Part shown: positions 1 through 45,899 of the stretch, piece after piece | How positions within the stretch are numbered: the first letter of the stretch is position 1 | Layout: each line of letters begins with the position of its first letter | From: Christensenella sp. UBA941 | Lineage (GTDB): Bacteria > Bacillota > Clostridia > Christensenellales > UBA941 | Length of the DNA stretch: 45,899 bases | NCBI GenBank assembly: GCA_002293365.1 | Contig: DBDD01000179.1 | Location: forward strand, 1-45,899 | Direction of reading: 5' to 3' | Translations under genes and position numbers: made by a program | The notes under the pieces: model-generated | What the model was told of the DNA's origin: nothing | The model's database searches: none | Seen by the model: only the letters and a program-made list of their open reading frames with translations

Positions 1-1103
<1,103 letters not shown>

Positions 1104-1115
1104 ATCTGCCTCCAA

Positions 1116-2033
1116 TCAAGCCGCTATATAATATAGATTGCCTGTATCAGCGTCGAATCGTAACGGACTATCGGCCCCGTCGGCAACAAACGCCATTAAG
1201 TCGCCATTATCCTTCACGTATACCGCGAAGAATCCGTTAAGTGAAGTCATGATACCGGGCGGGCCCGTATCCCCTGTTGCTCCTGTCTGCCCTTGCGGCC
1301 CTTCCGGCCCCGTATCGCCTTGCGGGCCTTGCTCGCCTTGCTGCCCCTGTTCTCCTTGCGGGCCTTGCTCTCCCTGCGGCCCCTGTTCGCCTTTCGGGCC
1401 GGTCGAGCCGGTATCGCCCTTATCGCCTTTGTCGCCTTTCGGCCCCTGTGGCCCGGTTGGGCCTTGCGGGCCCGTATCGCCCCGGAAGGCGTCGTTTTCG
1501 TAATCCTCGCGTATTTGGTTGTATAGTTCGGCGCGCGTGATCTCAGCATCCTCGCGCGCGTCCTCGTTCGCTTCACGCTGCTCTTCCGCCGCCCCGATTT
1601 CATTATTGAGCGCGTCCACCCGGTTCATCGCGTCCGTCAGCGCGGAAAATTCGTTCGATGATGTAATCTCGTCTTCACCGAAAAGCGTCTCGCCGACGTA
1701 AATATCAAAGAGCGGGCTGAACAGCACTTCATTGTCGGAGCCGATGATAGCCAGCTCGCATTTCACGATACCGGCTACGGCAAGCATTTGTTGTGTAAGC
1801 GCGCGCTGGATTGTGTTGTTGGAAATAATACAGTCAGAATAAACAAGCGTTTCGTCGGGCTTTATGGCGCGAAGAATAACGGTCATATCGTCCGAAAGCT
1901 GATAGGGTACGGAATCATTGAAGAGGTACGCTGAAATTTGGCGCGACTTCACGTCGCCCTTCTTTACGTATATCTGGGCTTGGCTTCCCGGTTTACCGGC
2001 ATCCAGACGGATTCTATATATAATCGGCTGCAT
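1116..2033 (-). CDS. Baseplate-upper-protein (BppU N-domain)-like fibre protein with a central collagen-like repeat
   Basis: The 305-aa ORF has an N-terminus ([34 protein letters not shown]..) resembling BppU_N. This is followed by a coiled segment, about 25 G-X-Y triplets and a short C-terminal head. GGAGGAG lies upstream of the ATG. Confidence 0.65.
1254..1481 (-). repeat. Collagen-like G-X-Y triplet repeat (coding), about 25 triplets
   Basis: Residues 185-260 of ORF 1116..2033 read [76 protein letters not shown]. Confidence 0.9.
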
Positions 2034-2062
2034 AGCGCTCCTCCTCTTCGGTTAAGCATAGC

Positions 2063-2088
2063 AAAAACGGGAAGATGATTTCTCCCCG
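2063..2088 (-). terminator. Intrinsic-terminator-like hairpin after the giant gene
   Basis: The minus strand reads CGGGGAGA-AAUCA-UCUUCCCG (8-bp stem with one G.U) followed by UUUUU. It lies 12 nt after the TAA stop of ORF 2100..11780. Confidence 0.55.
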
Positions 2089-2095
2089 TCGTTTA
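2078..2095 (-). repeat. 18-nt late-junction element, copy 1 (plus strand ATTTCTCCCCGTCGTTTA)
   Basis: This is a perfect 18/18 match to 18908-18925. It lies just after the giant-gene stop and upstream of the BppU-like gene. Confidence 0.8.
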
Positions 2096-2099
2096 ACTA

Positions 2100-5000
2100 T
2101 TATTTTTTCTTTCTATCCGATTCAACCCACCCCGCAATAAGGTCTTCGGAATAATACTGTTCGAAAGTGCGCTTGCCGTCTTCCATCTTGTAGAGTTCAA
2201 GACTGCCAAGGAGCCGAGTAATTTCATCTATCCCTTGTTGGTCGCCCGCCTTGGATAGCTCAATAACCTTATCCCTGTATTTGCCCGTAATGCTCTTCTT
2301 TATACTTGTTTCATCGCGTCCTAGCTCCTTAAGCTTGTTTATATGCTCGTTCGCCGCCACCGTATCGCCGGTTGCAACCGCGCTGTCCAGGGCTTTCGAC
2401 TGTGCGTCGATAGGCCACGCCTTAACGGTATCCTCCTTCATTCCAAGCTCCTCAACGAGCAATTTTTCAATGCTCGCCGCCTTCGCCATATCGCCCGAGG
2501 TCGCTGCCTCGATATATTCATCCTTATAGGTATCCGTGGCGATACCGCTAAGATAATCCTCCTTGGATTGCGGCATGTTCATCCAGTAGGTCTTATCCTC
2601 CGGTATGCTGTCCTTAATGGCGTCGAGCGCCGCCGTGTCCCCGCTCTCCGCCCGGCGGATAGCCTCCGCGATAGTGTCTTCCGAATAAGCCTCCGGCTCC
2701 CACGGCTTAACCTCTGTGATTTCCGCCTTGTTCGCCCGGCTGATATAAGTGTTGACGGCGCCCAATACGCTGGCTTCGCTGAACCCCTGTTTAACGATTT
2801 CGTTGAATAGCGCCTTATAAGCGTTGTGATCCCACGTGCCACCCATGTCGGGCCGCATGGCGGCAAGTTGGGCAATGCGCGGGTCGTGCTCGATAAGCGC
2901 GTCCCGCACTCCTTGCATAATCCTGTTATTTATCTCCTGTTCCTCGTTGCTGTATTTCGTCCCGGATTTCGCGATGTTCTTGGCGATTTTTTCGCGCAGC
3001 TCCGATTCCAATACCGCCGCCTTCTCTGCGTCGCCGTTTACAAGCGCCTTGTGGATGGATTCATACCCCTTCTTTAGCGTCGCCGTTTCGCTCTCCCATT
3101 GTATTTTGTTGGGAGAAATGGCGTTATAAAGCCCGACGACGTCCCGCATCAGGTTACCCGCCGGTATTCCGGTAATGCCGGATAGCGCGCCCGCACTCTG
3201 GTATATCATCTTATATAGGCTGCTCCTGCTGTCGCCGGATAAATACTTGATCCACGCCCCAGCGACGTTTGCAAGCCGCTCGATGGATTGCATGTCCATC
3301 CTGGCGACGGAGAAGCCTTCGAGTATGGAGAGTATATCCCGCGCGCCGGGTATCATGCCAAGAGGGTGAAGCGCGGCCCCGGCGTTGCTGAAAATAACGT
3401 CCTGAAAGCTTCCGCCCTTCCCGATAAACGCGCTCATGTACTTTTCCAGCCAGGTCTTCTCTTCGTCGTCGTCGCGGAAGGCATCCGCCACAGCCGCAGC
3501 AGCCGCCGCCGCGACGCTGGAAGCAACGAACGTAACGCCCGCGCGCGCGAGCTTCCGCCTGCTGTCTGTGCTCCATTTCTGGTAGGCGTTGTCTATGGCG
3601 GTACGCAGCATGTTATAGCTCTTGGTCGGCTCCGCCATAAAGGCGGTTACGAGCTTCTGCCCGCTGTCCTGGCTTCTCATAATCTCGGAGCGGTGGAATA
3701 CGCTGTCGACCACCTGCGTCCGGTCGATGATCTCGGACAGGCGTTTGCCCACTGCGATATTGTATTCCTCGCTCCCGCGCTTCAGTTCGGGATGACGGTC
3801 GCGCGTCTCCAGCTCCACGGCCCCCCAAAGCGCGCCCCAGGTGATTTTGTCCGCCCACCCGGCCGGGGCCAGCAATACCCCGCGCACCTTATCGAGCCCC
3901 TTCTTGTCGCCGACAATGATTTCGCGCATGGATTGCCCGGTGCGAACGTCATAAAAGCCCCAGTCCTTCCATTGCGCGATGGGGGAGTATTTCAAAGCCT
4001 TCTGTACGCCGTCCTTCACGAAACCGCCGCCCGCAAGGTATTTCGGGCTAATCATGTTCGCCGCCCGGAGGTATGCCGTCGGCTGCTGCAAAACAACGCG
4101 CACATTCGCGCCCACGGCGGATACCTTAGCGTTGCGTAAAAGCTTCTCCATCCAGCCGAGCCCGATGTTCGACGAGCTCGTCCCATTTATGGCGACGATG
4201 AAGTTAATGAAATACTGCTGCCCGCGCTTGCCGACGAGCCTTTCGATGCTCTGTTTAACGCTGACTCCCCCGTCGGTGTAGTTATACCATTTCATGGCGT
4301 CGGAAAGAGGAATAACAAAAGCGTTATAAGAGCTCATTGTATCCACATGGCGGACGAATGTATCGAAGATATCGCCCAAAAGCAGCGCGTTATTCGCCCC
4401 TTCGACGGTCGCCTTAGTCGAGCCGGTGTTTTTAAGGGTCCATATGTCTGCGGTACTATTGCCGTCCTTGTTCAGCGTGCGCGTATAGTTGCTGTCGCTC
4501 CGTATGGGCCAGTAATTCCTTTCCCGGAATTTCTTATACCCCCAAAGCGTCATGGATACATAGTTGCCCCATTGCGAAACGTCGTTTCCAAGGAATTTCT
4601 GCATAGCCTCGGCGATTTGTATTTCCTTTTTCGTAAGCGTGGAGGTAATGCGCTCCACGTCCTCCTCGGTGACGAGCGCCGGCGCGTAGAATATGTTCTT
4701 GCCCTTTGAATCAAGGCGCTTGATGCCGTAGCCGTAGATGTGCCCGCGCGCCTGTTCGCGCTTGTTCAGTATATACAGCTCCATGATGTTCGCTTTGGTC
4801 AGCTCGATCTTTTCGTCGAATATCTCGAAGGTCTGCGTGGGCGCGTTCGGGCCGGAGAGCTTTTGCATATCCACGCCCTTCAAAACCTCTTTCATATACT
4901 CCATAGCGGTGTTGATGTTGCGTACCTTCGCGTCAAAGCCCACGCGCAGCGCGTTCAAGACGGATTCGCCCGCCGGGCCCAGCCGCTCGAAGAAGGAGAA

Positions 5001-8000
5001 CGCGTCCAGCATGGATATATCAATCTTCGTGCTCGGCTTTTTCGCGTTCATCTCCGCGATGGACGCATCGCCCAGGCGCGTCGTTGTCTGATACCGCTCG
5101 TTCGCGTGGGTGGCGTTCGCGTTCACGATCATATGCTTAACCCGGTCCAGCAGGCCGTCCAGCTCCTTCAGCTGGCGTACGCTCATGTTGTAGACGGAGC
5201 CGACGCTTTCGCTCCGCTCGATGAACACGTCGATATCGTTCACGATATCCGGGTCAACGTCGATCATGGAATTAGCGTAGGCCTTGTCGGCGCCGTCCTC
5301 CGCCTTGGATAGCTCCTTGCTAAGCGCGCGCATTTTCGTGCTCCAAAGCACGGAAGCGCCGATCTCCTTGCCGTTATGATATTTCGTAAAGTCCAGCGCC
5401 TGAACCAATCCGCCGACAACCTCGCGCAGCGCGTCGGGCATATGCTTCTTGTCCGAAGGCCGCGTGAGCCGTATATACAGATCCTTCGCGTTGCGAAATA
5501 TCCTGTCCAAGTATTTCTCCGCCGCGTCGCGCCCGGCGCGTTCAACCTCCCGCCAGTCCGATACGCGCGCCTGCCGTTCAAGCAACGCCAAATGGTCCTT
5601 TCCCTTCAGTTTAAAGAATTCATCCCTAACCTTGATCCTCTCTGCAGGGGTAGCCGCCTCGTTATATCGGCGTTCCAGCTCCTGCCGCCGGGCGAACGCG
5701 CTCTGCTGAATGCTCTTAAGCCGCGCCTCCATCTGCTCCTTGGCGTAGGCGCGCGATTTGACAAGGCTCCCCCGTATCTCGGGGGAGTTGGCGTATTCCG
5801 CGAACGCGGTCAAAAACGCGTCGACCGCCGCGCCGTCCAGGTCGTAGCCGTATTCGTTCTGGTAATATACGCTCTTCTTTAGGCTTTGGGCCGCGTTATA
5901 GAGGACGGCGGGTTGGTCGCCTTCGTTCGTATCCGGGGGAAAGAGGTCGGGCCGCATTGATGATAGCTCCTGCCAAGCCTTGTCCAGAGGCACGCCGTTT
6001 TTATTGACGATTTTCACCTTGCCAAAAAGGGAATTACGAAATGCCCGGAAGCTGCCGTTGGCGTATTCCGCCTCCTGCCGCTGTGTGTCGCTTAATACAA
6101 TAGGAGTATTCTTCATGTATTCGCGGGCGTTCGCGTCGGCGTCGAATGCGATTTGGTCGAACGAGCGTGCGTTTTCCAGCACGGGCTTCATAACGGAGGC
6201 CCCGGCCTCGATGAAGTCGCGCGCCGGTATATCCGGGTTTTCGGCGTATGTGCCGATAAGCTCGGTCAGGTTCTCCGCGAAGGTAGCGGCATCGTATTTA
6301 CTGCCTATACGCGTTATGAACTGGTGAGCAATTCGCTCCACTGTCTGCTTATTCAGCGCGCGCGCGCCGCTGGCAGATAATGTCTTATGCAGCTCGGTTA
6401 CGATGCTTTCCGCCTCCTTGAATTTGGTATAGCGCTTGAAGGTATCCTCGGCGACGGGCGAGGGGTCTTGGAGGGAGAAGCGGAAGCGCGCAACATCGGA
6501 TATAACGGGTGCCTCGCCCGTTTCAAAGTAACGTTTTATATCCCGGATGATTCTATCAGCCCTCGTACCTTCCGGGTATTCTACCGAATCCATGTTATAA
6601 CCGTTCTGTGCGCTAAAATCGACGACGATTTCGCCGTTTTTGCTTTCGAAGAAGCGCCGTAGTACGGGTATTTGCTTGCTGTTGGGCTCGACGGATATAT
6701 CAATGCCGTAGCTTTGAAGGCGAACATTGCCTTGGTTCATGAACTCGATAAGCCCGTCGCTATAGCCGGCGTCGTCGGGCAAGTCAAGGATATCGCTTAT
6801 TTCTCGATGATCCAGCGTCCGGGAGCGCTGCCCTTCGCTAAAGTCGAGTAACGAGCCGTTCACAGTCAGATATCCGGCCAAGTCGAAGCGCGATGTCGTG
6901 CCGAAACGGCGCGCCGCCTTGGTTGCAACCGCCTTAGCCGCGTCCGCTTTTGCTTGTTCGTCAGGAACTTCTTCCAGTCCGAGTATCTTCCGTACAGCCT
7001 CAGATTGCATATCGCGAAGGAAGTTTCCTCGTGTATAAAGCGTCTTCGCGTCGTCTGCGCCCCGAACGTCAAACCCAAGGCGTTTTAGTGCCGTGCTAAT
7101 CTTGCTCCAAGTGGCTTTGCTTATGGCGTCGCCGTCGTTAATTCTGATAAGCCCAGCGTCGTTTATTTCTATCTTTCCGTTCGCGATTAGCTCTTGCGTA
7201 TAAGCGGCGTTGGCGTCTTTCAATGAGAATCGGTTAATATCTTTCCCATTTCCCAACGTTTCGCCCTTGTAACTCGGTATCTTTTGCAGTATACTAAACA
7301 AGGAAGACACGCCTGCGCCGGAATTCGCGCCCGCAAGGGACGGCCCGGTCTTGAACGCAGACGTGTTTTCTATTGCGATTTCGTGCAAATAAAAGTCGTC
7401 CTCATCGACCTTTTTTCGCAACACGACACCCATAAGCGCATCTTCGCCGATGTACTTTATCGGAGCAGCTACGACGACGGTATCGTAATTCCTATTTTTC
7501 CAGTTGTGCTGAATATCCAATATCTTGCCCTTTTCGATCACGCTGGGTACCGCCTTGAATGACGCCGCTTTCGCTCGTCCTATACCGTGAGCAATATCCG
7601 CTTTTACGCTCAGTCTGTCGAGTTTGATTTTGCCAACGTCGGGATTAATGGCCTCGTTGCCTATACTCTTGAAATATTCTTCTACCTGAGTTACGAGATC
7701 AATCTGCCCCTTTTGAAACTCATTCCCAGTAATAGTAGCCACAGGCTCCATATTCGCAACAGTGCGATAATTAGCCTCAATATCCTGCGTCGCGGCGAAG
7801 TTCTTGTCCAGCCGGGGAGATAGCCGTACCTCTCCGCCCGTCTCCGCCCGCTGCCGCCTATATTCCCCCGCGTCCTGCACCATGGTATCAAACGTTTCCG
7901 ATATCGTCTGAAGGCTCTCGATATCGCCCTTCAGCGCGTCCATCTGCTGCCAGCTCTTATTTCCGGCTAAGCTGTTATAAATCTCGTTCAGATCGTCGAT

Positions 8001-11000
8001 AAACTTCTTAATAAAGTCCGCGATCTTCTGGAATAACGTCCTGTCCGCCTCGAATATCTGCCGAACATAGCTTTCGTTCGTTAGTATAGCGGGCACATTA
8101 TTGGCGATAACCTCGCCCCTTGCGTCCTTTTCGCTCAGCCTGAATGCTTCCATCTGATACTGGACCTCGGCGTCGAAGTCAACGCCGTTTTTTTCTAAGG
8201 CCTCCCGAACGAAGTCCGCGAACATCTCGAAGCCCTTTGGGTCGTATTCCTCTATGAAGTGGGTAAGCTCATGCACGGCGACGAACATATACCCTTCGTC
8301 TACGGCGTCGAGCGCGATGGTTATGCTGCCCGTCTCGGGGTCAAATTTGCCGTTGGCGTTCCCTCTCTCGGTCTGTATGCTGTCCACAATGGCGATTCCC
8401 ACACCGAGCTTCTTGCCCAGCGCTTCAAGCCCATCGATCTGCATTAACTGCCTCGCGGAGAGTTCTTTGGGATGCACACGCCGCACGCCGGGCGTACCCT
8501 CCTGCTGGCTTCCCATACCCTCTTTAGTAAAGAGGGTGGCGCCCGCAGGCGGCGGGTGTTTTGTCGCGCGTGTTTTACTAGTTTCGTTGACATTTTTGGG
8601 CGTAGTGGGTATACTATTGTTGAACGGATCAGATTCATGCTCGGTATTGGCCGTATAGTCTGGCGGGGGCGCAAGTCCAGCATCAGGCACATGAGAGTAT
8701 CCGTTCTTATTTTTATAAGCGCTTAAAACCCATATAGTTTTGCTTTTGGCGTCGGGAACCGCCTCGGCAACATAATAATAGCCGTTAACCTTCTTTGATA
8801 GCACTACGACCGGCGCAAATTTCCCGCTTGAATCCTTGTATTTCGAACTTAGAACTTGCTTGCCTTCATCGTTATATACGAGCGATGACTGATCATAGTT
8901 TTCAATAACAAACTGAATCCGCCCAATATCATCCGCCGAGGCCATGCTTTGATCCTGCTGCCCTTCCGGGCCGTGCCTCTTGTCTATATGTTCGATTCCG
9001 TCTCGCTGTATACCGTGCTTGTAGTTTGTAACATCAACTCCTGTGAGCTCCTTTATATCACTGGCAAACCGCCCAGAAGCTTCGGACATTGTAATTGGCT
9101 TTATATATTCTTTTGAACCGCTTCGAACCGCCTCGACGGCGTCGACTATTTCGCGGTTCACCGAATCTTCGTATCCCTGTACCGGCGCGGAATAACGAGC
9201 CTCCGCCCGCGCAACCGACCCGGCGTTCTGCCCGGCGGAATATGCCGCCTTCCGCGCCTCGGGCGAAAGCTGCTTTCCTGCTAAGCTTCCTGTAACGGCT
9301 TGTTCAAACGTCTTCCCATTTCGAGCTGCGTTATAGACGGCGCTAAAGCCCTTCGTGTATTCGGCAACGTCGGAGCCGTCGTATCCGCTTATAAGCGCTT
9401 GGGCCGCGCTCGTGTCGAACATGCGCGCTTGATTGTATAGCCGGTCAATGGCGGTATCGTCGATGGTGATGTCGTCCAGCGCCGCCGTCTCGCCGTCGGC
9501 AAGTTGAACGTTTACCTTCCCGTCCTCGACGGAGGCTATACCGGTAACCTCCGTATCGGCGTTGGTGTCGTTATACACGGCGGCTGAGCGGGTTGCAATC
9601 GGGTTTATGGGCGTTTGTGGCTGGGAAAGAGCGTCATTCGTCGGACGCGTCGGTTGCGCCTGTTCTGCGGCAACACCGGGGGCTGCGGCTTCATATTCCG
9701 CCCGGCGGGCAATATCATCCGGCGGCGCGGTTGTACTTGCCGCCCGTTGAGTTTGTGTGTTGTTGGAAGGCGTCGTGCCGATCCGCCCGGCGGCTCCACC
9801 GACTGTGCCAACCGCTGCGCCCGAAAGCGCGCCGCCCGCCCCGGCTAAACCGATATTAACAAGCATGTCGCCGGAGGCGCGTTTCTTTGCGGCATCTTCC
9901 GACATGCCCGCCTGTATATAGCTTTTCACGGCGTTATTATAGTTGGACATGTCGCCCATGATCGTGTTATCGGCTACTATATTGGCTATCTCGGTAGCCA
10001 TTTCTTCGGAGGCTTCAATTCCTGCCTGTTTAAACGTGTTTTTTATAAAATCGCCGCGCCCTACGCCGGTTAAGCCGATGAAATGATCCAGGCTGAACTT
10101 CTCGAATATCAGCTCCGCCATGCCGCTCCAAAATCCAACGGTAAGCGCCTGCTCCTGTGTCGCGCCACGGTCAAGCGCGTCTAAGGTTGCGTTCGTCGCC
10201 GCGCCGGTTCCCATAATGACGCTTGCCGCCGTACTCGCCCACGGCCCGAAAGCTGACGAATACGCGCTGTTCGCAAGGAAATCCCCTGTCGACATGCCCG
10301 TGTTGTATAAAAACGCCGCCGCCTCGCCGCCGAGGCCCGGTAGCGCGCCCTTTATATTTTGCGAAACCGCACCCCTTGTTGTGCTGCGGAAGCGCGACGC
10401 GTCAAACATTGGATCGTTTGGATCAATCTTCGCGCCCGCAATTTGCTTACCCACGGATTTTACGAATGCCTCTCCTTCAGCGGGAGCGGCCAATACGGAC
10501 AGTATACTTGCGGGTACTGGATATTCCGTCGCCGCCTTTTGTGTCAGCTCGGAGGTGAACGCCGCGCTCCGCTCCTTCAAGTAGGTATCGAGAAATCCAG
10601 TGTATTCCGAGGCGGCTTGTGGCCCATGCTTTGCTAGAATAGCGTAGAATACGTCCTCCTCCGCATCGGTTCTATATCTATGGTCGTATGGCGTATTACC
10701 GATACCTTTGGTGAGCACTGGATCAACGTTCCTTCCGCCGGTCGCTTGGCTCGCAATTCCTTCAAGCCCAAGCCCAAGCGCGAAATCGCCGGAGGAGGAC
10801 GCCGCGCGGGTTTTGTCAGTTTGTATCTGCCTGCCCTGGCGCGCAAGCTCCTTGAATTCCGGCGTACCGTAGCCAATATCATTTTCATACCGGGCCTGCT
10901 GCTGTAAATATTCTGCCTGCCGGTAATCACTCTCCGCCGCTCGAACTTGTGGCGTCAATCCGCTTAATCGCTCCGTAGCGATTTTCGCGGCGTCGTTTAG

Positions 11001-11780
11001 CGCCTGTGCATGAGCAATATTCGCAGTACCGCCGAATATGCCGGGACGGTTGTTTACCGCATTAGCGCGCTTGACTACTTCCTCCGCGTCCGCCTGTTGC
11101 TCGCGCAGCTCGTCTAGCTGTGTGCGCCCGGCGGCAAGGTCAAGGTCTAAAAGGCGCTCCCGCTCCGCCTCTGCGTCCTCCTGTTGCTTCAAGGCTTTAT
11201 CCATTCGCTGCTGCTCGTAAGTGCTCTGCGCGTCTAAAAGGCGAGAACGCGCGGCGCGCGTTTCATTCGGTATATTGATCCTATTGGCTGGGTTCAGCTC
11301 ATTAAGCCAAGGCTGTCGACTAACCTCTTTCACTGGTTGCAGTCCCGGAACGTCCTCCGGCGTCAAGCTGTAGGGGTTTGCCAACTTCTTTGAACGCTCC
11401 TGATCATCAACCATCTGCCGCGCCATTGATTTCATAGCCTGTTCGAAATACACTGGGTTAAGCGGCTTAATAAGCGGCTTAATAAGCGGCTTAATACCAG
11501 GACGATTGGCGTTCAACGCGTCGAATACGGGATTACGCGCCCGCTCTGCCGCCATGCTCGTGACAATGCGTTCTTCGTCCTCGTTCTTCCTGGGCTGCGG
11601 TGTGACGCTCGCATAGTAATCAGACGCCCGAATAGGCTTTGCTGCCGAGCCCGGTGGTTTGAAACCGGCTTCGAGCTTATTAATAATGCGGTAGCGTCGC
11701 GGTCGCTTCTCTTCATTGCGTTGTTCGCGGGTATCGCGCATCCCGCGATTCCTGCGCTCGTATTTGTCTATAATCGACAT
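2100..11780 (-). CDS. Giant (3226 aa) multi-domain virion-associated protein of the polyvalent / ejection-protein type
   Basis: This is a single uninterrupted ORF. Approximate domains:
- charged coiled-coil N-terminus;
- Gly/Ala-rich hydrophobic block (about aa 470-690);
- H-x2-KRH domain GIEHIDKRHG (about aa 880-1020), like phage barnase/EndoU/RelE-type nuclease domains of polyvalent proteins;
- zincin motif VAVHELTHF (H1170-E-x-x-H1174, nt 8257-8276);
- a further LPD-like domain (about aa 1350-1470);
- a long alpha-rich C-terminal half ending in five xGDxxxAxxxIxxL repeats.
It lies among the tail genes. Confidence 0.6.
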   Translation of the reverse strand: MSIIDKYERRNRGMRDTREQRNEEKRPRRYRIINKLEAGFKPPGSAAKPIRASDYYASVTPQPRKNEDEERIVTSMAAERARNPVFDALNANRPGIKPLIKPLIKPLNPVYFEQAMKSMARQMVDDQERSKKLANPYSLTPEDVPGLQPVKEVSRQPWLNELNPANRINIPNETRAARSRLLDAQSTYEQQRMDKALKQQEDAEAERERLLDLDLAAGRTQLDELREQQADAEEVVKRANAVNNRPGIFGGTANIAHAQALNDAAKIATERLSGLTPQVRAAESDYRQAEYLQQQARYENDIGYGTPEFKELARQGRQIQTDKTRAASSSGDFALGLGLEGIASQATGGRNVDPVLTKGIGNTPYDHRYRTDAEEDVFYAILAKHGPQAASEYTGFLDTYLKERSAAFTSELTQKAATEYPVPASILSVLAAPAEGEAFVKSVGKQIAGAKIDPNDPMFDASRFRSTTRGAVSQNIKGALPGLGGEAAAFLYNTGMSTGDFLANSAYSSAFGPWASTAASVIMGTGAATNATLDALDRGATQEQALTVGFWSGMAELIFEKFSLDHFIGLTGVGRGDFIKNTFKQAGIEASEEMATEIANIVADNTIMGDMSNYNNAVKSYIQAGMSEDAAKKRASGDMLVNIGLAGAGGALSGAAVGTVGGAAGRIGTTPSNNTQTQRAASTTAPPDDIARRAEYEAAAPGVAAEQAQPTRPTNDALSQPQTPINPIATRSAAVYNDTNADTEVTGIASVEDGKVNVQLADGETAALDDITIDDTAIDRLYNQARMFDTSAAQALISGYDGSDVAEYTKGFSAVYNAARNGKTFEQAVTGSLAGKQLSPEARKAAYSAGQNAGSVARAEARYSAPVQGYEDSVNREIVDAVEAVRSGSKEYIKPITMSEASGRFASDIKELTGVDVTNYKHGIQRDGIEHIDKRHGPEGQQDQSMASADDIGRIQFVIENYDQSSLVYNDEGKQVLSSKYKDSSGKFAPVVVLSKKVNGYYYVAEAVPDAKSKTIWVLSAYKNKNGYSHVPDAGLAPPPDYTANTEHESDPFNNSIPTTPKNVNETSKTRATKHPPPAGATLFTKEGMGSQQEGTPGVRRVHPKELSARQLMQIDGLEALGKKLGVGIAIVDSIQTERGNANGKFDPETGSITIALDAVDEGYMFVAVHELTHFIEEYDPKGFEMFADFVREALEKNGVDFDAEVQYQMEAFRLSEKDARGEVIANNVPAILTNESYVRQIFEADRTLFQKIADFIKKFIDDLNEIYNSLAGNKSWQQMDALKGDIESLQTISETFDTMVQDAGEYRRQRAETGGEVRLSPRLDKNFAATQDIEANYRTVANMEPVATITGNEFQKGQIDLVTQVEEYFKSIGNEAINPDVGKIKLDRLSVKADIAHGIGRAKAASFKAVPSVIEKGKILDIQHNWKNRNYDTVVVAAPIKYIGEDALMGVVLRKKVDEDDFYLHEIAIENTSAFKTGPSLAGANSGAGVSSLFSILQKIPSYKGETLGNGKDINRFSLKDANAAYTQELIANGKIEINDAGLIRINDGDAISKATWSKISTALKRLGFDVRGADDAKTLYTRGNFLRDMQSEAVRKILGLEEVPDEQAKADAAKAVATKAARRFGTTSRFDLAGYLTVNGSLLDFSEGQRSRTLDHREISDILDLPDDAGYSDGLIEFMNQGNVRLQSYGIDISVEPNSKQIPVLRRFFESKNGEIVVDFSAQNGYNMDSVEYPEGTRADRIIRDIKRYFETGEAPVISDVARFRFSLQDPSPVAEDTFKRYTKFKEAESIVTELHKTLSASGARALNKQTVERIAHQFITRIGSKYDAATFAENLTELIGTYAENPDIPARDFIEAGASVMKPVLENARSFDQIAFDADANAREYMKNTPIVLSDTQRQEAEYANGSFRAFRNSLFGKVKIVNKNGVPLDKAWQELSSMRPDLFPPDTNEGDQPAVLYNAAQSLKKSVYYQNEYGYDLDGAAVDAFLTAFAEYANSPEIRGSLVKSRAYAKEQMEARLKSIQQSAFARRQELERRYNEAATPAERIKVRDEFFKLKGKDHLALLERQARVSDWREVERAGRDAAEKYLDRIFRNAKDLYIRLTRPSDKKHMPDALREVVGGLVQALDFTKYHNGKEIGASVLWSTKMRALSKELSKAEDGADKAYANSMIDVDPDIVNDIDVFIERSESVGSVYNMSVRQLKELDGLLDRVKHMIVNANATHANERYQTTTRLGDASIAEMNAKKPSTKIDISMLDAFSFFERLGPAGESVLNALRVGFDAKVRNINTAMEYMKEVLKGVDMQKLSGPNAPTQTFEIFDEKIELTKANIMELYILNKREQARGHIYGYGIKRLDSKGKNIFYAPALVTEEDVERITSTLTKKEIQIAEAMQKFLGNDVSQWGNYVSMTLWGYKKFRERNYWPIRSDSNYTRTLNKDGNSTADIWTLKNTGSTKATVEGANNALLLGDIFDTFVRHVDTMSSYNAFVIPLSDAMKWYNYTDGGVSVKQSIERLVGKRGQQYFINFIVAINGTSSSNIGLGWMEKLLRNAKVSAVGANVRVVLQQPTAYLRAANMISPKYLAGGGFVKDGVQKALKYSPIAQWKDWGFYDVRTGQSMREIIVGDKKGLDKVRGVLLAPAGWADKITWGALWGAVELETRDRHPELKRGSEEYNIAVGKRLSEIIDRTQVVDSVFHRSEIMRSQDSGQKLVTAFMAEPTKSYNMLRTAIDNAYQKWSTDSRRKLARAGVTFVASSVAAAAAAAVADAFRDDDEEKTWLEKYMSAFIGKGGSFQDVIFSNAGAALHPLGMIPGARDILSILEGFSVARMDMQSIERLANVAGAWIKYLSGDSRSSLYKMIYQSAGALSGITGIPAGNLMRDVVGLYNAISPNKIQWESETATLKKGYESIHKALVNGDAEKAAVLESELREKIAKNIAKSGTKYSNEEQEINNRIMQGVRDALIEHDPRIAQLAAMRPDMGGTWDHNAYKALFNEIVKQGFSEASVLGAVNTYISRANKAEITEVKPWEPEAYSEDTIAEAIRRAESGDTAALDAIKDSIPEDKTYWMNMPQSKEDYLSGIATDTYKDEYIEAATSGDMAKAASIEKLLVEELGMKEDTVKAWPIDAQSKALDSAVATGDTVAANEHINKLKELGRDETSIKKSITGKYRDKVIELSKAGDQQGIDEITRLLGSLELYKMEDGKRTFEQYYSEDLIAGWVESDRKKK
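11461..11496 (-). repeat. Perfect 12-bp x3 in-frame tandem repeat (encodes KPLI x3)
   Basis: The plus-strand unit agcggcttaata is repeated three times, and the protein reads RPGIKPLIKPLIKPLNP. Confidence 0.95.
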
Positions 11781-11783
11781 AGG

Positions 11784-13100
11784 CTATCTCCGTCCGCTCG
11801 TATACGCGTTCAGTTCTTCCAGCATTTCATACATTGCATTCTTCTGCTTGGCTGTATAGTTTGTTCCTGCAATTGCTTGTCTGGGGTCGCGCATTCCGCC
11901 GCCGCTATTCCAGATATTAATAACAACGTTTTCGAGCTGATCGACAGTTTTACCGTCTATCATCTTGTATGGATCGACGGCCTTGGAACTGCTCTTACTA
12001 CTCGAACCGCCCGAGCTTCCGCCGCTTCGCGCCTTCTGCGCGGCAAGCCCATATTCTTTCTCCCAATTCTGTTGCGCAAGCGAATCCTGCGATTGCTGGT
12101 AGGCGAACTGCTGCGCCCAATTCTGTTGCGCCAACTGGTCTTGTGACGCGCCGTAGTTGAAAGCGCGGTCGCTTTCGAAGTCGCTAACCTGGTCGCGATA
12201 CACGCCGTAGCCGAAGTTACGGTTGTCTTGCCAATCCGAGACGTTATCCCGATGAGCGCCGTAATCGCGGGCATAAGCCGCGTCGTAACGGTCGGCGGCG
12301 TAACCCCTGTCGCTGTACCAATCGCCGACAGTATCGCGGTGACGCCCATAATCCGTATTATCAAGGCCCTGCAAAAGCCCCATCTGGTTGTACATTTCCT
12401 GCCCCTCGTCGCGGTACATGCCGTAGGCGGCGTCGCGAAGCTGGGGGATAACGTCGTTCAAATTCTGTAAATATCCCTGGTACGCCTGCTGTCCCGCCGT
12501 CTGCGCGTAGGAGTTGCCGTATCCGCCGGAGAGCGCCGCCGCGTTTCCCATCGTATCAAGCATCGCCATTTTGCCCTTTTGCTGATACTGCTGGGCATAT
12601 TGCTGATACATGGGGTCTGAGGCGAAGTCGTAGCTGAACTTTTCGCGGTTCATTATTTTATCCAGAATACCTTGTATCTGGGTTGCATAATTACTCTGAT
12701 AAGCGCCCGGCCTGCTGCCTTCAATCTGTGCGAGCCGCGCCGCCGCATCATTGACGGCTCCCGACGGCGAGTATGTCGGCGCGCTGCCGTAGTTCGGGGA
12801 ATATGACGGCCTGTTTCCGTAATTGGTGAGAAAATTGACGGTAGGATTGTTGTTCGTCGGAGCTTGCGTAGAATTTGTACTCCCCGTATTCTGCCATAGG
12901 GAGGATAGAGTTTGCGTGCCGACAATGCCGTCCACTTGAAGGCCATACTTCTGCTGATAATCGCGGACGGCCTGTTGCGTCTGGCTCCCAAATATGCCAT
13001 CGGTGGCGAGACTATAGCCATTCTGATTGAGCAGCTTTTGAATCTCGGAAACAGCGCTGCCGCTCTGTCCTAATTTGATATTGCCTATCGACGCCGCCAT
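11784..13100 (-). CDS. Peptidoglycan-binding-domain protein with a Q/Y/N/D-rich repetitive body (putative virion/ejection protein)
   Basis: The N-terminus GQSGSAVSEIQKLLNQNGYSLATDGIFGSQTQQAVRDYQQKYGLQVDGIVGTQT matches PG_binding_1. Internal repeats are YGRHRDTVGDWYSDR / YGAHRDNVSDWQDNR / VYRDQVSDFESDR and QDQLAQQNW / QDSLAQQNW. No catalytic lysin motif was recognised. Confidence 0.55.
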   Translation of the reverse strand: MAASIGNIKLGQSGSAVSEIQKLLNQNGYSLATDGIFGSQTQQAVRDYQQKYGLQVDGIVGTQTLSSLWQNTGSTNSTQAPTNNNPTVNFLTNYGNRPSYSPNYGSAPTYSPSGAVNDAAARLAQIEGSRPGAYQSNYATQIQGILDKIMNREKFSYDFASDPMYQQYAQQYQQKGKMAMLDTMGNAAALSGGYGNSYAQTAGQQAYQGYLQNLNDVIPQLRDAAYGMYRDEGQEMYNQMGLLQGLDNTDYGRHRDTVGDWYSDRGYAADRYDAAYARDYGAHRDNVSDWQDNRNFGYGVYRDQVSDFESDRAFNYGASQDQLAQQNWAQQFAYQQSQDSLAQQNWEKEYGLAAQKARSGGSSGGSSSKSSSKAVDPYKMIDGKTVDQLENVVINIWNSGGGMRDPRQAIAGTNYTAKQKNAMYEMLEELNAYTSGRR

Positions 13101-13101
13101 G

Positions 13102-14373
13102 TTAAGCCTCCTTTGCTTCCAGCTTTAAAAGCCGTTCTTCTAGCGCTACAATGCGCTGATCCTGTGCGGCTATGCGTTTTTCCTGCGCGTTCGCGCGCCG
13201 CTTTAGCGCCGTAATGTCTTTACGCGCGCGAGCCCACTGTTTCTCTATCTTTTTTAAGCGCTTGCGCTGCCTTTGCGCCTCATCAACCAAAATAACGGTA
13301 ATCCTGTCGTATGCAAGTGTGAGCACTTGCTTCTTCATGCTGCAATCTTTAAACTTTCGAACAAGCTCCGGGCAGTATTTCTTAACATTATCAGCAATAA
13401 GACCAATTTGCGGCGTCTTGTCGGGATCATCAATCATGTTGTATCGCACGCACCTAAGCTTGTCGATTATGTCTTCGGAAAACGGCTTAATATTCTCTTT
13501 AAGCCTACGCATAGAGTAGCTCCCGACGGAACCGCCGGAGGAATAGAGGTATTGCGCGACACACTGGCTCCAAGCGCGCCCGCCGACGCCTACATTACCT
13601 CGTTGGTGAGAAGGCGGAATAACACTCACGTCATTGTACCCGCTGACTTGGCCGATATAGATTCCAGCTATACTTATATAGTTTGGATAGAAGAATACTT
13701 GCCCGTTTGCAGCGCTTAATGTCGTAAACGTTCCGCCAGCAGCCGATAGGTTTCCTGAGAACGTACCATTTACGCCGGATAGCGTGCCCGTAAACGTGCC
13801 GTCAGCCGCATTAAGATGCCTTACATACAGGCCGTTCACGTCAATATAGTTCGCGGATACCACTCCTGTTGTAATCAGCCCCGCATTGATGGAGCCGGTA
13901 GTAATATTGCTCCCGTTGATGGTTGTCGCGCCGGGCGTCGAAAGGCTCGTAAATGATACAAGACCGGACATATTTATTGTCTGGCTGGCAATGACGGTAT
14001 TACCAGCGGTAAGCTGTATTACGCTCGAAGTCGCGCCGTTTGATACGGAGAGCGTAAGGCTATGCGCATACTGGTCTATGCGCGAGATATCGCCCATCAT
14101 GTTTTGCACGGAAAGCTGAATACTGTCCGCCGTGCGCCTGATGGATGATATATTTCCCCAAGCGTCTTGCAGATCGTCGGAGAGCGCGGACGCCTTCTGA
14201 TACGCCCCTTCGATGGATTCTTTAAGCTCGTCCGAAAGGTTCTCGGCTCCCAGATTATTTAGGACAAAGCGAAGCTGCTCCGTCAGCGTATAAAGGTATT
14301 CCAGTATAAGCCGACGCTGCTTTTCGCTGGACAAATCGCTTTCTTTTATATCGGGCAAGGAGAATAAATCCAC
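13102..14373 (-). CDS. Tail fibre/spike with C-terminal intramolecular-chaperone (Peptidase_S74-like) domain
   Basis: The segment ...GSYSMRRLKENIKPFSEDIIDKLRCVRYNMIDDPDKTPQIGLIADNVKKYCPELV... followed by a coiled coil is typical of S74 auto-cleaving chaperone domains. The centre contains G/T/S-rich beta-helix-like repeats (GTFTGTLSGVNGTFSGNLSAAGGTFT). Confidence 0.7.
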   Translation of the reverse strand: MDLFSLPDIKESDLSSEKQRRLILEYLYTLTEQLRFVLNNLGAENLSDELKESIEGAYQKASALSDDLQDAWGNISSIRRTADSIQLSVQNMMGDISRIDQYAHSLTLSVSNGATSSVIQLTAGNTVIASQTINMSGLVSFTSLSTPGATTINGSNITTGSINAGLITTGVVSANYIDVNGLYVRHLNAADGTFTGTLSGVNGTFSGNLSAAGGTFTTLSAANGQVFFYPNYISIAGIYIGQVSGYNDVSVIPPSHQRGNVGVGGRAWSQCVAQYLYSSGGSVGSYSMRRLKENIKPFSEDIIDKLRCVRYNMIDDPDKTPQIGLIADNVKKYCPELVRKFKDCSMKKQVLTLAYDRITVILVDEAQRQRKRLKKIEKQWARARKDITALKRRANAQEKRIAAQDQRIVALEERLLKLEAKEA

Positions 14374-16088
14374 TAAATCTCACTCCCTTGCTCAATAGTT
14401 TTGGTAAGGGAGTAAACGCGGCATTCGCCCGTACCCCAAAGCCGTATACGCATAGTATCGCAGCGCCTCGGAATTATCGGCACGGTGAACGAACGCTTAT
14501 TCGTTATATTGATACGGTATTTTTCGGTCCATGCATCCTCGCCGTCGTATCTGATATCAACGTGAATCAGCGCATTATCCTCGACCTCAATGCGGAGTTG
14601 CAACTTTGAAATATACTTATTGTCCGGGCTGTTCATGCCGATATCGCCCGTCTCGGCATACCACGTTACCGGCCCTTCGAGCTTCGCGCCGTCGCCGTAG
14701 CGGTCGAGGCTCCCGTTCACCGAGTACAGTGTATTATCCGCGATAAAATACAGCTCCCCATCGAGCGCGGCGAAGTCGGAGGCATAGATATCATCCTCCT
14801 TGTGCCACATGGCCGTGCGCTCGTCGTGGACGAGGATAACGCCAGTTCCATCGTCGTGCAGCATCGAAATATAATATTTCGTCCCGATTGCGCCGCCTCT
14901 TGCGCTCATGTACGATGTGCTGCCAAGGGCGTCGGATATAGTGGTGGGGAGGGCGGAATTATACGCGACAACGCTCCCGCGCGCCTTATAGTAAAGAGTT
15001 TCGTTTACGAGCGCGAGGCTCTTTTCGCTGCCCTTCTCTACGCCTCGGCAGTTCGTATTAGTAATCTGGTAATTGCCCGGCTTATTGCCGTAAACTTTAT
15101 GTATCACGTCCTCTTTGAAAAAGAGAACGTAGCCCAAGTGAGTAAAGCAGCCGGTGAAGGCTCCGCTGGTGCCTACGGTCGCGGCGTAGCTGTCGGTGGA
15201 TATGCCCATGTAGCAGTTCCAATTCTTAGCGTCGCCGAGCTTACAGGCGTATATCTCATGCTTTTCAGAAGAGCAGCCCCATACCCGATTCTCGCTCTCG
15301 CAAAGATAATCCATATCGGGTATCTTCCGCTCGATTGTAACGGGCGTAGACTGAGTTGCAACCGCGTTTATAAGCGCTGTGATGATTATATAGTCATCTC
15401 CTACGGCTTGCAGGATAAATTCGCCGTTGAGGTCAGTATTGTCCATGCCCGAGATACTAACGCCGTCATGCTCACCGAACGCGGCTCCAATGCCGGTCGC
15501 AGATATCTTTGCATAAGTGGTGGGAACGCTTTGCCACATGCCTTGAGTGGATGAGTATATTTTGAGGACGTTCGGCGTGCTGCTTGTATCGATCCAGAGC
15601 GCGCCGTTCGCTGGGCTGGCCGGAGCCGTCGCCGAAACTGTATATCCTGTATAGTCCGTACCGTCCAGCTTACAGAGCGATATTGTCACTGTACCGCCGG
15701 TAGTTGTCTTTGCGCCCAGCGAGCCGAACTCGCCGGTCGTGCTGTTGTAATAAACCTTGTCCGGCCATATAAGCACATACGCGCCCATGCCTACGAATTG
15801 CTTCGGGCTGTCCTTGACCGTTCCGACCATAGCGCCGTCGTAATAAAAATCAGTACCGTCTACCCAGCACAGTTTTTCGTGCGCATACAGGCCGTTGGGC
15901 TTCGCGAACTTTCTCAGTATCCCGCGCCTGCGCCGAGGAGCCAGCAGAGGATAGAGGTCGCCCGAACAATTGCGCATATCGTAAAATTCGTTCTCCTGAA
16001 TGCGGAGGTTATGATTATAACCCCCGAAATCGTTTATCATTTCGCGGGTGGTAATCATTGGTTTCAGCATCGGCAATGTGTATCCCAT
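14373..16088 (-). CDS. Tail structural protein (putative nozzle/hub; beta-propeller-like repeats)
   Basis: The 571-aa ORF lies between the adaptor-like gene and the tail fibre and overlaps the next gene by 1 nt. It has recurrent strand-like motifs (YVLIWPDKVYYN, GYVLFFKEDVIHKVYG, TLYYKARGSVVAYN, TKYYISMLHDDG, ELYFIADNTLYSVNG). I did not recognise a family. Confidence 0.4.
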   Translation of the reverse strand: MGYTLPMLKPMITTREMINDFGGYNHNLRIQENEFYDMRNCSGDLYPLLAPRRRRGILRKFAKPNGLYAHEKLCWVDGTDFYYDGAMVGTVKDSPKQFVGMGAYVLIWPDKVYYNSTTGEFGSLGAKTTTGGTVTISLCKLDGTDYTGYTVSATAPASPANGALWIDTSSTPNVLKIYSSTQGMWQSVPTTYAKISATGIGAAFGEHDGVSISGMDNTDLNGEFILQAVGDDYIIITALINAVATQSTPVTIERKIPDMDYLCESENRVWGCSSEKHEIYACKLGDAKNWNCYMGISTDSYAATVGTSGAFTGCFTHLGYVLFFKEDVIHKVYGNKPGNYQITNTNCRGVEKGSEKSLALVNETLYYKARGSVVAYNSALPTTISDALGSTSYMSARGGAIGTKYYISMLHDDGTGVILVHDERTAMWHKEDDIYASDFAALDGELYFIADNTLYSVNGSLDRYGDGAKLEGPVTWYAETGDIGMNSPDNKYISKLQLRIEVEDNALIHVDIRYDGEDAWTEKYRINITNKRSFTVPIIPRRCDTMRIRLWGTGECRVYSLTKTIEQGSEI

Positions 16089-16096
16089 CCGGCCCC

Positions 16097-16465
16097 CTAA
16101 ATGCTGATGTACGAGCGCTGTTTCGGCATATGCGTCCGGTTGAACCAGTCTATAAACGCTTCCTGCGTAAGCGTAAACATAACCACAGATTGATTGTATC
16201 TGTCTGTTTCGCCGTTATGGTAATCGATCTGAGCGGCGCAATATTTTATATAGACGTCCGAGTACGGCTCCGGCACCATAAGCACGGTGTTGAGTTTGTC
16301 GGGGCAATACGGCCCGTGCTGTATTTTGTCACAGCTCCTATGCCATCTGACATTTTCATGGAATAAAAGCCCGTCCAAGTCCGAGAGCCAACGAATAACC
16401 GTCGCATCGTCGTAATGGTGAGGCTTGACGTTGTTTATCTGCGTAATAGCGTCTTGTATCGTCAT
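16097..16465 (-). CDS. Putative head-tail adaptor / head completion protein
   Basis: I moved the start to ATG 16465, which has GGAGG upstream and begins MTIQDAITQINNVKPHH.... The functional call rests on synteny after the capsid gene and a size of about 122 aa, so it is weak. Confidence 0.35.
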   Translation of the reverse strand: MTIQDAITQINNVKPHHYDDATVIRWLSDLDGLLFHENVRWHRSCDKIQHGPYCPDKLNTVLMVPEPYSDVYIKYCAAQIDYHNGETDRYNQSVVMFTLTQEAFIDWFNRTHMPKQRSYISI

Positions 16466-16537
16466 ATACAATACCTCCGCCGCGCGCCGGAATCGAACCG
16501 GCAATGCCTTTCGCGGCACGAAGGGGCCGAAGCCCCT

Positions 16538-16867
16538 CTAATCCTTGAGTTTCTCCGCCGCCTCAGCGACAAGGCCGTCGATTAGCTGTATCGTAGCCTC
16601 ATTCTGCTTGTCAGCGTTTTCGATAACCGCCGCGACGTAGCGCGGAACCTTGACCTTCACGCCGCAGGCAATCGAAAATGTGCGGTTATTTACAGAAACG
16701 AAGACGCGCTTTGGTCCCTTTTTGGTGAGGGGCAGCTTAATTTCAACCAGCTCATAAGGGTCTGGCCTTGCGGGAGCCTCCTCAACGGGCGCGGCGGCTT
16801 CGCCGGTGGTGGTGACGCCGTTTTCTTCGTTGGTCGGCGTTTTATCTTCTGTGCTCGACTTGCTCAT
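16538..16867 (-). CDS. Small acidic protein downstream of the capsid gene (possible decoration/auxiliary head protein)
   Basis: I moved the start to ATG 16867 (MSKSSTEDK...), which has AGGAGGAG upstream. The longer listed ORF would overlap the capsid gene. Confidence 0.4.
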   Translation of the reverse strand: MSKSSTEDKTPTNEENGVTTTGEAAAPVEEAPARPDPYELVEIKLPLTKKGPKRVFVSVNNRTFSIACGVKVKVPRYVAAVIENADKQNEATIQLIDGLVAEAAEKLKD

Positions 16868-16877
16868 ACACTCCTCC

Positions 16878-17897
16878 TTAATTTGATTCCGCCATCGGGT
16901 TCGATTCCGAGCCGTGCTCAACACGGCACGCATACTGCTGTACCAGCATCTCAGCCACGGCCATAGCTTTCCAGCCAGCCGTTGCGCGCTGATTCAGCGG
17001 GTCCGACGTACCGGCGGAGCCGAGCGGCTTCACGATATGCTTCAACCCGCCGCCCTCAACGCTTGTCACGCCGTAGGAATGCTGGCCGAAGAACATGGAG
17101 CAGTAAACCGCACAGCCGTCAGCGCCAGCGCCGCCAACGATCTTCGCCTCGGTGGATTCGACGAAGCGAACGCCGCCGAGCCGCCCGATTTCGCCCCTGT
17201 AAATGTTCTCGGGCGTCGTATACTTATGCGCCTCAGTCCACCCGTCACTGTTCATGATATCGCAGGCGGTGTCAGGGTGGATTACGGCGACGTAGTAGCC
17301 GTCCGAAAACGGGAGCGTGTTATACCGCCGCAGCTTCGCCACAACTTGATTGATAACTTTGGGCGTCAGCAAACAGGATCCGTCAATGTCGCCGCGCATG
17401 AGCACTTCGGAGCCGTCCGCCTTGGGCGGGTAGGTGACGTTTGTACCGGCGGTAACGATCTCCCTGGTAACGGTGTCCAGCGTGCGGCCCGCCTGCGAGC
17501 CCAAGAGCTGCATCGCTATTTCGAGGTTCGGATCAATCGCCGTCAGGTCCAATACGTCGGATATCTCGATGAAATCGCCGTACTGATCCACTTCGGCGTT
17601 GATCTTGGTAACGTCGAGCTTGTTGCCTTCCGGGGTCACGCCTTCCGTAAGGGGCGTGGTCGCTTTATCGAGCGGGGTGTATTTGCGGAACTCGATGATT
17701 TTGCCGCCGCCCTTTGGGATCGGCTTCTTGTCGCCGAACTGATTGTATACGAGATTGGGCTCCGCGTTGTCGATGAGCCGCTTATCGTAGTATGTTTTCA
17801 TCTCCGGGCTCAAATCGTTGCCCGGCGTGTTTAGGAGGGTCGTTTGCGTATCAAACAACCGGAGGTTCAGGATAACTAATATCTTTGGCTTAACCAT
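16878..17897 (-). CDS. Major capsid protein (HK97-fold type) with a cleavable N-terminal leader
   Basis: The 339-aa ORF follows the scaffold gene. Its sequence pattern (..NLVYNQFGDKKPIPKGGGKIIEFRKYTPL..) is typical of phage major capsid proteins. The N-terminal ILNLRLFD matches the Prp-type leader. AAGGAG lies upstream. Confidence 0.75.
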   Translation of the reverse strand: MVKPKILVILNLRLFDTQTTLLNTPGNDLSPEMKTYYDKRLIDNAEPNLVYNQFGDKKPIPKGGGKIIEFRKYTPLDKATTPLTEGVTPEGNKLDVTKINAEVDQYGDFIEISDVLDLTAIDPNLEIAMQLLGSQAGRTLDTVTREIVTAGTNVTYPPKADGSEVLMRGDIDGSCLLTPKVINQVVAKLRRYNTLPFSDGYYVAVIHPDTACDIMNSDGWTEAHKYTTPENIYRGEIGRLGGVRFVESTEAKIVGGAGADGCAVYCSMFFGQHSYGVTSVEGGGLKHIVKPLGSAGTSDPLNQRATAGWKAMAVAEMLVQQYACRVEHGSESNPMAESN

Positions 17898-17908
17898 AAT
17901 TTATCTCC

Positions 17909-18802
17909 TTACTGGGAGAACGTTACACGCCCCCCGTTAATAGCCTGTTTTGCCCACTCTTCGCGCTGTTTCTTGGTAGAGTTGGCAACGTCAATCTTTC
18001 CCGGCGTTGTCGCGCCGTTGCCGCTGCCGCCGTTCTCGACAGGGCGCATCCCGCGAGCGCGAATATCGTTGATCGTTTTCTGTTGAACGACCTGGGCCGT
18101 ATGTTGCATCGCGCCGCCAAGAATATCGTCCTTATGAATGACCTCAAATGCCGTCTTCACGTCAACGCCGCTCGTTAAGAGCTTGAGGAAGCGCTCGCCA
18201 GTCTCCGCATTGGAGCATTCGGCTTGAAGCTCGAAATTCGGGTAGAACTGCTTACAGCCCTCCGATTGCTCCTGCCACTGGGCATAAATACGGTCTGCAT
18301 TCTGGCGGCGAAGCGTCTCCTGCTCCGCCTGTTTAAACGCAGCGTTCTCGCGCTCCATTTTGCGAAATTCCTTAAACTGTTCGACAGTGAGCCCGCGCTT
18401 AAAAGCCTCATCCTCAAAGAAGCTGCTATCCTCGTCCAGCGCTTTGAGAATTGCCTCCGCGTCGCCGCCGTCTACACCGTATTTGCTCGCCAGCATATCC
18501 AGCACTGGCGAATATGCTTTCGAGCGTTCAACTTGAGCTTCAAGTGCCTTGAAGTCCTTAAGCCGCGCCTTGATATGCCCCTGCACATCAGCATCGTACA
18601 AATCCCTGTAATCGCCCTTGATTAGCTTGTTAAATTCCGCTTTGCGCGCCGTCTCCGCCTCCGTTGTTACAACGGTATCCGGTTCTTTGGCTGCTTGTGC
18701 GTGGGGGGCGGCCTCGCTGGGCGCTCCAGCGTCGCCGGTGGCTCCTGCGGCTCCGGCGTCAAACAGGCGCATATTAAGGATTACGTACAAGTGCTTCTTC
18801 AT
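17909..18802 (-). CDS. Scaffolding protein
   Basis: The 297-aa protein is alpha-helical and charged, and lies immediately upstream of the capsid gene. It carries the same N-terminal leader, ILNMRLFD. GAGGAGG lies upstream. Confidence 0.7.
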   Translation of the reverse strand: MKKHLYVILNMRLFDAGAAGATGDAGAPSEAAPHAQAAKEPDTVVTTEAETARKAEFNKLIKGDYRDLYDADVQGHIKARLKDFKALEAQVERSKAYSPVLDMLASKYGVDGGDAEAILKALDEDSSFFEDEAFKRGLTVEQFKEFRKMERENAAFKQAEQETLRRQNADRIYAQWQEQSEGCKQFYPNFELQAECSNAETGERFLKLLTSGVDVKTAFEVIHKDDILGGAMQHTAQVVQQKTINDIRARGMRPVENGGSGNGATTPGKIDVANSTKKQREEWAKQAINGGRVTFSQ

Positions 18803-18905
18803 CGATATTCCTCCTCATCGTCTTTCCGATGTGTTCTCGCCGTCATTCCGGCGTGTTTTCAGGGCCTTTCCCCTGCGTCCATATAAGCGTACATCAAAGA
18901 AAATA

Positions 18906-19244
18906 TTATTTCTCCCCGTCGTTTACCACTAGGCGTACATGATCCGGGTATCGATCTTCCAACAAGGCGAATCCGGCGACGATCACGCCCAATATCGTCT
19001 TAACTTTTGCAAGCGACCAATAATCCGCGACCATATCAATAGTTAGTCCGCCTTCTGTCTCTTCGTGCTGCAATTTAAACAGCGACCGCTTTTCTTTGAG
19101 CTCATGCGCGCATTGCAGCAGGGTATATGACAGCGTAGAGCATGACGCGCATACGATATCGGGGCCTCCGTTCCCGTAATTCGCGTGTCCCAATATAGAA
19201 ATAAAGAATTTATTGCCGTTCTCATAAAAAGTTGCAACTGTCAT
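18906..19244 (-). CDS. prp: Prp-like cysteine protease (ribosomal-processing cysteine protease family, DUF464)
   Basis: The 112-aa ORF contains ISILGHANYGNGGPDIVCASCSTLSYTL, which carries the GHA...(I/V)VCA(A/S) His/Cys signature of Prp. It lies between portal and scaffold, as in many Firmicutes phages. Confidence 0.7.
   Translation of the reverse strand: MTVATFYENGNKFFISILGHANYGNGGPDIVCASCSTLSYTLLQCAHELKEKRSLFKLQHEETEGGLTIDMVADYWSLAKVKTILGVIVAGFALLEDRYPDHVRLVVNDGEK
18908..18925 (-). repeat. 18-nt late-junction element, copy 2
   Basis: The sequence is identical to 2078-2095. It overlaps the last codons and stop of the Prp gene (..VNDGEK*), upstream of the scaffold gene. Confidence 0.8.
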
Positions 19245-19249
19245 ATTCG

Positions 19250-21181
19250 TTACCTCGGGCTGGCAGATGCAGCCGCACGCGCACGCGCAGCGCCCGCCGT
19301 ACTTCTTCTCGGGGCGCTAAGGGCGTCGCCCAAGGCATTCGCTTGTACCTCGCCGCCTTGCGCAGAGCGAGGCTCGCCTTGAGGCGCGGCCCCTCCGGTC
19401 ATGCCCTGCAATATGGTCGTTCCGTTCTGCGCGTCAATAATTGCCGCCATCTGCGCCATCTGTTCCTGCATCATCATCATTTGCTGATAGAGCGTGCCGT
19501 TTTCTGATACGCGCTCCCGAACCTTTTCAATCCCCTCGAAATCCATCATTTCGAGAGCACCGAGAGCCTGATCGGCGAGGTCGGGCCTGAAGAAGCCCAT
19601 GCCGTACAATTCTTTCGCGCGCTCGTTTTGCGCGACGGTCGAGAACGGCGAGGCTTTCTGTGATGTTACCTTGATATCAAATACGGGTACGCGATAGCCC
19701 ATGTCGAGGTTGAAATCGTTCCCTTGCGGCTGCTGGGCGATTGCTCCGCCTCCGAACTGCTTAAACTCCATCTCACCCTTTTGCCCGATGACGCGGAACC
19801 AACGGGGCTCCTCATAGAATTGGCGCATCAGCTCTATGCAAAGGGTATTGGTTTCGGCATGCGCCCTATAGCTTGACTTAATCATGTCCCTTGATAGCTT
19901 GCTGCCCGCCTCCTGTAACGCCGCAATGGCGGACGCGGCGGTAACGCCGGAGCTGGTTCCACCTTGAGAGAAGTCGCGATTCCCGGAGGTTTCTTTCAGC
20001 TCGTCTATTTTCAATGAGCGAACGTTTAAATATGCGTCGGATAAGTTAGGAATCTCGACGGGGTAAATGCTCTCGCGGGGATCACCGGAGCCGGAATAAT
20101 GAACAAAGTCTTTCGTCCAGTCGGCGTATTCTTCTTCGTTCACCTTGCCGTCGCCGCGAATAAAGAAGCGAGGCCGAGCGCCCATGACCGCACGCTTTAG
20201 TATGACTTGATCCAGCTTGTCTATGAATATTTCGGGAGACTTAACAACGTCGACATATCCGAATCCCGCCGGGCTGCCCTCCACGGGAAACAGCGTATCG
20301 AATACAAAGGGATACTTCCCATGATCGTAGAAGCCGCGCTCCGTGTACTTCGGGTCGTTTTCGCTGGCATACAGCACTTCTCCGCTGCAAAACTTGCAGT
20401 AATGCAATACTGTGCGCCCGTTTCGGTGAACTTTATAGTACCAATCTACGATTGTCGTTTTCTCGGAAGTGTCGATATTTTCGTCGTAGATATATTTAGG
20501 GATATCGATAGAGGAGGCGAAGAGCTTTCCTTTGAGCGCAGGATACAGCTCTGCCGCAAGGTCGCGGTCGATAATGTCGACATGAAATAAATGGCGCGAT
20601 TTCTGTATATCCGTAATGCCGGGCTCCCAGGCCAGATTAAGGATATCAACCTTGCGAACGTCAATATCGCCAAGCCCGTTGTACTTCGTTGCGTCCCAGA
20701 ATACGCCGTTGACGCCAGTACCAGCCTTGAGCTTGTACCACCACATATCGGAATACGTTTGCTCATAGCCGTTTTGTTCAAGCACGACGGGCAATATCGA
20801 GGATAGCAACTTTGCTTCCTCCTGGTCGCCTTCCTCTCGGGGCAGTACCGCCGGTGACGGATAATTGTCCATCGCGTCGGCGTGCTTATTGGCGATGGTG
20901 TTCAGCAGCCATGCGGAAGTAGGCTCTGGGTCGCCTTTGTTCTTGCTCGCGCCGATAACTTCCCAGTGGCGCAATTTGTAATATCGCTCATTCTCAATAA
21001 TGCGCGCGTCGAGGTTCTGCTTGCCGCCCTGATATATTTTGAGGGTTTTTTCAGCCTGTGCAATCTGATCCCGGCCAATTGGGGCAGAATGTACATTTTG
21101 CTCCTGAGCAAGAGCATCCTGCGGGATACTCCGCCTCAATCCCTGTGCGATACTCTTTATCCTGTCTGTAAAACCAGCCAT
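19250..21181 (-). CDS. Portal protein
   Basis: I moved the start to ATG 21181 (MAGFTDRIK...), which has GGAGG upstream. The roughly 643-aa gene lies directly after terL. The listed longer ORF overlaps the terL end. Confidence 0.75.
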   Translation of the reverse strand: MAGFTDRIKSIAQGLRRSIPQDALAQEQNVHSAPIGRDQIAQAEKTLKIYQGGKQNLDARIIENERYYKLRHWEVIGASKNKGDPEPTSAWLLNTIANKHADAMDNYPSPAVLPREEGDQEEAKLLSSILPVVLEQNGYEQTYSDMWWYKLKAGTGVNGVFWDATKYNGLGDIDVRKVDILNLAWEPGITDIQKSRHLFHVDIIDRDLAAELYPALKGKLFASSIDIPKYIYDENIDTSEKTTIVDWYYKVHRNGRTVLHYCKFCSGEVLYASENDPKYTERGFYDHGKYPFVFDTLFPVEGSPAGFGYVDVVKSPEIFIDKLDQVILKRAVMGARPRFFIRGDGKVNEEEYADWTKDFVHYSGSGDPRESIYPVEIPNLSDAYLNVRSLKIDELKETSGNRDFSQGGTSSGVTAASAIAALQEAGSKLSRDMIKSSYRAHAETNTLCIELMRQFYEEPRWFRVIGQKGEMEFKQFGGGAIAQQPQGNDFNLDMGYRVPVFDIKVTSQKASPFSTVAQNERAKELYGMGFFRPDLADQALGALEMMDFEGIEKVRERVSENGTLYQQMMMMQEQMAQMAAIIDAQNGTTILQGMTGGAAPQGEPRSAQGGEVQANALGDALSAPRRSTAGAARARAAASASPR

Positions 21182-21191
21182 AACGGGCCTC

Positions 21192-22586
21192 CTATAATCT
21201 ATAGATTGCGTTTTTATCGTTGCTGTTATCGTCTTGCCATAGGTCAAGCGGATTGTACTTTCTAGCCGGTTGCAACTCGCTCTCGCGCGGCGTTACCGGC
21301 CTGGACATACAGAAGTATCGAACCTCGTCCGCAACGTGATCCTCCTGCGTTGTGTCTAGGTCTTCCGGGTCCAAGTCATCATGAGTAAGCAACGGGATAG
21401 TGCGAATGAAGGCGCTGCATGTGTTGAATACGTACATCATGGGATAGCCGTTCTCGTCAAACATGAATCTATAATGCATCTGCATCCAGCCGGGAAGGCG
21501 CTTATTATCGCCCTTTTCAAAATATATCCCATATTTCGCGGCAGTATCGGCGATTGATATGCCCCTCGAAGCGTCCCATATTGACGGATCGGCGACGCCC
21601 GTTATATGGTGGCCCTTCAAATACTCATGCTCCTGTTCTATTCGCGCAACTCTATCAAAGATTTGCTCCACCGGCCAACGCACGCCTTCATCCGGCGTAC
21701 CCGTGCAGCCGTAAAGCTCCAATATGCGATAAAACACATTATCGGGATCGACCGCCCACCATCCGACGGAAAACGGCTTATTGTATCCGAAGTCAAAACT
21801 CCTGAACCGCCGCCATGTCTTTTTAGGCGCGAACGGCTCAATAACGTGCGTGAATGTCCGCTCTTTGTACTGAGACGGCTTGTCTGTGAAGTCGCTGAAA
21901 AATTGGCCTTCGAAGATATCCCATTTCCCGTATAACCAAGCGTCGCGTAATTTATGCGGCAGCGCCTCCAATTGCTTGATATATTCCGGCTGCGCCGCCA
22001 TGAGCGCGTGATTATCCTGCACAAACGCTTGTATGAAGGAATAGTCATTGGGGTTTTCGTCTTCTTTGAATGCTTTGTCAATAAAAAGGCGCTTTACCCA
22101 GCCGTGTCCCTTGCCGCCGGGATTGCACGTCAGGTATATGCGCTTTGGATGCTCGTTTACGCCGCGCAGGCAGGCGGCGAACATGCGAAATACGTTTTCA
22201 TCGAACTGCGTAGCCTCGTCAATGCAGATAATATCCGCCTCAGTGCCTTGGTATCGGCCCATATCGCGTTCCGTCTCGCAGTACCGAAACTTAATAACGG
22301 AGCCGTTTGGAAACGTATATTCTTTCCGCGCGTCATTATATTTTGCGATACGATTCCCGAGCATCGCCCGTAGCGGATCGATATGGTTAGCTCTTAGCTC
22401 CGCGTATGTCTTACGGATAATCATAATAATAATTCCAGCGCGGGCAAGGGCTAGAATAACACCCTTCGTTCGTAGCGCCCAGCTCTTTCCGCCGCCGCGC
22501 GCGCCGCCATACGCGACATACTTGTGTGTGTCGGTTAAAAGCATACGCTGTTTTTCGCTCGGGGCCGGTATTTCAAGTGTTCTCAT
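21192..22586 (-). CDS. terL: Terminase large subunit
   Basis: The sequence has a Walker A-like YGGARGGGKSW motif, a CIDEA Walker B-like motif, a C-terminal nuclease-like region, and a 4-nt overlap with the terS end. Confidence 0.85.
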   Translation of the reverse strand: MRTLEIPAPSEKQRMLLTDTHKYVAYGGARGGGKSWALRTKGVILALARAGIIIMIIRKTYAELRANHIDPLRAMLGNRIAKYNDARKEYTFPNGSVIKFRYCETERDMGRYQGTEADIICIDEATQFDENVFRMFAACLRGVNEHPKRIYLTCNPGGKGHGWVKRLFIDKAFKEDENPNDYSFIQAFVQDNHALMAAQPEYIKQLEALPHKLRDAWLYGKWDIFEGQFFSDFTDKPSQYKERTFTHVIEPFAPKKTWRRFRSFDFGYNKPFSVGWWAVDPDNVFYRILELYGCTGTPDEGVRWPVEQIFDRVARIEQEHEYLKGHHITGVADPSIWDASRGISIADTAAKYGIYFEKGDNKRLPGWMQMHYRFMFDENGYPMMYVFNTCSAFIRTIPLLTHDDLDPEDLDTTQEDHVADEVRYFCMSRPVTPRESELQPARKYNPLDLWQDDNSNDKNAIYRL

Positions 22587-23173
22587 ACGTTAAAGCCCTT
22601 CGTATCGCCTTTAAGCATGACGGTTATATCCTTTGCGCCCTCGGAATCCGCGTTCACCTTCTCGCGTTCGAGCGCCAGCCGCTCCGCCGCGATATCCATT
22701 GCCGTTTTCTCTTTGATGCCCGGCAGCTCGTATAAGTCGCGCATCGTGTGAGCCAAGTCTTTAAGTGTGGCGGTAAAGTCCCGTATCGCCTTGGAATCGT
22801 ATTTATCCTCTACGCGACACTCAACGATTGTAACGCCTTTTCCCAAGCCGGTGGTGATAATGTGACGCTTAAACTGCTCGGGATCGTCAAGAGCATCCGT
22901 AAGAACTTCGCCGATTTTGTCAGTTGCCTCCATGAGCTTAAGCAGCTTCTTCGCGTTATCACCGGCGGTTTTTTTCGCAACCTTTTGTACCGTCTTATTG
23001 ACTACGCTGTTGCGATGTTTCTCTCGCCCCTGCGCCCAGCTCTCTTTTCTGGCGTGATCGGCGAGCGTGCGGAAGGGTACGCCCGCTTTCTCGGCCAGTT
23101 TGCGGTAGCTGATATTGGTCGTGATGTATTCCGCCCGTATAGCGTTCCAGTCCGGCACACGTAACACCCCCAT
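22583..23173 (-). CDS. terS: Terminase small subunit (HTH N-terminus)
   Basis: The segment PDWNAIRAEYITTNISYRKLAEKAGVPFRTLADHARKESW is a TerS-type HTH. The listed 234-aa ORF has an implausible Cys-rich extension. Candidate starts are ATG 23173 and GTG 23158; the GTG has the better SD (GGGGGTG). Confidence 0.7.
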   Translation of the reverse strand: MGVLRVPDWNAIRAEYITTNISYRKLAEKAGVPFRTLADHARKESWAQGREKHRNSVVNKTVQKVAKKTAGDNAKKLLKLMEATDKIGEVLTDALDDPEQFKRHIITTGLGKGVTIVECRVEDKYDSKAIRDFTATLKDLAHTMRDLYELPGIKEKTAMDIAAERLALEREKVNADSEGAKDITVMLKGDTKGFNV

Positions 23174-23201
23174 GCAACATGATACAGTGTTGCGGATACA
23201 G

Positions 23202-23213
23202 ATTTCCCCCCGT
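23202..23213 (-). repeat. Partial copy of the late-junction element (ATTTCCCCCCGT)
   Basis: This 12-mer is identical to the one at 23319-23330. Confidence 0.5.
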
Positions 23214-23318
23214 GATACGCACAAAGCCGCGAGGCAATCGCGGCTCCATGCGTCGGAGGGTTCTTTTGAGCGCACCTGGCACATCACGCATTTTTATTAT
23301 CGCATAGGCCCGTTGCGT

Positions 23319-23337
23319 ATTTCCCCCCGTCGTTTTA
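23319..23337 (-). repeat. 18-nt late-junction element, copy 3 (variant ATTTCCCCCCGTCGTTTTA)
   Basis: This copy has one substitution and one extra T relative to copies 1 and 2. It lies in the intergenic region upstream of terS. Confidence 0.7.
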
Positions 23338-23344
23338 CTTTTTT

Positions 23345-23359
23345 ACGTGCCGCCCGGCG
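23345..23359 (-). promoter_or_regulatory. GC-rich box (minus-strand consensus CGCCGGGCGGCACGT), copy in the terS upstream region
   Basis: The plus strand reads acgtgccgcccggcg, the exact 15-mer consensus. Confidence 0.5.
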
Positions 23360-23419
23360 ATGCCGCTATTTATTGCTAGTCTATAGATCTTTTTATGCCG
23401 CTTTGCTCCGCAATATCTT

Positions 23420-23845
23420 TCAACGCGCCTCCCTCGCGGCAAGCGCAGCAGCGGCTTCTTCGCGGGTTCCGAACGCATCTTGTAGCGAGTACCATTCGCC
23501 GCGCACTTGGCCTTTGATAAATATCGTCGGTGGCGATTTGGCGTACACATGGTAGCCGACATTGATCGTTTTTCGGATGCCTCCCTTGACTTTCCAATCA
23601 AGAACGTATATTCGGCCTGCGTGCTTAAAGGGGAGTTTCACCAACAACCCTTGCGCCTCTGCCTCGCGATACGCCGCCAGCTCTGCGACCTTGGCGGGAG
23701 TGAAGCCAGTTTCTTCATAATCAGCGAGTTTTTCTGCGATAAATACCCATTGTTCGCACTCATCACAGGGCTCTTCGTGACTACATTTATCCTGCTTCGC
23801 GCAGTCTATACTACCGTCCGAGTTTCTTCTCGTCAGTCTCTTCAT
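23420..23845 (-). CDS. Hypothetical phage protein (141 aa) immediately upstream of the packaging genes
   Basis: The ORF has AAGGAGGAAG upstream and an N-terminal Cys cluster (CAKQDKCSHEEPCDEC). I did not recognise a family. Confidence 0.5.
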   Translation of the reverse strand: MKRLTRRNSDGSIDCAKQDKCSHEEPCDECEQWVFIAEKLADYEETGFTPAKVAELAAYREAEAQGLLVKLPFKHAGRIYVLDWKVKGGIRKTINVGYHVYAKSPPTIFIKGQVRGEWYSLQDAFGTREEAAAALAAREAR

Positions 23846-23864
23846 ACTTCCTCCTTCTTCTTTT

Positions 23865-23879
23865 CCGTGCCGCCCGTCG
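23865..23879 (-). promoter_or_regulatory. GC-rich start-associated box
   Basis: The plus strand reads ccgtgccgcccgtcg. It lies 19 nt (including the SD) before start 23845. Confidence 0.5.
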
Positions 23880-23909
23880 GATGGAAGCTCATTCGCACGC
23901 CTTCGGGGC

Positions 23910-24329
23910 TCATATTTTTTTTACATATTCGACCGTTGCGGCCAGTTGCTCCGCCATGCAAGCTTTTTCTTCATTCTCGCCGCCCGTCGGTTCCGCCGCC
24001 TTCCGCCATTCGTCATACATGATGATCTCTTTCTCGCTGGCGACGGCGCAGCCGTACTCATACCGCGCACCCATACTATCCTTCCAGTCATTCAGGAAAC
24101 AGGCTATGTCGCACGCTTCAAGCATCGCGCCTGTTATGCGCAGGCATCCTATGTAATCCAGACCGTAGCGGGGTAGAGCCTCCGCAGGATTGAGGACGAG
24201 ATAGCCCGCTTTTTCAAGCTGATGCTTGGCTTCGTAAAATTTCGACCAATACCATTCGTCGCCGGTTATCTTGCCCGAGAGAAATACCGACCGCTGAACG
24301 CCGTTTGTTGCTGCATCAATCATTTTCAT
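23910..24329 (-). CDS. DUF4406-like protein (nucleoside 2-deoxyribosyltransferase-like fold)
   Basis: The segment VFLSGKITGDEWYWSKFYEAKHQLEKAGYLVLNPAE matches the (I/L)SGxxTG...F..A...L...G..V.NP signature of DUF4406. It has an extra C-terminal tail of about 30 aa. Confidence 0.55.
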   Translation of the reverse strand: MKMIDAATNGVQRSVFLSGKITGDEWYWSKFYEAKHQLEKAGYLVLNPAEALPRYGLDYIGCLRITGAMLEACDIACFLNDWKDSMGARYEYGCAVASEKEIIMYDEWRKAAEPTGGENEEKACMAEQLAATVEYVKKI

Positions 24330-24337
24330 TCCTCCCG

Positions 24338-25003
24338 CTAAACAGCCTGTTTTCCTTGAATGCGCACAGGCAGCAAAACAGCGTCACCCGCCTCACACGT
24401 AAAATACAAGGGTTTATTCGGCGATTCGGTCGCAAATGCTTTCGCGTCCGGGAATGCCGTAAGAATATCGATTAGGTAATTTGCTTGCACGGCGGGTAAA
24501 TTACCTCCGAAATCGTAGTTTATGAAACCGCCTATACTCTCGGCTTTTTTGATTCTATAATGCGCTTTCAATTCCGCCATTGTTGGAAGATCGAGAGGAA
24601 CAGTCGCCCCTTCCATGGCTTCATCGAATACCGTCTTCATACCGTCGCTGGGAATACCCTGCGCTGATACCATCTCTATCGGACTGTTTAGCCTTATCGC
24701 CCGGTGTCCGTCACATACGCACTGTTTGCCTTCACAATCGAACGCGCCCCTTAATTTATCCTTTCCGGCGGTTTTGATAATGGCTTTCATAGCCTTGGCG
24801 ACATTCGCCTTGCCGCTTGCTTTATTTGCCTCCATGCGCATATCTTCGCGGAGCGCCGCGCAAAGCTCGATGAGCGGCCCTATATCCATCACACTGCATA
24901 ATCTTTTAGGAAATTCCGTAATCGCGCGGTCGATGTTTACTACGCTTTCGCGGTTACAAAGGTATTCGTAAATTGTTTGGTATATTGTGTTTTTATTAGG
25001 CAT
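24338..25003 (-). CDS. DNA polymerase III beta-clamp-like domain protein (truncated, about 221 aa)
   Basis: I moved the start to ATG 25003, which has AAGGGAGA upstream. KQCVCDGHRAIRL resembles the clamp motif ATDGHRL. The C-terminus NYLIDILTAFPDAKAFATESPNKPLYFTCEAGDAVLLPVRI resembles the clamp C-terminal strand pattern (YL.D.L......P......MP.R). Confidence 0.5.
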   Translation of the reverse strand: MPNKNTIYQTIYEYLCNRESVVNIDRAITEFPKRLCSVMDIGPLIELCAALREDMRMEANKASGKANVAKAMKAIIKTAGKDKLRGAFDCEGKQCVCDGHRAIRLNSPIEMVSAQGIPSDGMKTVFDEAMEGATVPLDLPTMAELKAHYRIKKAESIGGFINYDFGGNLPAVQANYLIDILTAFPDAKAFATESPNKPLYFTCEAGDAVLLPVRIQGKQAV

Positions 25004-26120
25004 TATTTGTTCTCCCTTCAATACGTGCCGCCCGGCGACTGCGTTTCTCAATCTCCGCGATACAAGCCAGAACCACATACGCCCACTGGGGTACAACGGC
25101 ATTCCCCAGTATCTTTAGCCGCTTTGGCCGCTGTTGCTTTACTTTGGTGACGCGCGGCGGCTCGTAGGCGTATTGCTCTTGTTTGCGCCCCGCCGGCCAT
25201 CTGTGCGCGTCCAGCCGATCGGATACCCCATGAGCAATTCCACCCAATCGGGATTCAACATGCCGCCCGCCCCGTAAACATCCGTCCGCAAGCTTCGCGA
25301 TTGCCCGCCGCCGTGGCTGCCCTTTGCGTCCGCTGCGTTTGGCGTCGCGTACATAAGCACGTTCCCCGGAAGAGTGTCGCGCTGTGCTTGTGATGGTGGG
25401 AGAGTCGCATTCTTCTCGTCCTGAGCCGTTGGGGTCGCCCATAGCGCCGCCGTCTGCAAGTCCTCTCCGCCCTGCCGCGTCTCCGTATTCGACGGGCCTT
25501 TCCCGCTTTGTGCGCGCGGCGTCGGCCACATCACCGCATGATGCAGGCTCACCGCATGGCGCTCCGTCGCCGTCTTCCGCCTGATCGAGCCGTTGCGGGC
25601 GTTCATCGTGTCGGGCGTGGGCCACGAGGCAGAGCCGGTCCCTTTTGTGCGGCGCACCAACGTCGGCAGCTCCGTACACACACCATCCAGCATCGTACCC
25701 CAGTTTGGCCAGCTCCCGGAGTATGTCTCCAAAGAGCCGTCCAGCATCAACTGACAATAACCCTGGTACGTTTTCCGCCATAAACCATCTTGGCCTAACA
25801 TCGCGAACGATTCGAAGGCATTCCGGCCAGCGATTACGCGGGTCAGCAGCCCCATTACGCTTTCCAGCAACCGAAGCACATTGACACGGCGGGCTGGCGA
25901 GGATGATATCGATTCCATTGGGATCAATGTTGTTTGCTCGCAATCTATCAAGAGTAACCTCCGTGTCGTGCTTAAATATGGGCTTGCCGGGATGACGCTG
26001 TTCCAAAAGCGCTCGGCATTGCGCGTCGCATTCGCACATAGCGGCGGTTTCGATGCCCGCCCAGCTCGCCGCCAGGGATAGGCCGTCGCAGCCGCCGGAG
26101 TAGAGGGAGAGGGCGATCAT
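24996..26120 (-). CDS. dcm: DNA (cytosine-5) methyltransferase (possibly frame-disrupted in its target-recognition region)
   Basis: The listed 374-aa frame carries motif I YSGGCDG, motif IV PPCQ, motif VI ENVPG, motif VIII APHKRDR and motif X LGNAVVPQ. Residues about 168-305 in this frame are Arg/Gly/Asp-rich low complexity. See the alternate-frame feature. Confidence 0.8.
   Translation of the reverse strand: MIALSLYSGGCDGLSLAASWAGIETAAMCECDAQCRALLEQRHPGKPIFKHDTEVTLDRLRANNIDPNGIDIILASPPCQCASVAGKRNGAADPRNRWPECLRIVRDVRPRWFMAENVPGLLSVDAGRLFGDILRELAKLGYDAGWCVYGAADVGAPHKRDRLCLVAHARHDERPQRLDQAEDGDGAPCGEPASCGDVADAARTKRERPVEYGDAAGRRGLADGGAMGDPNGSGREECDSPTITSTARHSSGERAYVRDAKRSGRKGQPRRRAIAKLADGCLRGGRHVESRLGGIAHGVSDRLDAHRWPAGRKQEQYAYEPPRVTKVKQQRPKRLKILGNAVVPQWAYVVLACIAEIEKRSRRAARIEGRTNNA
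25023..25037 (-). promoter_or_regulatory. GC-rich start-associated box
   Basis: This is the exact 15-mer acgtgccgcccggcg. It lies 19 nt before start 25003, inside the dcm 3' end. Confidence 0.5.
25208..25624 (-). other. Alternate-frame coding signal inside dcm: WPTP-type repeats plus an LNPxWVExLMGxPxGWT motif
   Basis: ORF 25139..25951 lies in a different frame from dcm. It contains four spaced repeats (SWPTPDTMNARNG, MWPTPRAQSGKG, LWATPTAQDEKN, MYATPNAADAKG) and then LNPDWVELLMGYPIGWT. In my recollection these are the hallmarks of the variable region and motif IX of phage-type C5-MTases. Confidence 0.5.
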
Positions 26121-27208
26121 ACCACCATCCTCATCTGATCGTCAGTAATCCCCGCCCTCGCCTTACGGCAATACTCATCGTACAGCTGACGATAACGATA
26201 GCTGTCGCCAAAAACGTTCCACGCGGCTTTTACAACGTTGGGCTCATAGGGCCGTATCTTCTCCAGGTCGCTCACGGCGCTTGCCGATATGGAGCACCCG
26301 CAGCAGCCCGTGCGCATCAAGCCGTAAACCTCGTAAGCGTCCGAATAGCGGATTTTATGATAAGCCTTATACCAACGCTTGTCCGCGTCCGAAACGTAGT
26401 AAAGGGGCCGGAGCCGATACTTTCCGTCGTCCTGCTGAGTAAAGCACAAGGACGTATTATCCTTGCGGGGGACCGACCGCATGCCGCCCTCATCCCGGCG
26501 CTCCCCCGTGATGATCATGTCAAAAGGTATCTGAGCAGTGTGGGCAACTTGCTTTTTGCAATAATCGCAGCATTTCGCGCTGATCGTAAACGGAATAGGA
26601 TTCTCCTTGATGAAATCCAGCATATACGGCGACGAGCCAATAACGAGCTGGATATCCGGGCGCGGCTCCCCGGCGGTATTACAACCGCAAAGGAAATTGA
26701 TTGTCGCTGTGCATTTCGGGTATCGTTCGCCCAGCTCCGCCCGCTTTGCCGCCTTATCCTCCGCGTTCGCGTATTCGTCCGCGATGGAAAGCGGAATATG
26801 CTTCTTCTGCACGCCTTCCAAACCCTTCGACATGATCTTGGATACAAACGGCTGCCCGTGTTTCCGCACGGCCTGGACGATGCCTATCTTCGGCCTATAC
26901 GTATGGATTTTTACGCCGTACAGCTTCGCCATATCGTGAACCTGGCGCTTCGTTGCATCCATCTCCAGGCCCGTGTTGAAAAAGCAGTATTCGACAGGAG
27001 CGAACATCGGAGACGTAGACCGTACCGTCTCAATCAGGTGCATCATGATGTCGCTGTCGCTTCCGCCGGAATAGGAGCATATCGCGTTCGGGTATTCCAC
27101 GAGCCGCCGCGTGATTATGCTTTTTATCGCCTCGAATTTGCGCGGCGCGTCGTAGTCGGCGTATAGAGGCCGGTCGGTGTAGACCTTGCTTTTGAATTCG
27201 GCTCTCAT
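26117..27208 (-). CDS. PP-loop ATP-pyrophosphatase / PAPS-reductase-like protein with a Cys-rich C-terminal part
   Basis: I moved the start to ATG 27208, which overlaps the upstream stop as ATGA. The sequence has the PP-loop CSYSGGSDSD and later Cys clusters (FLCGCN, CCDYCKK, TGCCGCS). It also overlaps the dcm start as ATGA. Confidence 0.6.
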   Translation of the reverse strand: MRAEFKSKVYTDRPLYADYDAPRKFEAIKSIITRRLVEYPNAICSYSGGSDSDIMMHLIETVRSTSPMFAPVEYCFFNTGLEMDATKRQVHDMAKLYGVKIHTYRPKIGIVQAVRKHGQPFVSKIMSKGLEGVQKKHIPLSIADEYANAEDKAAKRAELGERYPKCTATINFLCGCNTAGEPRPDIQLVIGSSPYMLDFIKENPIPFTISAKCCDYCKKQVAHTAQIPFDMIITGERRDEGGMRSVPRKDNTSLCFTQQDDGKYRLRPLYYVSDADKRWYKAYHKIRYSDAYEVYGLMRTGCCGCSISASAVSDLEKIRPYEPNVVKAAWNVFGDSYRYRQLYDEYCRKARAGITDDQMRMVV

Positions 27209-27555
27209 GCGCCCCACTCCAACAAATCCGCCCCCGCCATATCGCCCCAATCCGCCGCCTCGCCCGGCTCCTCGTCCAGCCAATTCCGCCCGAATATCTG
27301 CATGAACTCCTCGCGCGTTCCATGCACACGCTCAAAAGCGCGCTGTCCGTCGCATTTTAGGGCGTAATCTTTTTCGGCGTTATGATGCACGCCCCGCGGG
27401 GGCTCGTTATGCTCGTCGTGCGCAAGGTAGACGAACAGGCCGTATATCTCGCTCCATTTGCGGTTCGCGCCGCCGAAAACGTGATGCTTTTCAAGGCTAT
27501 CCGTCCGGCCCGAGAGGTAACTCTCACGCCCGTTTTGCATGATACTTTTTTTCAT
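27205..27555 (-). CDS. Conserved phage protein, unknown function
   Basis: The 116-aa ORF has GAGG upstream. The pattern HHVFGGANRKWSEIYGLFVYL...GVHHN...LK..GQRAFE...GTREEFMQIFGRNWL recurs in Firmicutes phages as far as I recall. The Zn-ligand positions appear degenerate here. Confidence 0.4.
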   Translation of the reverse strand: MKKSIMQNGRESYLSGRTDSLEKHHVFGGANRKWSEIYGLFVYLAHDEHNEPPRGVHHNAEKDYALKCDGQRAFERVHGTREEFMQIFGRNWLDEEPGEAADWGDMAGADLLEWGA

Positions 27556-27775
27556 CTTCGACCTCGTATTTTCTCAACAGCGCCGCCGCAAAGGGGCAAC
27601 GGGCATAGTGGAAGGTGTTGCAGTTCTGCTCCTGAAAGCGTGATTTATCCTCATGCGTAGTGAAGCGCATCAAGTTATCCGCCCCGGAGATAATTCCCTC
27701 GCACGTTATACTGCAAGGGGTTTCGCAGAGATAGAATGGGCATTTGGCATTCGCAGCGTTCGGATGATTCGCCAT
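27524..27775 (-). CDS. Small Cys-rich phage protein
   Basis: I moved the start to ATG 27775 (MANHPNAANAKCPFYLCETPCSITCEG...C..C). Confidence 0.4.
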   Translation of the reverse strand: MANHPNAANAKCPFYLCETPCSITCEGIISGADNLMRFTTHEDKSRFQEQNCNTFHYARCPFAAALLRKYEVEDEKKYHAKRA

Positions 27776-27776
27776 A

Positions 27777-28670
27777 TCAAACGCCCTTCCGAGCGCGTTT
27801 AGCATCGCGGCGCTTCGTCATCTCTTTGATTGCCTCCTCGGGAGCCATGCCCCCAATTCTGCCGTTCATCACGTCGTTGTAATAGTCAAAGGCTCCTAGT
27901 TCCTCCGGCGTGTCGATCTCCCATATACTCCACTCCTGGAGGATTTTCGCGATGTAGCCGAAGGGCGAGTTTGCCCCGTTTACAGCGGCCTTCTGTATCG
28001 CGTCGGCGATAATCTTGGTTTTATTGCTCATAATGGCCGCGCTGGTAAGCCGCTCCGCCTCGGCGGGCGTAGGGTTGCGCCCGAATGAAGCCAAAAAGGT
28101 GCTTCTGACAATTCGGTCGGCTTCGGCATACTGCGCTTCCCGCAGAGCCTCGACATCCTCGCGCGTGCGCGCGGTATCGTCTACGTCATCTTCTTCATCG
28201 TCTATGGTACGGTACGGTACGGTAGCCGCGTTACTTGCGTTACATCCGTCCGTTACGTAACGCTCTTGTAACGCGTTACCGCCATCCGTTTCGCTGCGGT
28301 TCCTATCCCGAAATTTCTGTACGCGCCGCCGGGTTTGTGACCGTATCGTCTCCCGCTTTGCTAAAAGCATCTCAACATGCTCGTCCCAATCGTGGATAAT
28401 CAAGGCGTCTTCCGCTTGGTCGAGCAATCCGACCACCACAAGGGCGTTGATTAAGCGATCCGGCTTGCCTTTGTAGCGCATGACCTCGGCGATGGTTTTT
28501 CGGTCGCGCATTGCGAATACGCCGGTATCCCTGTGTGTGATTGCCCAGGTCCATAGGCGTATAAGCTTTCCGACGATCAAGTCTTTATCGAGTTGCAACT
28601 CGTCAGACAGGGCTAATACCTTTCGATGATCGGGCAGCGATATACAAACCTCTATCCATGGTTCTGCCAA
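27777..28670 (-). CDS. Replisome organiser / DnaD-domain replication protein
   Basis: The N-terminal region (KLIRLWTWAITH..) resembles a phage replisome organiser. An acidic linker follows. The C-terminal segment TPAEAERL...SPFGYIAKILQEWSIWEIDTPEEL is DnaD/DnaB_2-like. The start is TTG with GAGGGGG upstream. Confidence 0.6.
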   Translation of the reverse strand: MAEPWIEVCISLPDHRKVLALSDELQLDKDLIVGKLIRLWTWAITHRDTGVFAMRDRKTIAEVMRYKGKPDRLINALVVVGLLDQAEDALIIHDWDEHVEMLLAKRETIRSQTRRRVQKFRDRNRSETDGGNALQERYVTDGCNASNAATVPYRTIDDEEDDVDDTARTREDVEALREAQYAEADRIVRSTFLASFGRNPTPAEAERLTSAAIMSNKTKIIADAIQKAAVNGANSPFGYIAKILQEWSIWEIDTPEELGAFDYYNDVMNGRIGGMAPEEAIKEMTKRRDAKRARKGV

Positions 28671-28682
28671 TATATCGCCCCC

Positions 28683-29042
28683 TCACGCTTGCCGCCCCGC
28701 GAGGTAGGTTTCGATGATATGCGCAAGGCCAGCTTGTAAAGTGTCGTAGCCGTCGCGCCGCAAAGCGAGTTGCAACCGCTCTAATTGCGTTTTTGATACC
28801 CGGCACTGTACACGGACAGGCAAGCGGCGTCTGTCTGGTCTGCGCGGCGCTGGGGTCGTTTTTACAAACGCCTCTTCTAGCATCCGTTCGGCTTCATTTA
28901 CAAGGCGAATCCCGTATTCCTCCGGGTGTTCCACCTTGCTATGCAGCGCCTTATCGTACTTAGGGAATTGTTCGCGCAAAACCTCGACGCATTGCTTTGC
29001 CATGAGGCCGCGTTCTTCTCTGAATGCCTTAACGTCCAACAT
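28683..29042 (-). CDS. Hypothetical early protein (119 aa)
   Basis: The ORF has GGAAGGAG upstream. The C-terminal part could be ribbon-helix-helix-like (VSKTQLERLQLALRRDGYDTLQAGLAHIIETYL). Confidence 0.4.
   Translation of the reverse strand: MLDVKAFREERGLMAKQCVEVLREQFPKYDKALHSKVEHPEEYGIRLVNEAERMLEEAFVKTTPAPRRPDRRRLPVRVQCRVSKTQLERLQLALRRDGYDTLQAGLAHIIETYLAGRQA
28687..28701 (-). promoter_or_regulatory. GC-rich start-associated box (variant)
   Basis: The plus strand reads gcttgccgccccgcg. It lies 16 nt before start 28670. Confidence 0.4.
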
Positions 29043-29060
29043 GCGTGTGCGCTCCTTCCT

Positions 29061-29864
29061 TTATAGAATCAACCCCTCCGGGAACTGTTGTATGAAGTCA
29101 TCGCCCATGAGGCTGCGCAAGCTTTCTTTCATGAAAATAGGAATGCTTTCACGGAGGCAGAGATTAAGAACCTCCTCAACCCATTTACGCTCCGGCTGAT
29201 GCTTATCCGCGCCCTGCCCTGTCATAGCTCCGATGATAATCCAGCCCCAAACCTCCAATGCGCTTAGGGTATTGCGGTCTATTGGCGTAAGCATTGGCTC
29301 GATTGATAAGAAGGAATGGCTGTAGTAATCTGACGCGCCCCATTCATACTCCGTGTCTGCTCCCGTTCGCGTTGTCCCATACCAAAAGTTCTCTATATGA
29401 GGCAGAAGGCCGGACTGCTCGTAACGCGATCCGTTTTTAGTCAGGAAGAGATACTTGTGTTGCGGGGCGGCGGAGCAGGCGGCGAAGACTTCCTTTATCC
29501 ATGAATCAGGAACCCATTCGCCGAAAAGGTCACACATGCTCCCGACAAATATGCGCTGTGGCTGCTTTTTGCGGGCGGGTTCGCCCATGCGGTAGCGGTG
29601 TAGGGTTGGCGCGAAACCAAAGGGATATGCGGCTTTGCTGTACCAATTGTCTTTATTCTTGCGTAATTGCGGTTCATCAAGCACAAAAGGAGGTTCAAAT
29701 GCGCTGTCTTTATATTTTGAAATGAACATTCCTTTTTCGATTCCGTATCCGCCTCCCTTGAAACGTTGCGCAATACTGCGCGCGTAACAGTAAGGGCAGT
29801 TGTGTAAGCAGCCGGTGACAGGATTCCAGGACATATCCGCCCAGTCTATTTTCGTTTTATTCAT
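29061..29864 (-). CDS. Phage Gp37/Gp68 family protein (DUF5131), CX3CX2C motif
   Basis: The sequence MNKTKIDWADMSWNPVTGCLHNCPYCYA is the characteristic N-terminus of the family. I preferred ATG 29864 (GGTGAGG upstream) over the listed GTG. Confidence 0.7.
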   Translation of the reverse strand: MNKTKIDWADMSWNPVTGCLHNCPYCYARSIAQRFKGGGYGIEKGMFISKYKDSAFEPPFVLDEPQLRKNKDNWYSKAAYPFGFAPTLHRYRMGEPARKKQPQRIFVGSMCDLFGEWVPDSWIKEVFAACSAAPQHKYLFLTKNGSRYEQSGLLPHIENFWYGTTRTGADTEYEWGASDYYSHSFLSIEPMLTPIDRNTLSALEVWGWIIIGAMTGQGADKHQPERKWVEEVLNLCLRESIPIFMKESLRSLMGDDFIQQFPEGLIL

Positions 29865-30396
29865 GGCCGACCTCACCGTCGAGCCCGAACGCCCATTTAG
29901 AACATTCGGCGCAAGCGCTATGATCCCGCTCCACTTCTACGCAATCCCGACCGTACATGCATGTGTTAGGCAGACGCGCATATTTTCTGACAGCTTGCAA
30001 AAGCAGAGCGTTTTCATCAGCTTGGCGCTCTATCGTATCCAGTAGCTCCGGTAGCGCGTTTCGCGCAGCAACCATGATAATTGCGTCGGGATGGTCGATA
30101 TAATCGTCAAACCCGTCGTGATGCTCCTTGCCGGGATAAGACCTGGCGAGCTTATCGGCGCGTACCATACCGCGACCACGCCTTTCGCCGACGGGCCCGT
30201 CATACTTTTCGTAAACCTGAAACACCGGGCAAGCGTCGCTCATACCCCATCTGGCGAACTGCATCACGTAATACATGCCGCTGTGTGTGGTGACGATCTG
30301 CGCCAATTTACAGCCTGTACGCATATCCCACATCCAAGGACCCGGCGTGGCGGCGCGTTCTTGCTCCCGAAGAGCCTTAAATTCCGTATTATTCAT
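29857..30396 (-). CDS. Ead/Ea22-like early protein
   Basis: An ATPGPW motif lies near the N-terminus and a Cys cluster near the C-terminus. The call is weak. Confidence 0.35.
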   Translation of the reverse strand: MNNTEFKALREQERAATPGPWMWDMRTGCKLAQIVTTHSGMYYVMQFARWGMSDACPVFQVYEKYDGPVGERRGRGMVRADKLARSYPGKEHHDGFDDYIDHPDAIIMVAARNALPELLDTIERQADENALLLQAVRKYARLPNTCMYGRDCVEVERDHSACAECSKWAFGLDGEVGHE

Positions 30397-31150
30397 CGCG
30401 CTTACCCCGCTTGCGAACCTTGATGATACGCGTCTTTACCATCGTGCCGCTCTCGGAAAAAGCGCCTGCGGGCAGCTCATGGATTTCAGCGCCGACTACT
30501 TCGAGCCATGTGCGGAATACGACCGACTTTTTATTCGTTCTGAAAAACGGGCTCTCGCTGACGATTGAGACGAGGATTCCGCCGGGCTCCAACAAGCGGA
30601 AGGCGTGATAGATGTGGTCTATATCCTGTTGTCGGGAAAACGGCGGGTTCATAACGATTCTGGGATAATGCATACTTATTTCAGGGTCGAGACGCAGGAA
30701 GTCGTCACAATATACAGGGTACGGCTTTCCGGCATGCCGTTTCGCCATCTCGAAATTAATTTCAAGGCAAGTAACATTTTTTATGCGCTCGTATATAACG
30801 TCCGCTAAATCACACTCTCCGCACGACGGCTCCAGCACGGCGCGCGCTGCCTCTAGCCTCGCCATGTCGCACATCCGCTCTGCAATTGGGCGCGGCGTAG
30901 GAAAGAACTGAAAAACCTTCTTCGCATCGACTACCTCGCCGGATACGACGAGCGCGTCTAGCAGCTCGGCGGGGTCTTCATCGAACACATGGCCCTTCGC
31001 TTTGCGATTCCACTTGCCGCCGATGCTTTCGAGGCACTTATTAACCGCCTCGTAGGTTTTGCGTTCTAACTGCCCCTCGGGTAGATAGGCGACATTGCCG
31101 TCGGTCCGGCAATTCGATAAAATATTAAGAATATTATCAGGTATTCTCAT
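30389..31150 (-). CDS. SAM-dependent DNA N6-adenine methyltransferase (orphan)
   Basis: The sequence has motif I VLEPSCGECD and motif IV MNPPFS. No adjacent restriction gene is present. Confidence 0.65.
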   Translation of the reverse strand: MRIPDNILNILSNCRTDGNVAYLPEGQLERKTYEAVNKCLESIGGKWNRKAKGHVFDEDPAELLDALVVSGEVVDAKKVFQFFPTPRPIAERMCDMARLEAARAVLEPSCGECDLADVIYERIKNVTCLEINFEMAKRHAGKPYPVYCDDFLRLDPEISMHYPRIVMNPPFSRQQDIDHIYHAFRLLEPGGILVSIVSESPFFRTNKKSVVFRTWLEVVGAEIHELPAGAFSESGTMVKTRIIKVRKRGKRDE

Positions 31151-31175
31151 AGCTCCTCCAAATTTCGGGTTATTA

Positions 31176-31196
31176 CCCGCCCCACAAGGGGGCGGG
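31176..31196 (-). other. GC-rich stem-loop between two early genes
   Basis: CCCGCCCC-5 nt-GGGGCGGG forms a perfect 8-bp stem. It has no U-tract, so terminator function is uncertain. Confidence 0.35.
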
Positions 31197-31207
31197 ATTG
31201 CGCGATA

Positions 31208-31912
31208 TTAGATACAGAAGCACAGGTGCACGCGAATGGCGGTGCCCGCGGCGGAGGAGTAGCGCGGAATGCCGTAGTAGTTGACATAGCAGAAGTTGGA
31301 TGCCGACCCGGCCAGCGAACGCGTCCAATACCAATCGTATTCTCCCGAATCGTTGCGCCGTCTTCTGTCGGCGGATGTAGCGAAAACTTCGTATCTCTCG
31401 CCGTCCTCGAAATTCGACCAGACAGCGGAGCCGAACATTTCACTCTCTGAGGGCAGAAATAGCTTGTCCTCCGTGATTATGGGCTCGCCGTCGCTGGTGT
31501 GCGTGGTTTTTTGAATAGTACGAATGAATTGCTTAAGCTCGTCCGGCATTTCATTGAAATACTCCGAATTAAGCCATTCGCGCAGCTCGGTATCTACCCA
31601 GCCTCTCTCGCACGCGCCGCTGTGCATACGGCGCTCGATGAGCAAGGCTTTAGCCATGACAGTAATTGTGGGCCACGCATAGTCTTCCGCGTCACAATCG
31701 CGGTCAAAGCCAATAATTTCAAGCTCGTAGCCTGCCGCGCTGATGATATCGTGCAGGGCGAAACTGTCGCGCGCCTTCCCGGCCTTGACGATCTCGCTGA
31801 CTTCGGCGATGGTGTATTCGTCGGCGGACTTCGGGCACGCGAATCCGAGCTCCCTTAATTGTGCCTTCGTAAGCTCGGTTTTGTTGCCGTTGATACTGAG
31901 ATAGTTTTCCAT
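31208..31912 (-). CDS. DUF6273-like protein
   Basis: The segments ..WVDTELREWLNSEYFNEMP..DKLFLPSESEMFG..DWYWTRSL...FCYVNYYG....GTAIRVHLCFCI follow the W..s.lR.WLN / LLS..E / WWLRS / G(V/I)RP pattern of that family. Confidence 0.45.
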   Translation of the reverse strand: MENYLSINGNKTELTKAQLRELGFACPKSADEYTIAEVSEIVKAGKARDSFALHDIISAAGYELEIIGFDRDCDAEDYAWPTITVMAKALLIERRMHSGACERGWVDTELREWLNSEYFNEMPDELKQFIRTIQKTTHTSDGEPIITEDKLFLPSESEMFGSAVWSNFEDGERYEVFATSADRRRRNDSGEYDWYWTRSLAGSASNFCYVNYYGIPRYSSAAGTAIRVHLCFCI

Positions 31913-31993
31913 AGATACCCTCCTTAAAATAATTAGTGTTACGCCCGGTTACGCATTTTCGAAATAGATTCAATCACCTCCGAAACATGTTTC

Positions 31994-32200
31994 TCATTGC
32001 AACACCTTTGAGGGTGTGAGCATTTTGTTCGCCTTTATCTGACCGGCGAGCAGCAATACGACATCGGCAAGCAGCGTTTTTTCGCCCTTCTCCATTTTCC
32101 TGTGTAGCTCTACCACTACTGGCGGACAGGCCGCTAGGAGCTCTGATGGTGCAACGGGCATTGCTAGGTGTTCGGTTACGCGCGTGTACAGATCAATCAT
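31994..32200 (-). CDS. Hypothetical small early protein (68 aa)
   Basis: The ORF has AAAGGAGAGG upstream and is preceded by a GC-rich start-associated box. Confidence 0.4.
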   Translation of the reverse strand: MIDLYTRVTEHLAMPVAPSELLAACPPVVVELHRKMEKGEKTLLADVVLLLAGQIKANKMLTPSKVLQ

Positions 32201-32214
32201 GGATACCTCTCCTT

Positions 32215-32229
32215 TCTTGCCGCCCGGCG
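32215..32229 (-). promoter_or_regulatory. GC-rich start-associated box (variant)
   Basis: The plus strand reads tcttgccgcccggcg. It lies 14 nt before start 32200. Confidence 0.45.
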
Positions 32230-32243
32230 CGAGCGATAATGAT

Positions 32244-32441
32244 TTAAGTCGCGTACTGCTCCGCCATCATTGCTTCCTTGATGCGCTTCGCAGCTCTCTC
32301 TGGCGACATGCCAGTCATAACGCGCACAAGCGAATCGCTATATTCGTCATCTGTGACCTCATATGTCCCGATGACCTCGCGTCCGATTTCCTCGCCTGTA
32401 CGCCTGTCAAAAATGACGCGTAGTTTATGCATTTTTTTCAT
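32244..32441 (-). CDS. Hypothetical small early protein (65 aa)
   Basis: I moved the start to ATG 32441 (MKKMHKLRVIF...), which has GGAGG upstream and is preceded by a GC-rich box. Confidence 0.4.
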   Translation of the reverse strand: MKKMHKLRVIFDRRTGEEIGREVIGTYEVTDDEYSDSLVRVMTGMSPERAAKRIKEAMMAEQYAT

Positions 32442-32464
32442 TGCGAGCCTCCATTGTTCATAAA

Positions 32465-32479
32465 ACATGCCGCCCGGCG
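32465..32479 (-). promoter_or_regulatory. GC-rich start-associated box with 5' extension
   Basis: The plus strand reads acatgccgcccggcg. It lies 23 nt before start 32441. On the minus strand it is preceded by AGCGCGAACGCGCAC. Confidence 0.5.
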
Positions 32480-32514
32480 TGCGCGTTCGCGCTCTAAACT
32501 CGAATTGCTGTTCC

Positions 32515-32856
32515 CTAGCATCTTCTCGCAACAATCCTGAACTGGCGAGGCAGTGGCGCGGTATGCTTCTTCCTGTGCGCCCAGCGCGCTAAAGAACGGA
32601 CGTGTATCTTTTTATCCGGTGAAGCCGTAACATCGCCGCGTTCGAGCATACCGTTGATTTTGGCTATGCCGCAGCCGAGAATGCGCGCCGCTTTTGTAAT
32701 AGGAATACATTCGCCATGCTGTTTCACCCAAAGCTCCTCGTCTGGCGCGGGGCCGTTTTCGATAATGTCTACGGCTATCGGCTTAAATGCGTCTATGGCG
32801 TCCATAAGGACGGCGGCGGCGCGTACAATCTCTTCTTGGCTGTATGTCATGGACAT
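32515..32856 (-). CDS. Small HTH-containing early protein
   Basis: The segment PITKAARILGCGIAKINGMLERGDV is HTH-like. GGAGGGAGGAG lies upstream, and the gene is preceded by a GC-rich box. Confidence 0.4.
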   Translation of the reverse strand: MSMTYSQEEIVRAAAVLMDAIDAFKPIAVDIIENGPAPDEELWVKQHGECIPITKAARILGCGIAKINGMLERGDVTASPDKKIHVRSLARWAHRKKHTAPLPRQFRIVARRC

Positions 32857-32880
32857 CGCTGTGGCTCCTCCCTCCGTATA

Positions 32881-32895
32881 ACGTGCCGCCCGGCG
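32881..32895 (-). promoter_or_regulatory. GC-rich start-associated box
   Basis: This is the exact 15-mer acgtgccgcccggcg. It lies 24 nt before start 32856. Confidence 0.5.
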
Positions 32896-32958
32896 GCGAT
32901 GTATCTATGGTCAACGCTTTTCGAAGCGTGGTATACTTTCTGAAAAAGCAGGTGTGCC

Positions 32959-33261
32959 ATGAGCTTCGACGGATTTATTCATAACCCGATAATCAATTTC
33001 CAGAACATAACGGTAAAATGCCCGTCCGACGGGAATGCTCGCAAAATTCAACTTCGCTACGCTACGGATAGTAAAGGGAGCTATGACATCAGCACCGGAG
33101 ACATCGTTTACGGAAAAGTTATTTACGCCCCCTCAAACGGCTGCGACTTCCTTAACGGTTCCGCCGCCTGCGGTGATTGTCTAGCAGCTATCGACCGTCG
33201 TATTCTTGTCGGAGGCCTCACAAAACCCGTACACTTTGACAGCGGTTTCCTTATCAAGTAG
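32959..33261 (+). CDS. Possible opposite-strand small protein (100 aa, 4 Cys) inside the early operon
   Basis: This is the only ORF filling the 285-nt gap in minus-strand coding. AGGTG lies 4 nt before the ATG, and an extended -10 (TGgTATACT, 32929-32937) lies upstream. The 3' 81 nt overlap the convergent gene 33181..33621. Confidence 0.3.
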   Translation: MSFDGFIHNPIINFQNITVKCPSDGNARKIQLRYATDSKGSYDISTGDIVYGKVIYAPSNGCDFLNGSAACGDCLAAIDRRILVGGLTKPVHFDSGFLIK

Positions 33262-33621
33262 CCCAAGTTCGCGGGCCGCTGCCGCGAGAGCTCTTTCGTA
33301 GATAGGTGCTTCCAAACGGCTTATGTTGATCTCGCCGCCGTGATAGTGGTAGCGCCTTAGCTGTAGCCGTAAATCGGTTAAGACACTTTCTCCATAAGAT
33401 GTGAGCTTCACTCGCGGCGCTTTTCTCGGAAGATAAAACTTGACGCCAACCGTCCATTGCTCTGGGCGCGCCTCAAATGCCGGATAGTGAGAGAGAATAA
33501 CAGCGTTCTCTTCTATAAGGCAGGACAGTTTCATGGTCAGCTCATGCGCCGCCTCCGATATTTCCTTCTCCGTAGGCTTGTGGCCGAAGCTAATATAGTC
33601 GCCGACGATATCAAATTTCAT
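33181..33621 (-). CDS. Hypothetical early protein (146 aa), second gene of the cro-side operon
   Basis: The ORF has AAGGAGGAAAG upstream and is preceded by a GC-rich box. Confidence 0.45.
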   Translation of the reverse strand: MKFDIVGDYISFGHKPTEKEISEAAHELTMKLSCLIEENAVILSHYPAFEARPEQWTVGVKFYLPRKAPRVKLTSYGESVLTDLRLQLRRYHYHGGEINISRLEAPIYERALAAAARELGLLDKETAVKVYGFCEASDKNTTVDSC

Positions 33622-33643
33622 AAACTTTCCTCCTTCTTATACA

Positions 33644-33658
33644 ACGTGCCGCCCGGTG
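33644..33658 (-). promoter_or_regulatory. GC-rich start-associated box with 5' extension
   Basis: The plus strand reads acgtgccgcccggtg. It lies 22 nt before start 33621. On the minus strand it is preceded by AGCGCAGACGCGCAC. Confidence 0.5.
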
Positions 33659-33686
33659 TGCGCGTCTGCGCTCCGGGTGTGCAATC

Positions 33687-33878
33687 CTATGCGTTTTCGA
33701 AAAATCGGGTCCAGTCGAATTCAAGAACTGATGCTAACTTCTGCGCTACTTCGGGTGAAGGTCGGCGCGCGCCGGATTCATATTTGCCTATAGCCGTAAT
33801 GTCTACATCTACCTTCTTCGCTAATACAGCCTGTGTTAGCTGTTTTTGCTCTCTTAGTGATCTCAGCCATTGTCTCAT
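33687..33878 (-). CDS. Cro-like XRE-family HTH regulator
   Basis: I moved the start to ATG 33878 (MRQWLRSLREQKQLTQAVLAKKVDVDITAIGKYESGARRPS), which has GGAGGA upstream. The gene is divergent from the cI-like gene. Confidence 0.7.
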   Translation of the reverse strand: MRQWLRSLREQKQLTQAVLAKKVDVDITAIGKYESGARRPSPEVAQKLASVLEFDWTRFFENA

Positions 33879-33900
33879 GTAAAGTCCTCCCGACACATAC

Positions 33901-33915
33901 TAGACGTACTGTCTA
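33901..33915. promoter_or_regulatory. Operator O1 (TAGAC-N5-GTCTA)
   Basis: The sequence tagacgtactgtcta lies just downstream of the cro-side -10. Confidence 0.7.
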
Positions 33916-33920
33916 TGTCG

Positions 33921-33949
33921 ATTATATAGACGTATTGTCTAGTTGTCAA
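33921..33949 (-). promoter_or_regulatory. Early (cro-side) sigma-A-type promoter
   Basis: The minus strand reads TTGACA (33949-33944), then 17 nt, then TATAAT (33926-33921). Both hexamers are perfect consensus. Confidence 0.7.
33927..33941. promoter_or_regulatory. Operator O2 (TAGAC-N5-GTCTA)
   Basis: The sequence tagacgtattgtcta fills the spacer of the cro-side promoter. Confidence 0.7.
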
Positions 33950-33967
33950 GCATAAAATAAAATTATC

Positions 33968-33996
33968 TTGCCAAAACTAGACTTTTAGTCTATAGT
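33968..33996 (+). promoter_or_regulatory. Repressor (cI-side) sigma-A-type promoter
   Basis: The plus strand reads TTGCCA (33968-33973), then 17 nt, then TATAGT (33991-33996). Confidence 0.6.
33978..33992. promoter_or_regulatory. Operator O3 (TAGAC-N5-GTCTA)
   Basis: The sequence tagacttttagtcta lies in the spacer of the cI-side promoter. Confidence 0.7.
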
Positions 33997-34003
33997 GCTT
34001 GTA

Positions 34004-34018
34004 TAGACAATATGTCTA
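34004..34018. promoter_or_regulatory. Operator O4 (TAGAC-N5-GTCTA)
   Basis: The sequence tagacaatatgtcta lies just downstream of the cI-side -10. Confidence 0.7.
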
Positions 34019-34043
34019 GTTTATTATAGATTTGGTGATAAAA

Positions 34044-34376
34044 ATGATTGGAAAGCGCTTGGAAGATGCTCGCGAAAGCAAGGGCTATAGCAGGAAAGAA
34101 GTCGCGAAGTATCTGAATATCCATGAATCGACATACGGTAAATATGAGCTGGGGCATAGAAAGCCCGACGCTGAAACAATTTTAGCCTTAGCGAATTATT
34201 ACGGCGTATCTGTTGATTCATTGCTCGGCAGAGAAGTCGAGCCCGCCGCCAAAGAAGACGACGGGCTGACGGATAAAGGCCGGGAGCTGGTTGAAATCGC
34301 TAAGATTCTGGACGAATCGGGTAAAGATGTTCTGATTGCTGCTGGTCGCGCCTTAATTGACGGGCAAGCAAAATAA
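34044..34376 (+). CDS. CI-like XRE-family HTH repressor
   Basis: I preferred ATG 34044 (GGTGA upstream) over the listed TTG 34032. The sequence is MIGKRLEDARESKGYSRKEVAKYLNIHESTYGKYELGHRKPDAETILALANYYGVSVDSLLG. Confidence 0.75.
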   Translation: MIGKRLEDARESKGYSRKEVAKYLNIHESTYGKYELGHRKPDAETILALANYYGVSVDSLLGREVEPAAKEDDGLTDKGRELVEIAKILDESGKDVLIAAGRALIDGQAK

Positions 34377-34656
34377 GCTCCTCTATATCTGAATCGGTCA
34401 ATGCTTGGAGTGTCTTAATTAGAGTTTCGAGCTTGGGGTCGTAGTCATTAGTATCCACGATTATCAAACTCCTTCTGTATTAAGATCACTATCGATAGTT
34501 TTACTATTATAGCATATGTTGTCGAAAAATGAGGTATATGCTGCAATCCATTTCTAAAACTTGGGCTCGCGCCGCCCGTATGTACTCCGACCTATCATGA
34601 GATATGACATTATAGAAGCTGAATTATGCGAAAGATAGCGAAGGGATCATATTAAA

Positions 34657-34854
34657 GTGAAGTATGTTACCAAGATATTACTTACAGTGCTATGCCTCTT
34701 ATCTCCGTCAATAATCATGAGCATAATACGAGTTAATGGCTTCGAGGTTTACGCCGCCGTAACATTTCATCTATGGTTACCGATGTTTTTTCTTCTTCGC
34801 CGGATTTGGCGAAAAAATAAATGTACAAGTGATAGCGGAAGGGATTATTCGTAA
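34657..34854 (+). CDS. Small hydrophobic membrane protein (moron gene 1)
   Basis: The 65-aa ORF has a GTG start and two hydrophobic segments. Its stop overlaps the next start (TAATG). The DNA is AT-rich. Confidence 0.4.
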   Translation: MKYVTKILLTVLCLLSPSIIMSIIRVNGFEVYAAVTFHLWLPMFFLLRRIWRKNKCTSDSGRDYS

Positions 34855-36065
34855 TGAAGCAAACAAGATCGGCGTGTGTGTTTAGCTTATTAGTAATACT
34901 AATCCTGGCAACGCTTTCAGCAAGCGCATTTGCCGCAGAGCAAACCGAGTATAAAACACATGTAATTGATGCACTGAACCTTAGCATAGAGCTTCCGTCA
35001 GATTGGTTTGTGCTGTCTAGGGATACGCCTTCAGATAGTGAATTATTAAAGGATATAGATGTTGACTACGAACAGCTAATGTCTTTTTTTCAAGAAAGAA
35101 GCGTTTACTTAAGCGCTTTTTATTTGCCAAGCGTTTTTGACGAGTTTAGTATAATCTCGCTTGATCTTGTTGATACGCCGGATTTAACTGAATATAGCGA
35201 ACAAGAGTTAGAAATCGAAACCGACGCTTTAATAGCCTCGCTTTCGAGTAGAGAGCGTGTATATGCTATTTCAGAAACAAGTATTTCGCGCACGGAAAAT
35301 GATGTATTCATTGTCGTAGATGGTGTTTTAGAAGAAAACGGAGTACAGATATATGCACTCCAGTATTTTACTATTAGAAACAACAAAGGCATAAGCTTCA
35401 CTTTTAGATCGCCATATGAAATATCTTCTATGAGAAAAAATGAAATCCGCCGAATAATACAAACAGTAAAAATCAACACCCAATTAGAACGATTGCCATC
35501 ATCTAAAGATACATCTGCCGCCAGTTCTATCGCGCCAACGAATACTATTTCCTCCCAGCGCAGCTACACCACTCCCGAAGAGGGCTATATCCAGGAATTT
35601 TACATGGTATTAATCGCTATCGCTTTACCTATTTGTTATTATTTATATTGCTCCAAAAGCAAAAAGCGGATTAAAAATAGATGGAGATGGAACATAATGG
35701 GCGTAGCAGTCTTATCGCCACTTGTTCGCTTAGTCGGCTCAATGATAGGTCGATCAATGGCAGAGAGAGATTTTCCCGGCATCGGGACGCCTATTTCCTG
35801 GTATGATTTTCTTATATGGGTTTTCAGCAGTTTTATTATTGTTCTCGTTGGCTTCGTGATCGAGCTCGCAGATAGAAAAAATTCTAACAGAAAGAACTTT
35901 CGTATTGAAGGAGTATCGAGTGTGGGAAGCGCAAAAGCTATTCCTACCCAAGAAGAAACTCCGACAATAGAGAGAGAATTATCGGCTTATAAAAGATTGT
36001 TAGACAACAAACTAATATCACAGGATGATTACGATGCTAAAAAGAAGCAGATTCTTGGACTATAA
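34854..36065 (+). CDS. Signal-peptide and multi-TM protein with C-terminal SHOCT-like domain (moron gene 2)
   Basis: The sequence has a signal peptide (..ATLSASAFA/AEQ), an extracytoplasmic domain of about 220 aa, three hydrophobic helices, and a C-terminal segment LSAYKRLLDNKLISQDDYDAKKKQILGL that matches the SHOCT pattern. Confidence 0.55.
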   Translation: MKQTRSACVFSLLVILILATLSASAFAAEQTEYKTHVIDALNLSIELPSDWFVLSRDTPSDSELLKDIDVDYEQLMSFFQERSVYLSAFYLPSVFDEFSIISLDLVDTPDLTEYSEQELEIETDALIASLSSRERVYAISETSISRTENDVFIVVDGVLEENGVQIYALQYFTIRNNKGISFTFRSPYEISSMRKNEIRRIIQTVKINTQLERLPSSKDTSAASSIAPTNTISSQRSYTTPEEGYIQEFYMVLIAIALPICYYLYCSKSKKRIKNRWRWNIMGVAVLSPLVRLVGSMIGRSMAERDFPGIGTPISWYDFLIWVFSSFIIVLVGFVIELADRKNSNRKNFRIEGVSSVGSAKAIPTQEETPTIERELSAYKRLLDNKLISQDDYDAKKKQILGL

Positions 36066-36080
36066 ACAAAGGAGCCTCCC

Positions 36081-37313
36081 ATGCCAAAAAAAACAAAAGA
36101 CGGTCGTTACCGCGCAAAGATCACAGTTGGCCGCGATGTCGCCGGAAAGCCGGTTTATAAGTACGCCTCCGCCTCAACAAAGCGCGAGCTGGAAGCAGAG
36201 AAAACCCGCATCCGGCAGTTGTATATCGACGGCCTCCAAGACGTAAACCAGGACGTTTTGTTTGGCGCATACGCAAAGGAATGGTACGAGACGTACAAGG
36301 AGCCCTCTATAGGCTTTTCATCGCGAACAGTATATGCAGGCGTTATGAACAAACACATTATGCCTGCCTTCCAGGATCGTCAAGTAAAGGCGATTCGCTC
36401 CGGCGAGTTGCAACAATTTTTAAACGACCGCGCGCATATGTCGAAAACGGAAGTTCGGTATCTGATGAGCGTTTTGAAGAACATTTTTAAACGGGCTTTA
36501 GTAGACGGCGTTATCTCCCGTGATCCAACGCTGGCGCTGACAAAGGCATACCGGCCAGAGAAGAAGAAACGCGCCTTAAACGACGCCGAGCAAAAGGCGG
36601 CGCTGTATGTCGCGGCAAACCACCCGGACGGCTTAATTCTGTCTATCCTATACTATACCGGCCTCCGGCGCGGAGAAGCGCTTGGGCTTCAGTGGCAGGA
36701 TATAGATTTCGCAAAACAGTGGATACGCGTTATTCGCGATATAGATTTCAAGACCGAAAGCGTCGGCGATTTGAAGAACGAAGAATCATTCCGCGACATT
36801 CCGTTGACGCCCGAACTGCAAGAGGCGCTAGAACCAAGGCGGGGCATCGGGGCGACGTTCGTCATTCAAGCGCCCGTATCGCATTCACACCTATGTAAGG
36901 CGACGTTTGAGCGCGTATGGGAGGGATTACAGGCGGCTATGCTCGAAGCCGAGCCGTCCATCGACAAGGAAGAGCTTCCATCGTCCAAAAAGCGGCGTGA
37001 GAAATATGAGAAGGAACGAAAAGGCAAAAAGGATAGGCGGGGCAGGGCATACAAGGAGCCCAAGCCGGTATACGGGAGCATTTTGACGCCGCACTACTTT
37101 CGCCACAATTATTGCTCCGTCTTATACAACGCAGGCGTGGATGTATTAACCGCCCAAAAGTACCTAGGGCATTCAGATATCAGGACTACTCTAGCAATCT
37201 ACGCGCATCTGTCCGAGAAAAAGAAGGATGAAGGCGCGGAACTCGTAAAAGCCGCATTTTCAAAAAAAGTTGCCGAAAAGTTGCCAGACAAGAAAATACC
37301 GAAGCTCGAATAG
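36081..37313 (+). CDS. int: Tyrosine recombinase / phage integrase
   Basis: The sequence shows ..GLRRGEALGLQWQDIDF.. (Arg I region), HYFRHNY (H-x-x-R) and LGHSDIRTTLAIYAHL (catalytic Tyr region). It is the last phage gene before the tRNA. Confidence 0.85.
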   Translation: MPKKTKDGRYRAKITVGRDVAGKPVYKYASASTKRELEAEKTRIRQLYIDGLQDVNQDVLFGAYAKEWYETYKEPSIGFSSRTVYAGVMNKHIMPAFQDRQVKAIRSGELQQFLNDRAHMSKTEVRYLMSVLKNIFKRALVDGVISRDPTLALTKAYRPEKKKRALNDAEQKAALYVAANHPDGLILSILYYTGLRRGEALGLQWQDIDFAKQWIRVIRDIDFKTESVGDLKNEESFRDIPLTPELQEALEPRRGIGATFVIQAPVSHSHLCKATFERVWEGLQAAMLEAEPSIDKEELPSSKKRREKYEKERKGKKDRRGRAYKEPKPVYGSILTPHYFRHNYCSVLYNAGVDVLTAQKYLGHSDIRTTLAIYAHLSEKKKDEGAELVKAAFSKKVAEKLPDKKIPKLE

Positions 37314-37324
37314 AAAATCAAAAC

Positions 37325-37354
37325 CCCCAAATCCTTAGAGATTTAGGGGCTTTT
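37325..37354. terminator. Hairpin terminator between int and tRNA-Val
   Basis: The hairpin is CCCCAAATC-6 nt-GATTT(A)GGGG, flanked by AAAA on one side and CTTTTC on the other. Confidence 0.55.
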
Positions 37355-37357
37355 CGA

Positions 37358-37433
37358 TGGTGGGAACAATTGGGCTCGAACCAATGACCCCCTGCTTGTA
37401 AGGCAGGTGCTCTCCCAGCTGAGCTATGCTCCC
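37358..37433 (-). tRNA. tRNA-Val(UAC): tRNA-Val (anticodon UAC), CCA encoded
   Basis: The reverse complement is GGGAGCATAGCTCAGCTGGGAGAGCACCTGCCTTACAAGCAGGGGGTCATTGGTTCGAGCCCAATTGTTCCCACCA. It folds as a cloverleaf with a 7-bp acceptor stem, a CTTACAA anticodon loop and a GGTTCGAGCC T-arm. Confidence 0.9.
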
Positions 37434-37683
37434 CTACGGCGCGTTCCGCGCTTTGTGACGTGCGATATTATCCCATATTGACGTATAAAAGTCAACCCTA
37501 CCCAGGCGGTTTTTCATTGCCGCCGCAATTTTTCAACGTGCCGACAAATTTACTTCACAAGTCACAGTTAAACTTTAGGAGAACAGAGCGGGTTGAAACG
37601 CGTTTCGATTCAGAAAGCGGCGGAGCGCGTAGACTGCGATGATTTGGTTAAACTATTTATCGATATAGGAGGATAGAATACTA

Positions 37684-38964
37684 ATGAGTGATTATAACAA
37701 CAACCCATACCGCTATGATCCATATTCTCATGGTTACGAGCCTAAACGCAAAAGCGGTTCGGCGGCGCGCGTCGTTGCTTTGCTTATGGCGGTCGTGCTG
37801 TTAAGCGGCATTACGACGTTCGGCATTCAAAGCGCAATGAACGCAAAGGCGCAGCAGGAGCTCGACGTCAGGTTCGATCAGCTTGCGCAGCAATTACAGC
37901 AATTCCCCGCGTCTTCGGCAATGGCGGTTACAACTACTCCCGCACCGGCTATCGTTGACGGAAACTCCGCAAATCCTACGGCTAGGCCGGTCGTAACGGG
38001 CGATGCTATGACCATCTCGGACATCGCGGAAGCCGTGCGCCCATCTATCGTAGGCGTTCGCGTTACAGGCCAAACGCGCAGGCGCTTCGGCCAATCGCCC
38101 GGCAATACGACGCTTTCCGAGGGCTCGGGCGTAATAATGAGCTCCGACGGCTATATCATGACGAATTATCACGTCATCGAATACTCCCAAATGGAAGGCG
38201 CGGGTATCACTATTGTCCTTAGCGACGCGCGCGAATTCGGTGCGACGCTAGTCGGTGGCGACCAAACGAGCGATCTCGCCGTACTAAAAGTTGACGCAAG
38301 CGGGCTGCCCGCCGCAAAGATGGGCACCTCCAGCAACCTTCGCGTAGGCGATACGGCTATCGCCATCGGCAACCCGATGGGGCTTGAATTCGCAGGCTCC
38401 GTCACGAGCGGCATTATCAGCGCGATCGACCGCACGATAGAAGTAGAGGACGGCATCTCGCTCGCGGTCATTCAGACGGACGCCGCGATTAATCCGGGCA
38501 ATTCCGGCGGAGCGCTTTTGAACGACAGGGGTGAAGTTATCGGCATCAATACGGTCAAAATTTCATCGACTGGCGTAGAGGGCCTTGGCTTTGCGATCCC
38601 GATCGACAGCGCTCTTCCGGTTTTGAACGACCTGCGCGATCACGGCAAGGTCACCGGCCGCCCGTCGCTAGGCGTGCTGAATCCTATAGCTGTGGATGAA
38701 ATGAGCGCCCGCATCTACGGCTACCCGCTCGGCGTATTTATCGAGGAAACCGCTGAAGGCGGCGCGGCCCAAAGGGCGGGATTGCTGGCGGGCGATATAA
38801 TTACGGAGCTCGACGGTATACAGATACGCTCCATCAACGATATCAATACCGTTAAGGAGCAGCACAAGGTCGGCGACACGATTTCGGTTAAAGTTATGCG
38901 CTATAATGAAGCCGTAAGGAATTATGAAGAAATGACCGCTTCGCTAACGTTCCAGGAGGCATAG
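37684..38964 (+). CDS. htrA: HtrA/DegP-family serine protease with an N-terminal membrane anchor and a C-terminal PDZ domain
   Basis: The sequence has a TM helix (AARVVALLMAVVLLSGITTFGI), the His region TNYHVI, the Asp region SDLAVLKV, the Ser motif GNSGGALLN, and a PDZ-like C-terminus (..GAAQRAGLLAGDIITELDG..). Confidence 0.85.
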   Translation: MSDYNNNPYRYDPYSHGYEPKRKSGSAARVVALLMAVVLLSGITTFGIQSAMNAKAQQELDVRFDQLAQQLQQFPASSAMAVTTTPAPAIVDGNSANPTARPVVTGDAMTISDIAEAVRPSIVGVRVTGQTRRRFGQSPGNTTLSEGSGVIMSSDGYIMTNYHVIEYSQMEGAGITIVLSDAREFGATLVGGDQTSDLAVLKVDASGLPAAKMGTSSNLRVGDTAIAIGNPMGLEFAGSVTSGIISAIDRTIEVEDGISLAVIQTDAAINPGNSGGALLNDRGEVIGINTVKISSTGVEGLGFAIPIDSALPVLNDLRDHGKVTGRPSLGVLNPIAVDEMSARIYGYPLGVFIEETAEGGAAQRAGLLAGDIITELDGIQIRSINDINTVKEQHKVGDTISVKVMRYNEAVRNYEEMTASLTFQEA

Positions 38965-38975
38965 ACGAAAATACC

Positions 38976-39016
38976 ATATACGTCAAAGGGGGAGCACGCT
39001 CCCCCTTTGACGTATA
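38976..39016. terminator. Long perfect hairpin between convergent genes (bidirectional terminator)
   Basis: The arms ATATACGTCAAAGGGGGAGC and GCTCCCCCTTTGACGTATAA pair almost perfectly, giving a stem of at least 13 bp with GC-rich pairs near its top. It lies between the htrA end and the end of ORF 39022..39651. Confidence 0.7.
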
Positions 39017-39021
39017 ATCGT

Positions 39022-39651
39022 TTAAACGTATTGCAAAACGTCGATATAGAATTGAATCGCGTCCGCGGAATCGTCAACGTCCAAATTATTGCACGCCCAG
39101 CCAAAAGGAATCCTCACGTATTCCCAGCCGTCTCGAACGGGGAGAACGACTTCCTGCCATTCGTCTTCAAGATATAAAGTCGTCGTGCTTTGCTCGCCAT
39201 TATCCCCCTCAATATACAGCTTAACCCAGCCGCCGCTCCCTTTTATCTGGAAACTGCACTCCTTGTATTTATTTACGTCCGGCCCCTTCGCGCCGGGGTC
39301 GTAATCCCAATCGCCCTTTTTCCAAAGCAAAACCGCACCCGCCCAATGGCTCGAGCCGCTCGGCGTATAGGAAAACATCATGGATTCCTTGCCTGCGGAA
39401 AACTGGGACTTATCGCTACCGTCGAATTTTATGCTGCCGTCGTTGCCGTTTTTGACGCTGCCCATATACGCGACGGCTGCGTATCTGTCCGCTTTCAGGA
39501 CGGTGCTGTCGTCCTTGAACATGCGGTATACCGTTTTCTTCGCGGCGGGCTTGGGAGTTTTAGCCGGCGCGGCAGCCGTCGCGAAGAGGGAAATAAGCAT
39601 AACGAAAACCAATAACAGAACGTTTGCCCTTTTAGTTTTCACAGAGAACAA
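39022..39651 (-). CDS. Secreted protein with a conserved ~150-aa (CBM/jelly-roll-like?) domain, paralog A
   Basis: The protein has a signal peptide (VLLLVFVMLISLFATAAA). The domain shares FSYTP..HWAGAVLLW..GDWDYDPG..GPD..KLYIEGDNGEQS..LEDEWQEVVLPV..GWEYV with the C-terminus of ORF 39711..40709. Confidence 0.5.
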   Translation of the reverse strand: MFSVKTKRANVLLLVFVMLISLFATAAAPAKTPKPAAKKTVYRMFKDDSTVLKADRYAAVAYMGSVKNGNDGSIKFDGSDKSQFSAGKESMMFSYTPSGSSHWAGAVLLWKKGDWDYDPGAKGPDVNKYKECSFQIKGSGGWVKLYIEGDNGEQSTTTLYLEDEWQEVVLPVRDGWEYVRIPFGWACNNLDVDDSADAIQFYIDVLQYV

Positions 39652-39710
39652 CTCCTTTTATCATAATAGTTTTATAATAGTTTTATAATACTTTCACACA
39701 AAGCGCCTGT

Positions 39711-40709
39711 TTATCTTGTATACTTCAGGTCATCCAGATAGAATTCGAGCATCCCGCCCCTTTCGTCCGGATCGTTTTGATTCGCGACCCATGCGAACGG
39801 CGTTTTAACGTATGACCAGCCTGCTTCAACCGGAAGCCGAACTTCCTGCCATTCGTCCGTCAGAATTATCGTTTCAAGACTTTGGCTGCCGTCGTCTCCC
39901 TCGATATATACCTTCACATCGCCAAGCCCCTCTCCTCCACGGATTTTAAACGTACACCATCGGTATATAGCGGGGTCGGGCCCGTTCTCTCCGGGGTCAA
40001 CGTCCCATTCTCCGGGCATCCAAAGCAGCGCGACCCCGCCCCAGCTGTGCGTATTCGTAGGTGTAAACGAAAACCGGATGGATTCTTCGCCGGAATAAGC
40101 GTAGCTGGCGTTATTTTCGTCCATGGCAATGCCGCCGCCGGCAGTCGGCATATATCCGTAATCCATATGACGATTCGCGCTTAGGGAATCGCTGTCGTCT
40201 TCGAACATATAAAACTCATCCAGCTCTGGCGTAGGCTCTGGTGTCGGCTCAAACGTCGGCTCCGCCGCTGGCTCTTGCGTAGGCGTTGGCTCGGGCATAG
40301 GCCCAGGCTCGGGCGTGGCTTCCGGCGCAAGCATAGGCGTCAACACCAGTGAACGCTTGTCGTAGCTCTTGTCCACAACGTTTTTTATGCTGCTGAAATC
40401 CACGTTGCCCGGTACGAGGTACAGCGCGGCGCTGTTGGCGCTTATCCCTTGGATATCTATTGAGAATATGCCGCTGCTTTCGTCGAACGACCGGAAGGGG
40501 GCGTTATTCGCATCCCTGTAAGGCGGCTCGGCGTCGTTTATATACACAAGCAACTTATGCTTGGCCGGATCGCCGTTTTGAACCGTACCGGCGATTTTGC
40601 CGTCCGGCGATACAAAGGCCTCGAGAAACGATGGCCTCGCCGATTCGCACGCGGTCGCCGCCAATAGCGCAAGGATCAGCGCTAGAGCGATTGTGGCCGT
40701 TCTTTTCAC
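39711..40709 (-). CDS. Lipoprotein with an N-terminal Ig-like(?) domain, a Pro/Glu/Thr linker and the conserved C-terminal domain, paralog B
   Basis: The protein has the lipobox LLAATAC, the linker PEATPEPGPMPEPTPTQEPAAEPTFEPTPEPTPE, and a C-terminal domain paralogous to 39022..39651. Confidence 0.5.
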   Translation of the reverse strand: MKRTATIALALILALLAATACESARPSFLEAFVSPDGKIAGTVQNGDPAKHKLLVYINDAEPPYRDANNAPFRSFDESSGIFSIDIQGISANSAALYLVPGNVDFSSIKNVVDKSYDKRSLVLTPMLAPEATPEPGPMPEPTPTQEPAAEPTFEPTPEPTPELDEFYMFEDDSDSLSANRHMDYGYMPTAGGGIAMDENNASYAYSGEESIRFSFTPTNTHSWGGVALLWMPGEWDVDPGENGPDPAIYRWCTFKIRGGEGLGDVKVYIEGDDGSQSLETIILTDEWQEVRLPVEAGWSYVKTPFAWVANQNDPDERGGMLEFYLDDLKYTR

Positions 40710-40761
40710 TTGAAGGCACCTCCTTGTATGTCATCCGCGGGGAACGCGAAAAAACTTCTAC

Positions 40762-41253
40762 CTAATCCCGAACATTTCCCGTTTTTGCGTCCCATACCTC
40801 ATCCAAAGCATAATCCCGCCGCAATATGCTCCAAACCGGCTCGCCGCTATTCGACAGCTCTTCAATATCGAGCCCGGCGGGTACGAGCAGCAGCGAATAA
40901 TACACCGCGCTCATATCGTCCGGCTGATCCTCGGAATACGCCGCGACGGCAAACGTGCCGTCGGGATTGACCGGGTTTACAGCCATATCGCTGGGCATGG
41001 CGTAGTATTCTTCGGAGGCTTCATCCATTTTGATGAACAATGCGACGCCATATGCGCCGGGAATCTCCGCGCCGGCTATGCGGCCCGTCACGGTATGCTC
41101 CCCGATGTTGTATTGATGCTCCCGGAAGTGTACGCCGCGCGAGAGAAATTGGCCGAAGATCAACAGCGTCCAGATGATGATTAGCAGTATCGCCGCCGCA
41201 ATTAATATCGCGGCGCGACGCTTGCCCGTCTGACGATCGCTCCTTTCGCTCAT
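40762..41253 (-). CDS. Single-pass membrane protein with an extracytoplasmic domain related to the N-domain of 39711..40709
   Basis: The TM helix is AAILIAAAILLIIIWTLLIFGQF. The start overlaps the upstream stop as ATGA. The shared pattern is ..I(A)G....(L)(F/V)(I/Y)...DG.F.......Y.L.(L)VP.G.D.. Confidence 0.45.
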   Translation of the reverse strand: MSERSDRQTGKRRAAILIAAAILLIIIWTLLIFGQFLSRGVHFREHQYNIGEHTVTGRIAGAEIPGAYGVALFIKMDEASEEYYAMPSDMAVNPVNPDGTFAVAAYSEDQPDDMSAVYYSLLLVPAGLDIEELSNSGEPVWSILRRDYALDEVWDAKTGNVRD

Positions 41254-42323
41254 GGCGCGGCCTCCCCGCGTTCCTCCGCGATCCTGTTCAGCGCCGCCTG
41301 TGCGTATGACATCGGTTCGAGCTCTTGGTTAATCAAGTGCCAATAGCCATCGTCATATTTGTTTTTCCATTTCTCTTCCAGCGCTGCGAAGTAGATTATT
41401 TCGATATCCTCCTTGCGTGAAAGCGCATAGACGTCTTCGAGGTAGCGGGCGGCGTTTTCGAAGCTTGGGACGGCCGCGCTTACGCTTTCCCCGGCATGCT
41501 TCCATCCGGTCTCCGAGCAGATAAGCATCGTACTATCTCCGGCGGCGCCGAGCAGCCTTTGATGCATATTTAGAAGCTCCTCCGCCGCGTTTTCGACTGA
41601 TATCCCCTCAAAGAACGGATAGTACGTGTATAGCGCCACATCTGCGGCTTTGATTACCTCGGGATGGCTCAAGAGCTCGCCAGCCGTATCGGACGTACCG
41701 ACGGGCAGCTCGTTTTCGAGCGCGCTTCTGACATATTCCATCCAACCTATCAGCGATTCCGCCGAATAGTCCGAGCGCATGAGGCCTTCGCTCCCGACGA
41801 CGAGAATATCCGCAAGGCCCTCGTTGCCAAGCCGTATCAGCGTATCAAGCTCCCCGCGTGCCATATCCTCGCTATAGCCGGGGCCAATCCAACAGCCGGC
41901 GATTATTCTGAATTTGAAATCATCCTTCGCGATTTGGTAGAGCTTTGTCAGCTCGCCGCTCACGCCAAACGTTCTTATTGTATCCGTGAAAGGAGCGATT
42001 GCCTCGAGCGCGTTGCGCATGTCGTTCTCCGATATGGGGCTTTGCGCGTCGGGATCCGCACCCGGCATATAGTAAGGTGAGAAATTCAGGCTAAGCGCCG
42101 GAGTATCTTTTGGATACTTCCACGCGGCGGCAAACGGTTCTTTGGAGGCGGCGGACGGCTCTTTGGACGCGGACGCCCTTATTCCCGGCGTGAGCGACGG
42201 CGAAGGCGCTGGCTCCGCCATGCCGTACGAGGACGCAGGATGCGCGAACGCGACCAGAAACAGCCCCACCAACGCTCCAAGGCATACTTCCAGCATGATC
42301 CCGATGCTTCTTGACAAATTCAT
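41250..42323 (-). CDS. Secreted GH17-like glycoside hydrolase
   Basis: The protein has an N-terminal hydrophobic signal/anchor. VVGSEGL resembles the GH17 acid/base region (vGNE) and ICSETGWKHAG resembles the nucleophile region (sEtGWPs.G). The AAGGAG RBS lies directly after the JAB gene stop. Confidence 0.5.
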   Translation of the reverse strand: MNLSRSIGIMLEVCLGALVGLFLVAFAHPASSYGMAEPAPSPSLTPGIRASASKEPSAASKEPFAAAWKYPKDTPALSLNFSPYYMPGADPDAQSPISENDMRNALEAIAPFTDTIRTFGVSGELTKLYQIAKDDFKFRIIAGCWIGPGYSEDMARGELDTLIRLGNEGLADILVVGSEGLMRSDYSAESLIGWMEYVRSALENELPVGTSDTAGELLSHPEVIKAADVALYTYYPFFEGISVENAAEELLNMHQRLLGAAGDSTMLICSETGWKHAGESVSAAVPSFENAARYLEDVYALSRKEDIEIIYFAALEEKWKNKYDDGYWHLINQELEPMSYAQAALNRIAEERGEAAP

Positions 42324-42335
42324 GGCCGGCTCCTT

Positions 42336-42848
42336 TCATATGCCATTATACAGTATTTCCTGCGGTTTGCGCACTGTACTATTGATACCCTTCAGCTTTT
42401 TATCCGGTAGCCGAACCGAAACTTTGCCGCCATTCCTATCAAACGCTTCAATCGCTTTCTTCTGCGGATTGATCACCGCGCTTATGCCGCCCGGAAAAAG
42501 CTTCAGATGCGTATCGGTATCCTCATGGGAAAGAAAAATACCGAGCTCATGCGGATGCGAATGAATGCTCCCGATAAGCTTCATGCCCATATCGTCCAAC
42601 ATCCACATGGCGAGCATCCAGATATCACCCGTCACCTTTACGTGAGAAGCGGAGGACGCGGCGCTGAGCAGCGGCAGCGCGCTCTTAACGATAACTCTGT
42701 TTCCCCGCTCCGCACCGCCCAGCGCGCATATCTGCTCGCGTTTGTTCCACACTCCGTCCATATTCCAGCCAAAGTACGCCTTGATAAGATTCCACGCATA
42801 GGGTTCGAAAACGGCGATTTTGGGCGCGGCGGCGCTATCTCGCTTCAT
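42336..42848 (-). CDS. JAB/MPN+ (JAMM) metallopeptidase
   Basis: The JAMM motif is GSIHSHPHELGIFLSHEDTD (H-S-H...S-x-x-D), with an upstream Glu in KREQICALGG. I moved the start to ATG 42848, which overlaps the E2 end by 14 nt. The listed ORF overlaps it by 92 nt. Confidence 0.75.
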   Translation of the reverse strand: MKRDSAAAPKIAVFEPYAWNLIKAYFGWNMDGVWNKREQICALGGAERGNRVIVKSALPLLSAASSASHVKVTGDIWMLAMWMLDDMGMKLIGSIHSHPHELGIFLSHEDTDTHLKLFPGGISAVINPQKKAIEAFDRNGGKVSVRLPDKKLKGINSTVRKPQEILYNGI

Positions 42849-43344
42849 CTTCGAATACCGGGCAAGGCATCGGGAAGCCCTCGGGCACGCCGCCTTTATA
42901 GCCTCTGCAAAAGCTCTCGCAATCACGATCCGCCTTGCTGGCGAAGTTGAACGTAGCGGGATCGAGGAACAAAACCCTGAGCGTGCGCACCGTCTCCGAA
43001 GCCAGCGTCTCGTCGGAACGCCACCTGCCGATACATACCTGCCCGCTTGCGTACACGTTCACATGGGCGGGCGGCGCGCTGATAAACTTTACCACAGGCG
43101 CTTCCTTCAAAGGATAATTCGCGCCCGCCTCGATGCAAAATACGTGCGGGCCATGGGATTCCGCCGGCGCGGCGTCCTTTTGCTTTACATAGGTTGGCGC
43201 GAAAACCGTAACCCGATAGCGGCGATACGGCTTTGAGCCCTCGCCCTCCACCTCGATATAGCCTTCGCGCCGAAGCGAATACATCAGCTCGCGCTCGGCC
43301 TCGAGCCGTGCGAGCATTCGCCGCGTGGCCGCGTTTTCAGCCAT
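42835..43344 (-). CDS. E2 (UBC-fold) ubiquitin-conjugating-enzyme-like protein
   Basis: The segment HVNVYASGQVCIG has the same H-x-N...C spacing as eukaryotic HPNINSNGSICLD. GAAGGAGG lies upstream and the gene starts 3 nt after the E1 stop. Confidence 0.7.
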   Translation of the reverse strand: MAENAATRRMLARLEAERELMYSLRREGYIEVEGEGSKPYRRYRVTVFAPTYVKQKDAAPAESHGPHVFCIEAGANYPLKEAPVVKFISAPPAHVNVYASGQVCIGRWRSDETLASETVRTLRVLFLDPATFNFASKADRDCESFCRGYKGGVPEGFPMPCPVFEDEAR

Positions 43345-43347
43345 TCT

Positions 43348-44499
43348 TCATACCTCCTTCGCGTAGATCTTCATCAAGGCCGCATAGTCGCGTGACATCC
43401 GGAAGGTATGCAGCTCGCCTCCTGGCCCCGCGGCGAGTATTTCGCCCATAAAGCGAAATCCCAGCTCCGCGAGCGCGCGTCCGCCCGCCGGGCCGCCCTT
43501 GGTGAATTGTGATATGACGACGGCGTCGTCCGCCGCTCTTTCCGATATAGGGCAGTGCCTCATATCGCTCTCTTTCACGCGGCGCAGCGGCTTTCCCACC
43601 GGATAAGACGCCCCGCAGCTTTTACAAGCGCCTTCAAGCACGTAATCGTCCGCGCCGAAAACCGTAACTCCCTCGCCGAGCGCGCGCTCCAGGCGCTCGA
43701 TAAGCTGATCCATCGTCGTCGCCGCGATATCGCCTTCTAGCATTATCGCCTGATGCGCTTCGCCATGGCAGGCGCATTTTGGATCGAAGCCGAGGTCGAA
43801 AGCATACATCTCGCCGAACTCCGTTTCGTAATAGCGGCGATCCGGGCCAGGCGTTTCAAGCCGGCGGGTCATTTCGGCAACGAGGCGGTTCGCGCATAAC
43901 GCTGAGGAGGTTTGCAGCGCGGACGCCCGGTTTTCCCGGACATCGCGTTCGTAGCGCGCCCCGCAAGAGGCAATTCGCGTGTCCCTTGACTGGGCTGGGT
44001 CTTTTTTGCAGCAAAGGCACGCGCCGCCGGGGCTGTTAATCAAAATTTCTGCGGAGCTGTTCCAGCCGTTGGTCGCCCCTCTATATACGGATACTCCGGA
44101 ATCGGCGGTCATTTCGCCGACATGCCAAACGCTTTCCATATTATCAAGGGCAACGACAACGGCGGTAAAATCGCGGAAGAACGCGCCGCCTAAATCGCGG
44201 ACGTCGGCTTCAAGCCAGGTGGCTTCACACGCAGGCTCCCAAGCGCGAATATAGCCGGCTAAAAGGCGCGCCTTACTCTTGCCCACGTCCCGCGCGGGAT
44301 GGAACAGCCCCGCGCTGCGCGGGCAGTTGTGCGCGCTTACGGCGTCGTAGTCGACGAGCGTGAAATTTCTGTAACCCATCTGCAGCGCGGCGAGTACGGC
44401 GTTACAGCCCACCGCGCCGCAGCCGAGCACGCATAGCTTGGCAGAACGGACGCGCGAAAGGGAAACGATATCGCCAAAGTCGTATACCACGCTTGCCAT
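43348..44499 (-). CDS. E1-like (ThiF/MoeB/UBA-type) adenylating enzyme
   Basis: The sequence has the Rossmann motif KLCVLGCGAVGCNAVLAL, DYDAVSAHNCPR (D.D.V...N..R), VGKSKARLLA and VVALDN, plus Cys pairs KCACHG / ACKSCG that form a Zn-site-like arrangement. I moved the start to ATG 44499 (MASVVYDFG). The listed 443-aa ORF would overlap the Ubl gene by 170 nt. Confidence 0.75.
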   Translation of the reverse strand: MASVVYDFGDIVSLSRVRSAKLCVLGCGAVGCNAVLAALQMGYRNFTLVDYDAVSAHNCPRSAGLFHPARDVGKSKARLLAGYIRAWEPACEATWLEADVRDLGGAFFRDFTAVVVALDNMESVWHVGEMTADSGVSVYRGATNGWNSSAEILINSPGGACLCCKKDPAQSRDTRIASCGARYERDVRENRASALQTSSALCANRLVAEMTRRLETPGPDRRYYETEFGEMYAFDLGFDPKCACHGEAHQAIMLEGDIAATTMDQLIERLERALGEGVTVFGADDYVLEGACKSCGASYPVGKPLRRVKESDMRHCPISERAADDAVVISQFTKGGPAGGRALAELGFRFMGEILAAGPGGELHTFRMSRDYAALMKIYAKEV

Positions 44500-44509
44500 A
44501 GCTGTCACC

Positions 44510-44782
44510 TCAGGCGTTGACGGTATCCGGCAATACCAATATCTCGATTTCACCCAGGCCGGGCCAAAGCGTGCCGATCGTATCGCGCTTATCGCCGAGT
44601 ACGCGCCTGTTGACGGAATCCGCGAACACCAAATCGCGCGCCCCAAAGGCCGAAGCGTTCTCCCTGTATAATGACTCAAGCTGATTTAGCGTCGCGGCGT
44701 CGCCGATTTCGATCCGAACCTCGTTGCCCGCGTTATCGCGTATGCTAAGTTTGCGCGTCCTGTCCGTAGTTTGATTATCCAT
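44510..44782 (-). CDS. Ubiquitin-like (beta-grasp) protein, 90 aa, C-terminus ...EIEILVLPDTVNA
   Basis: The secondary-structure pattern parallels ubiquitin: KLSIRD / EVRIEI strands, ATLNQLESLYRENAS helix, DLVFAD, then ...GEIEILVLP (compare STLHLVLRLRGG). GAGGGAGGA lies upstream. The gene lies directly upstream of E1. Confidence 0.6.
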   Translation of the reverse strand: MDNQTTDRTRKLSIRDNAGNEVRIEIGDAATLNQLESLYRENASAFGARDLVFADSVNRRVLGDKRDTIGTLWPGLGEIEILVLPDTVNA

Positions 44783-44840
44783 AATATCCTCCCTCTTAAA
44801 GCTTCTTTCAGTTTCTGCATTGTACTATTGCGCCGCTTCG

Positions 44841-45341
44841 CTATAATGCTGCCATAACCGCTTTGAATACGGCGTAGGCAACCGATAGCCCTGTAAAAAC
44901 GACGCAGGCTGCCAGCGATGTTTTTTTTAGCGACTCATCCTCCTCCATTAAAGCTTCGCCCAGGCGCTCCAATACTTGCGCTTTTTCTCCCTCCAAGGCT
45001 TCGATACGCCCCAGCAACTCCGCTTCGGCTTCGCCTTGCTCTCTGGCGCGAGCCCTTGCGCGCAATGCGCGCAAGGGATATTCGAGCACGCTATCGTCCC
45101 GCCGGCTGCGCTCCCTGAGCAGCAGCTGGTTGGCGCGTAAAAAGTAGAGCGGTTCGACGGAGTCGCACAAAGGGCACTTGTCCCGCCAGTCTTCAGAATA
45201 GAATACCTTTCGGCACTCGTGGCAGCATACGATTTCGTCGCCTGGCTGAAACCTCTGTAGCCATATCGATTCGCGCGGGCCATACGCAATGAACAGCGCG
45301 TCCTTCCGGGCGTCAAGCGTGTAGCGGAAATCGATCTCCAT
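44841..45341 (-). CDS. Zn-ribbon / coiled-coil / C-terminal tail-anchor protein
   Basis: The CxxC...CxxC motif is CCHECRKVF...CPLCDS. A charged coiled coil follows (RARARAREQGEAEAELLGRIEALEGEKAQVLERLGEAL). The C-terminal hydrophobic helix is LAACVVFTGLSVAYAVFKAVMAAL. GGGAG lies upstream. Confidence 0.5.
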   Translation of the reverse strand: MEIDFRYTLDARKDALFIAYGPRESIWLQRFQPGDEIVCCHECRKVFYSEDWRDKCPLCDSVEPLYFLRANQLLLRERSRRDDSVLEYPLRALRARARAREQGEAEAELLGRIEALEGEKAQVLERLGEALMEEDESLKKTSLAACVVFTGLSVAYAVFKAVMAAL

Positions 45342-45363
45342 GTCTTCGCTCCCTTTTTAAGGC

Positions 45364-45899
45364 TTACGCATGCATATCCAAATCGTCGCCGCCATTCGCG
45401 ATTTCGGCGTCTATCGTCAAAACCCCGTCGTCTATCAATTGCGCGACCGTGTAATAATCCGGAACGTTTGGCAGCATCCAGAATTCTGTTTGCCGTGCGC
45501 TGCTAGCCAAGCTAAGACGTTCTCTTTGCGCTCTGAGCGCTTCCAGCTCTTCGTCCATTCTTTCGGCATCCGCCTGCAGCGCGCTATGGAAACGGCTTCG
45601 CCCCGGCGCTTTGCGGAGGCTAATAAACCTGATAAACAGCAGCGGCAGCGCGAAAAGACCGGCGGAGGTTTTGCCGAAAAACGCAAAAACAGCCATAACT
45701 ATGAACATCATGAGCGCGGATATGCATAGCGCCCGATCGCCTTCTCTTCGCGCTATAAACGCATAAGCGCCTTCCGCGGAAGCTATGAGCGCAAAAGCGA
45801 CAAAGCCGGGGCCGGCAGCGCCGTCTATCGGAAACGCGGCGCTATCAAGAACGCGCAGCGCCGACGCGCAGCCAAGCACAGACGCCGCCGCGTATCCGA
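45364..45899 (-). CDS. Polytopic membrane protein with a cytoplasmic coiled-coil C-terminal domain (5' end outside window)
   Basis: At least three hydrophobic helices are present. The frame stays open upstream of the listed GTG (..GYAAAS-VLGCAS..) to the window edge. The C-terminus contains ..DAERMDEELEALRAQRERL... Confidence 0.5.
   Translation of the reverse strand, partial: GYAAASVLGCASALRVLDSAAFPIDGAAGPGFVAFALIASAEGAYAFIARREGDRALCISALMMFIVMAVFAFFGKTSAGLFALPLLFIRFISLRKAPGRSRFHSALQADAERMDEELEALRAQRERLSLASSARQTEFWMLPNVPDYYTVAQLIDDGVLTIDAEIANGGDDLDMHA

Follow-up and report, generated by a model that had tools for sequence, protein, structure and literature searches.

A giant protein of predicted polyvalent type with a conserved helical chassis in the late genes of a Clostridia prophage

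What kind of protein could occupy 9.7 kb of uninterrupted coding sequence among the late genes of a prophage? The question is raised by a stretch of 45,899 nucleotides from Christensenella sp. UBA941 (contig DBDD01000179.1), referred to as a whole as the window. A preliminary description, made from the letters alone, had noticed one very long open reading frame (ORF) and proposed a virion-packaged, injected multi-effector that may also substitute for tape-measure or ejectosome functions. The frame is indeed read as a single ORF from 2100 to 11780 on the minus strand, and its share of the visible prophage (9681/37350 nucleotides, 26%) agrees with the quarter estimated earlier. Phages of this kind thus devote around a quarter of their 40 kb to a single protein, which must therefore matter greatly for infection.

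The giant gene and its late-operon setting

The ORF at 2100..11780 is intact, starts with ATG and encodes 3226 amino acids (355 kDa) with no cysteine at all; across the family the cysteine content is 0-0.45%. A GGAG sequence lies 9-12 nt 5' of the ATG. The gene immediately upstream ends only 3 nt from this start, with its stop codon, and its product (11784..13100, minus strand) is conserved, measures 438 aa and carries a PG_binding_1 domain at the N-terminus. The giant has 53 homologues of 2010-5524 aa. Judged from sequence, the ORF is a genuine gene and not a chance reading frame.

The right end of the prophage is formed by an integrase gene (36081-37313) and tRNA-Val (37358-37433), while the left end lies beyond the window. 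No attL repeat of the tRNA region was found inside the window, because the prophage extends past its left end. The late genes are arranged in the order terminase, P22-like portal, major capsid protein, PHROG 'internal virion protein' (a homologue of 571 aa), S74 fibre, PG_binding protein, giant and BppU/collagen fibre. The giant is the last large gene of this late structural operon, right behind the gene for the peptidoglycan-binding protein, and it stands between two fibre genes (S74-chaperone fibre, 13102-14373; BppU/collagen fibre, 1116-2033). Synteny of the P22-like portal, Prp, capsid, PG-binding protein and giant genes is kept, and the same gene order was observed in contigs whose giants are merely 26-40% identical. 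An HtrA gene was also seen among the neighbours.

The portal is P22/SU10-like, and neither the prophage nor three related contigs revealed a gene for a tail tube, a sheath or a tape measure. These observations uphold the podovirus-type (short-tailed) setting that had been suggested, and the prophage is probably a temperate, podovirus-type one with a Clostridia host. A tape-measure role for the giant is unlikely, because no tail tube exists to be measured. More generally, a tape-measure protein or an N4/crAss-type virion RNA polymerase might be concealed in the helical region of the protein. The large size, the helical content and a stray weak Tape_meas_lam_C match in one homologue (E 0.095) would fit this, and passages of PMC5512222 describe N4-like virion RNA polymerases as polyvalent proteins with zincin domains. 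However, genes for a tail tube, a sheath and tail chaperones were not found, and the giant has no tape-measure match in PHROG or Pfam. Searches of Pfam, PDB sequences and Foldseek gave no RNA-polymerase match either, and the model contains neither palm-type nor double-psi beta-barrel elements. Such a concealed function is hardly credible.

The position of the gene also bears on whether its product belongs to the virion. The giant might be a late cytoplasmic factor for host takeover, superinfection exclusion or abortive infection that is merely located in the late operon. For example, some polyvalent proteins may target competing elements (Iyer et al., PMC5512222), and no cultured relative was found in the phage collection. 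Against this, the position between tail and fibre genes is fixed, with translational coupling to a structural-type neighbour, and is kept in relatives of 26-40% identity. An RNase released late would have little obvious use, and the precedent of phage phi24B, described below, favours packaging. A non-virion role is regarded as improbable.

Predicted enzyme domains and a motif at domain boundaries

All features described below are on the minus strand. The motif GIEHIDKRHG, previously taken as the mark of a separate domain, occupies aa 928-937 and falls within a Pfam match to the RNase-like domain PBECR3 at aa 906-1026 (8703..9065; E 9e-12; score 45.4 bits, cut-off 30). His931, His936 and Ser1020 are kept in all 4 aligned sequences and are predicted to be the catalytic His and Ser residues. 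AF2 confidence is low across this region. A Pro-rich linker, recognized from sequence and AF2 model, extends over aa 1030-1099 (8484..8693).

The linker leads into a zincin-like metallopeptidase module at aa 1100-1310 (7851..8483), delimited by alignment and AF2. The HExxH motif reported earlier was located in VAVHELTHF at aa 1167-1175, which corresponds to nt 8256-8282 and encloses the interval 8257-8276 first given for it. His1170, Glu1171 and His1174 of the motif (aa 1170-1174), together with Glu1223, do not vary in an alignment of 18 homologues. Glu1223 is the downstream Glu predicted as the third zinc ligand of such a motif, and the AF2 model runs in the order helix, beta-sheet, HExxH helix, which fits the zincin arrangement. 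No Pfam model reaches its cut-off for this module; the metallopeptidase matches in homologues are all sub-threshold, including MPTase-PolyVal, which appears in homologues only. Foldseek against PDB gave no significant match with the module, and a PDB search with the zincin profile was negative.

The globular domain earlier placed at about aa 1350-1470 corresponds to the Pfam LPD3 match at aa 1362-1464, inside a domain that spans aa 1328-1478 (7347..7799; Pfam, AF2) and is modelled with pLDDT > 90. The LPD3 score is borderline, being 26.9 bits with the whole protein and 27.7 bits with a 1196-aa segment at a cut-off of 27. The LPD3 stretch is also present in giants of F116-like Pseudomonas podophages. 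Two further domains were delimited. The first is a small alpha/beta domain at aa 734-864 (9189..9581; pLDDT > 90), which is common to about nine homologues and ends with RYS. The second is a discrete domain with a conserved DHRE motif at aa 1625-1764 (6489..6908), defined by homologue comparison. It has no Pfam model, is common to four homologues with other cargo, and has RFS motifs on its flanks.

This short motif recurs at domain boundaries. In the giant, RYS at aa 862-864 (9189..9197) precedes PBECR3, RFS at aa 1517-1519 (7224..7232) follows LPD3, and a second RFS at aa 1767-1769 (6474..6482), inside RFRFS, precedes the C-terminal core. Both in the giant and in P0046, R[FY]S lies where domains delimited by AF2 or Pfam begin or end. 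In 194 family proteins 91 copies of the extended form [DGN][IVL]R[FY]S were counted, where 4.9 were expected; some members, such as P0025, are devoid of R[FY]S. From its sequence context, R-[F/Y]-S is a candidate processing site that marks domain boundaries. Alternatively, the motif might serve as a structural cap and not as a cleavage site. A Prp-like protease was also considered as the cutter, but this is speculation and was set aside: the N-terminus of the capsid protein, ILNLRLF|D, which we take to be akin to the L27/Prp site, is unlike R[FY]S. The passages of PMC5512222 on cleavage and processing contain no such boundary motif.

The conserved chassis and its family

The larger part of the protein looks different. 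Most of it is made up of a conserved, non-enzymatic-looking N-module and C-terminal core (C-core), and recognizable effector sequence is a minority of the length. This dominance had no place in the preliminary description.

The N-module (aa 369-659; 9804..10676) was delimited from BLAST coverage and AF2. It contains the Gly/Ala-rich hydrophobic block noticed earlier: G+A is 27-34% across aa 401-700, and hydrophobicity peaks at aa 638-664, where the hydrophobic helix of the module lies. The block is not of low complexity. It belongs to a conserved all-alpha domain at aa 369-659 that is confidently modelled (pLDDT about 80-90) and is covered by about 31 of the 53 homologues. The module has no Pfam or PDB match. 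When 22 N-terminal halves were scanned against Pfam with lenient settings, neither a MuF N-domain nor a tape measure or an RNA polymerase appeared. A disordered linker rich in T, P, A and Q (aa 660-733; 9582..9803; pLDDT < 40) follows the module.

The C-core (aa 1794-3022; 2715..6401) is a conserved all-alpha region of about 1200 aa (137 kDa) defined by PHROG, BLAST and AF2. It is the family-defining part of the protein, matches PHROG 22978 with E 1e-226 and was found in 44 of 53 homologues. The preliminary description had spoken of about 1700 aa of helical sequence, and in the model aa 1790-2960 are almost wholly helix (pLDDT 76.8, pTM 0.66). A hydrophobic helix at aa 2743-2770 is followed by RDDD. 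The C-core has no Pfam model, its best Foldseek match in PDB has E 0.28, and its profile gave an empty result against PDB. Fold matches in BFVD reach E 3e-58, all of them to pieces of giant phage proteins. Because no similarity of the C-core to solved ejection proteins or to PDB folds was detected, its proposed structural role is argued only from conservation and position.

Outside these modules, the N-terminal region of aa 1-350 (10731..11780), defined by sequence composition, is basic (pI 9.3) and rich in charges, and it contains the repeat (IKPL)x3. Two of the 53 homologues extend into it, from about aa 276, and aa 1-250 have no match. At the other end, aa 3033-3226 (2103..2684) form an acidic tail in which four helical repeats of about 40 aa are built around the sequence motif G-D-x3-A; there is a fifth copy near aa 2930. 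For the whole giant, an NCBIfam search and a PDB sequence search gave no match. Foldseek with both AF2 models found nothing in PDB with E < 0.26, and weak NTF2-like and helical-transporter matches, all above this value, were set aside.

The 355-kDa polypeptide can thus be described as a chassis of N-module, zincin-type peptidase module and all-alpha C-core. The three modules recur in constant order among the 53 homologues, while the cargo differs. It is swappable and placed around the zincin; in the giant it consists of PBECR3, LPD3, the small alpha/beta domain and the DHRE domain, and elsewhere in the family of ART-PolyVal, PBECR5, ddrB-ParB, LPD23, MuF_C or SNF2. The recurrence of this N-module, zincin and C-core across a family is newly described here.

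The nearly all-helical composition also bears on the possibility that the giant is an exposed virion structure, that is, a central fibre, needle, adhesin or wall-degrading appendage outside the tail. Its two flanking fibre genes would suit such a function. Beta-helix, Ig-like, collagen or receptor-binding domains are however absent, enzyme domains of intracellular type (RNase, zincin) are present, and the disordered linkers are long. An appendage outside the tail is very improbable.

In a library of 1.84 billion proteins from metagenomes and genomes, the C-core is represented by 4275 cluster representatives. In a set with one genome per species, at least 149 genomes carry it, and nearly all of the 80 listed are Clostridia; a search of 72,556 plasmids found none, which speaks for a phage-specific module. 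No near-identical DNA and no cultured relative were found among cultured phages in the collection, and tblastn matches were solely to unannotated human-faecal contigs and to the LPD3 stretch of F116-like phages. The one stand-alone C-core protein examined (P0155) begins 49 nt from the end of its contig and is therefore probably truncated. With thousands of sequence clusters, the family is very common in prophages of gut Clostridia, yet uncharacterized: Pfam has no model for its largest module, which also lacks a functional annotation and a structural relative.

Known relatives and a possible course of infection

By its predicted domains the giant belongs to the phage-type polyvalent proteins as understood by Iyer et al. 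2017 (PMC5512222), because domain content and late virion gene location are the criteria used there. At least two domains of disparate biochemical activity are present (PBECR3, zincin, LPD3 and others), and PBECR3, LPD3 and the zincin-type HExxH...E sit among late virion genes of a phage with portal and terminase, so that the class first proposed for the protein stands. Multiple unrelated domains, the pairing of PBECR with LPD, a zincin-like MPTase hub, the late virion gene location and mosaic cargo among relatives are all shared with the proteins in PMC5512222. In contrast, the zincin of the giant is too divergent for Pfam MPTase-PolyVal, a MuF domain is lacking, and roughly half of the length is taken up by the conserved all-alpha N-module and C-core, neither of which has a Pfam match. 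The classification mainly confirms the 2017 description of polyvalent proteins.

Iyer et al. propose processing by the zincin and delivery together with DNA (PMC5512222). According to passages of the same paper, the experimental basis of this codelivery model is provided by N4 gp50 and P1 DdrB/DarB, which are large, encapsidated, injected and zincin-bearing; compared by description alone, the giant differs from them in lacking domains of the RNA polymerase, methylase and helicase types. Another precedent is gp47 (2811 aa, polyvalent) of the Stx phage phi24B, which mass spectrometry detected abundantly in virions, which is invisible in the cryo-EM map and which was proposed to be an encapsidated ejection protein (bioRxiv 10.64898/2026.04.10.717836). 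Like the giant, gp47 combines LPD domains with a metallopeptidase, is Cys-poor (2 Cys) and comes from a temperate podovirus. Its homology to the C-core is however undetectable (hmmsearch and hhalign negative) and the zincin similarity is weak; phi24B infects a Gram-negative host, and its gp47 gene lies at the genome end, with several small ORFs and lom between it and the fibre genes. The F116-like (Hollowayvirus) Pseudomonas giant, a 'PLxRFG domain' protein of 3782 aa, is also encoded at the end of a temperate podovirus structural module. It shares the LPD3-containing stretch of aa 1246-1531 (26% identity, E 4e-15) and carries two HExxH motifs, while N-module and C-core are undetectable in it.

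In T7 and P22 the genes for the ejection proteins (gp14/gp15/gp16 and gp7/gp16/gp20, respectively) sit between tail and fibre genes, as the giant gene does. These helical proteins are thought to prolong the short tail through the envelope. They are several separate small or medium proteins, whereas the giant is a single polyprotein, and Foldseek and HMM searches against PDB gave it no fold or sequence match to the T7-type ejectosome (gp15/gp16); the two may nevertheless be analogous in function.

From gene position and the analogy with phi24B gp47 and N4 gp50, we infer packaging, injection and an ejectosome role. The explanation that we favour as a whole, with moderate confidence, is that of a late-made, packaged, ejected and zincin-processed polyvalent protein of a podovirus-type prophage. 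The giant would be made late and a few copies would be built into the capsid, where the helical chassis would probably serve for docking or as an internal core. At infection it would exit via the portal and short tail, before or alongside the DNA. The Cys-free helical chain and the two hydrophobic helices may help to bridge or breach an envelope that the short tail cannot reach across. In the cell, the zincin would cleave the linkers between domains, where the R-[F/Y]-S motifs are candidate sites, and thereby free the RNase and the other cargo. Within minutes of the start of infection these may then attack RNAs and proteins of the host or of its defences.

Another possibility is that the protein is packaged cargo only, an injected multi-effector whose chassis merely provides capsid targeting, portal docking or compaction and forms no trans-envelope conduit. 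Penetration could then be left to products of neighbouring genes, for example the PG-binding protein and the homologue (571 aa) of an 'internal virion protein'. The missing fold similarity to T7-type ejectosome proteins in PDB agrees with this, as does the requirement of the C-terminal region of N4 gp50 for encapsidation, cited in a passage of PMC5512222. However, about 1200 aa (137 kDa) of conserved sequence is much for a targeting tag, and the two conserved hydrophobic helices hint at contact with a membrane. We consider a mere cargo role doubtful. A further reading, that the helical N-module and C-core are a new single-polypeptide ejectosome of short-tailed phages of Gram-positive Clostridia, stored in the capsid, threaded through the tail across wall and membrane and cut by the zincin at R-[F/Y]-S so that interchangeable cargo is set free, is put forward as a rather unlikely proposal.

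If packaging and self-processing as in the favoured explanation hold, the giant would offer a tractable route into the passage of short-tailed phages through thick Gram-positive walls, and would open a catalogue of early-acting anti-host and anti-defence domains. If R-[F/Y]-S is a cleavage site, the long-standing idea of a polyprotein processed by its own zincin would become directly testable. If the single-polypeptide ejectosome were true, it would be a natural modular protein-injection device of thousands of gut prophages.

Gene and domain anatomy of the giant protein

The gene of the giant protein is one minus-strand ORF from 11780 to 2100 that opens with ATG and runs through 3226 codons without an internal stop (ORF listing and translation); the 9.7-kb frame reported in the preliminary description is thus intact. 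Its estimated quarter of the visible prophage amounts to ~26%, a share counted on the visible part only because the left end lies beyond the window. GGAG is found 9-12 nt 5' of the ATG. Only 3 nt separate the upstream gene's stop codon from this ATG, so translational coupling of the two is probable. The product (355 kDa, pI 5.6) has no cysteine in its 3226 residues, and the family is cysteine-poor throughout (0-0.45%). Residues 1-350 are basic and charged, and only two homologues extend into them, from about aa 276; a perfect tandem repeat (11459-11496; 12-nt x 3.2) encoding (IKPL)x3 lies in this region.

Pfam matches were obtained for PBECR3 (aa 906-1026; E 9e-12, 45.4 bits, cut-off 30) and LPD3 (aa 1362-1464; 26.9 bits with the whole protein and 27.7 bits with a 1196-aa segment, cut-off 27). 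The sole PHROG family matched was 22978 (function unknown; aa 1794-3022, E 1e-226), and NCBIfam and PDB sequence searches with the giant gave no match. The N-terminal half was modelled with AlphaFold2 (aa 350-1545, from a curated 22-row alignment). It can be seen that an all-alpha N-module (aa 369-659, pLDDT about 80-90) is followed by a disordered linker (aa 660-733), a small alpha/beta domain (aa 734-864, pLDDT above 90), the poorly modelled PBECR3 region, a zincin-like unit (aa 1100-1274, pLDDT 75-92) in the order helix, beta-sheet, HExxH helix, more helices, and LPD3 (aa 1328-1478, pLDDT above 90), which accounts for the further globular domain placed earlier at about aa 1350-1470. Four homologues share a further discrete domain (aa 1625-1764) in which a DHRE motif is conserved. 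The long C-terminal helical stretch was also recovered, the model of aa 1790-2960 being helix nearly throughout (pLDDT 76.8, pTM 0.66), and the last 200 residues carry ~40-aa helical repeats around G-D-x3-A. The Gly/Ala-rich block described at about aa 470-690 agrees with a G+A content of 27-34% in aa 401-700. Two helices, aa 638-664 and aa 2743-2770, are hydrophobic, and both coincide with conserved motifs of the family consensus (G-A-L-S-G; A-x-R-D-D-D).

The two enzyme-like motifs named in the preliminary description, GIEHIDKRHG and VAVHELTHF, lie at aa 928-937 and aa 1167-1175 (nt 8256-8282). When 18 sequences of the zincin module are aligned, no columns are invariant except those of His1170, Glu1171, His1174 and Glu1223. 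This tetrad fits the HExxH plus downstream Glu that Iyer et al. (PMC5512222) give for the MPTases of polyvalent proteins. With Pfam metallopeptidase models, neither the module nor its homologues score above cut-off; sub-threshold matches in the homologues agree on metallopeptidases (DUF6782 in 5 of 18, MPTase-PolyVal in 2, M78 in 2). Foldseek against the PDB with the multi-domain aa 350-1545 model, zincin unit included, gave no significant match. In PBECR3, all four aligned sequences keep the two histidines of E-H-I-x3-H-G and the serine of S-A-Y, in agreement with the His plus Ser/Thr active-site pattern described for PBECR. Judged by these residues, the predicted zincin-like and PBECR3 enzyme domains look intact. 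The giant was rightly called a polyvalent protein: it has Pfam matches to PBECR3 and LPD3, a zincin-type HExxH...E and a position in the structural operon.

Conserved chassis and variable cargo

A word-indexed search returned 53 homologues, 2010-5524 aa long and encoded for the most part on contigs of 8-68 kb. The closest match in a 5.8-billion-protein collection reaches at most 40% identity over 39% of the giant's length; by sequence, the giant is a divergent, newly found member of the already known polyvalent-protein kind. BLAST coverage falls into three blocks, aa 370-670 (about 31 of the 53 homologues), aa 1100-1310 (about 35) and aa 2000-2900 (44), and PBECR3, LPD3 and the DHRE domain are each present in few homologues. 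Between zincin and C-core, homologues carry ART-PolyVal, PBECR5, ddrB-ParB, LPD23, MuF_C or SNF2-helicase instead. Alignment coverage thus shows a family built of a conserved chassis (N-module, zincin module and C-core) and variable cargo.

With the C-core (aa 1794-3022) as query, exhaustive phmmer matched 4275 cluster representatives at E ≤ 1e-3, of which 2799 reach E ≤ 1e-30. Among the matches listed, the C-core occupies the C-terminal part of proteins mostly of 2000-4500 aa; the few shorter ones may be truncated. When one genome per species was scanned, at least 149 genomes had relatives, and nearly all of the 80 genomes listed belong to the Clostridia (Oscillospiraceae, Lachnospiraceae, Ruminococcaceae and the like). 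Against 72,556 plasmids the C-core gave no match and the N-module one, a distribution that, by these searches, is shown to be phage-specific. No cultured relative of the giant's phage group was found in the phage collection. Foldseek found no fold relative of the C-core in the PDB (best E 0.28); against predicted viral structures it gave 80 matches at E < 1e-3, the best at 3e-58, and each is a fragment of a giant uncultured-phage protein labelled by its other domains. This helical chassis is very abundant and structurally unprecedented.

A motif at domain boundaries

The giant has three copies of R-[F/Y]-S against 0.9 expected, at aa 862-864 (9189-9197), aa 1517-1519 (7224-7232) and aa 1767-1769 (6474-6482), and a related R-L-S at aa 1319-1321; every copy is at a junction of domains set by AlphaFold2 or Pfam. 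Across the family, the stricter form [DGN][IVL]R[FY]S has 91 occurrences (4.9 expected) in 71 of 194 proteins, often preceded by ERF[ND]-x4-D. Five of the seven copies in one member (P0046) flank DHRE, ART and LPD23 domains and two lie outside mapped domains; some members, such as P0025, are without the motif. Iyer et al. (PMC5512222) predict zincin-mediated processing of polyvalent proteins, and their text on cleavage, linkers and processing gives no defined cleavage site. The R-[F/Y]-S punctuation is a candidate site of polyprotein cleavage; it may just as well be a structural element that caps the ends of domains.

Structural operon and predicted delivery

The right end of the prophage is marked by a tyrosine integrase (36081-37313, +) adjoining a tRNA-Val (37358-37433, -), and host genes, such as an HtrA-type protease, follow. 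Two consecutive fibre genes with collagen repeats (G-X-Y) lie at 1-1096 (-) and 1116-2033 (-); since the former continues past the left edge, the prophage is incomplete in the window. The minus-strand order is small terminase, large terminase, P22/SU10-like portal, a 112-aa gene at the Peptidase_Prp position, a 297-aa protein (function unknown) at the usual scaffold position, major capsid protein, two small proteins, a 571-aa homologue of a PHROG 'internal virion protein', a fibre with S74 chaperone domain, a PG_binding_1 protein, the giant and a BppU_N/collagen fibre. This order, PG_binding_1 directly upstream of the giant included, is kept in two contigs with giants of 26-40% identity; a third has a similar series ending in a giant, without Pfam labels or a PG_binding gene. 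Each of the three encodes an integrase or a serine recombinase and is temperate (contigs of roughly 30-43 kb). As read from gene order, the giant gene is shown to be within the structural operon. No tail tube, sheath, tape-measure or chaperone gene was found among its neighbours, so the suggested substitution for a tape measure is unlikely. Identification as a tape-measure protein or an RNA polymerase was rejected (Pfam, PHROG, gene context, helical AlphaFold2 model, Foldseek).

The best-supported model is that of an injected multi-effector. The giant would be encapsidated, leave through the portal and short tail and assist in crossing the Gram-positive envelope; its zincin would then cut the chain and free the predicted RNase and other cargo. 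Packaging and ejection are suggested by a gene position corresponding to that of the ejection-protein genes of P22 and T7, by the helical, linker-rich, cysteine-free chain and by the hydrophobic helices at conserved motifs. Precedents point the same way. The polyvalent protein gp47 of phi24B (2811 aa), abundant in virions by mass spectrometry yet not in the cryo-EM map, is proposed to be an ejection protein (bioRxiv 10.64898/2026.04.10.717836); it is likewise cysteine-poor (2 Cys in 2807 residues). N4 gp50 and P1 DdrB are delivery precedents in the summary of Iyer et al. (PMC5512222). That the giant is never packaged is quite improbable. It is somewhat less improbable, but still doubtful, that the giant is injected as cargo only and its chassis forms no conduit. 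F116-like temperate podophages encode a 3782-aa giant at the end of the structural module ('PLxRFG domain' protein; gene at 4324-15672 in Pseudomonas phage Baskent_P6), with two HExxH motifs and an LPD3-like stretch; this and gp47 are analogues of the chassis, not homologues. The annotation of the F116-like giant differs among sister genomes (structural protein, internal virion polymerase, DNA methyltransferase).

Elsewhere in the prophage, the N-terminus of the major capsid protein (16878-17897, -), MVKPKILVILNLRLF|D, resembles the L27/Prp cleavage motif. The 112-aa gene (18906-19244, -) has a His...Cys pattern, and related contigs have Pfam Peptidase_Prp at that position. Together these suggest Prp-type capsid maturation. 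A gene cluster upstream of the terminase (23910-27283, -) may act in the modification of DNA or nucleotides; its members are a DNA methyltransferase and genes resembling those of nucleoside 2-deoxyribosyltransferase and PAPS reductase. A solo 253-aa ORF in the replication/early region (30389-31150, -), with no Pfam match, matches internal parts of giant-phage-protein PHROG profiles (for example phrog_11358, 3431 positions; phrog_10691, 3925; phrog_15406, 'DNA methyltransferase', 2789) and may be a stand-alone polyvalent-protein domain. Beside the integrase, a low-GC island (33000-36100; 40-45% vs about 54%) carries, on the plus strand, a 403-aa gene whose product has a SHOCT domain at its C-terminus; this may be a moron or defence gene.

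Follow-up and report, generated by a model that had tools for sequence, protein, structure and literature searches.

A 15-base GC-rich box, CGCCGGGCGGCACGT, is present in eight same-strand copies in a prophage of a termite-gut bacterium and, judged from its sequence context, is tentatively taken here, at a probability of about 40%, to be a lineage-specific and strand-specific cis element of the mRNA translation-initiation region that is probably read by a putative phage factor. The window, the whole stretch of DNA analysed, is 45,899 nucleotides long, and the copies span 23345 to 33658 on its coding (minus) strand. Their positions and strand, as given in an earlier note on this DNA, were confirmed: seven copies match CGCCGGGCGGCACGT with at most two mismatches, all on the minus strand, against 0.27 expected by chance (maximum 2 in 100 shuffles), and the eighth, at 28687, is also real. 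Three copies are exact (23345, 25023 and 32881), two have one mismatch (32465 and 33644) and two have two (23865 and 32215); the three identical 15-mers of the note stand, but not its one or two mismatches for all the rest, as 28687 has three. The copies and the elements associated with them, in the order of transcription, are:

33901..34018, no strand assigned: four CI/Cro-type palindromic operators, TAGAC-N5-GTCTA, surrounding the early promoter
33659..33672, minus strand: 5' extension AGCGCAGACGCGCA, small hairpin GCGC-AGAC-GCGC, abutting the 33644 box
33644..33658, minus strand: box CACCGGGCGGCACGT, 1 mismatch, ending 22 nt before ATG 33621
32881..32895, minus strand: exact box, ending 24 nt before ATG 32856 of a 113-aa HTH-like protein
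32480..32493, minus strand: 5' extension AGCGCGAACGCGCA, small hairpin GCGC-GAAC-GCGC, abutting the 32465 box
32465..32479, minus strand: box CGCCGGGCGGCATGT, 1 mismatch, ending 23 nt before ATG 32441 of a 65-aa ORFan
32215..32229, minus strand: box CGCCGGGCGGCAAGA, 2 mismatches, ending 14 nt before ATG 32200 (68 aa)
31936..31950, minus strand: doubtful degenerate copy AACCGGGCGTAACAC, 9/15, ending 23 nt before ATG 31912 (DUF6273)
31176..31196, minus strand: GC hairpin CCCGCCCC-(C)TTGT-GGGGCGGG, about 25 nt before ATG 31150
28687..28701, minus strand: box CGCGGGGCGGCAAGC, 3 mismatches, ending 16 nt before TTG 28670 of a DnaD-like protein
25023..25037, minus strand: exact box, ending 19 nt before ATG 25003 of a 221-aa ORFan
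23865..23879, minus strand: box CGACGGGCGGCACGG, 2 mismatches, ending 19 nt before ATG 23845 of a 141-aa ORFan
23345..23359, minus strand: exact box without an adjacent start, at the early/late boundary

With a weight matrix built from the eight copies, these score 19-25 bits, the best further match lying inside the late giant ORF, at 9735 (19.5 bits, 3 mismatches), and all others reaching at most 17 bits, among them an in-gene variant at 23975 (14.6 bits). The late module, earlier described as free of the box apart from the copy before terS, is so at up to two mismatches but not when the three-mismatch site at 9735 is counted, and the degenerate copy described near 31936 is doubtful because only 9 of 15 positions match and its score is below 9.7 bits. 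The box is asymmetric, with 17.8 bits of information in its 15 bp, it does not fold, and every copy is oriented with transcription. Most copies are intergenic, the flanking genes are unrelated to one another and conservation ends abruptly at the box edges. Substitutions are confined to the left arm of a GCCG-GG-CGGC pseudo-palindrome and to the 3' end, leaving an asymmetric invariant core, GGGCGGCA, and in a natural variant, L123, a 52-nt deletion takes the 5' CGCC off the 32881 box while GGGCGGCACGT is retained. The invariance of the core, the one-sidedness of the substitutions and what is kept in the deletion variant together argue against recognition by a symmetric dimer.

What distinguishes the box above all is where it lies. 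For seven of the eight copies the distance from the box end is 14-24 nt to a start codon and 1-12 nt to the Shine-Dalgarno of the same gene, which puts them in a zone amounting to 3.4% of positions (binomial P = 4e-10), and none of 200,000 permutations reached seven of eight. This bears out the earlier placement of seven copies just 5' of a Shine-Dalgarno, whether intergenic or in the 3' end of the preceding gene. The Shine-Dalgarno sequences concerned are strong, and that of the gene starting at 32200 begins only 1 nt downstream of its box. Two copies are within an upstream ORF. That at 28687 occupies the last codons (AGRQA*) of a 119-aa gene, a tail missing from the homologues of its protein, in which ...YL is directly followed by the Shine-Dalgarno whereas here the box-encoded AGRQA comes in between; that at 25023 is in the C-terminal tail of a C5 methylase whose homology ends at residue 362, exactly at the box start. 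Both of these tails are non-conserved, which shows the constraint to be ‘just 5' of the next Shine-Dalgarno’. The exact copy at 23345 is the exception: it follows the stop of the 141-aa gene by 60 nt and precedes terS by 186 nt. It is upstream of terS, as had been noted, but is not start-associated, the terS start in public assemblies being 23158; with no start codon within 186 nt of this copy, the box cannot strictly be called a start-region element.

The early genes make up one operon served by a single repressor-controlled promoter, the only strong one of sigma-70 type (33949-33921, minus strand). Wherever a translationally uncoupled block begins in this operon, its first cistron is marked by a box, starting with a 146-aa ORFan at 33621 that is the first gene after a cro-like gene. 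Early gaps of more than 40 nt contain a box in every case but one, though the 31936 gap has only the doubtful degenerate copy, and overlapping, coupled junctions have none. The one such gap without a box is where the 31176..31196 hairpin sits, its 3' arm including GGGCGG. No box was found at the early promoter (33700-34700), and in sequence it is unrelated to the CI/Cro operators there. No promoter elements precede the boxes, and nothing is conserved upstream across copies. The 5' extension that the 32465 and 33644 copies had been said to share was verified and is a 4-bp GC hairpin, GCGC-GAAC/AGAC-GCGC; no promoter-like site was found at these extensions (2/8 copies). One strong operon promoter and the lack of anything conserved upstream of the box argue against independent transcription at the boxes.

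How might such an element work? It would act on the early polycistronic mRNA at each cistron that recruits ribosomes by itself, namely the first gene of every uncoupled block, where a phage-specific factor, protein or RNA, may recognise the single-stranded box beside the Shine-Dalgarno and co-regulate, at every boxed start simultaneously, the loading of 30S subunits or the local fate of the mRNA; in a sub-variant the box would work purely in cis, as a standby site or an enhancer. For the copy before terS, which has no start, the target would be the late-operon leader. Something comparable is known from phage T4, whose RegA recognises a linear, unstructured RNA motif in many early initiation regions and co-regulates their translation. 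RegA sites are, however, AU-rich, degenerate and overlapping the AUG, whereas the box is GC-rich, nearly invariant and upstream of the Shine-Dalgarno, and no RegA-like protein was detected in the phage. In favour of this translational reading are the excess of copies, all on the transcribed sense strand and seven of eight tied to starts, their occurrence at uncoupled starts, the non-conserved tails that house the in-ORF copies, and the lack of relation to the CI/Cro operators. Against it stand the start-less 23345 copy and several negative searches: neither a conserved RNA structure nor a pairing partner was found for the box, its copies share no fold (z-scores -1.1 to +1.6), Rfam covariance models gave no match across 22500-34600 with either the gathering score or E up to 1 as cut-off, and no binding factor was identified among the early-region proteins, the candidates being ORFans.

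None of the other phages examined has the box. It was not found in IMG/VR, in 56 Clostridia prophage loci or in JGI metagenomes, and 80 loci with a PAPS-reductase gene yielded no box-bearing phage. The other copies of the box-bearing phage are ~100% identical and so give no comparative sign of selection, which counts against the translational reading; sampling of its lineage is very thin. A single, only moderately close relative was available, L177 (71% aa identity), and it lacks the box at the one orthologous junction. The earlier note had named such an absence in related phages as what would tell against its proposal, and it also counts against the translational reading; it makes the box lineage-specific and does not show it to be non-functional. 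Two unrelated uncultivated phages, L230 and L151, each carry a box of another sequence at the corresponding place; these came up by accident. Their like architecture, and the precedent of the start-associated sequences (SAS) of Cluster K mycobacteriophages, favour the translational reading (PMC3203893).

Is the box perhaps read as DNA? A directional operator, its asymmetric 15-bp duplex bound by a monomeric or two-domain phage protein that blocks or modulates elongating RNA polymerase at block boundaries, the early/late one included, and thereby effects temporal ordering or silencing, is a somewhat unlikely explanation but a substantive one. Its model is the stoperators of Cluster A mycobacteriophages (L5 gp71). 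These sites are asymmetric, 13-15 bp long and numerous, mostly occupy short gaps between genes in both genome arms, and have an orientation that correlates with transcription; their consensus is that of the early lytic promoter's operator, and the immunity repressor binds them (PMC9283540). The box is similarly asymmetric, multi-copy and oriented with transcription, its copies are at gene-block boundaries, the start-less one heads the late operon, and the early region encodes, by sequence reading, HTH-like (113 aa) and RHH-like (119 aa) proteins plus several ORFans. However, those two proteins have no Pfam or NCBIfam match and their homologues occur in box-free phages, and the lysogeny module holds no DNA-binding candidate besides CI. 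The palindromic operators of the immunity system bear no resemblance to the box, and no box lies at the early promoter, so the defining link between stoperator and repressor is absent; sharing no consensus with the early-promoter operator, the box was rejected on sequence grounds as a Cluster A stoperator. Its copies are limited to the early operon and the early/late boundary, and it differs in its tight placement relative to the Shine-Dalgarno: a roadblock needs no 1-12 nt proximity, yet two copies are forced into ORF tails to have it.

Module-junction linkers, serving as relaxed or short-homology recombination substrates by which box-Shine-Dalgarno-gene cassettes are gained, lost or swapped, are quite improbable. 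Boxes do flank ORFans and block boundaries, the L123 deletion has an endpoint inside one, and three genes of this phage, each preceded by a box or degenerate box, correspond in position to a single unrelated gene that L177 has between its homologues of the 113-aa and 253-aa genes. Yet the ‘empty’ junctions of L177 are box-free, no recombinase was detected by Pfam or PHROGs, and neutral scars would not retain sharp 15-nt conservation, a single orientation and fixed Shine-Dalgarno placement; with no second box-bearing phage in any collection searched, the earlier suggestion of module shuffling gains little. Multiple near-identical phage-specific promoters, as in T4 late and phiC31 early transcription, are a precedent for the boxes being internal promoters, each giving a short-leader transcript of its block through an RNA polymerase or sigma factor that the phage encodes or modifies; the box includes GGCACG, the sigma-54 -24 core, and copy 25023 reads GAAAC-N17-CGTA, which is ECF-like. 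This we consider highly improbable. Nothing is conserved 16-18 nt upstream (of the 8 copies only 2-3 have an AAC there), GGCACG lacks a following TTGC -12 element, Pfam, PHROGs and NCBIfam revealed no sigma factor or RNA polymerase, the 3226-aa protein is without a DxDGD motif, and with the Shine-Dalgarno 1 nt past the 32215 box a transcript starting downstream would lack it; the transcriptional option of the earlier note is disfavoured on these grounds. That the copies are functionless, whether left over from the duplication of start-region cassettes or arising from GC-rich codon usage, is very unlikely, scarcely credible even. Box-like fragments do arise easily in coding DNA, GGGCGG being common and strand-biased in the window (55 vs 11) and weak matrix matches exceeding those in shuffles (25 vs ~3), but the number of full 15-mers, the start-proximity, the sharp conservation edges, the unrelated flanking genes and the mostly intergenic location all speak against it.

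Several known elements invite comparison. The lambda nut site and the RfaH ops element work from the sense strand while long operons are being transcribed; they occur once or twice per operon, in leaders, and boxA is not GC-rich. As with nutR, the first hairpin-plus-box directly follows the cro-like gene; unlike nut or ops, the box precedes 7-8 separate gene starts. A lambda-type nut site was rejected on the eight copies, the hairpin at only two and 5' of a linear box, and the lack of a recognisable N-like protein. The ops element of RfaH and NusG paralogues, GGCGGTAGnnTG, is in the non-template strand of the operon leader, and the GGCGG-A-CGT part of the box (GGCGG-C-A-CGT) recalls it, but only partially, the critical T6 of ops being C in the box; no NusG or KOW domain is among the ORFs scanned, and this candidate too was set aside. 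A sigma-54 promoter has GGCACG-N4-TTGC (-24/-12), and none of the five copies with GGCACG has TTGC at the required spacing, which disposed of it.

Closest are the Cluster K SAS and their extended form (ESAS), which the earlier note named as nearest precedent, leaving function open; the analogy is reasonable. Known since 2011 and unexplained in function (PMC3203893; PMC11373665), SAS have a 13-bp consensus, GGGATAGGAGCCC, with at most 2 deviations, include the AGGAG Shine-Dalgarno core and lie 3-9 bp from the start codon (PMC3203893); there are ~10-20 copies, at non-structural genes only and essentially nowhere else, and ESAS, upstream of SAS, are an imperfect 17-bp inverted-repeat pair of ~50 bp with SigA-like -35/-10 elements (PMC3203893; PMC11373665; PMC12699233). 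Box and SAS are alike in being short, asymmetric, of one orientation and start-proximal at unrelated non-structural genes (PMC3203893, PMC11373665), and both have a subset with an upstream extension. The box was nonetheless rejected as a member of that family: it is unrelated in sequence, is upstream of a separate Shine-Dalgarno rather than containing it, lies 14-24 nt from the start, has been found in one lineage only whereas SAS are conserved across their cluster, and has as its extension a promoter-free 12-14-nt GC hairpin at 2/8 copies. The hosts also differ, a Bacillota-type termite-gut bacterium versus an actinobacterium.

The box is therefore an independent example, of unrelated sequence and in a Bacillota-type gut prophage, of start-associated repeats, a known but unexplained kind of element. 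Together with the boxes of L230 and L151 it suggests that a phage-specific box, then a Shine-Dalgarno, then a start is a general architecture and not the peculiarity of a single cluster. Since the box is cleanly apart from the Shine-Dalgarno, reporters could separate what it does from ribosome binding, something hard to achieve with SAS. More speculatively, and on balance we think it unlikely, lineage-specific boxes that directly precede the Shine-Dalgarno of early cistrons with independent initiation, read on mRNA, would be a widespread and unrecognised regulatory layer in tailed phages; the boxes of this phage, L230 and L151 would be three versions of it, unrelated in sequence, and Cluster K SAS may be a fourth. 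A trans-acting factor, should one exist, would represent a new type of master regulator, phage-specific and post-transcriptional (or directional transcriptional), and possibly a portable orthogonal control part. If the wider proposal is true, each type of box would be read by a fast-evolving phage-encoded factor able to switch a whole early programme on or off at translation, a phage-specific ‘translational immunity’.

The 15-nt GC-rich box of the early region is a start-associated repeat, as the earlier note had proposed. With CGCCGGGCGGCACGT and at most two mismatches there are seven matches in the window, all on the minus strand, where 0.27 would be expected, and an eighth copy, at 28687, has three mismatches; the description of three identical copies and the rest with one or two mismatches is accurate for seven copies and fails for that one. 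A weight matrix places the eight at 19-25 bits, set apart from the remainder except for a coding-region site at 9735-9749, within the gene for a 3226-aa polyvalent protein. No other strong box-like site lies outside the early region, and this one qualifies the statement that the late module has no copy but the one near terS. GGGCGGCA is invariant across copies, with substitutions limited to positions 2-4, 13 and 15, and in the pseudo-palindromic core GCCG-GG-CGGC the right half alone is invariant. Seven copies do lie directly 5' of a Shine-Dalgarno (SD) sequence, the box ending 1-12 nt before the SD and 14-24 nt before the start codon, a proximity to starts (P ~4e-10) that was reached in 0 of 200,000 permutations. 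The remaining copy, at 23345, is inside the 260-nt spacer from the 141-aa gene to terS, whose start is 186 nt away. A stricter de novo screen with 8-mers, covering about 190 loci, flagged this window alone. Over the whole window the hexamer GGGCGG has a strand bias of its own (55 minus versus 11 plus), which exceeds the prediction from GC skew alone and is probably an effect of codon usage.

The window consists of prophage and flank, with the following features.

2100-11780, minus strand: 3226-aa polyvalent protein of the tail/late module, with PBECR3 nuclease and LPD3 domains
33949-33921, minus strand: sigma-70-type promoter, TTGACA-17-TATAAT, the sole strong one, lying between the CI-like and cro-like genes
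33901-34018: four perfect palindromes TAGAC-N5-GTCTA, likely CI/Cro operators, flanking the divergent promoters
34032-34376, plus strand: CI-like HTH repressor, opposite the minus-strand cro-like gene
36081-37313, plus strand: tyrosine integrase, adjoining tRNA-Val
37358-37433: tRNA-Val, adjoining the integrase
Early operon, minus strand: ORFans of 146, 65, 68, 221 and 141 aa
Early operon, minus strand: 113-aa HTH-like, DUF6273, methyltransferase-like, DUF5131 and RHH-like 119-aa proteins
Early operon, minus strand: DnaD-like, PAPS-reductase-family, C5 cytosine methylase and DUF4406 proteins

A single minus-strand operon of about 18 early genes runs from the 33949-33921 promoter and on into terS, terL, portal, capsid and tail genes, including that of the polyvalent protein. 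An isolated 10-mer, CTATAGACTA, is found again at 23377-23386, a short way upstream of the box near terS. For the ORFans of 146 and 141 aa, AlphaFold gives models with pLDDT ~40, and an attempt to infer the recognition target of the C5 methylase yielded none. The N-terminus of the 141-aa ORFan (23420-23845, minus) and the C-terminus of a 179-aa protein (29857-30396, minus) have in common a Cys-rich motif, C-x5-C-x5/9-C-x2-C-x2-W, which may be a zinc-binding module and has no family match. The PAPS-reductase-family protein (26117-27208, minus; P0002-P0120) has ~75-80% identity to thousands of proteins from phages and MAGs that are otherwise unrelated and span several phyla, a conservation unusually high for a mobile phage gene.

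The boxes sit at gene junctions without translational coupling of the downstream gene. No junction with overlapping stop and start has one, while every early gap of more than 40 nt does, bar that before 31150, where a GC hairpin that includes GGGCGG is found instead; the copy in the gap ahead of 31912 is the doubtful degenerate one at 31936, whose proposed resemblance to the box exists and is weak (9 of 15 positions). The box may be intergenic or in the 3' end of the preceding gene, as the earlier note had it, and two copies fall within the upstream ORF, both in tails missing from homologues. For the 119-aa protein, homologues terminate at ...YL with the SD directly after, where here the box inserts AGRQA*, and homology of the methylase stops at residue 362, the exact start of the box. 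What is required is thus a position just 5' of the next SD rather than avoidance of coding sequence.

The boxes are strand-specific, lie tightly next to the SD, occur only at cistrons that initiate translation independently and have no promoter features; together these traits point to recognition on the transcript itself or, while it is being made, on the non-template strand. Our tentative reading from this arrangement, to which we give a probability of about 0.4, is that the box would act in the mRNA as an operator or enhancer for translation initiation, recognised by a putative phage-specific factor. The main rival is a stoperator-like role as a directional DNA operator, which is supported by the copy without a start at the early/late boundary; the tethering of the boxes to SDs and the presence of CI/Cro operators unrelated to them weaken it, and we think it unlikely, if the most serious of the alternatives. 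That the boxes are recombination linkers is improbable, and that they are internal promoters is more improbable still: sigma-70, sigma-54, ECF-like and single-subunit polymerase readings were ruled out by geometry, by the lack of upstream elements and by the lack of a polymerase. The DxDGD polymerase motif, sought in the polyvalent protein, is absent there, and upstream of the boxes nothing is conserved bar a GC hairpin of 14 nt that accompanies two copies, which is the shared 5' extension that had been reported. That the boxes have no function at all is hardly credible.

No common RNA fold was found among the box regions, whose structure is no greater than in shuffled controls, nor was there an Rfam match for them or a consistent intramolecular pairing partner for any box. 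A long-range helix predicted to join the box near terS to the start of that gene did not rank with the best duplex partners. Seven nt of the box are complementary to the universal 16S segment 1399-1405; pairing with it was dismissed because that segment is buried and, relative to the SD, on the wrong side.

The prophage lineage is rare. Contigs identical to it come from termite-gut metagenomes, its other assemblies are all 99.99-100% identical, and the sole non-identical relative, only moderately close, is L177 (contig QMCE01021367), with 71% and 70% aa identity to the 113-aa and 253-aa proteins. The box is absent both upstream and downstream of the L177 homologue of the 113-aa protein. Homology of the 68-aa protein with an L177 protein of 90 aa is unsupported (E = 0.55), so only one junction is truly orthologous; at that single junction the related phage lacks the box, an outcome that the earlier note had listed as refuting its reading; it marks the box as lineage-specific and does not show it to be without function. 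Homologue searches left the 141-aa protein an ORFan and gave the 113-aa protein one homologue, and when JGI metagenomes were scanned with a profile of the latter, only the already known contig came back. IMG/VR pattern scans gave only single chance matches in GC-rich contigs, megablast against GenBank phages gave no matches, and the box is missing from TerL relatives at 58% identity. Nor was a start-associated box found in Clostridia loci, prophage and phage, that total ~2 Mb and share the DUF5131 gene (56 prophage loci) or the PAPS-reductase gene (80 loci); in this set, a proxy for host background, matches with at most two mismatches are rare and none is SD-proximal.

L123 (GCA_003324335.1, QMCE01228488.1) is a natural variant, 99% identical, with a 52-nt deletion relative to 32897-32948 of the window. 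Lost with it are the hairpin ACGCTT-CGAA-AAGCGT, the promoter predicted for an antisense ORF and 4-5 nt at the start of the box (left CGCC); GGGCGGCACGT and the SD are kept, GGGCGGCACGT still in place before the SD. The antisense ORF, of 100 aa (32959-33261, plus), lies in the largest early intergenic gap. Public assemblies annotate it as a gene, its promoter-like site at 32908-32937 is of the TG-extended type, and it may be a lysogeny-expressed moron.

Among known elements the box comes closest to the start-associated sequence (SAS; extended form, ESAS) of Cluster K mycobacteriophages, itself unexplained in function (PMC3203893, PMC11373665, PMC12699233). As a precedent SAS stands for layout, whereas the box differs from it in sequence, in not including the SD, in its distance from the start codon and in not being conserved across a cluster, and we rate the box as a variant form of start-associated repeats, not SAS itself. 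It is likewise unlike the stoperators of Cluster A (PMC9283540), whose defining feature, identity with a repressor operator, it does not have.

A different kind of repeat is seen in locus L225 (JAEZJP010000206.1), where intergenic structured repeats (959-1001, 2896-2970, 9449-9541) consist of GACCTCCTWCCGCCGCCTGCGGGCGGCACC and then a hairpin, CCTCCCTC-NAG-AGGGAGG, whose arms, one anti-SD-like and the other SD-like, pair with each other and change in sequence without loss of pairing; Rfam gave no match for these repeats. The architecture of the present box, with different box sequences, recurs in two uncultivated and unrelated phages. In L230, a metagenomic phage-like locus (JAZDFB010000024.1, plus strand, ~2956-12480), the box is CAGATTACRCAGA, often tandem and directly 5' of the SD of at least seven mostly unrelated genes; tandem 9-mers CAGATTACR (e.g. 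CCACAGATTACACAGATTACGCAGAT) leave 0-2 nt to the SD, and the motif counts are 14 on the plus strand and 4 on the minus. In L151 (IMGVR_UViG_3300046003_003364, minus strand, plus coordinates ~3477-4290) a GC-rich box in a 53% GC contig, GCGCCGCTTA, partly duplicated as GCGCCGCCCGCGCCGCTTA, stands 3-5 nt before the SD of four consecutive small genes. These two independent analogues hint at a broader class of such boxes.

Follow-up and report, generated by a model that had tools for sequence, protein, structure and literature searches.

A phage-type C5 DNA methyltransferase gene with its probable target-recognition region in a nested, +1-shifted reading frame

We analyzed a 45,899-nucleotide contig from Christensenella sp. 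UBA941 (the whole stretch of DNA is hereafter called the window) and found a locus that probably specifies a C5 DNA cytosine methyltransferase composed of two polypeptides, which are encoded by different frames of a single DNA segment in the manner of M.EcoHK31I. The outer frame (frame A) encodes alpha and the nested frame (frame B) encodes beta. Both frames are open and conserved, the frame under selection is specific to each segment of the gene, the start of beta is conserved, and the layout is distributed throughout a family of related loci.

RESULTS

Catalytic and putative recognition motifs lie in different frames

The initial annotation of this DNA had described catalytic motifs and a low-complexity middle in a 374-aa frame, and we located both ORFs and all of the motifs where it had placed them (Table 1). 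[quoted passage not shown] Arginine, glycine, alanine, and aspartate account for 75 of the 137 alpha residues from 169 to 305. The repeats of beta lie at beta residues 110, 142, 171, and 201, with spacings of 32, 29, and 30 residues. Frame A contains no stop codon, and frame B, counted from the gene's second codon, meets none before the one that ends beta at 25139, compared with 16 stops in the third frame; the local GC content is 0.60. The tail of beta varies from 1 to 23 codons in relatives, and residues W308, P309, E320, P321, R323, G339, and N340 of the alpha C terminus are invariant among the 14 relatives compared.

Table 1. Features of the methyltransferase locus (window coordinates)
Feature	Position	Strand	Description
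Alpha ORF (A)	24996..26120	-	374 aa, ATG; catalytic large domain, unselected linker, motif X module
Beta ORF (B)	25139..25951	-	270 aa, predicted start TTG 25949-25951, +1 offset, wholly nested within alpha
Alpha N-terminal catalytic segment	25617..26120	-	Motifs I, IV, VI, VIII; frame A selected
Motif I YSGGCDG	26082-26102	-	Alpha
Motif IV PPCQ	25881-25892	-	Alpha
Motif VI ENVPG	25761-25775	-	Alpha
Motif VIII APHKRDR	25635-25655	-	Alpha
Motif X LGNAVVPQ	25086-25109	-	Alpha residues 338-345
GGAGG Shine-Dalgarno-like site for beta	25958..25962	-	Inside alpha codons T-E-V; 6 nt upstream of TTG
Beta leader, ~109 aa	25625..25951	-	Overprinted on alpha motifs IV-VIII; kept open
Beta target-recognition region	25259..25624	-	Four W/Y-x-T-P repeats; frame B selected
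Beta W/Y-x-T-P repeats	25613-25624, 25517-25528, 25430-25441, 25340-25351	-	
Beta motif-IX-like element LNPDWVELLMGYPIGWT	25208..25258	-	
Beta tail after GWT	25139..25207	-	22 codons + stop
Alpha linker, residues ~169-307	25200..25616	-	R/G/A/D-rich; -1 "shadow" of beta recognition region
Alpha C-terminal module	24996..25199	-	WPAGRKQEQYAYEPPRV, then motif X, then terminal helix

Profile searches with alpha recognized its catalytic part. The Pfam DNA_methylase family (PF00145) matched only residues 10 to 171 of frame A (E = 1.7e-36; profile positions 9 to 164 of 324), and alpha scored 88 bits against TIGR00675 (dcm), under the cutoff of 100.65 because only half of the profile was matched. Alpha matched the PHROG family phrog_363 over residues 2 to 363, and in a PDB search the catalytic part matched M.HaeIII and M.HhaI (residues 3 to 170; E = 1e-12 to 8e-11). 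The window gene shares catalytic motifs I to VIII with these two enzymes, but their recognition region and motif IX lie in the catalytic frame, whereas those of the window gene do not.

Motif IX and a recognition region are absent from frame A; frame B contains LNPDWVELLMGYPIGWT and the repeats, and these are highly conserved. In an alignment of 87 beta-type proteins, the L, N, P, V, E, M, G, P, W, and T columns of LNPDWVELLMGYPIGWT were nearly invariant. The frame B peptide alone matched 170 predicted proteins in a database of 5.8 billion proteins (best E = 6e-31) and 4,795 cluster representatives in an exhaustive search, and beta matched the PHROG family phrog_1008, labeled "DNA methyltransferase," at E = 3.6e-26. 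The repeats, LNPDWVELLMGYPIGWT, and the homologous proteins matched support the proposal that the recognition and motif IX part is encoded in the alternate frame, and the E values rule out coincidence, which the initial annotation had listed among its explanations. Frame B had no family match in Pfam or NCBIfam. Spliced A-B-A models did not extend the Pfam match into motifs IX and X, and beta likewise went unrecognized there; against PDB sequences, the match of the spliced model was confined to the N-terminal catalytic half. A DNA search of the window gene against phage genomes returned no match. Single-sequence structure prediction of the spliced model reached a pLDDT of 35 and gave the model no support, and prediction of beta from an 87-sequence alignment reached a pLDDT of 58, with the motif-IX-like element (pLDDT 85 to 88) as the only part that was confidently modeled.

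Some resemblances in the alternate frame have another origin. Frame B reads SWPNWGTMLDG over the nucleotides that encode LGYDAGW in alpha, and the earlier suspicion that this likeness was fortuitous proved sound: the peptide only mirrors, in the +1 frame, a motif that is conserved in alpha, and it has no homology. Within the window's clade, residue changes in this part of frame B (29/109) are on a par with those in the unselected third frame (33/109). We also considered the beta N-terminal motifs EQLTLF..D.LASL, MTVTSG.K, GSLVRMLL, LTWK, and PRT.GT.S as an independent domain. This candidate was rejected, the motifs being +1 shadows of the alpha motifs PCQPFS.AGK, DDRHLWPE, ENV.G, DLE, and APH.R.R.

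Both frames are kept open and the beta start is conserved

We examined openness in 45 non-redundant loci with the nested layout, whose GC contents ranged from 0.40 to 0.61. Frame A had no stops across the recognition region in 45/45 loci, against an expectation of 0.8 to 14.3 stops per locus from synonymous shuffles, and the +1 frame was stop-free for about 100 codons upstream of the recognition region, again in 45/45; the third frame of the same loci contained 2 to 13 stops. Shuffle probabilities ranged from <0.0005 to 0.43 per locus and gave summed log10 values of -95 and -62, which overstate independence because the loci are phylogenetically related, and the upstream limit of the leader test was fixed by the observed ORF and is thus partly post hoc. 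In the window taken by itself, open off-frames were only modestly improbable (P = 0.03 and 0.19 for the two).

Every one of the 45 loci had its beta start between +163 and +214 nt, preceded mostly by GGAGG, GAGG, or GGGGTGA. The GGAGG site is conserved in three relatives from the window's clade, L130, L131, and L132, each of which has an ATG at a spacing of 9 nt behind it. In the window this canonical ATG is mutated to ATA, so the start must be either the neighboring TTG, one codon upstream, or a downstream ATG, the in-frame alternative being at 25916-25918. In Bacillales, divergence at fourfold sites of alpha was 0.32-0.41 ahead of the beta start codon and 0.06-0.18 from there on (Fisher p = 7e-26), an approximately fourfold drop in the synonymous rate of alpha exactly at the beta start. 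No suppression of the synonymous rate was found in the beta leader within the window's clade (0.49 versus 0.61, p = 0.15). The synonymous-rate profile that had been proposed as a check yielded a step-down at the beta start in Bacillales and not in the window's clade; the sequence of the leader is constrained in the Bacillales relatives, and no constraint on it was detected in the window's clade. The conserved start and Shine-Dalgarno sites, together with the Bacillales rate step, suggest that beta is translated from its own start. For the window's clade, the conserved Shine-Dalgarno site, start, and openness point to translation of beta from the upstream start.

These observations bear on how the two frames are joined, if they are joined at all. 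The initial annotation had stated that the frames would have to switch, but no such switch is required. Double programmed recoding, with a +1 shift after motif VIII and a -1 shift after GWT, would produce one active polypeptide running from the catalytic domain through the recognition region to motif X. In its favor, the joined selected segments are colinear with the single-chain relatives P0087 and P0316, and the junctions are tight, with W-x-T-P starting within 3 to 4 codons of R-x-R-V-F-I and motif X lying within a few codons of GWT in relatives with a short target-recognition domain. In phages of Actinobacteria, Firmicutes, and Proteobacteria, the recognition module is also shifted by +1 almost universally. 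However, we found no conserved slippery or stall sequence at either frame junction in 30 representatives. A shift needs neither a frame A that stays open across 50 to 200 codons nor a frame B that is open over some 100 upstream codons and has a conserved Shine-Dalgarno site and start, yet both were found in 45/45 loci. The drop in the alpha synonymous rate occurs at the beta start and not at the junction. Furthermore, the first W-P-T-P codons overlap the motif VIII strand of alpha, so that a fused product could not hold both complete, and the characterized analogues M.EcoHK31I and M.AquI consist of two polypeptides. Recoding, which the initial annotation had also raised, is for these reasons an unlikely account of the locus.

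The near-universal "+1 then back" geometry may reflect more than inherited history and may also serve regulated recoding, in which part of the ribosomes would shift at the motif VIII/W-P-T-P boundary and, in nested genes, would shift back after GWT, giving a single-chain enzyme besides alpha and beta. We give this version only a slight chance; if true, it could tune methylase dosage or specificity during infection.

The selected frame changes over twice within the gene

We compared the window with locus L130 segment by segment. In the catalytic segment, 10/109 residues changed in frame A and 29/109 in frame B, with a third-position bias in frame A. In the recognition segment, 12 of 14 substitutions fell at third positions of frame B, with residue changes at 2/138 positions in B and 13/139 in A. 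The alpha C-terminal module again showed third-position bias in frame A. The selected frame changes over twice inside one gene, and purifying selection is present in every segment in the appropriate frame. Across the family (20 disjoint pairs), changes per codon in the recognition region were 0.342 in frame A, 0.344 in the null frame, and 0.171 in frame B. Judged by these substitution patterns, the alpha linker is read-through that is unselected at the amino acid level and only kept stop-free.

The same measurements weigh on the possibility that alpha alone is the enzyme, with its R/G/D/A-rich middle serving as a novel recognition region and frame B persisting as an untranslated ancestral relic. 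Gene callers and NCBI PGAP annotate only alpha in most genomes, and the published description of M.EcoHK31I puts the recognition domain in alpha, both of which agree with this possibility. We nevertheless consider it very unlikely: the middle of frame A changes at the null-frame rate and frame B at half of it, the residue changes in the window's clade are heavily in A, and an untranslated relic would lose its third-position bias, open frame, and conserved start. Alpha by itself would also be an enzyme without any motif IX.

The nested layout is widespread among related loci

HMM frame mapping of 130 related loci assigned the nested layout, catalytic(0)/recognition(+1)/motif X(0), to 90 and a sequential +1 split, catalytic(0)/B plus motif X(+1), to 26. 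The C-terminal HMM match falls in frame 0, which places motif X in alpha's frame. Loci with the nested layout came from termite-gut, Bacillales, and Paenibacillus phages, and occurred down to a GC content of 0.40. Cases inspected apart from the 130-locus set revealed the nested layout in Salmonella SEN4, Escherichia ESSI2_ev129, Acinetobacter ABMM1, and one E. coli prophage; a search of complete E. coli genomes with the ESSI2 phage gene gave only two partial matches. In Paenibacillus phage Diva, likewise inspected separately, gp50 ("g49 internal gene") is nested in the +1 frame within gp49, exactly as beta is in the window. The phrog_1008 family matches Diva gp50 (1e-73) and gp78 of mycobacteriophage TygerBlood (2e-79) as well as the window beta. 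The phrog_1008 and Diva gp50 labels are annotations without a stated mechanism, and the Paenibacillus phage literature that we searched does not discuss the nested gene.

In P0087 and P0316, a single frame holds the catalytic domain, the B-type repeats, GWT, and motif X in colinear order, and the spliced window model scored 133 bits against P0316, compared with 87 bits for frame A. The assumption in the initial annotation that phage Dcm-type enzymes hold these motifs in one polypeptide is wrong for most of the relatives examined, although such single-chain forms do exist. L060, P0209, P0222, and P0339 were considered as further "single-frame" forms and rejected, because they are fusions produced by indels in which motif VIII is lost or the frames are mixed. 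As a separate observation, nested, sequential, and fused forms are all present in the family.

We observed the same layout in a relative from an independent assembly with 90% amino acid identity over the catalytic domain, and this, together with the 90/130 loci, refutes the earlier suggestion of compensating indels or sequencing error. The view that a methylase once encoded in a single frame had its middle scrambled by two compensating single-base indels, through decay or misassembly, leaving the 374-aa ORF as a high-GC accident, can draw on the only modest improbability of the window's own off-frame openness at its local GC content and on real indel variants in the family (L067, L060, P0209, P0222, and P0339), but it is extremely improbable given that the layout recurs in independent assemblies and at low GC content, that most changes in the middle are synonymous in frame B in the window's own lineage, that premature stops are absent, and that the flanking alpha segments are selected as well.

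DISCUSSION

We propose that the locus produces two interacting chains. Alpha would supply the AdoMet-binding and catalytic large domain, with motifs I to VIII in its N-terminal part and motif X in its C-terminal part. A linker of about 140 residues would join these two parts; its sequence would be irrelevant, and it would be kept stop-free so that ribosomes get to motif X. Beta would initiate at the internal Shine-Dalgarno site and TTG, about 57 codons into alpha and in the +1 frame, and would comprise a leader of about 109 residues over alpha motifs IV to VIII, followed by the W-P-T-P target-recognition domain and motif IX. By analogy with M.EcoHK31I, alpha and beta would assemble into the active enzyme. 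The idea of a genuine overprinted gene, one of the explanations first offered for this DNA, was essentially correct in that a second gene is nested in the first, but its functional part did not arise de novo; it is the recognition module of the enzyme in a shifted frame.

M.EcoHK31I, from E. coli HK31, a precedent that the initial annotation did not bring up, was reportedly described by Lee, Kam, and Shaw in 1995. Excerpts from the literature present it as a two-polypeptide C5 methyltransferase in which beta lies wholly within the alpha gene in a different frame, alpha holds motifs I to VIII and X, beta holds motif IX, and activity needs both chains; they also place the recognition domain in alpha and state that the N-terminal part of beta influences association with alpha (PMC2836561, PMC3404938). 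Compared by published description, the window gene shares the nested beta in another frame and the division of motifs I to VIII and X from motif IX. The role of the M.EcoHK31I beta N terminus in association fits the constrained beta leader of the Bacillales relatives. The two differ in the recognition domain, which the literature assigns to alpha in M.EcoHK31I and which our selection analysis assigns to beta here, the middle of alpha being unselected. They differ also in context: M.EcoHK31I is part of a restriction-modification system, whereas the window gene belongs to a phage or prophage and adjoins a PAPS-reductase-like gene. Our results suggest that the location of the M.EcoHK31I recognition domain should be re-examined.

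M.AquI of Agmenellum quadruplicatum and mycobacteriophage "DNA methylase" gene pairs such as gp79/gp78 of TygerBlood are likewise C5 methyltransferases split after motif VIII, the form to which the 26 sequential loci also belong. In this type, as in the window beta, the second part is in the +1 frame and contains L/W-P-T-P repeats followed by a GW(V)T motif IX. In contrast to the window gene, beta of the AquI/TygerBlood type also has motif X, and alpha ends directly behind motif VIII. The window gene is set apart from the AquI type by a motif X that returns to the alpha frame, with no stop between. This leaves beta wholly enclosed and requires alpha to be translated across the recognition region of beta. 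When we searched the literature for accounts of beta genes nested in phage methylase genes, M.EcoHK31I and M.AquI were the only systems to emerge.

The split nested layout, known from one E. coli enzyme, occurs commonly in phages, where annotation mostly overlooks it. Its family-wide extent and the place of the recognition domain in beta appear to be under-described, and the two-frame split appears to be a common and ancient organization of Dcm-type methylases in phages of Firmicutes, Actinobacteria, and Proteobacteria. The protein usually deposited for such a gene is alpha alone, of which the middle third is meaningless, and the domain that would determine specificity lies in a +1 ORF that has no annotation. 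Predictions of specificity and structure, REBASE-style classification, and family models are consequently misled when they are based on alpha alone. The family also offers a good natural setting in which to study the survival of a frameshifted gene in the form of two chains that interact. Finally, these loci carry an unusually clean signature of dual coding, in which selection moves from one frame to the other and back within one gene and the synonymous rate drops exactly at an internal start.

Probable nested subunits of a C5 methyltransferase

The methylase frame in the window (ORF A, alpha) and the +1-frame ORF nested inside it (ORF B, beta) are a genuine feature, and their sequences are best read as a nested-subunit (alpha/beta) C5 methyltransferase, a kind of enzyme that is already known but obscure. 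Both ORFs claimed by the initial annotation were found on the minus strand, and recomputed coordinates for motifs I, IV, VI, VIII, and X in A agreed with its positions. The low-complexity middle and the four regularly spaced alternate-frame repeats that it described were also recovered, with A residues 169-305 rich in R/G/A/D and W/Y-x-T-P at B residues 110, 142, 171, and 201 (spacing, 29-32). The third frame has 16 stops across the methylase gene. HMM analysis of each frame and of a spliced A-B-A model (frame A catalytic part, frame B middle, and frame A motif X part) bore out only the catalytic half of A, with the Pfam DNA_methylase match confined to A residues 10-171 (profile positions 9-164 of 324); motifs IX and X had no match in Pfam or PDB sequence searches, and structure prediction yielded no usable model.

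Features of the methylase locus and its surroundings in the window
Feature	Coordinates	Strand	Description
ORF A (alpha)	24996-26120	minus	374 aa; ORF finding
ORF B (beta)	25139-25951	minus	270 aa; +1 relative to A
LNPDWVELLMGYPIGWT	B residues 232-248	minus	Motif inspection of frame B
PAPS-reductase-like gene	26117-27283	minus	Pfam PAPS_reduct, phrog_424
Longest downstream ORF	24338-25102	minus	107-nt overlap with methylase 3' end
139-aa ORF	23910-24329	minus	Nucleoside 2-deoxyribosyltransferase match (phrog_355, E 1e-17)
253-aa ORF	30389-31150	minus	Matches phrog_9133, 11358, 15406, 6263
Low-GC zone	34001-36000		GC down to 0.39-0.42 vs 0.50-0.60 elsewhere

The frame under selection changes along the gene

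We compared the window with L130, the locus of predicted protein P0001 in metagenome assembly GCA_003324335.1. In the catalytic segment under the beta leader (the part of B overprinted on alpha motifs IV-VIII), 13, 8, and 26 substitutions fell at A positions 1, 2, and 3, respectively, changing 10/109 residues in A, 29/109 in B, and 33/109 in the third frame. The corresponding substitutions numbered 12, 2, and 0 in the recognition region plus motif IX (residue changes, 13/139 in A and 2/138 in B) and 1, 5, and 7 in the C-terminal module (6/43 in A and 9/42 in B). Since position 1 of A codons corresponds to position 3 of B codons, 12 of the 14 changes in the middle segment are synonymous in B. 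Across the recognition region of 20 disjoint Bacillales-type pairs, per-codon change was 0.342 in A, 0.344 in a null frame, and 0.171 in B. These per-segment patterns indicate that the selected sequence runs A, B, A. A's own "low-complexity" stretch is a shadow that is not under selection.

Open shadow frames and the start of beta

Openness was assessed in 45 non-redundant nested loci (GC, 0.40-0.61) with synonymous shuffles as the expectation. Frame A had no stops across the recognition region in any of the 45, where shuffles expect 0.8-14.3 per locus (P(0) per locus, <0.0005 to 0.42), and frame B had none over ~100 codons upstream of that region (P(0), 0.001-0.43 across the 45), the upstream limit in this leader test being taken from the observed ORF. 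Log10 P values summed over these loci, which are related to one another, reached -95 for frame A and -62 for frame B; the window by itself gave P values of only 0.19 and 0.03. Both shadow frames are kept open.

The B ORF starts +163 to +214 nt into alpha in 45/45 loci, just upstream of the motif IV shadow, and GGAGG, GAGG, or GGGGTGA precedes the start in most of them. In L130, L131, and L132, an ATG follows GGAGG at a distance of 9 nt, and the GGAGG of the clade is embedded in the conserved T-E-V-T codons of alpha. At the clade ATG the window reads ATA, but a TTG lies one codon nearer the GGAGG, at a spacing of 6 nt. From such sequence features, beta is predicted to have its own start. Synonymous-rate profiles, a check proposed in the initial annotation, revealed a step at this start in Bacillales pairs and none in the window's clade. 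In the Bacillales pairs, alpha 4-fold-site divergence was 0.35-0.38 for alpha alone versus 0.10 under the beta leader (Fisher p = 7e-26), and in 15-codon bins the fall, from 0.32-0.41 to 0.06, coincided exactly with the start codon of beta, values thereafter being 0.06-0.18. A step of this kind is what is expected of a second frame that is translated, and under constraint, from that codon on. At the 4-fold sites of B itself, divergence across the recognition region was 0.29 in these pairs, so the alpha linker (A opposite that region) imposes little constraint. In the window's clade, synonymous suppression was absent (0.49 vs 0.61, p = 0.15; close pair, 0.16 vs 0.15).

The initial annotation held that the frames would have to switch, and programmed recoding, with ribosomal frame shifts at the junctions yielding a combined product, would be one means. 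We consider this very improbable: among junctions from 30 representatives, neither site had a conserved slippery or stall motif, the first W-P-T-P codons share nucleotides with the alpha R-x-R-L/V-F/C-I/L-V strand, and neither long open shadow frames nor an upstream start is needed for a shift. Compensating indels or sequencing error are contradicted by P0001, retrieved with the spliced model: it shares 90% identity across the catalytic domain, and its middle has the same "low-complexity" frame-A sequence. Recognisable similarity in the middle extends to many ORFs that are more distant (VADA, GGLADGGAMGD, G-x-G-R-E-E, RLGG-x-A-x-G-x-x-x-RLD), and these shared strings correspond to W-P-T-P, A-Q-D-x-K-N-A-T-L-P-P-S-Q, and L-N-P-x-W-V-E-x-L-M-G-x-P-x-G-W-T read in the -1 frame. 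Coincidence is dismissed by frame B, which as sole query also returned homologues (170 predicted proteins, best E 6e-31; 4,795 cluster representatives when the search was exhaustive) and is a member of PHROG phrog_1008, "DNA methyltransferase."

Layout across the family

To place the nested alpha/beta gene among its relatives, 127 related loci were taken from viral contigs and reference genomes, and three HMMs, one each for the catalytic N-terminus, the B recognition region with motif IX, and the C-terminal module holding motif X, were mapped onto the three forward frames of 130 loci, the window and two Paenibacillus phage loci included. Catalytic, B, and motif X parts lay in frames 0/+1/0 in 90/130 loci (nested, as in the window) and 0/+1/+1 in 26/130 (sequential split, with the alpha stop just past motif VIII); 14/130 had other layouts. 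Nine of these 14 lacked a B match, a motif X match, or both, several of them truncated at a contig end; L067 differs from L006-L008 by 1 nt, L060 (2-1084) is an indel fusion that has lost motif VIII, and L113, L127, and L095 mapped with other frame offsets.

In Paenibacillus phage Diva (gene GC, 0.47), gp50 lies inside methylase gp49 in the +1 frame and was annotated "g49 internal gene" by the genome authors; stops are frequent throughout the third frame. Salmonella phage SEN4, Escherichia phage ESSI2_ev129, Acinetobacter phage ABMM1, and the E. coli 40EC prophage (L137 1309-2199) share the nested layout; RefSeq (PGAP) annotates alpha only in the prophage, and the submitters' records for the three phages (L134, L135, and L136) annotate the outer gene only. 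These P2-like and other Gram-negative phage "dcm" genes contain a nested +1 ORF with GWPTP repeats and LNPE..WLMGLPD.W. In Mycobacterium phage TygerBlood, the gp79/gp78 "DNA methylase" pair (L138 777-1872) is this enzyme split sequentially, with the second part in +1; gp78 has its TTG start at the first LLPTP and contains both GWVT and motif X. Two adjacent methylase genes cover the matched region in several further mycobacteriophage records.

P0087 and P0316 are true single-chain forms, a single frame encoding the catalytic domain, the W-P-T-P repeats, GWT, and motif X; aligned to P0316, the window's spliced model scored 133 bits versus 87 bits for frame A. P0339, P0209, P0222, P0359, L060, and L067 are alpha/beta-frame chimeras that switch elsewhere, e.g., after motif IV or VI, and they have lost motif VIII. 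They probably reflect indel mutations in nested genes, or errors in sequencing them, and could distort alignments of the family. In a nested subgroup (L018, L044, L090, and L111), beta stops merely 3 codons past GWT, and an extra alpha-frame segment, R/W-G-M/L-N-P-L-D-A/S-L-x-x-F-I/V-x-x-Y-P-Q-P-A-L-M-G, lies between GWT and Q-x-E-W-E-P-P/S-R-V.

M.EcoHK31I, whose beta gene lies wholly inside the alpha gene in another reading frame, carries motifs I-VIII and X in alpha and motif IX in beta, both subunits being required, and N-terminal beta deletions weaken their association (PMC2836561; PMC3404938); M.AquI is the sequential form (PMC3404938). Compared by published description alone, the window gene agrees with M.EcoHK31I in layout, feature for feature, but selection in the window gene puts the recognition region in beta. 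Our literature search found the nested arrangement nowhere described as a family trait, and the literature greatly understates how common the layout is and also understates how systematically it is mis-annotated.

Genomic setting

The window is phage or prophage, and the methylase is flanked by genes for a portal, large and small terminase, a replication initiator, and a PAPS-reductase-like protein. The last lies directly upstream, its stop overlapping the methylase ATG (ATGA), an order common to the window and its closest relative, L130 (1513-2604). In L131 (741-2459) and L132 (1-2282), of the window's clade, a large N6/N4 methyltransferase gene (PF01555) takes this upstream position, separated from the nested C5 methylase by one or two small genes.

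The longest downstream ORF more probably starts at an internal ATG (~25001-25003), which overlaps the methylase stop (ATGCCTAA); its protein had no match in Pfam or PHROG. The 139-aa ORF lies two genes downstream of the methylase. The matches of the 253-aa ORF are to domains within very large phage proteins (E down to 1e-59), some annotated as DNA methyltransferase, and this ORF may be a second DNA-modification gene of the same module. Both GC skew and AT skew reverse sign at about 34-38 kb, and this zone of low GC and skew change may mark a module boundary or strand change.

Follow-up and report, generated by a model that had tools for sequence, protein, structure and literature searches.

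The characterised bacterial families that combine a ubiquitin-like protein (Ubl) with an E1, an E2 and a deubiquitinase (DUB), namely Bil and type II CBASS, are anti-phage systems, and Bub has been suggested to be one as well. In Bil, the genes follow the order Ubl-E2-DUB-E1, the E1 has a tandem IAD-AAD-CYS architecture and the E2 carries a non-classical motif. In CBASS, E1/E2 chemistry is compatible with a C-terminal alanine (PMC10097602). For prokaryotic operons containing an E2 and a JAB peptidase, Aravind and colleagues have put forward the idea of a modification/demodification cassette (PMC3417536).

Here, we describe a gut-bacterial locus in a 45,899-nt window (the whole stretch of DNA that was analysed) that shares the four activities of BilABCD and whose Ubl model superposes on BilA (8tyx_A). 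Unlike Bil, it has an E1 with a single adenylation domain, an E2 with the classical H-x-N-x7-Cys motif and the gene order Ubl-E1-E2-JAB. An earlier note on this DNA had proposed a member or relative of the Bil group: kinship holds in the broadest sense, while membership does not, since the Bil-defining E1, E2 and order features are absent, and the core genes fall outside the described Bil subtypes, as the note had suspected. Searched against the PDB, the E1, E2 and JAB profiles retrieved eukaryotic and Caldiarchaeum enzymes and none of the Bil, Bub and Cap3 chains (for the JAB, neither BilC nor Cap3), and PADLOC returned nothing on the locus beyond weak Cap2-type E1 matches. An identity as Bil, Bub or CBASS was considered and rejected on the single-domain E1, the classical E2, the gene order and the lack of any DUF6527 or CD-NTase gene at the window locus. 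The closest systems are those of the Caldiarchaeum type and the "classical E2" systems predicted in bacteria, and its components resemble the ubiquitin enzymes of eukaryotes and archaea more than the bacterial anti-phage versions. As the operon also shares one transcription unit with membrane proteins and cell-surface beta-glucan enzymes, its job may differ from phage defense.

Gene content and boundaries of the locus

Inspection of open reading frames between 42336 and 45899 confirmed the six co-directional minus-strand genes that had been reported, which encode, in order, a 4-TM protein, a Zn-ribbon protein, the Ubl, the E1, the E2 and the JAB; the claimed Ubl-E1-E2-JAB order is read directly from the sequence. 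Gene calls on an identical public contig agree on the products (166, 90, 383, 169 and 170 aa); the window apparently spans this 45,899-bp contig entirely, and the first gene (45364-45899) is truncated by the contig end. We place the E1 start at 44499 (ATG preceded by GAGGTG, 383 aa), in place of a 443-aa TTG ORF overlapping the Ubl gene, and the JAB start at 42848 (170 aa), in place of a GTG at 42926. Of the tight spacing and overlaps noted earlier, a 14-nt overlap between E2 and JAB stands, while the JAB and glycosidase genes do not overlap. Between the latter lies a short gap of 12 nt, and the glycosidase comes with an AAGGAG site of its own; a true 4-nt ATGA overlap is instead found between the GH17 glycosidase gene and the following TM163 gene (41250-41253).

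The six-gene boundary proved too tight, as the unit runs on through GH17, TM163 and CBM-like genes, all on the minus strand. The first encodes a 357-aa GH17-family beta-1,3-glucan-active enzyme, membrane-anchored or secreted (41250-42323; N-terminal TM at residues 3-32). It matches Pfam GH17 at 28.9 bits (cut-off 28.2) and, over residues 99-322, the beta-1,3-glucanosyltransferase of PDB 4wtp at 2.7e-28, with its VGSE and SETGW stretches, both Glu-containing, aligned to that structure. TM163 (40762-41253) is a 163-aa single-pass membrane protein (TM at 9-41) with an extracytoplasmic domain that also forms the C-terminus of a 480-aa protein in L015; family-database searches gave no match for it. 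Next comes a 332-aa lipoprotein (39711-40709), in which an LLAATAC lipobox and a linker rich in Pro, Thr and Glu lead to a CBM-like domain at the C-terminus that is 44% identical to the product of the last gene. This last gene (39022-39651; start ambiguous by 9 nt) encodes a secreted CBM-like protein of 206-209 aa with a signal-like N-terminus and a weak match to CBM_11 (E=0.0016, 18.9 bits, cut-off 27). Cytoplasmic tagging and secreted glycan enzymes have no obvious common chemistry, which counts against a glycan role.

A strong intrinsic-terminator hairpin with an 18-bp stem (38977-39016, minus strand) lies 6 nt past the last stop codon. It is the only strong minus-strand terminator-like site within 38800-45899; two further matches have 6-bp stems, and matches in total are fewer than in shuffles. 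With intergenic gaps of -14 to 59 nt across the unit, the short spacing and the one strong terminator at its end indicate a single transcription unit of roughly ten genes. Beyond it lie an HtrA gene (37684-38964), which converges on the cluster, and an integrase (36081-37313). The operon had been described as sitting beside a prophage: the integrase is indeed about 1.7 kb away, but the HtrA gene lies between, so that the two do not directly adjoin.

The downstream genes recur in most of the related loci. GH17 adjoins the Ubl genes in L004, L005, L006-8, L014 and L015, homologues of TM163 are found in L004, L005, L006 and L015, and those of the lipoprotein in L004, L005, L006 and L014. GH17, TM163 and CBM-like genes are linked in L004, L005, L006-8 and L015, and occur in a rearranged order in L014. 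L010 has the core genes and lacks GH17 after the JAB.

Components of the conjugation cascade

The earlier note had read the four core proteins as a ubiquitin-like protein ending in Ala rather than Gly, a ThiF/E1 adenylase, a UBC-fold E2 with H-x-N-x7-C spacing and a JAMM peptidase, and each of these readings is borne out below. The Ubl (44510-44782, 90 aa, ending in PDTVNA) gave no match in sequence-based family searches. Its AlphaFold model (pLDDT 80.4) has the order beta-beta-alpha-beta-beta-(alpha)-beta, and Foldseek recovered the beta-grasp fold, with 227 PDB matches at E<=1e-3; the matches listed are ubiquitin-fold proteins. The best is Caldiarchaeum ubiquitin (6fno_D, TM 0.75), with UBX and SUMO next; BilA (8tyx_A, TM 0.77) ranks eighth and ISG15 thirteenth. 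Ala90 is invariant in 19/19 homologues and is the predicted conjugating C-terminus. Eight homologues end at this residue, while 11 of the 19 continue with unconserved tails of 2-36 aa; together, the invariant Ala and these tails form a signature of precursor processing.

The E1 (43348-44499) exceeds the Pfam ThiF cut-off by far (84.1 bits against 28.1, E=1.1e-23), and the motifs GCGAVGCN, ALDN and CLCC...CAC can be read in its sequence. Its one adenylation domain spans about residues 14-217, and the invariant residues comprise GCGxxG, D119, C161/163/164, C179 and C242/244. Among these, C161/C163/C164 and C242/C244 are putative Zn ligands, and Cys179 is a candidate catalytic cysteine. The C-terminal Cys-containing domain of ~130 aa is probably an E2-recruiting, UFD-type domain. 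Both of the latter assignments are based on position and on a relative (P0031 in L015) in which a fused E2 takes the place of the E1 C-terminal domain; this natural fusion also supports an E1-E2 partnership. The best PDB matches of the E1 family profile are SAE2/UBA2 (5e-16) and UBA3 (4e-15), then UBA1/6/7, with MoeB (5e-6) and Cap2 (3.6e-4) weaker.

The E2 (42835-43344, 169 aa) carries H94-V-N96-x7-C104. It scores below the UQ_con cut-off (23.2 bits against 27), which the E2s of three more distant relatives exceed (P0033, 40.1; P0035, 31.5; P0032, 28.1 bits). PDB sequence matches were eukaryotic UBCs in 25/26 cases, and in 15/15 for the profile. HMMER aligned the H-x-N and Cys of HVNVYASGQVC with HPN...C of yeast Rad6, and all three motif residues (H94, N96, C104) are unchanged across 12 homologues. 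AlphaFold modeled the protein poorly (pLDDT 48.9), and Foldseek matches to this model are weak, almost all of them being UBC/UFC1-type E2s.

The JAMM/JAB metallopeptidase (42336-42848) is also below its family cut-off (Prok-JAB, 21.4 bits against 25). Its motif, E38...H96-S-H98-P...S107-x2-D110, is invariant in all named positions across 8 homologues, and its profile matches AMSH/STAMBP (1.5e-5), a Caldiarchaeum Rpn11-like protein (3.2e-4) and Sst2 in the PDB. Predicted roles of this enzyme are the trimming of Ubl precursors and deconjugation.

Two conserved membrane-associated proteins lead the operon

The first gene encodes a partial polytopic protein with four hydrophobic TM segments, a missing N-terminus and a cytoplasmic C-terminal tail in which a coiled coil occurs alongside the conserved motif (E)FW(L/M)LP. 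Pfam, NCBIfam and PADLOC gave no family match. Homologues of 215-370 aa with 3-5 predicted TM occupy the same position in L004, L011, L013, L016, L017 and L018. The second gene (44841-45341; GGGAG ribosome-binding site before its ATG) encodes a tail-anchored Zn-ribbon protein of 166 aa: a conserved N-terminal domain of ~75 aa (C40-x2-C43...W52...C56-P-x-C59) is followed by a variable acidic/coiled-coil linker and a predicted TM helix (141-166), with 32 invariant columns in 8 homologues. RING-like matches are non-significant (zf-C3HC4_3, E=0.028; Prok-RING_4, 0.15; Zf_2nd_IFT121, 0.15), as is that to the IFT122 zinc finger in the PDB (0.15); at E>=0.028 throughout, these matches leave the protein a candidate membrane-bound E3-like adaptor. 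A survey of homologous loci supports the proposal that these two genes are conserved neighbors. The window, L004, L011, L013, L016, L017 and L018 all carry the pair ahead of the Ubl in one and the same order, and an eighth locus, L015, keeps this order with a degenerate Zn gene. At least the Zn gene is seen in L005; both are absent upstream of the Ubl in L007.

A rare family and its genomic surroundings

The family is very rare, with one match in 185,579 species genomes (L015), and no copies in the phages, plasmids and viral contigs searched. That single species-representative copy looks partly degenerate: its JAB is split and misses the HxH region, and its Zn-ribbon gene has neither a canonical start nor a TM helix. 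All related loci stem from a narrow range of metagenomes, and their E2 identities are 57-84%, so that conserved gene order could partly reflect inheritance. Their upstream flanks differ, the neighboring genes serve metabolism, pili or ABC transporters, and no defense-island context was found around them.

A membrane-centered cascade and its possible roles

We hold with moderate confidence that the locus encodes a complete, reversible thioester Ubl cascade of the classical type, like that of eukaryotes and Caldiarchaeum, within a membrane-centered operon of about ten genes that most likely serves a glycan module. The biochemistry of the cascade is well inferred from its components. Where a Ubl tail is present, the JAMM peptidase would remove it and so uncover the invariant Ala; the Ubl encoded in the window, ending at Ala90, would already be mature. 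The single-domain E1, presumably homodimeric, would adenylate Ala90 and take on the Ubl at a cysteine of its crossover region (candidate Cys179). With the E2 recruited by the E1 C-terminal domain, the Ubl would pass to Cys104, Asn96 of the H-x-N motif acting as oxyanion residue. The tail-anchored Zn-ribbon protein and the 4-TM protein may then hold E2~Ubl at the cytoplasmic membrane face in an E3-like manner, where the Ubl would be transferred onto amine groups of targets, and the JAMM peptidase would reverse the modification. As the cascade shares its unit with an extracytoplasmic GH17, a single-pass and two CBM-like proteins, its most likely role lies in controlling, or signaling from, a module for glycan processing at the cell surface rather than in free-standing Bil-type phage defense.

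Phage defense is nonetheless the function of the characterised bacterial Ubl-E1-E2-DUB families. On infection, the Ubl might be attached to phage structural proteins or a host effector, with the membrane proteins as sensor or abortive-infection effector and the glycan genes unrelated. The superposition on BilA, the prophage integrase nearby, a rare and patchy distribution typical of defense genes and the core genes of L010 without GH17 are all consistent with this. We consider it unlikely, given the near-blank PADLOC result, the missing Bil-defining E1 and E2 features, the absence from phages, plasmids and viral contigs, and the lack of CapH/CapP, BrxR-type regulators or other defense genes where flanks are identifiable. 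In addition, the linkage of GH17, TM163 and CBM-like genes survives both the L014 rearrangement and the E1-E2 fusion lineage of L015. The cassette proposed for E2/JAB operons would act as a protein-level analogue of restriction-modification, self-contained and mobile, with envelope genes co-inherited and functionally untied. Sporadic occurrence, variable upstream flanks and lineages devoid of GH17 or of the Zn-ribbon and 4-TM genes fit such a cassette, which we judge improbable: tight packing and overlapping genes run over its supposed boundary with no strong internal terminator, the Zn-ribbon/4-TM pair is kept in 8 loci, and none of the loci read shows a transposase or integrase at the edges of the cassette itself.

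Finally, matches of the E1 to ThiF/MoeB/TcdA models (E 1e-11 to 1e-7), together with the JAB-Ubl-E1 sets known from cysteine and siderophore pathways, would suit a ThiS/MoaD/CysO-like sulfur carrier or a peptide or cofactor biosynthetic pair, with the JAB as maturase and no protein conjugation. This is very hard to reconcile with a UBC-type E2 that has an invariant H-x-N and Cys and is fused to the E1 in one lineage. No rhodanese domain was found, and no locus carries ThiG/ThiH/MoaE/CysM or another biosynthetic partner. The E1 profile likewise favors a conjugating cascade, as it places the eukaryotic conjugating E1s far above MoeB.

A ten-gene unit with a terminator at its end

The right end of the window holds ten co-directional minus-strand genes, separated by spacings that range from an overlap of 14 nt to a gap of 59 nt. 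The earlier note had described a six-gene operon at 42336-45899; all six genes were confirmed, but the unit is wider and runs on through four more. Start codons were set by ribosome-binding sites and match the independent gene calls on the identical public contig. Longer open reading frames of 443 aa for the E1 and 196 aa for the JAB were rejected because they overlap the upstream gene and conflict with both the ribosome-binding sites and the public calls. The sole strong terminator-like hairpin on the strand of the unit lies 6 nt past the last stop codon (39016-38977, 18-bp stem). This hairpin is perfect and GC-rich, sits between the convergent CBM-like and HtrA genes, and probably terminates both converging transcription units.

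The Ubl carries an invariant C-terminal Ala

The Ubl gene (44510-44782, minus strand) encodes a 90-aa protein for which sequence searches gave zero matches in any case. Its AlphaFold model, built from a 19-sequence alignment, reached a pLDDT of 80.4 and follows the ubiquitin order beta-beta-alpha-beta-beta-(alpha)-beta. Foldseek returned 227 matches at E ≤ 1e-3, with Caldiarchaeum ubiquitin as the best, followed by UBX and SUMO; BilA came at rank 8 (8tyx_A, TM 0.77) and ISG15 at rank 13.

The last residue common to the family is Ala90, which is invariant in 19 of 19 homologues. Eight of them, including that of the window, end at this residue, and the remaining 11 extend 2 to 36 residues past it in tails that are unrelated to one another. 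The mature end reads D-T-x-[NF]-A rather than Gly-Gly. Ubiquitin, SUMO, BilA and Caldiarchaeum pro-ubiquitin show the same tail pattern, their reactive end being freed by a peptidase, and we read the tails of this family as a precursor-processing signature with Ala as the putative reactive residue. E1/E2 chemistry tolerates an Ala terminus, since in CBASS the CD-NTases have Gly or Ala as the C-terminal residue and one with Ala undergoes conjugation (PMC10097602).

A compact E1, a UBC-type E2 and a JAMM peptidase complete the core

The E1 (383 aa; 43348-44499, minus strand) scores 84 bits against Pfam ThiF, for which the cut-off is 28, and holds one ThiF domain at residues about 14-217. When a profile of six family members was run against the PDB, the best matches were SAE2/UBA2 (5e-16) and UBA3 (4e-15), then UBA1, UBA7 and UBA6. 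Bacterial matches were MoeB (5e-6) and Cap2 (3.6e-4), and the profile retrieved no Bil or Bub E1 chain, even though the Bil complexes 8tyx and 8tyz are in the PDB copy searched. Invariant positions comprise the GCGxxG motif, D50, R61, K74, the Asp of ALDN, the C161-x-C163-C164 and C242-x-C244 clusters, and C179. This last residue lies a few residues past the first Cys cluster, at the position where SAE2 carries its catalytic Cys, and is by position a candidate catalytic Cys. A second adenylation-like region is absent from the E1, in which only ~15 residues lie between Cys179 and the next conserved helix.

The E1 ends in a domain of ~130 aa that is conserved among homologues and for which no sequence match was found in the PDB. 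The only species-representative genome with a relative of the system, a Clostridiales MAG (locus L015; E1 51% identical), encodes an E1-E2 fusion (P0031 in the protein searches) in which the E2 occupies the place of this domain. The fusion supports a direct partnership between E1 and E2, and the replacement suggests that the missing domain may normally recruit the E2, a task that falls to the ubiquitin-fold domain in eukaryotic E1s. In this region of L015 (9401-11534), the fused protein measures 406 aa, the JAB gene is broken up into a pair of short ORFs without the HxH motif region, and the Zn-ribbon gene has neither a canonical start codon nor the TM helix tail. This copy looks partly decayed, or else contains assembly errors.

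The E2 (169 aa; 42835-43344, minus strand) scores 23.2 bits against Pfam UQ_con, under the cut-off of 27, which three more distant E2 relatives do pass. Its H94-x-N96-x7-C104 motif is invariant across 12 family members, and in a HMMER alignment with yeast Rad6 the residues H94, N96 and C104 land on the HPN...C stretch. Sequence matches in the PDB were eukaryotic UBCs in 25 of 26 cases with the single sequence and in 15 of 15 with the profile. The AlphaFold model (12 sequences) was poor, with a pLDDT of 48.9; its Foldseek matches were nearly all UBC/UFC1-type E2s and weak (E at least 1e-3, TM about 0.3), which is consistent with a UBC identity but not probative. Among the distant relatives from the representative-protein search, P0039 is a 290-aa protein in which a beta-grasp domain similar to YukD (29.9 bits against that Pfam family) is fused to a UBC-type E2 with an HPN-x7-CC motif. 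Classical-E2 predictions from comparative genomics are said to include YukD-like modifiers, and this fusion fits the older prediction of conjugatable YukD-like Ubls.

The JAMM peptidase, or JAB (170 aa; 42336-42848, minus strand), reaches 21.4 bits against Prok-JAB, with a cut-off of 25, and retains the E...HxH...S..D motif as invariant E38, H96-S-H98-P, S107 and D110. The best PDB matches of its profile were AMSH/STAMBP (1.5e-5) and the Caldiarchaeum Rpn11-like protease CsRpn11 (3.2e-4), and the same search retrieved neither BilC nor Cap3. Altogether, the profile searches and the AlphaFold/Foldseek analysis of the Ubl bear out the folds first read from the sequence and establish a real Ubl-E1-E2-JAB system.

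The system differs from Bil, Bub and CBASS

The earlier note had placed the operon in or near the Bil group. Bil (bacterial ISG15-like) protects against phage by attaching its Ubl to a tail protein. [quoted passage not shown] However, the Bil-type E1, E2 motif, gene order and Gly terminus are all absent from the window, and the operon is not a Bil member. The Bil E1 is a tandem IAD-AAD with a CYS domain, in contrast to the single ThiF domain described here. Type II Bil E2s carry CEHH instead of H-x-N-x7-C, and the class 6d E2s of Iyer et al., taken as corresponding to Type I Bil, lack the classical His and have a conserved His after the Cys. Bil genes are ordered Ubl-E2-DUB-E1, whereas the window, and each related locus in which these genes are readable, has Ubl-E1-E2-JAB. 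The DUB of Bil exposes a C-terminal Gly, while our Ubl has its invariant Ala, the tail pattern of a precursor being present nonetheless. Bil also lacks membrane partners, which the window operon has, and no Bil chain in the PDB was retrieved by the E1, E2 or JAB profiles.

Bub systems (6E/DUF6527) likewise combine a Ubl, an E1, an E2 and often a JAB, and conjugate proteins. They do so through Tyr/Ser oxyesters because their E1 and E2 lack the catalytic Cys, whereas C104 of the E2 and C179 of the E1 are invariant in the family studied here. Bub further has a DUF6527 serine protease (BubE) and characteristic fusions. A Pfam scan of the window operon proteins and of the scanned L004 and L015 flanking proteins found no DUF6527-like gene, and the sole fusion seen in a relative, E1-E2, has the opposite order to those of Bub.

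With Type II CBASS, the system shares the chemistry of E1, E2 and JAB (Cap2/Cap3) and a Gly or Ala at the C-terminus of the conjugated protein. CBASS, however, is built on a CD-NTase and an effector, and its Cap2 is an E2-E1 fusion. The window encodes E1 and E2 as two proteins, with H-x-N in a UBC-like E2, and has a beta-grasp Ubl for its modifier; no family match to a CD-NTase or effector was found in it. The PADLOC check that had been proposed for the locus returned only local similarity between the Rossmann part of the E1 and Cap2 models (E at least 2.6e-10), a weak match, and no other.

Since the system is not Bil, Bub or CBASS, its nearest described relatives are the Caldiarchaeum-type operon and the predicted bacterial classical-E2 systems. 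Burroughs, Iyer and Aravind reportedly predicted bacterial Ub systems with classical E2s and RING association in 2011. The "eukaryote-like" operon of Caldiarchaeum subterraneum encodes Ub, E1, E2, a small RING finger protein and Rpn11, and has been reconstituted (PMC5654768, PMC6043591). Like the window operon, these relatives have a small Ubl as a separate protein, an E1 whose single adenylation domain is joined by an extra domain at the C-terminus, a UBC-type E2 in which an HPN-type motif lies seven residues ahead of the Cys, and a peptidase of the JAMM/Rpn11 type. Further shared features are a precursor form of the Ubl, extended by a C-terminal tail, in many members and a small Zn-binding protein encoded beside the enzymes. 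There are several differences: the window Ubl ends in Ala and not in Gly-Gly; the window Zn protein has two Cys pairs, a RING identity that is not demonstrable and a membrane tail anchor; and the window operon also carries the 4-TM, GH17, single-pass and CBM-like genes. The host is moreover a Clostridiales-like gut bacterium, and its enzymes have low sequence identity to their archaeal and eukaryotic counterparts.

Two other origins were considered. A sulfur-carrier system of the ThiS/MoaD type was rejected on account of the E2 and of the absence of biosynthetic partner genes from every locus. A recent transfer from a eukaryote was likewise rejected because the enzymes resemble their eukaryotic counterparts only remotely.

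Two membrane proteins are conserved upstream of the Ubl

The first gene of the unit (45364-45899, minus strand) is cut by the contig end and encodes a partial polytopic, 4-TM membrane protein. It is followed by a gene for a 166-aa tail-anchored Zn-ribbon protein (44841-45341, minus strand). Homologues of the two precede the Ubl in the same order in seven loci (the window, L004, L011, L013, L016, L017 and L018), with degenerate versions in L015, which makes the two membrane genes of the earlier note conserved neighbours of the core. L007 lacks both, and flanks further upstream vary among loci.

The Zn-ribbon protein has a highly conserved N-terminal domain of ~75 aa with C40-x2-C43, W52 and C56-P-x-C59, then a variable acidic coiled-coil and a C-terminal TM helix. 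We compared it with RING-like families using Pfam on five members and PDB searches with a full-length profile and an N-terminal-domain-only profile. Matches were weak and non-significant (E 0.028-0.15), the domain having two Cys pairs and not four Cys/His pairs, and in the profile searches of the PDB the coiled-coil region drew irrelevant designed proteins. We hypothesize that this protein acts as an E3.

Further upstream of the module, L004 (1594-2793, 399 aa) and L015 (7406-8848, 480 aa) encode homologous proteins with "HIASHC ... L(A)DCC(K/H)S" stretches that resemble, by eye only, the His-Cys dyad of caspase/CHAT proteases, with TM helices after the motif. The L015 protein ends in an ectodomain of the TM163 type. 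Two conserved uncharacterised genes (287/304 aa and 222/276 aa) precede the pair, and neither the 399-aa and 480-aa proteins nor the other upstream proteins of L004 and L015 gave a real match in Pfam, NCBIfam or PADLOC.

Glycan-related genes follow the JAB

Directly after the JAB lies the gene for a 357-aa GH17-family enzyme (41250-42323, minus strand), which is clearly homologous to a fungal beta-1,3-glucanosyltransferase (2.7e-28), the VGSE and SETGW stretches being aligned. The unit continues with TM163, a 163-aa single-pass membrane protein (40762-41253), a 332-aa lipoprotein (39711-40709) and a secreted CBM-like protein of 206-209 aa (39022-39651), all on the minus strand. The GH17, TM163-family and CBM-like proteins are predicted to face outwards. 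The lipoprotein, which has a Pro/Thr/Glu-rich linker, and the product of the last gene (39022-40709 for the two) share a paralogous C-terminal domain of ~170 aa with 44% identity and a weak CBM_11 match; it is possibly a new carbohydrate-binding module family.

GH17, TM163 and CBM-like genes also follow the JAB in L004, L005, L006-8 and L015, and are found in a different order in L014. L010 is without them and has a convergent dehydrogenase gene after the JAB. Because L014 is rearranged and L015 diverged, yet both retain these genes, the linkage outlasts rearrangement and considerable divergence, although it is not universal. In L004, the module is immediately followed on its own strand by type IV pilus/type II secretion genes (9641-14350), namely those for an MshEN-T2SSE ATPase, a second T2SSE, a T2SSF and an N_methyl pilin.

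The family is rare

A search of 5.8 billion protein clusters with the E2 gave 11 matches, and a Ubl profile against 5.8 billion clusters gave 19. Against 1.84 billion representatives, the E2 profile had 98 matches at E ≤ 1e-3 and four at E ≤ 1e-30. Patterns drawn from the E2 alignment occurred in none of 185,579 species genomes, those from the E1 alignment in one MAG among the same 185,579, and a scan of metagenome contigs yielded six loci. Phage records, plasmid records and viral contigs each held zero copies. The naming of contigs and MAG hints at termite-gut samples as a possible origin. The system is rare and uncharacterised, and represents classical E2 chemistry in a Firmicute.

A possible membrane-proximal role

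The analysis establishes the parts, their conservation and motifs, and the operon structure; how they work together can be proposed as follows. The JAB would trim the Ubl tails, after which the E1 would adenylate Ala90 and form a thioester, and the Ubl would pass to Cys104 of the E2. The membrane-anchored Zn protein and the 4-TM protein may hold the Ubl-loaded E2 against the cytoplasmic side of the membrane, and the JAB may also reverse the modification. We consider this overall explanation, which is dominated by the biochemical cascade, to be probable.

For the cascade we favor a part in regulation or signalling close to the membrane and in connection with the glycan module, on the grounds of co-transcription with outward-facing glycan-active proteins and of a context without defence-type genes, while giving it somewhat less than even chances. 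A defence role like that of Bil, with which the system shares its four activities, appears unlikely in this context. Even more improbable is a self-contained cassette with incidental neighbours. Within the membrane-proximal reading, a more specific version holds that a tail-anchored, mononuclear RING-like E3 and its 4-TM partner steer the Ala-ended Ubl from a classical E1-E2 pair onto membrane proteins or a lipid/envelope precursor and so couple tagging to an extracytoplasmic beta-1,3-glucan module, apart from phage defence. This version is rather doubtful; if true, ER-membrane ubiquitin ligases or Atg8-type lipidation would have a counterpart in a Firmicute.

Bacterial ubiquitination-like pathways have been established only recently, with CBASS Cap2, Bil and Bub. 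To our knowledge, each of these has an E1 or E2 of diverged architecture and a tie to phage defence. The branch termed classical, with a UBC-type E2, an HPN-like motif and a compact E1, is a prediction for bacteria and has been reconstituted from an archaeon only, within the part of the literature covered. The window operon represents this branch in bacteria in compact and apparently intact form, and is unusual in its obligatory C-terminal Ala, its membrane-anchored Zn-binding partner and its co-transcription with cell-surface glycan enzymes. If the envelope link is functional, the operon would be the first case in bacteria of a Ubl system that serves housekeeping or signalling at the membrane, and a tractable model for the origin of E2-E3-membrane coupling. 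If it is instead a defence system, the known diversity of such systems would extend to Firmicutes and to classical E2 chemistry.

The neighbouring prophage

An HtrA protease gene (37684-38964) separates the cluster from the integrase (36081-37313) at the end of the prophage. Just within that end and directly before the integrase lies a low-GC island (34000-36100; GC 0.39-0.42 versus about 0.55) that looks like prophage cargo (a moron) or an exclusion module. It carries an HTH_3 repressor-like gene at 34032-34376 and, at 34854-36065, the gene for a 403-aa secreted/membrane protein whose C-terminal part has a SHOCT motif. The prophage also encodes a 253-aa protein (region 30389-31912) without a Pfam match at E ≤ 1e-3 that contains IVMNPPFS, a motif characteristic of N6-adenine DNA methyltransferases, and is adjoined by a DUF6273 protein (31208-31912).
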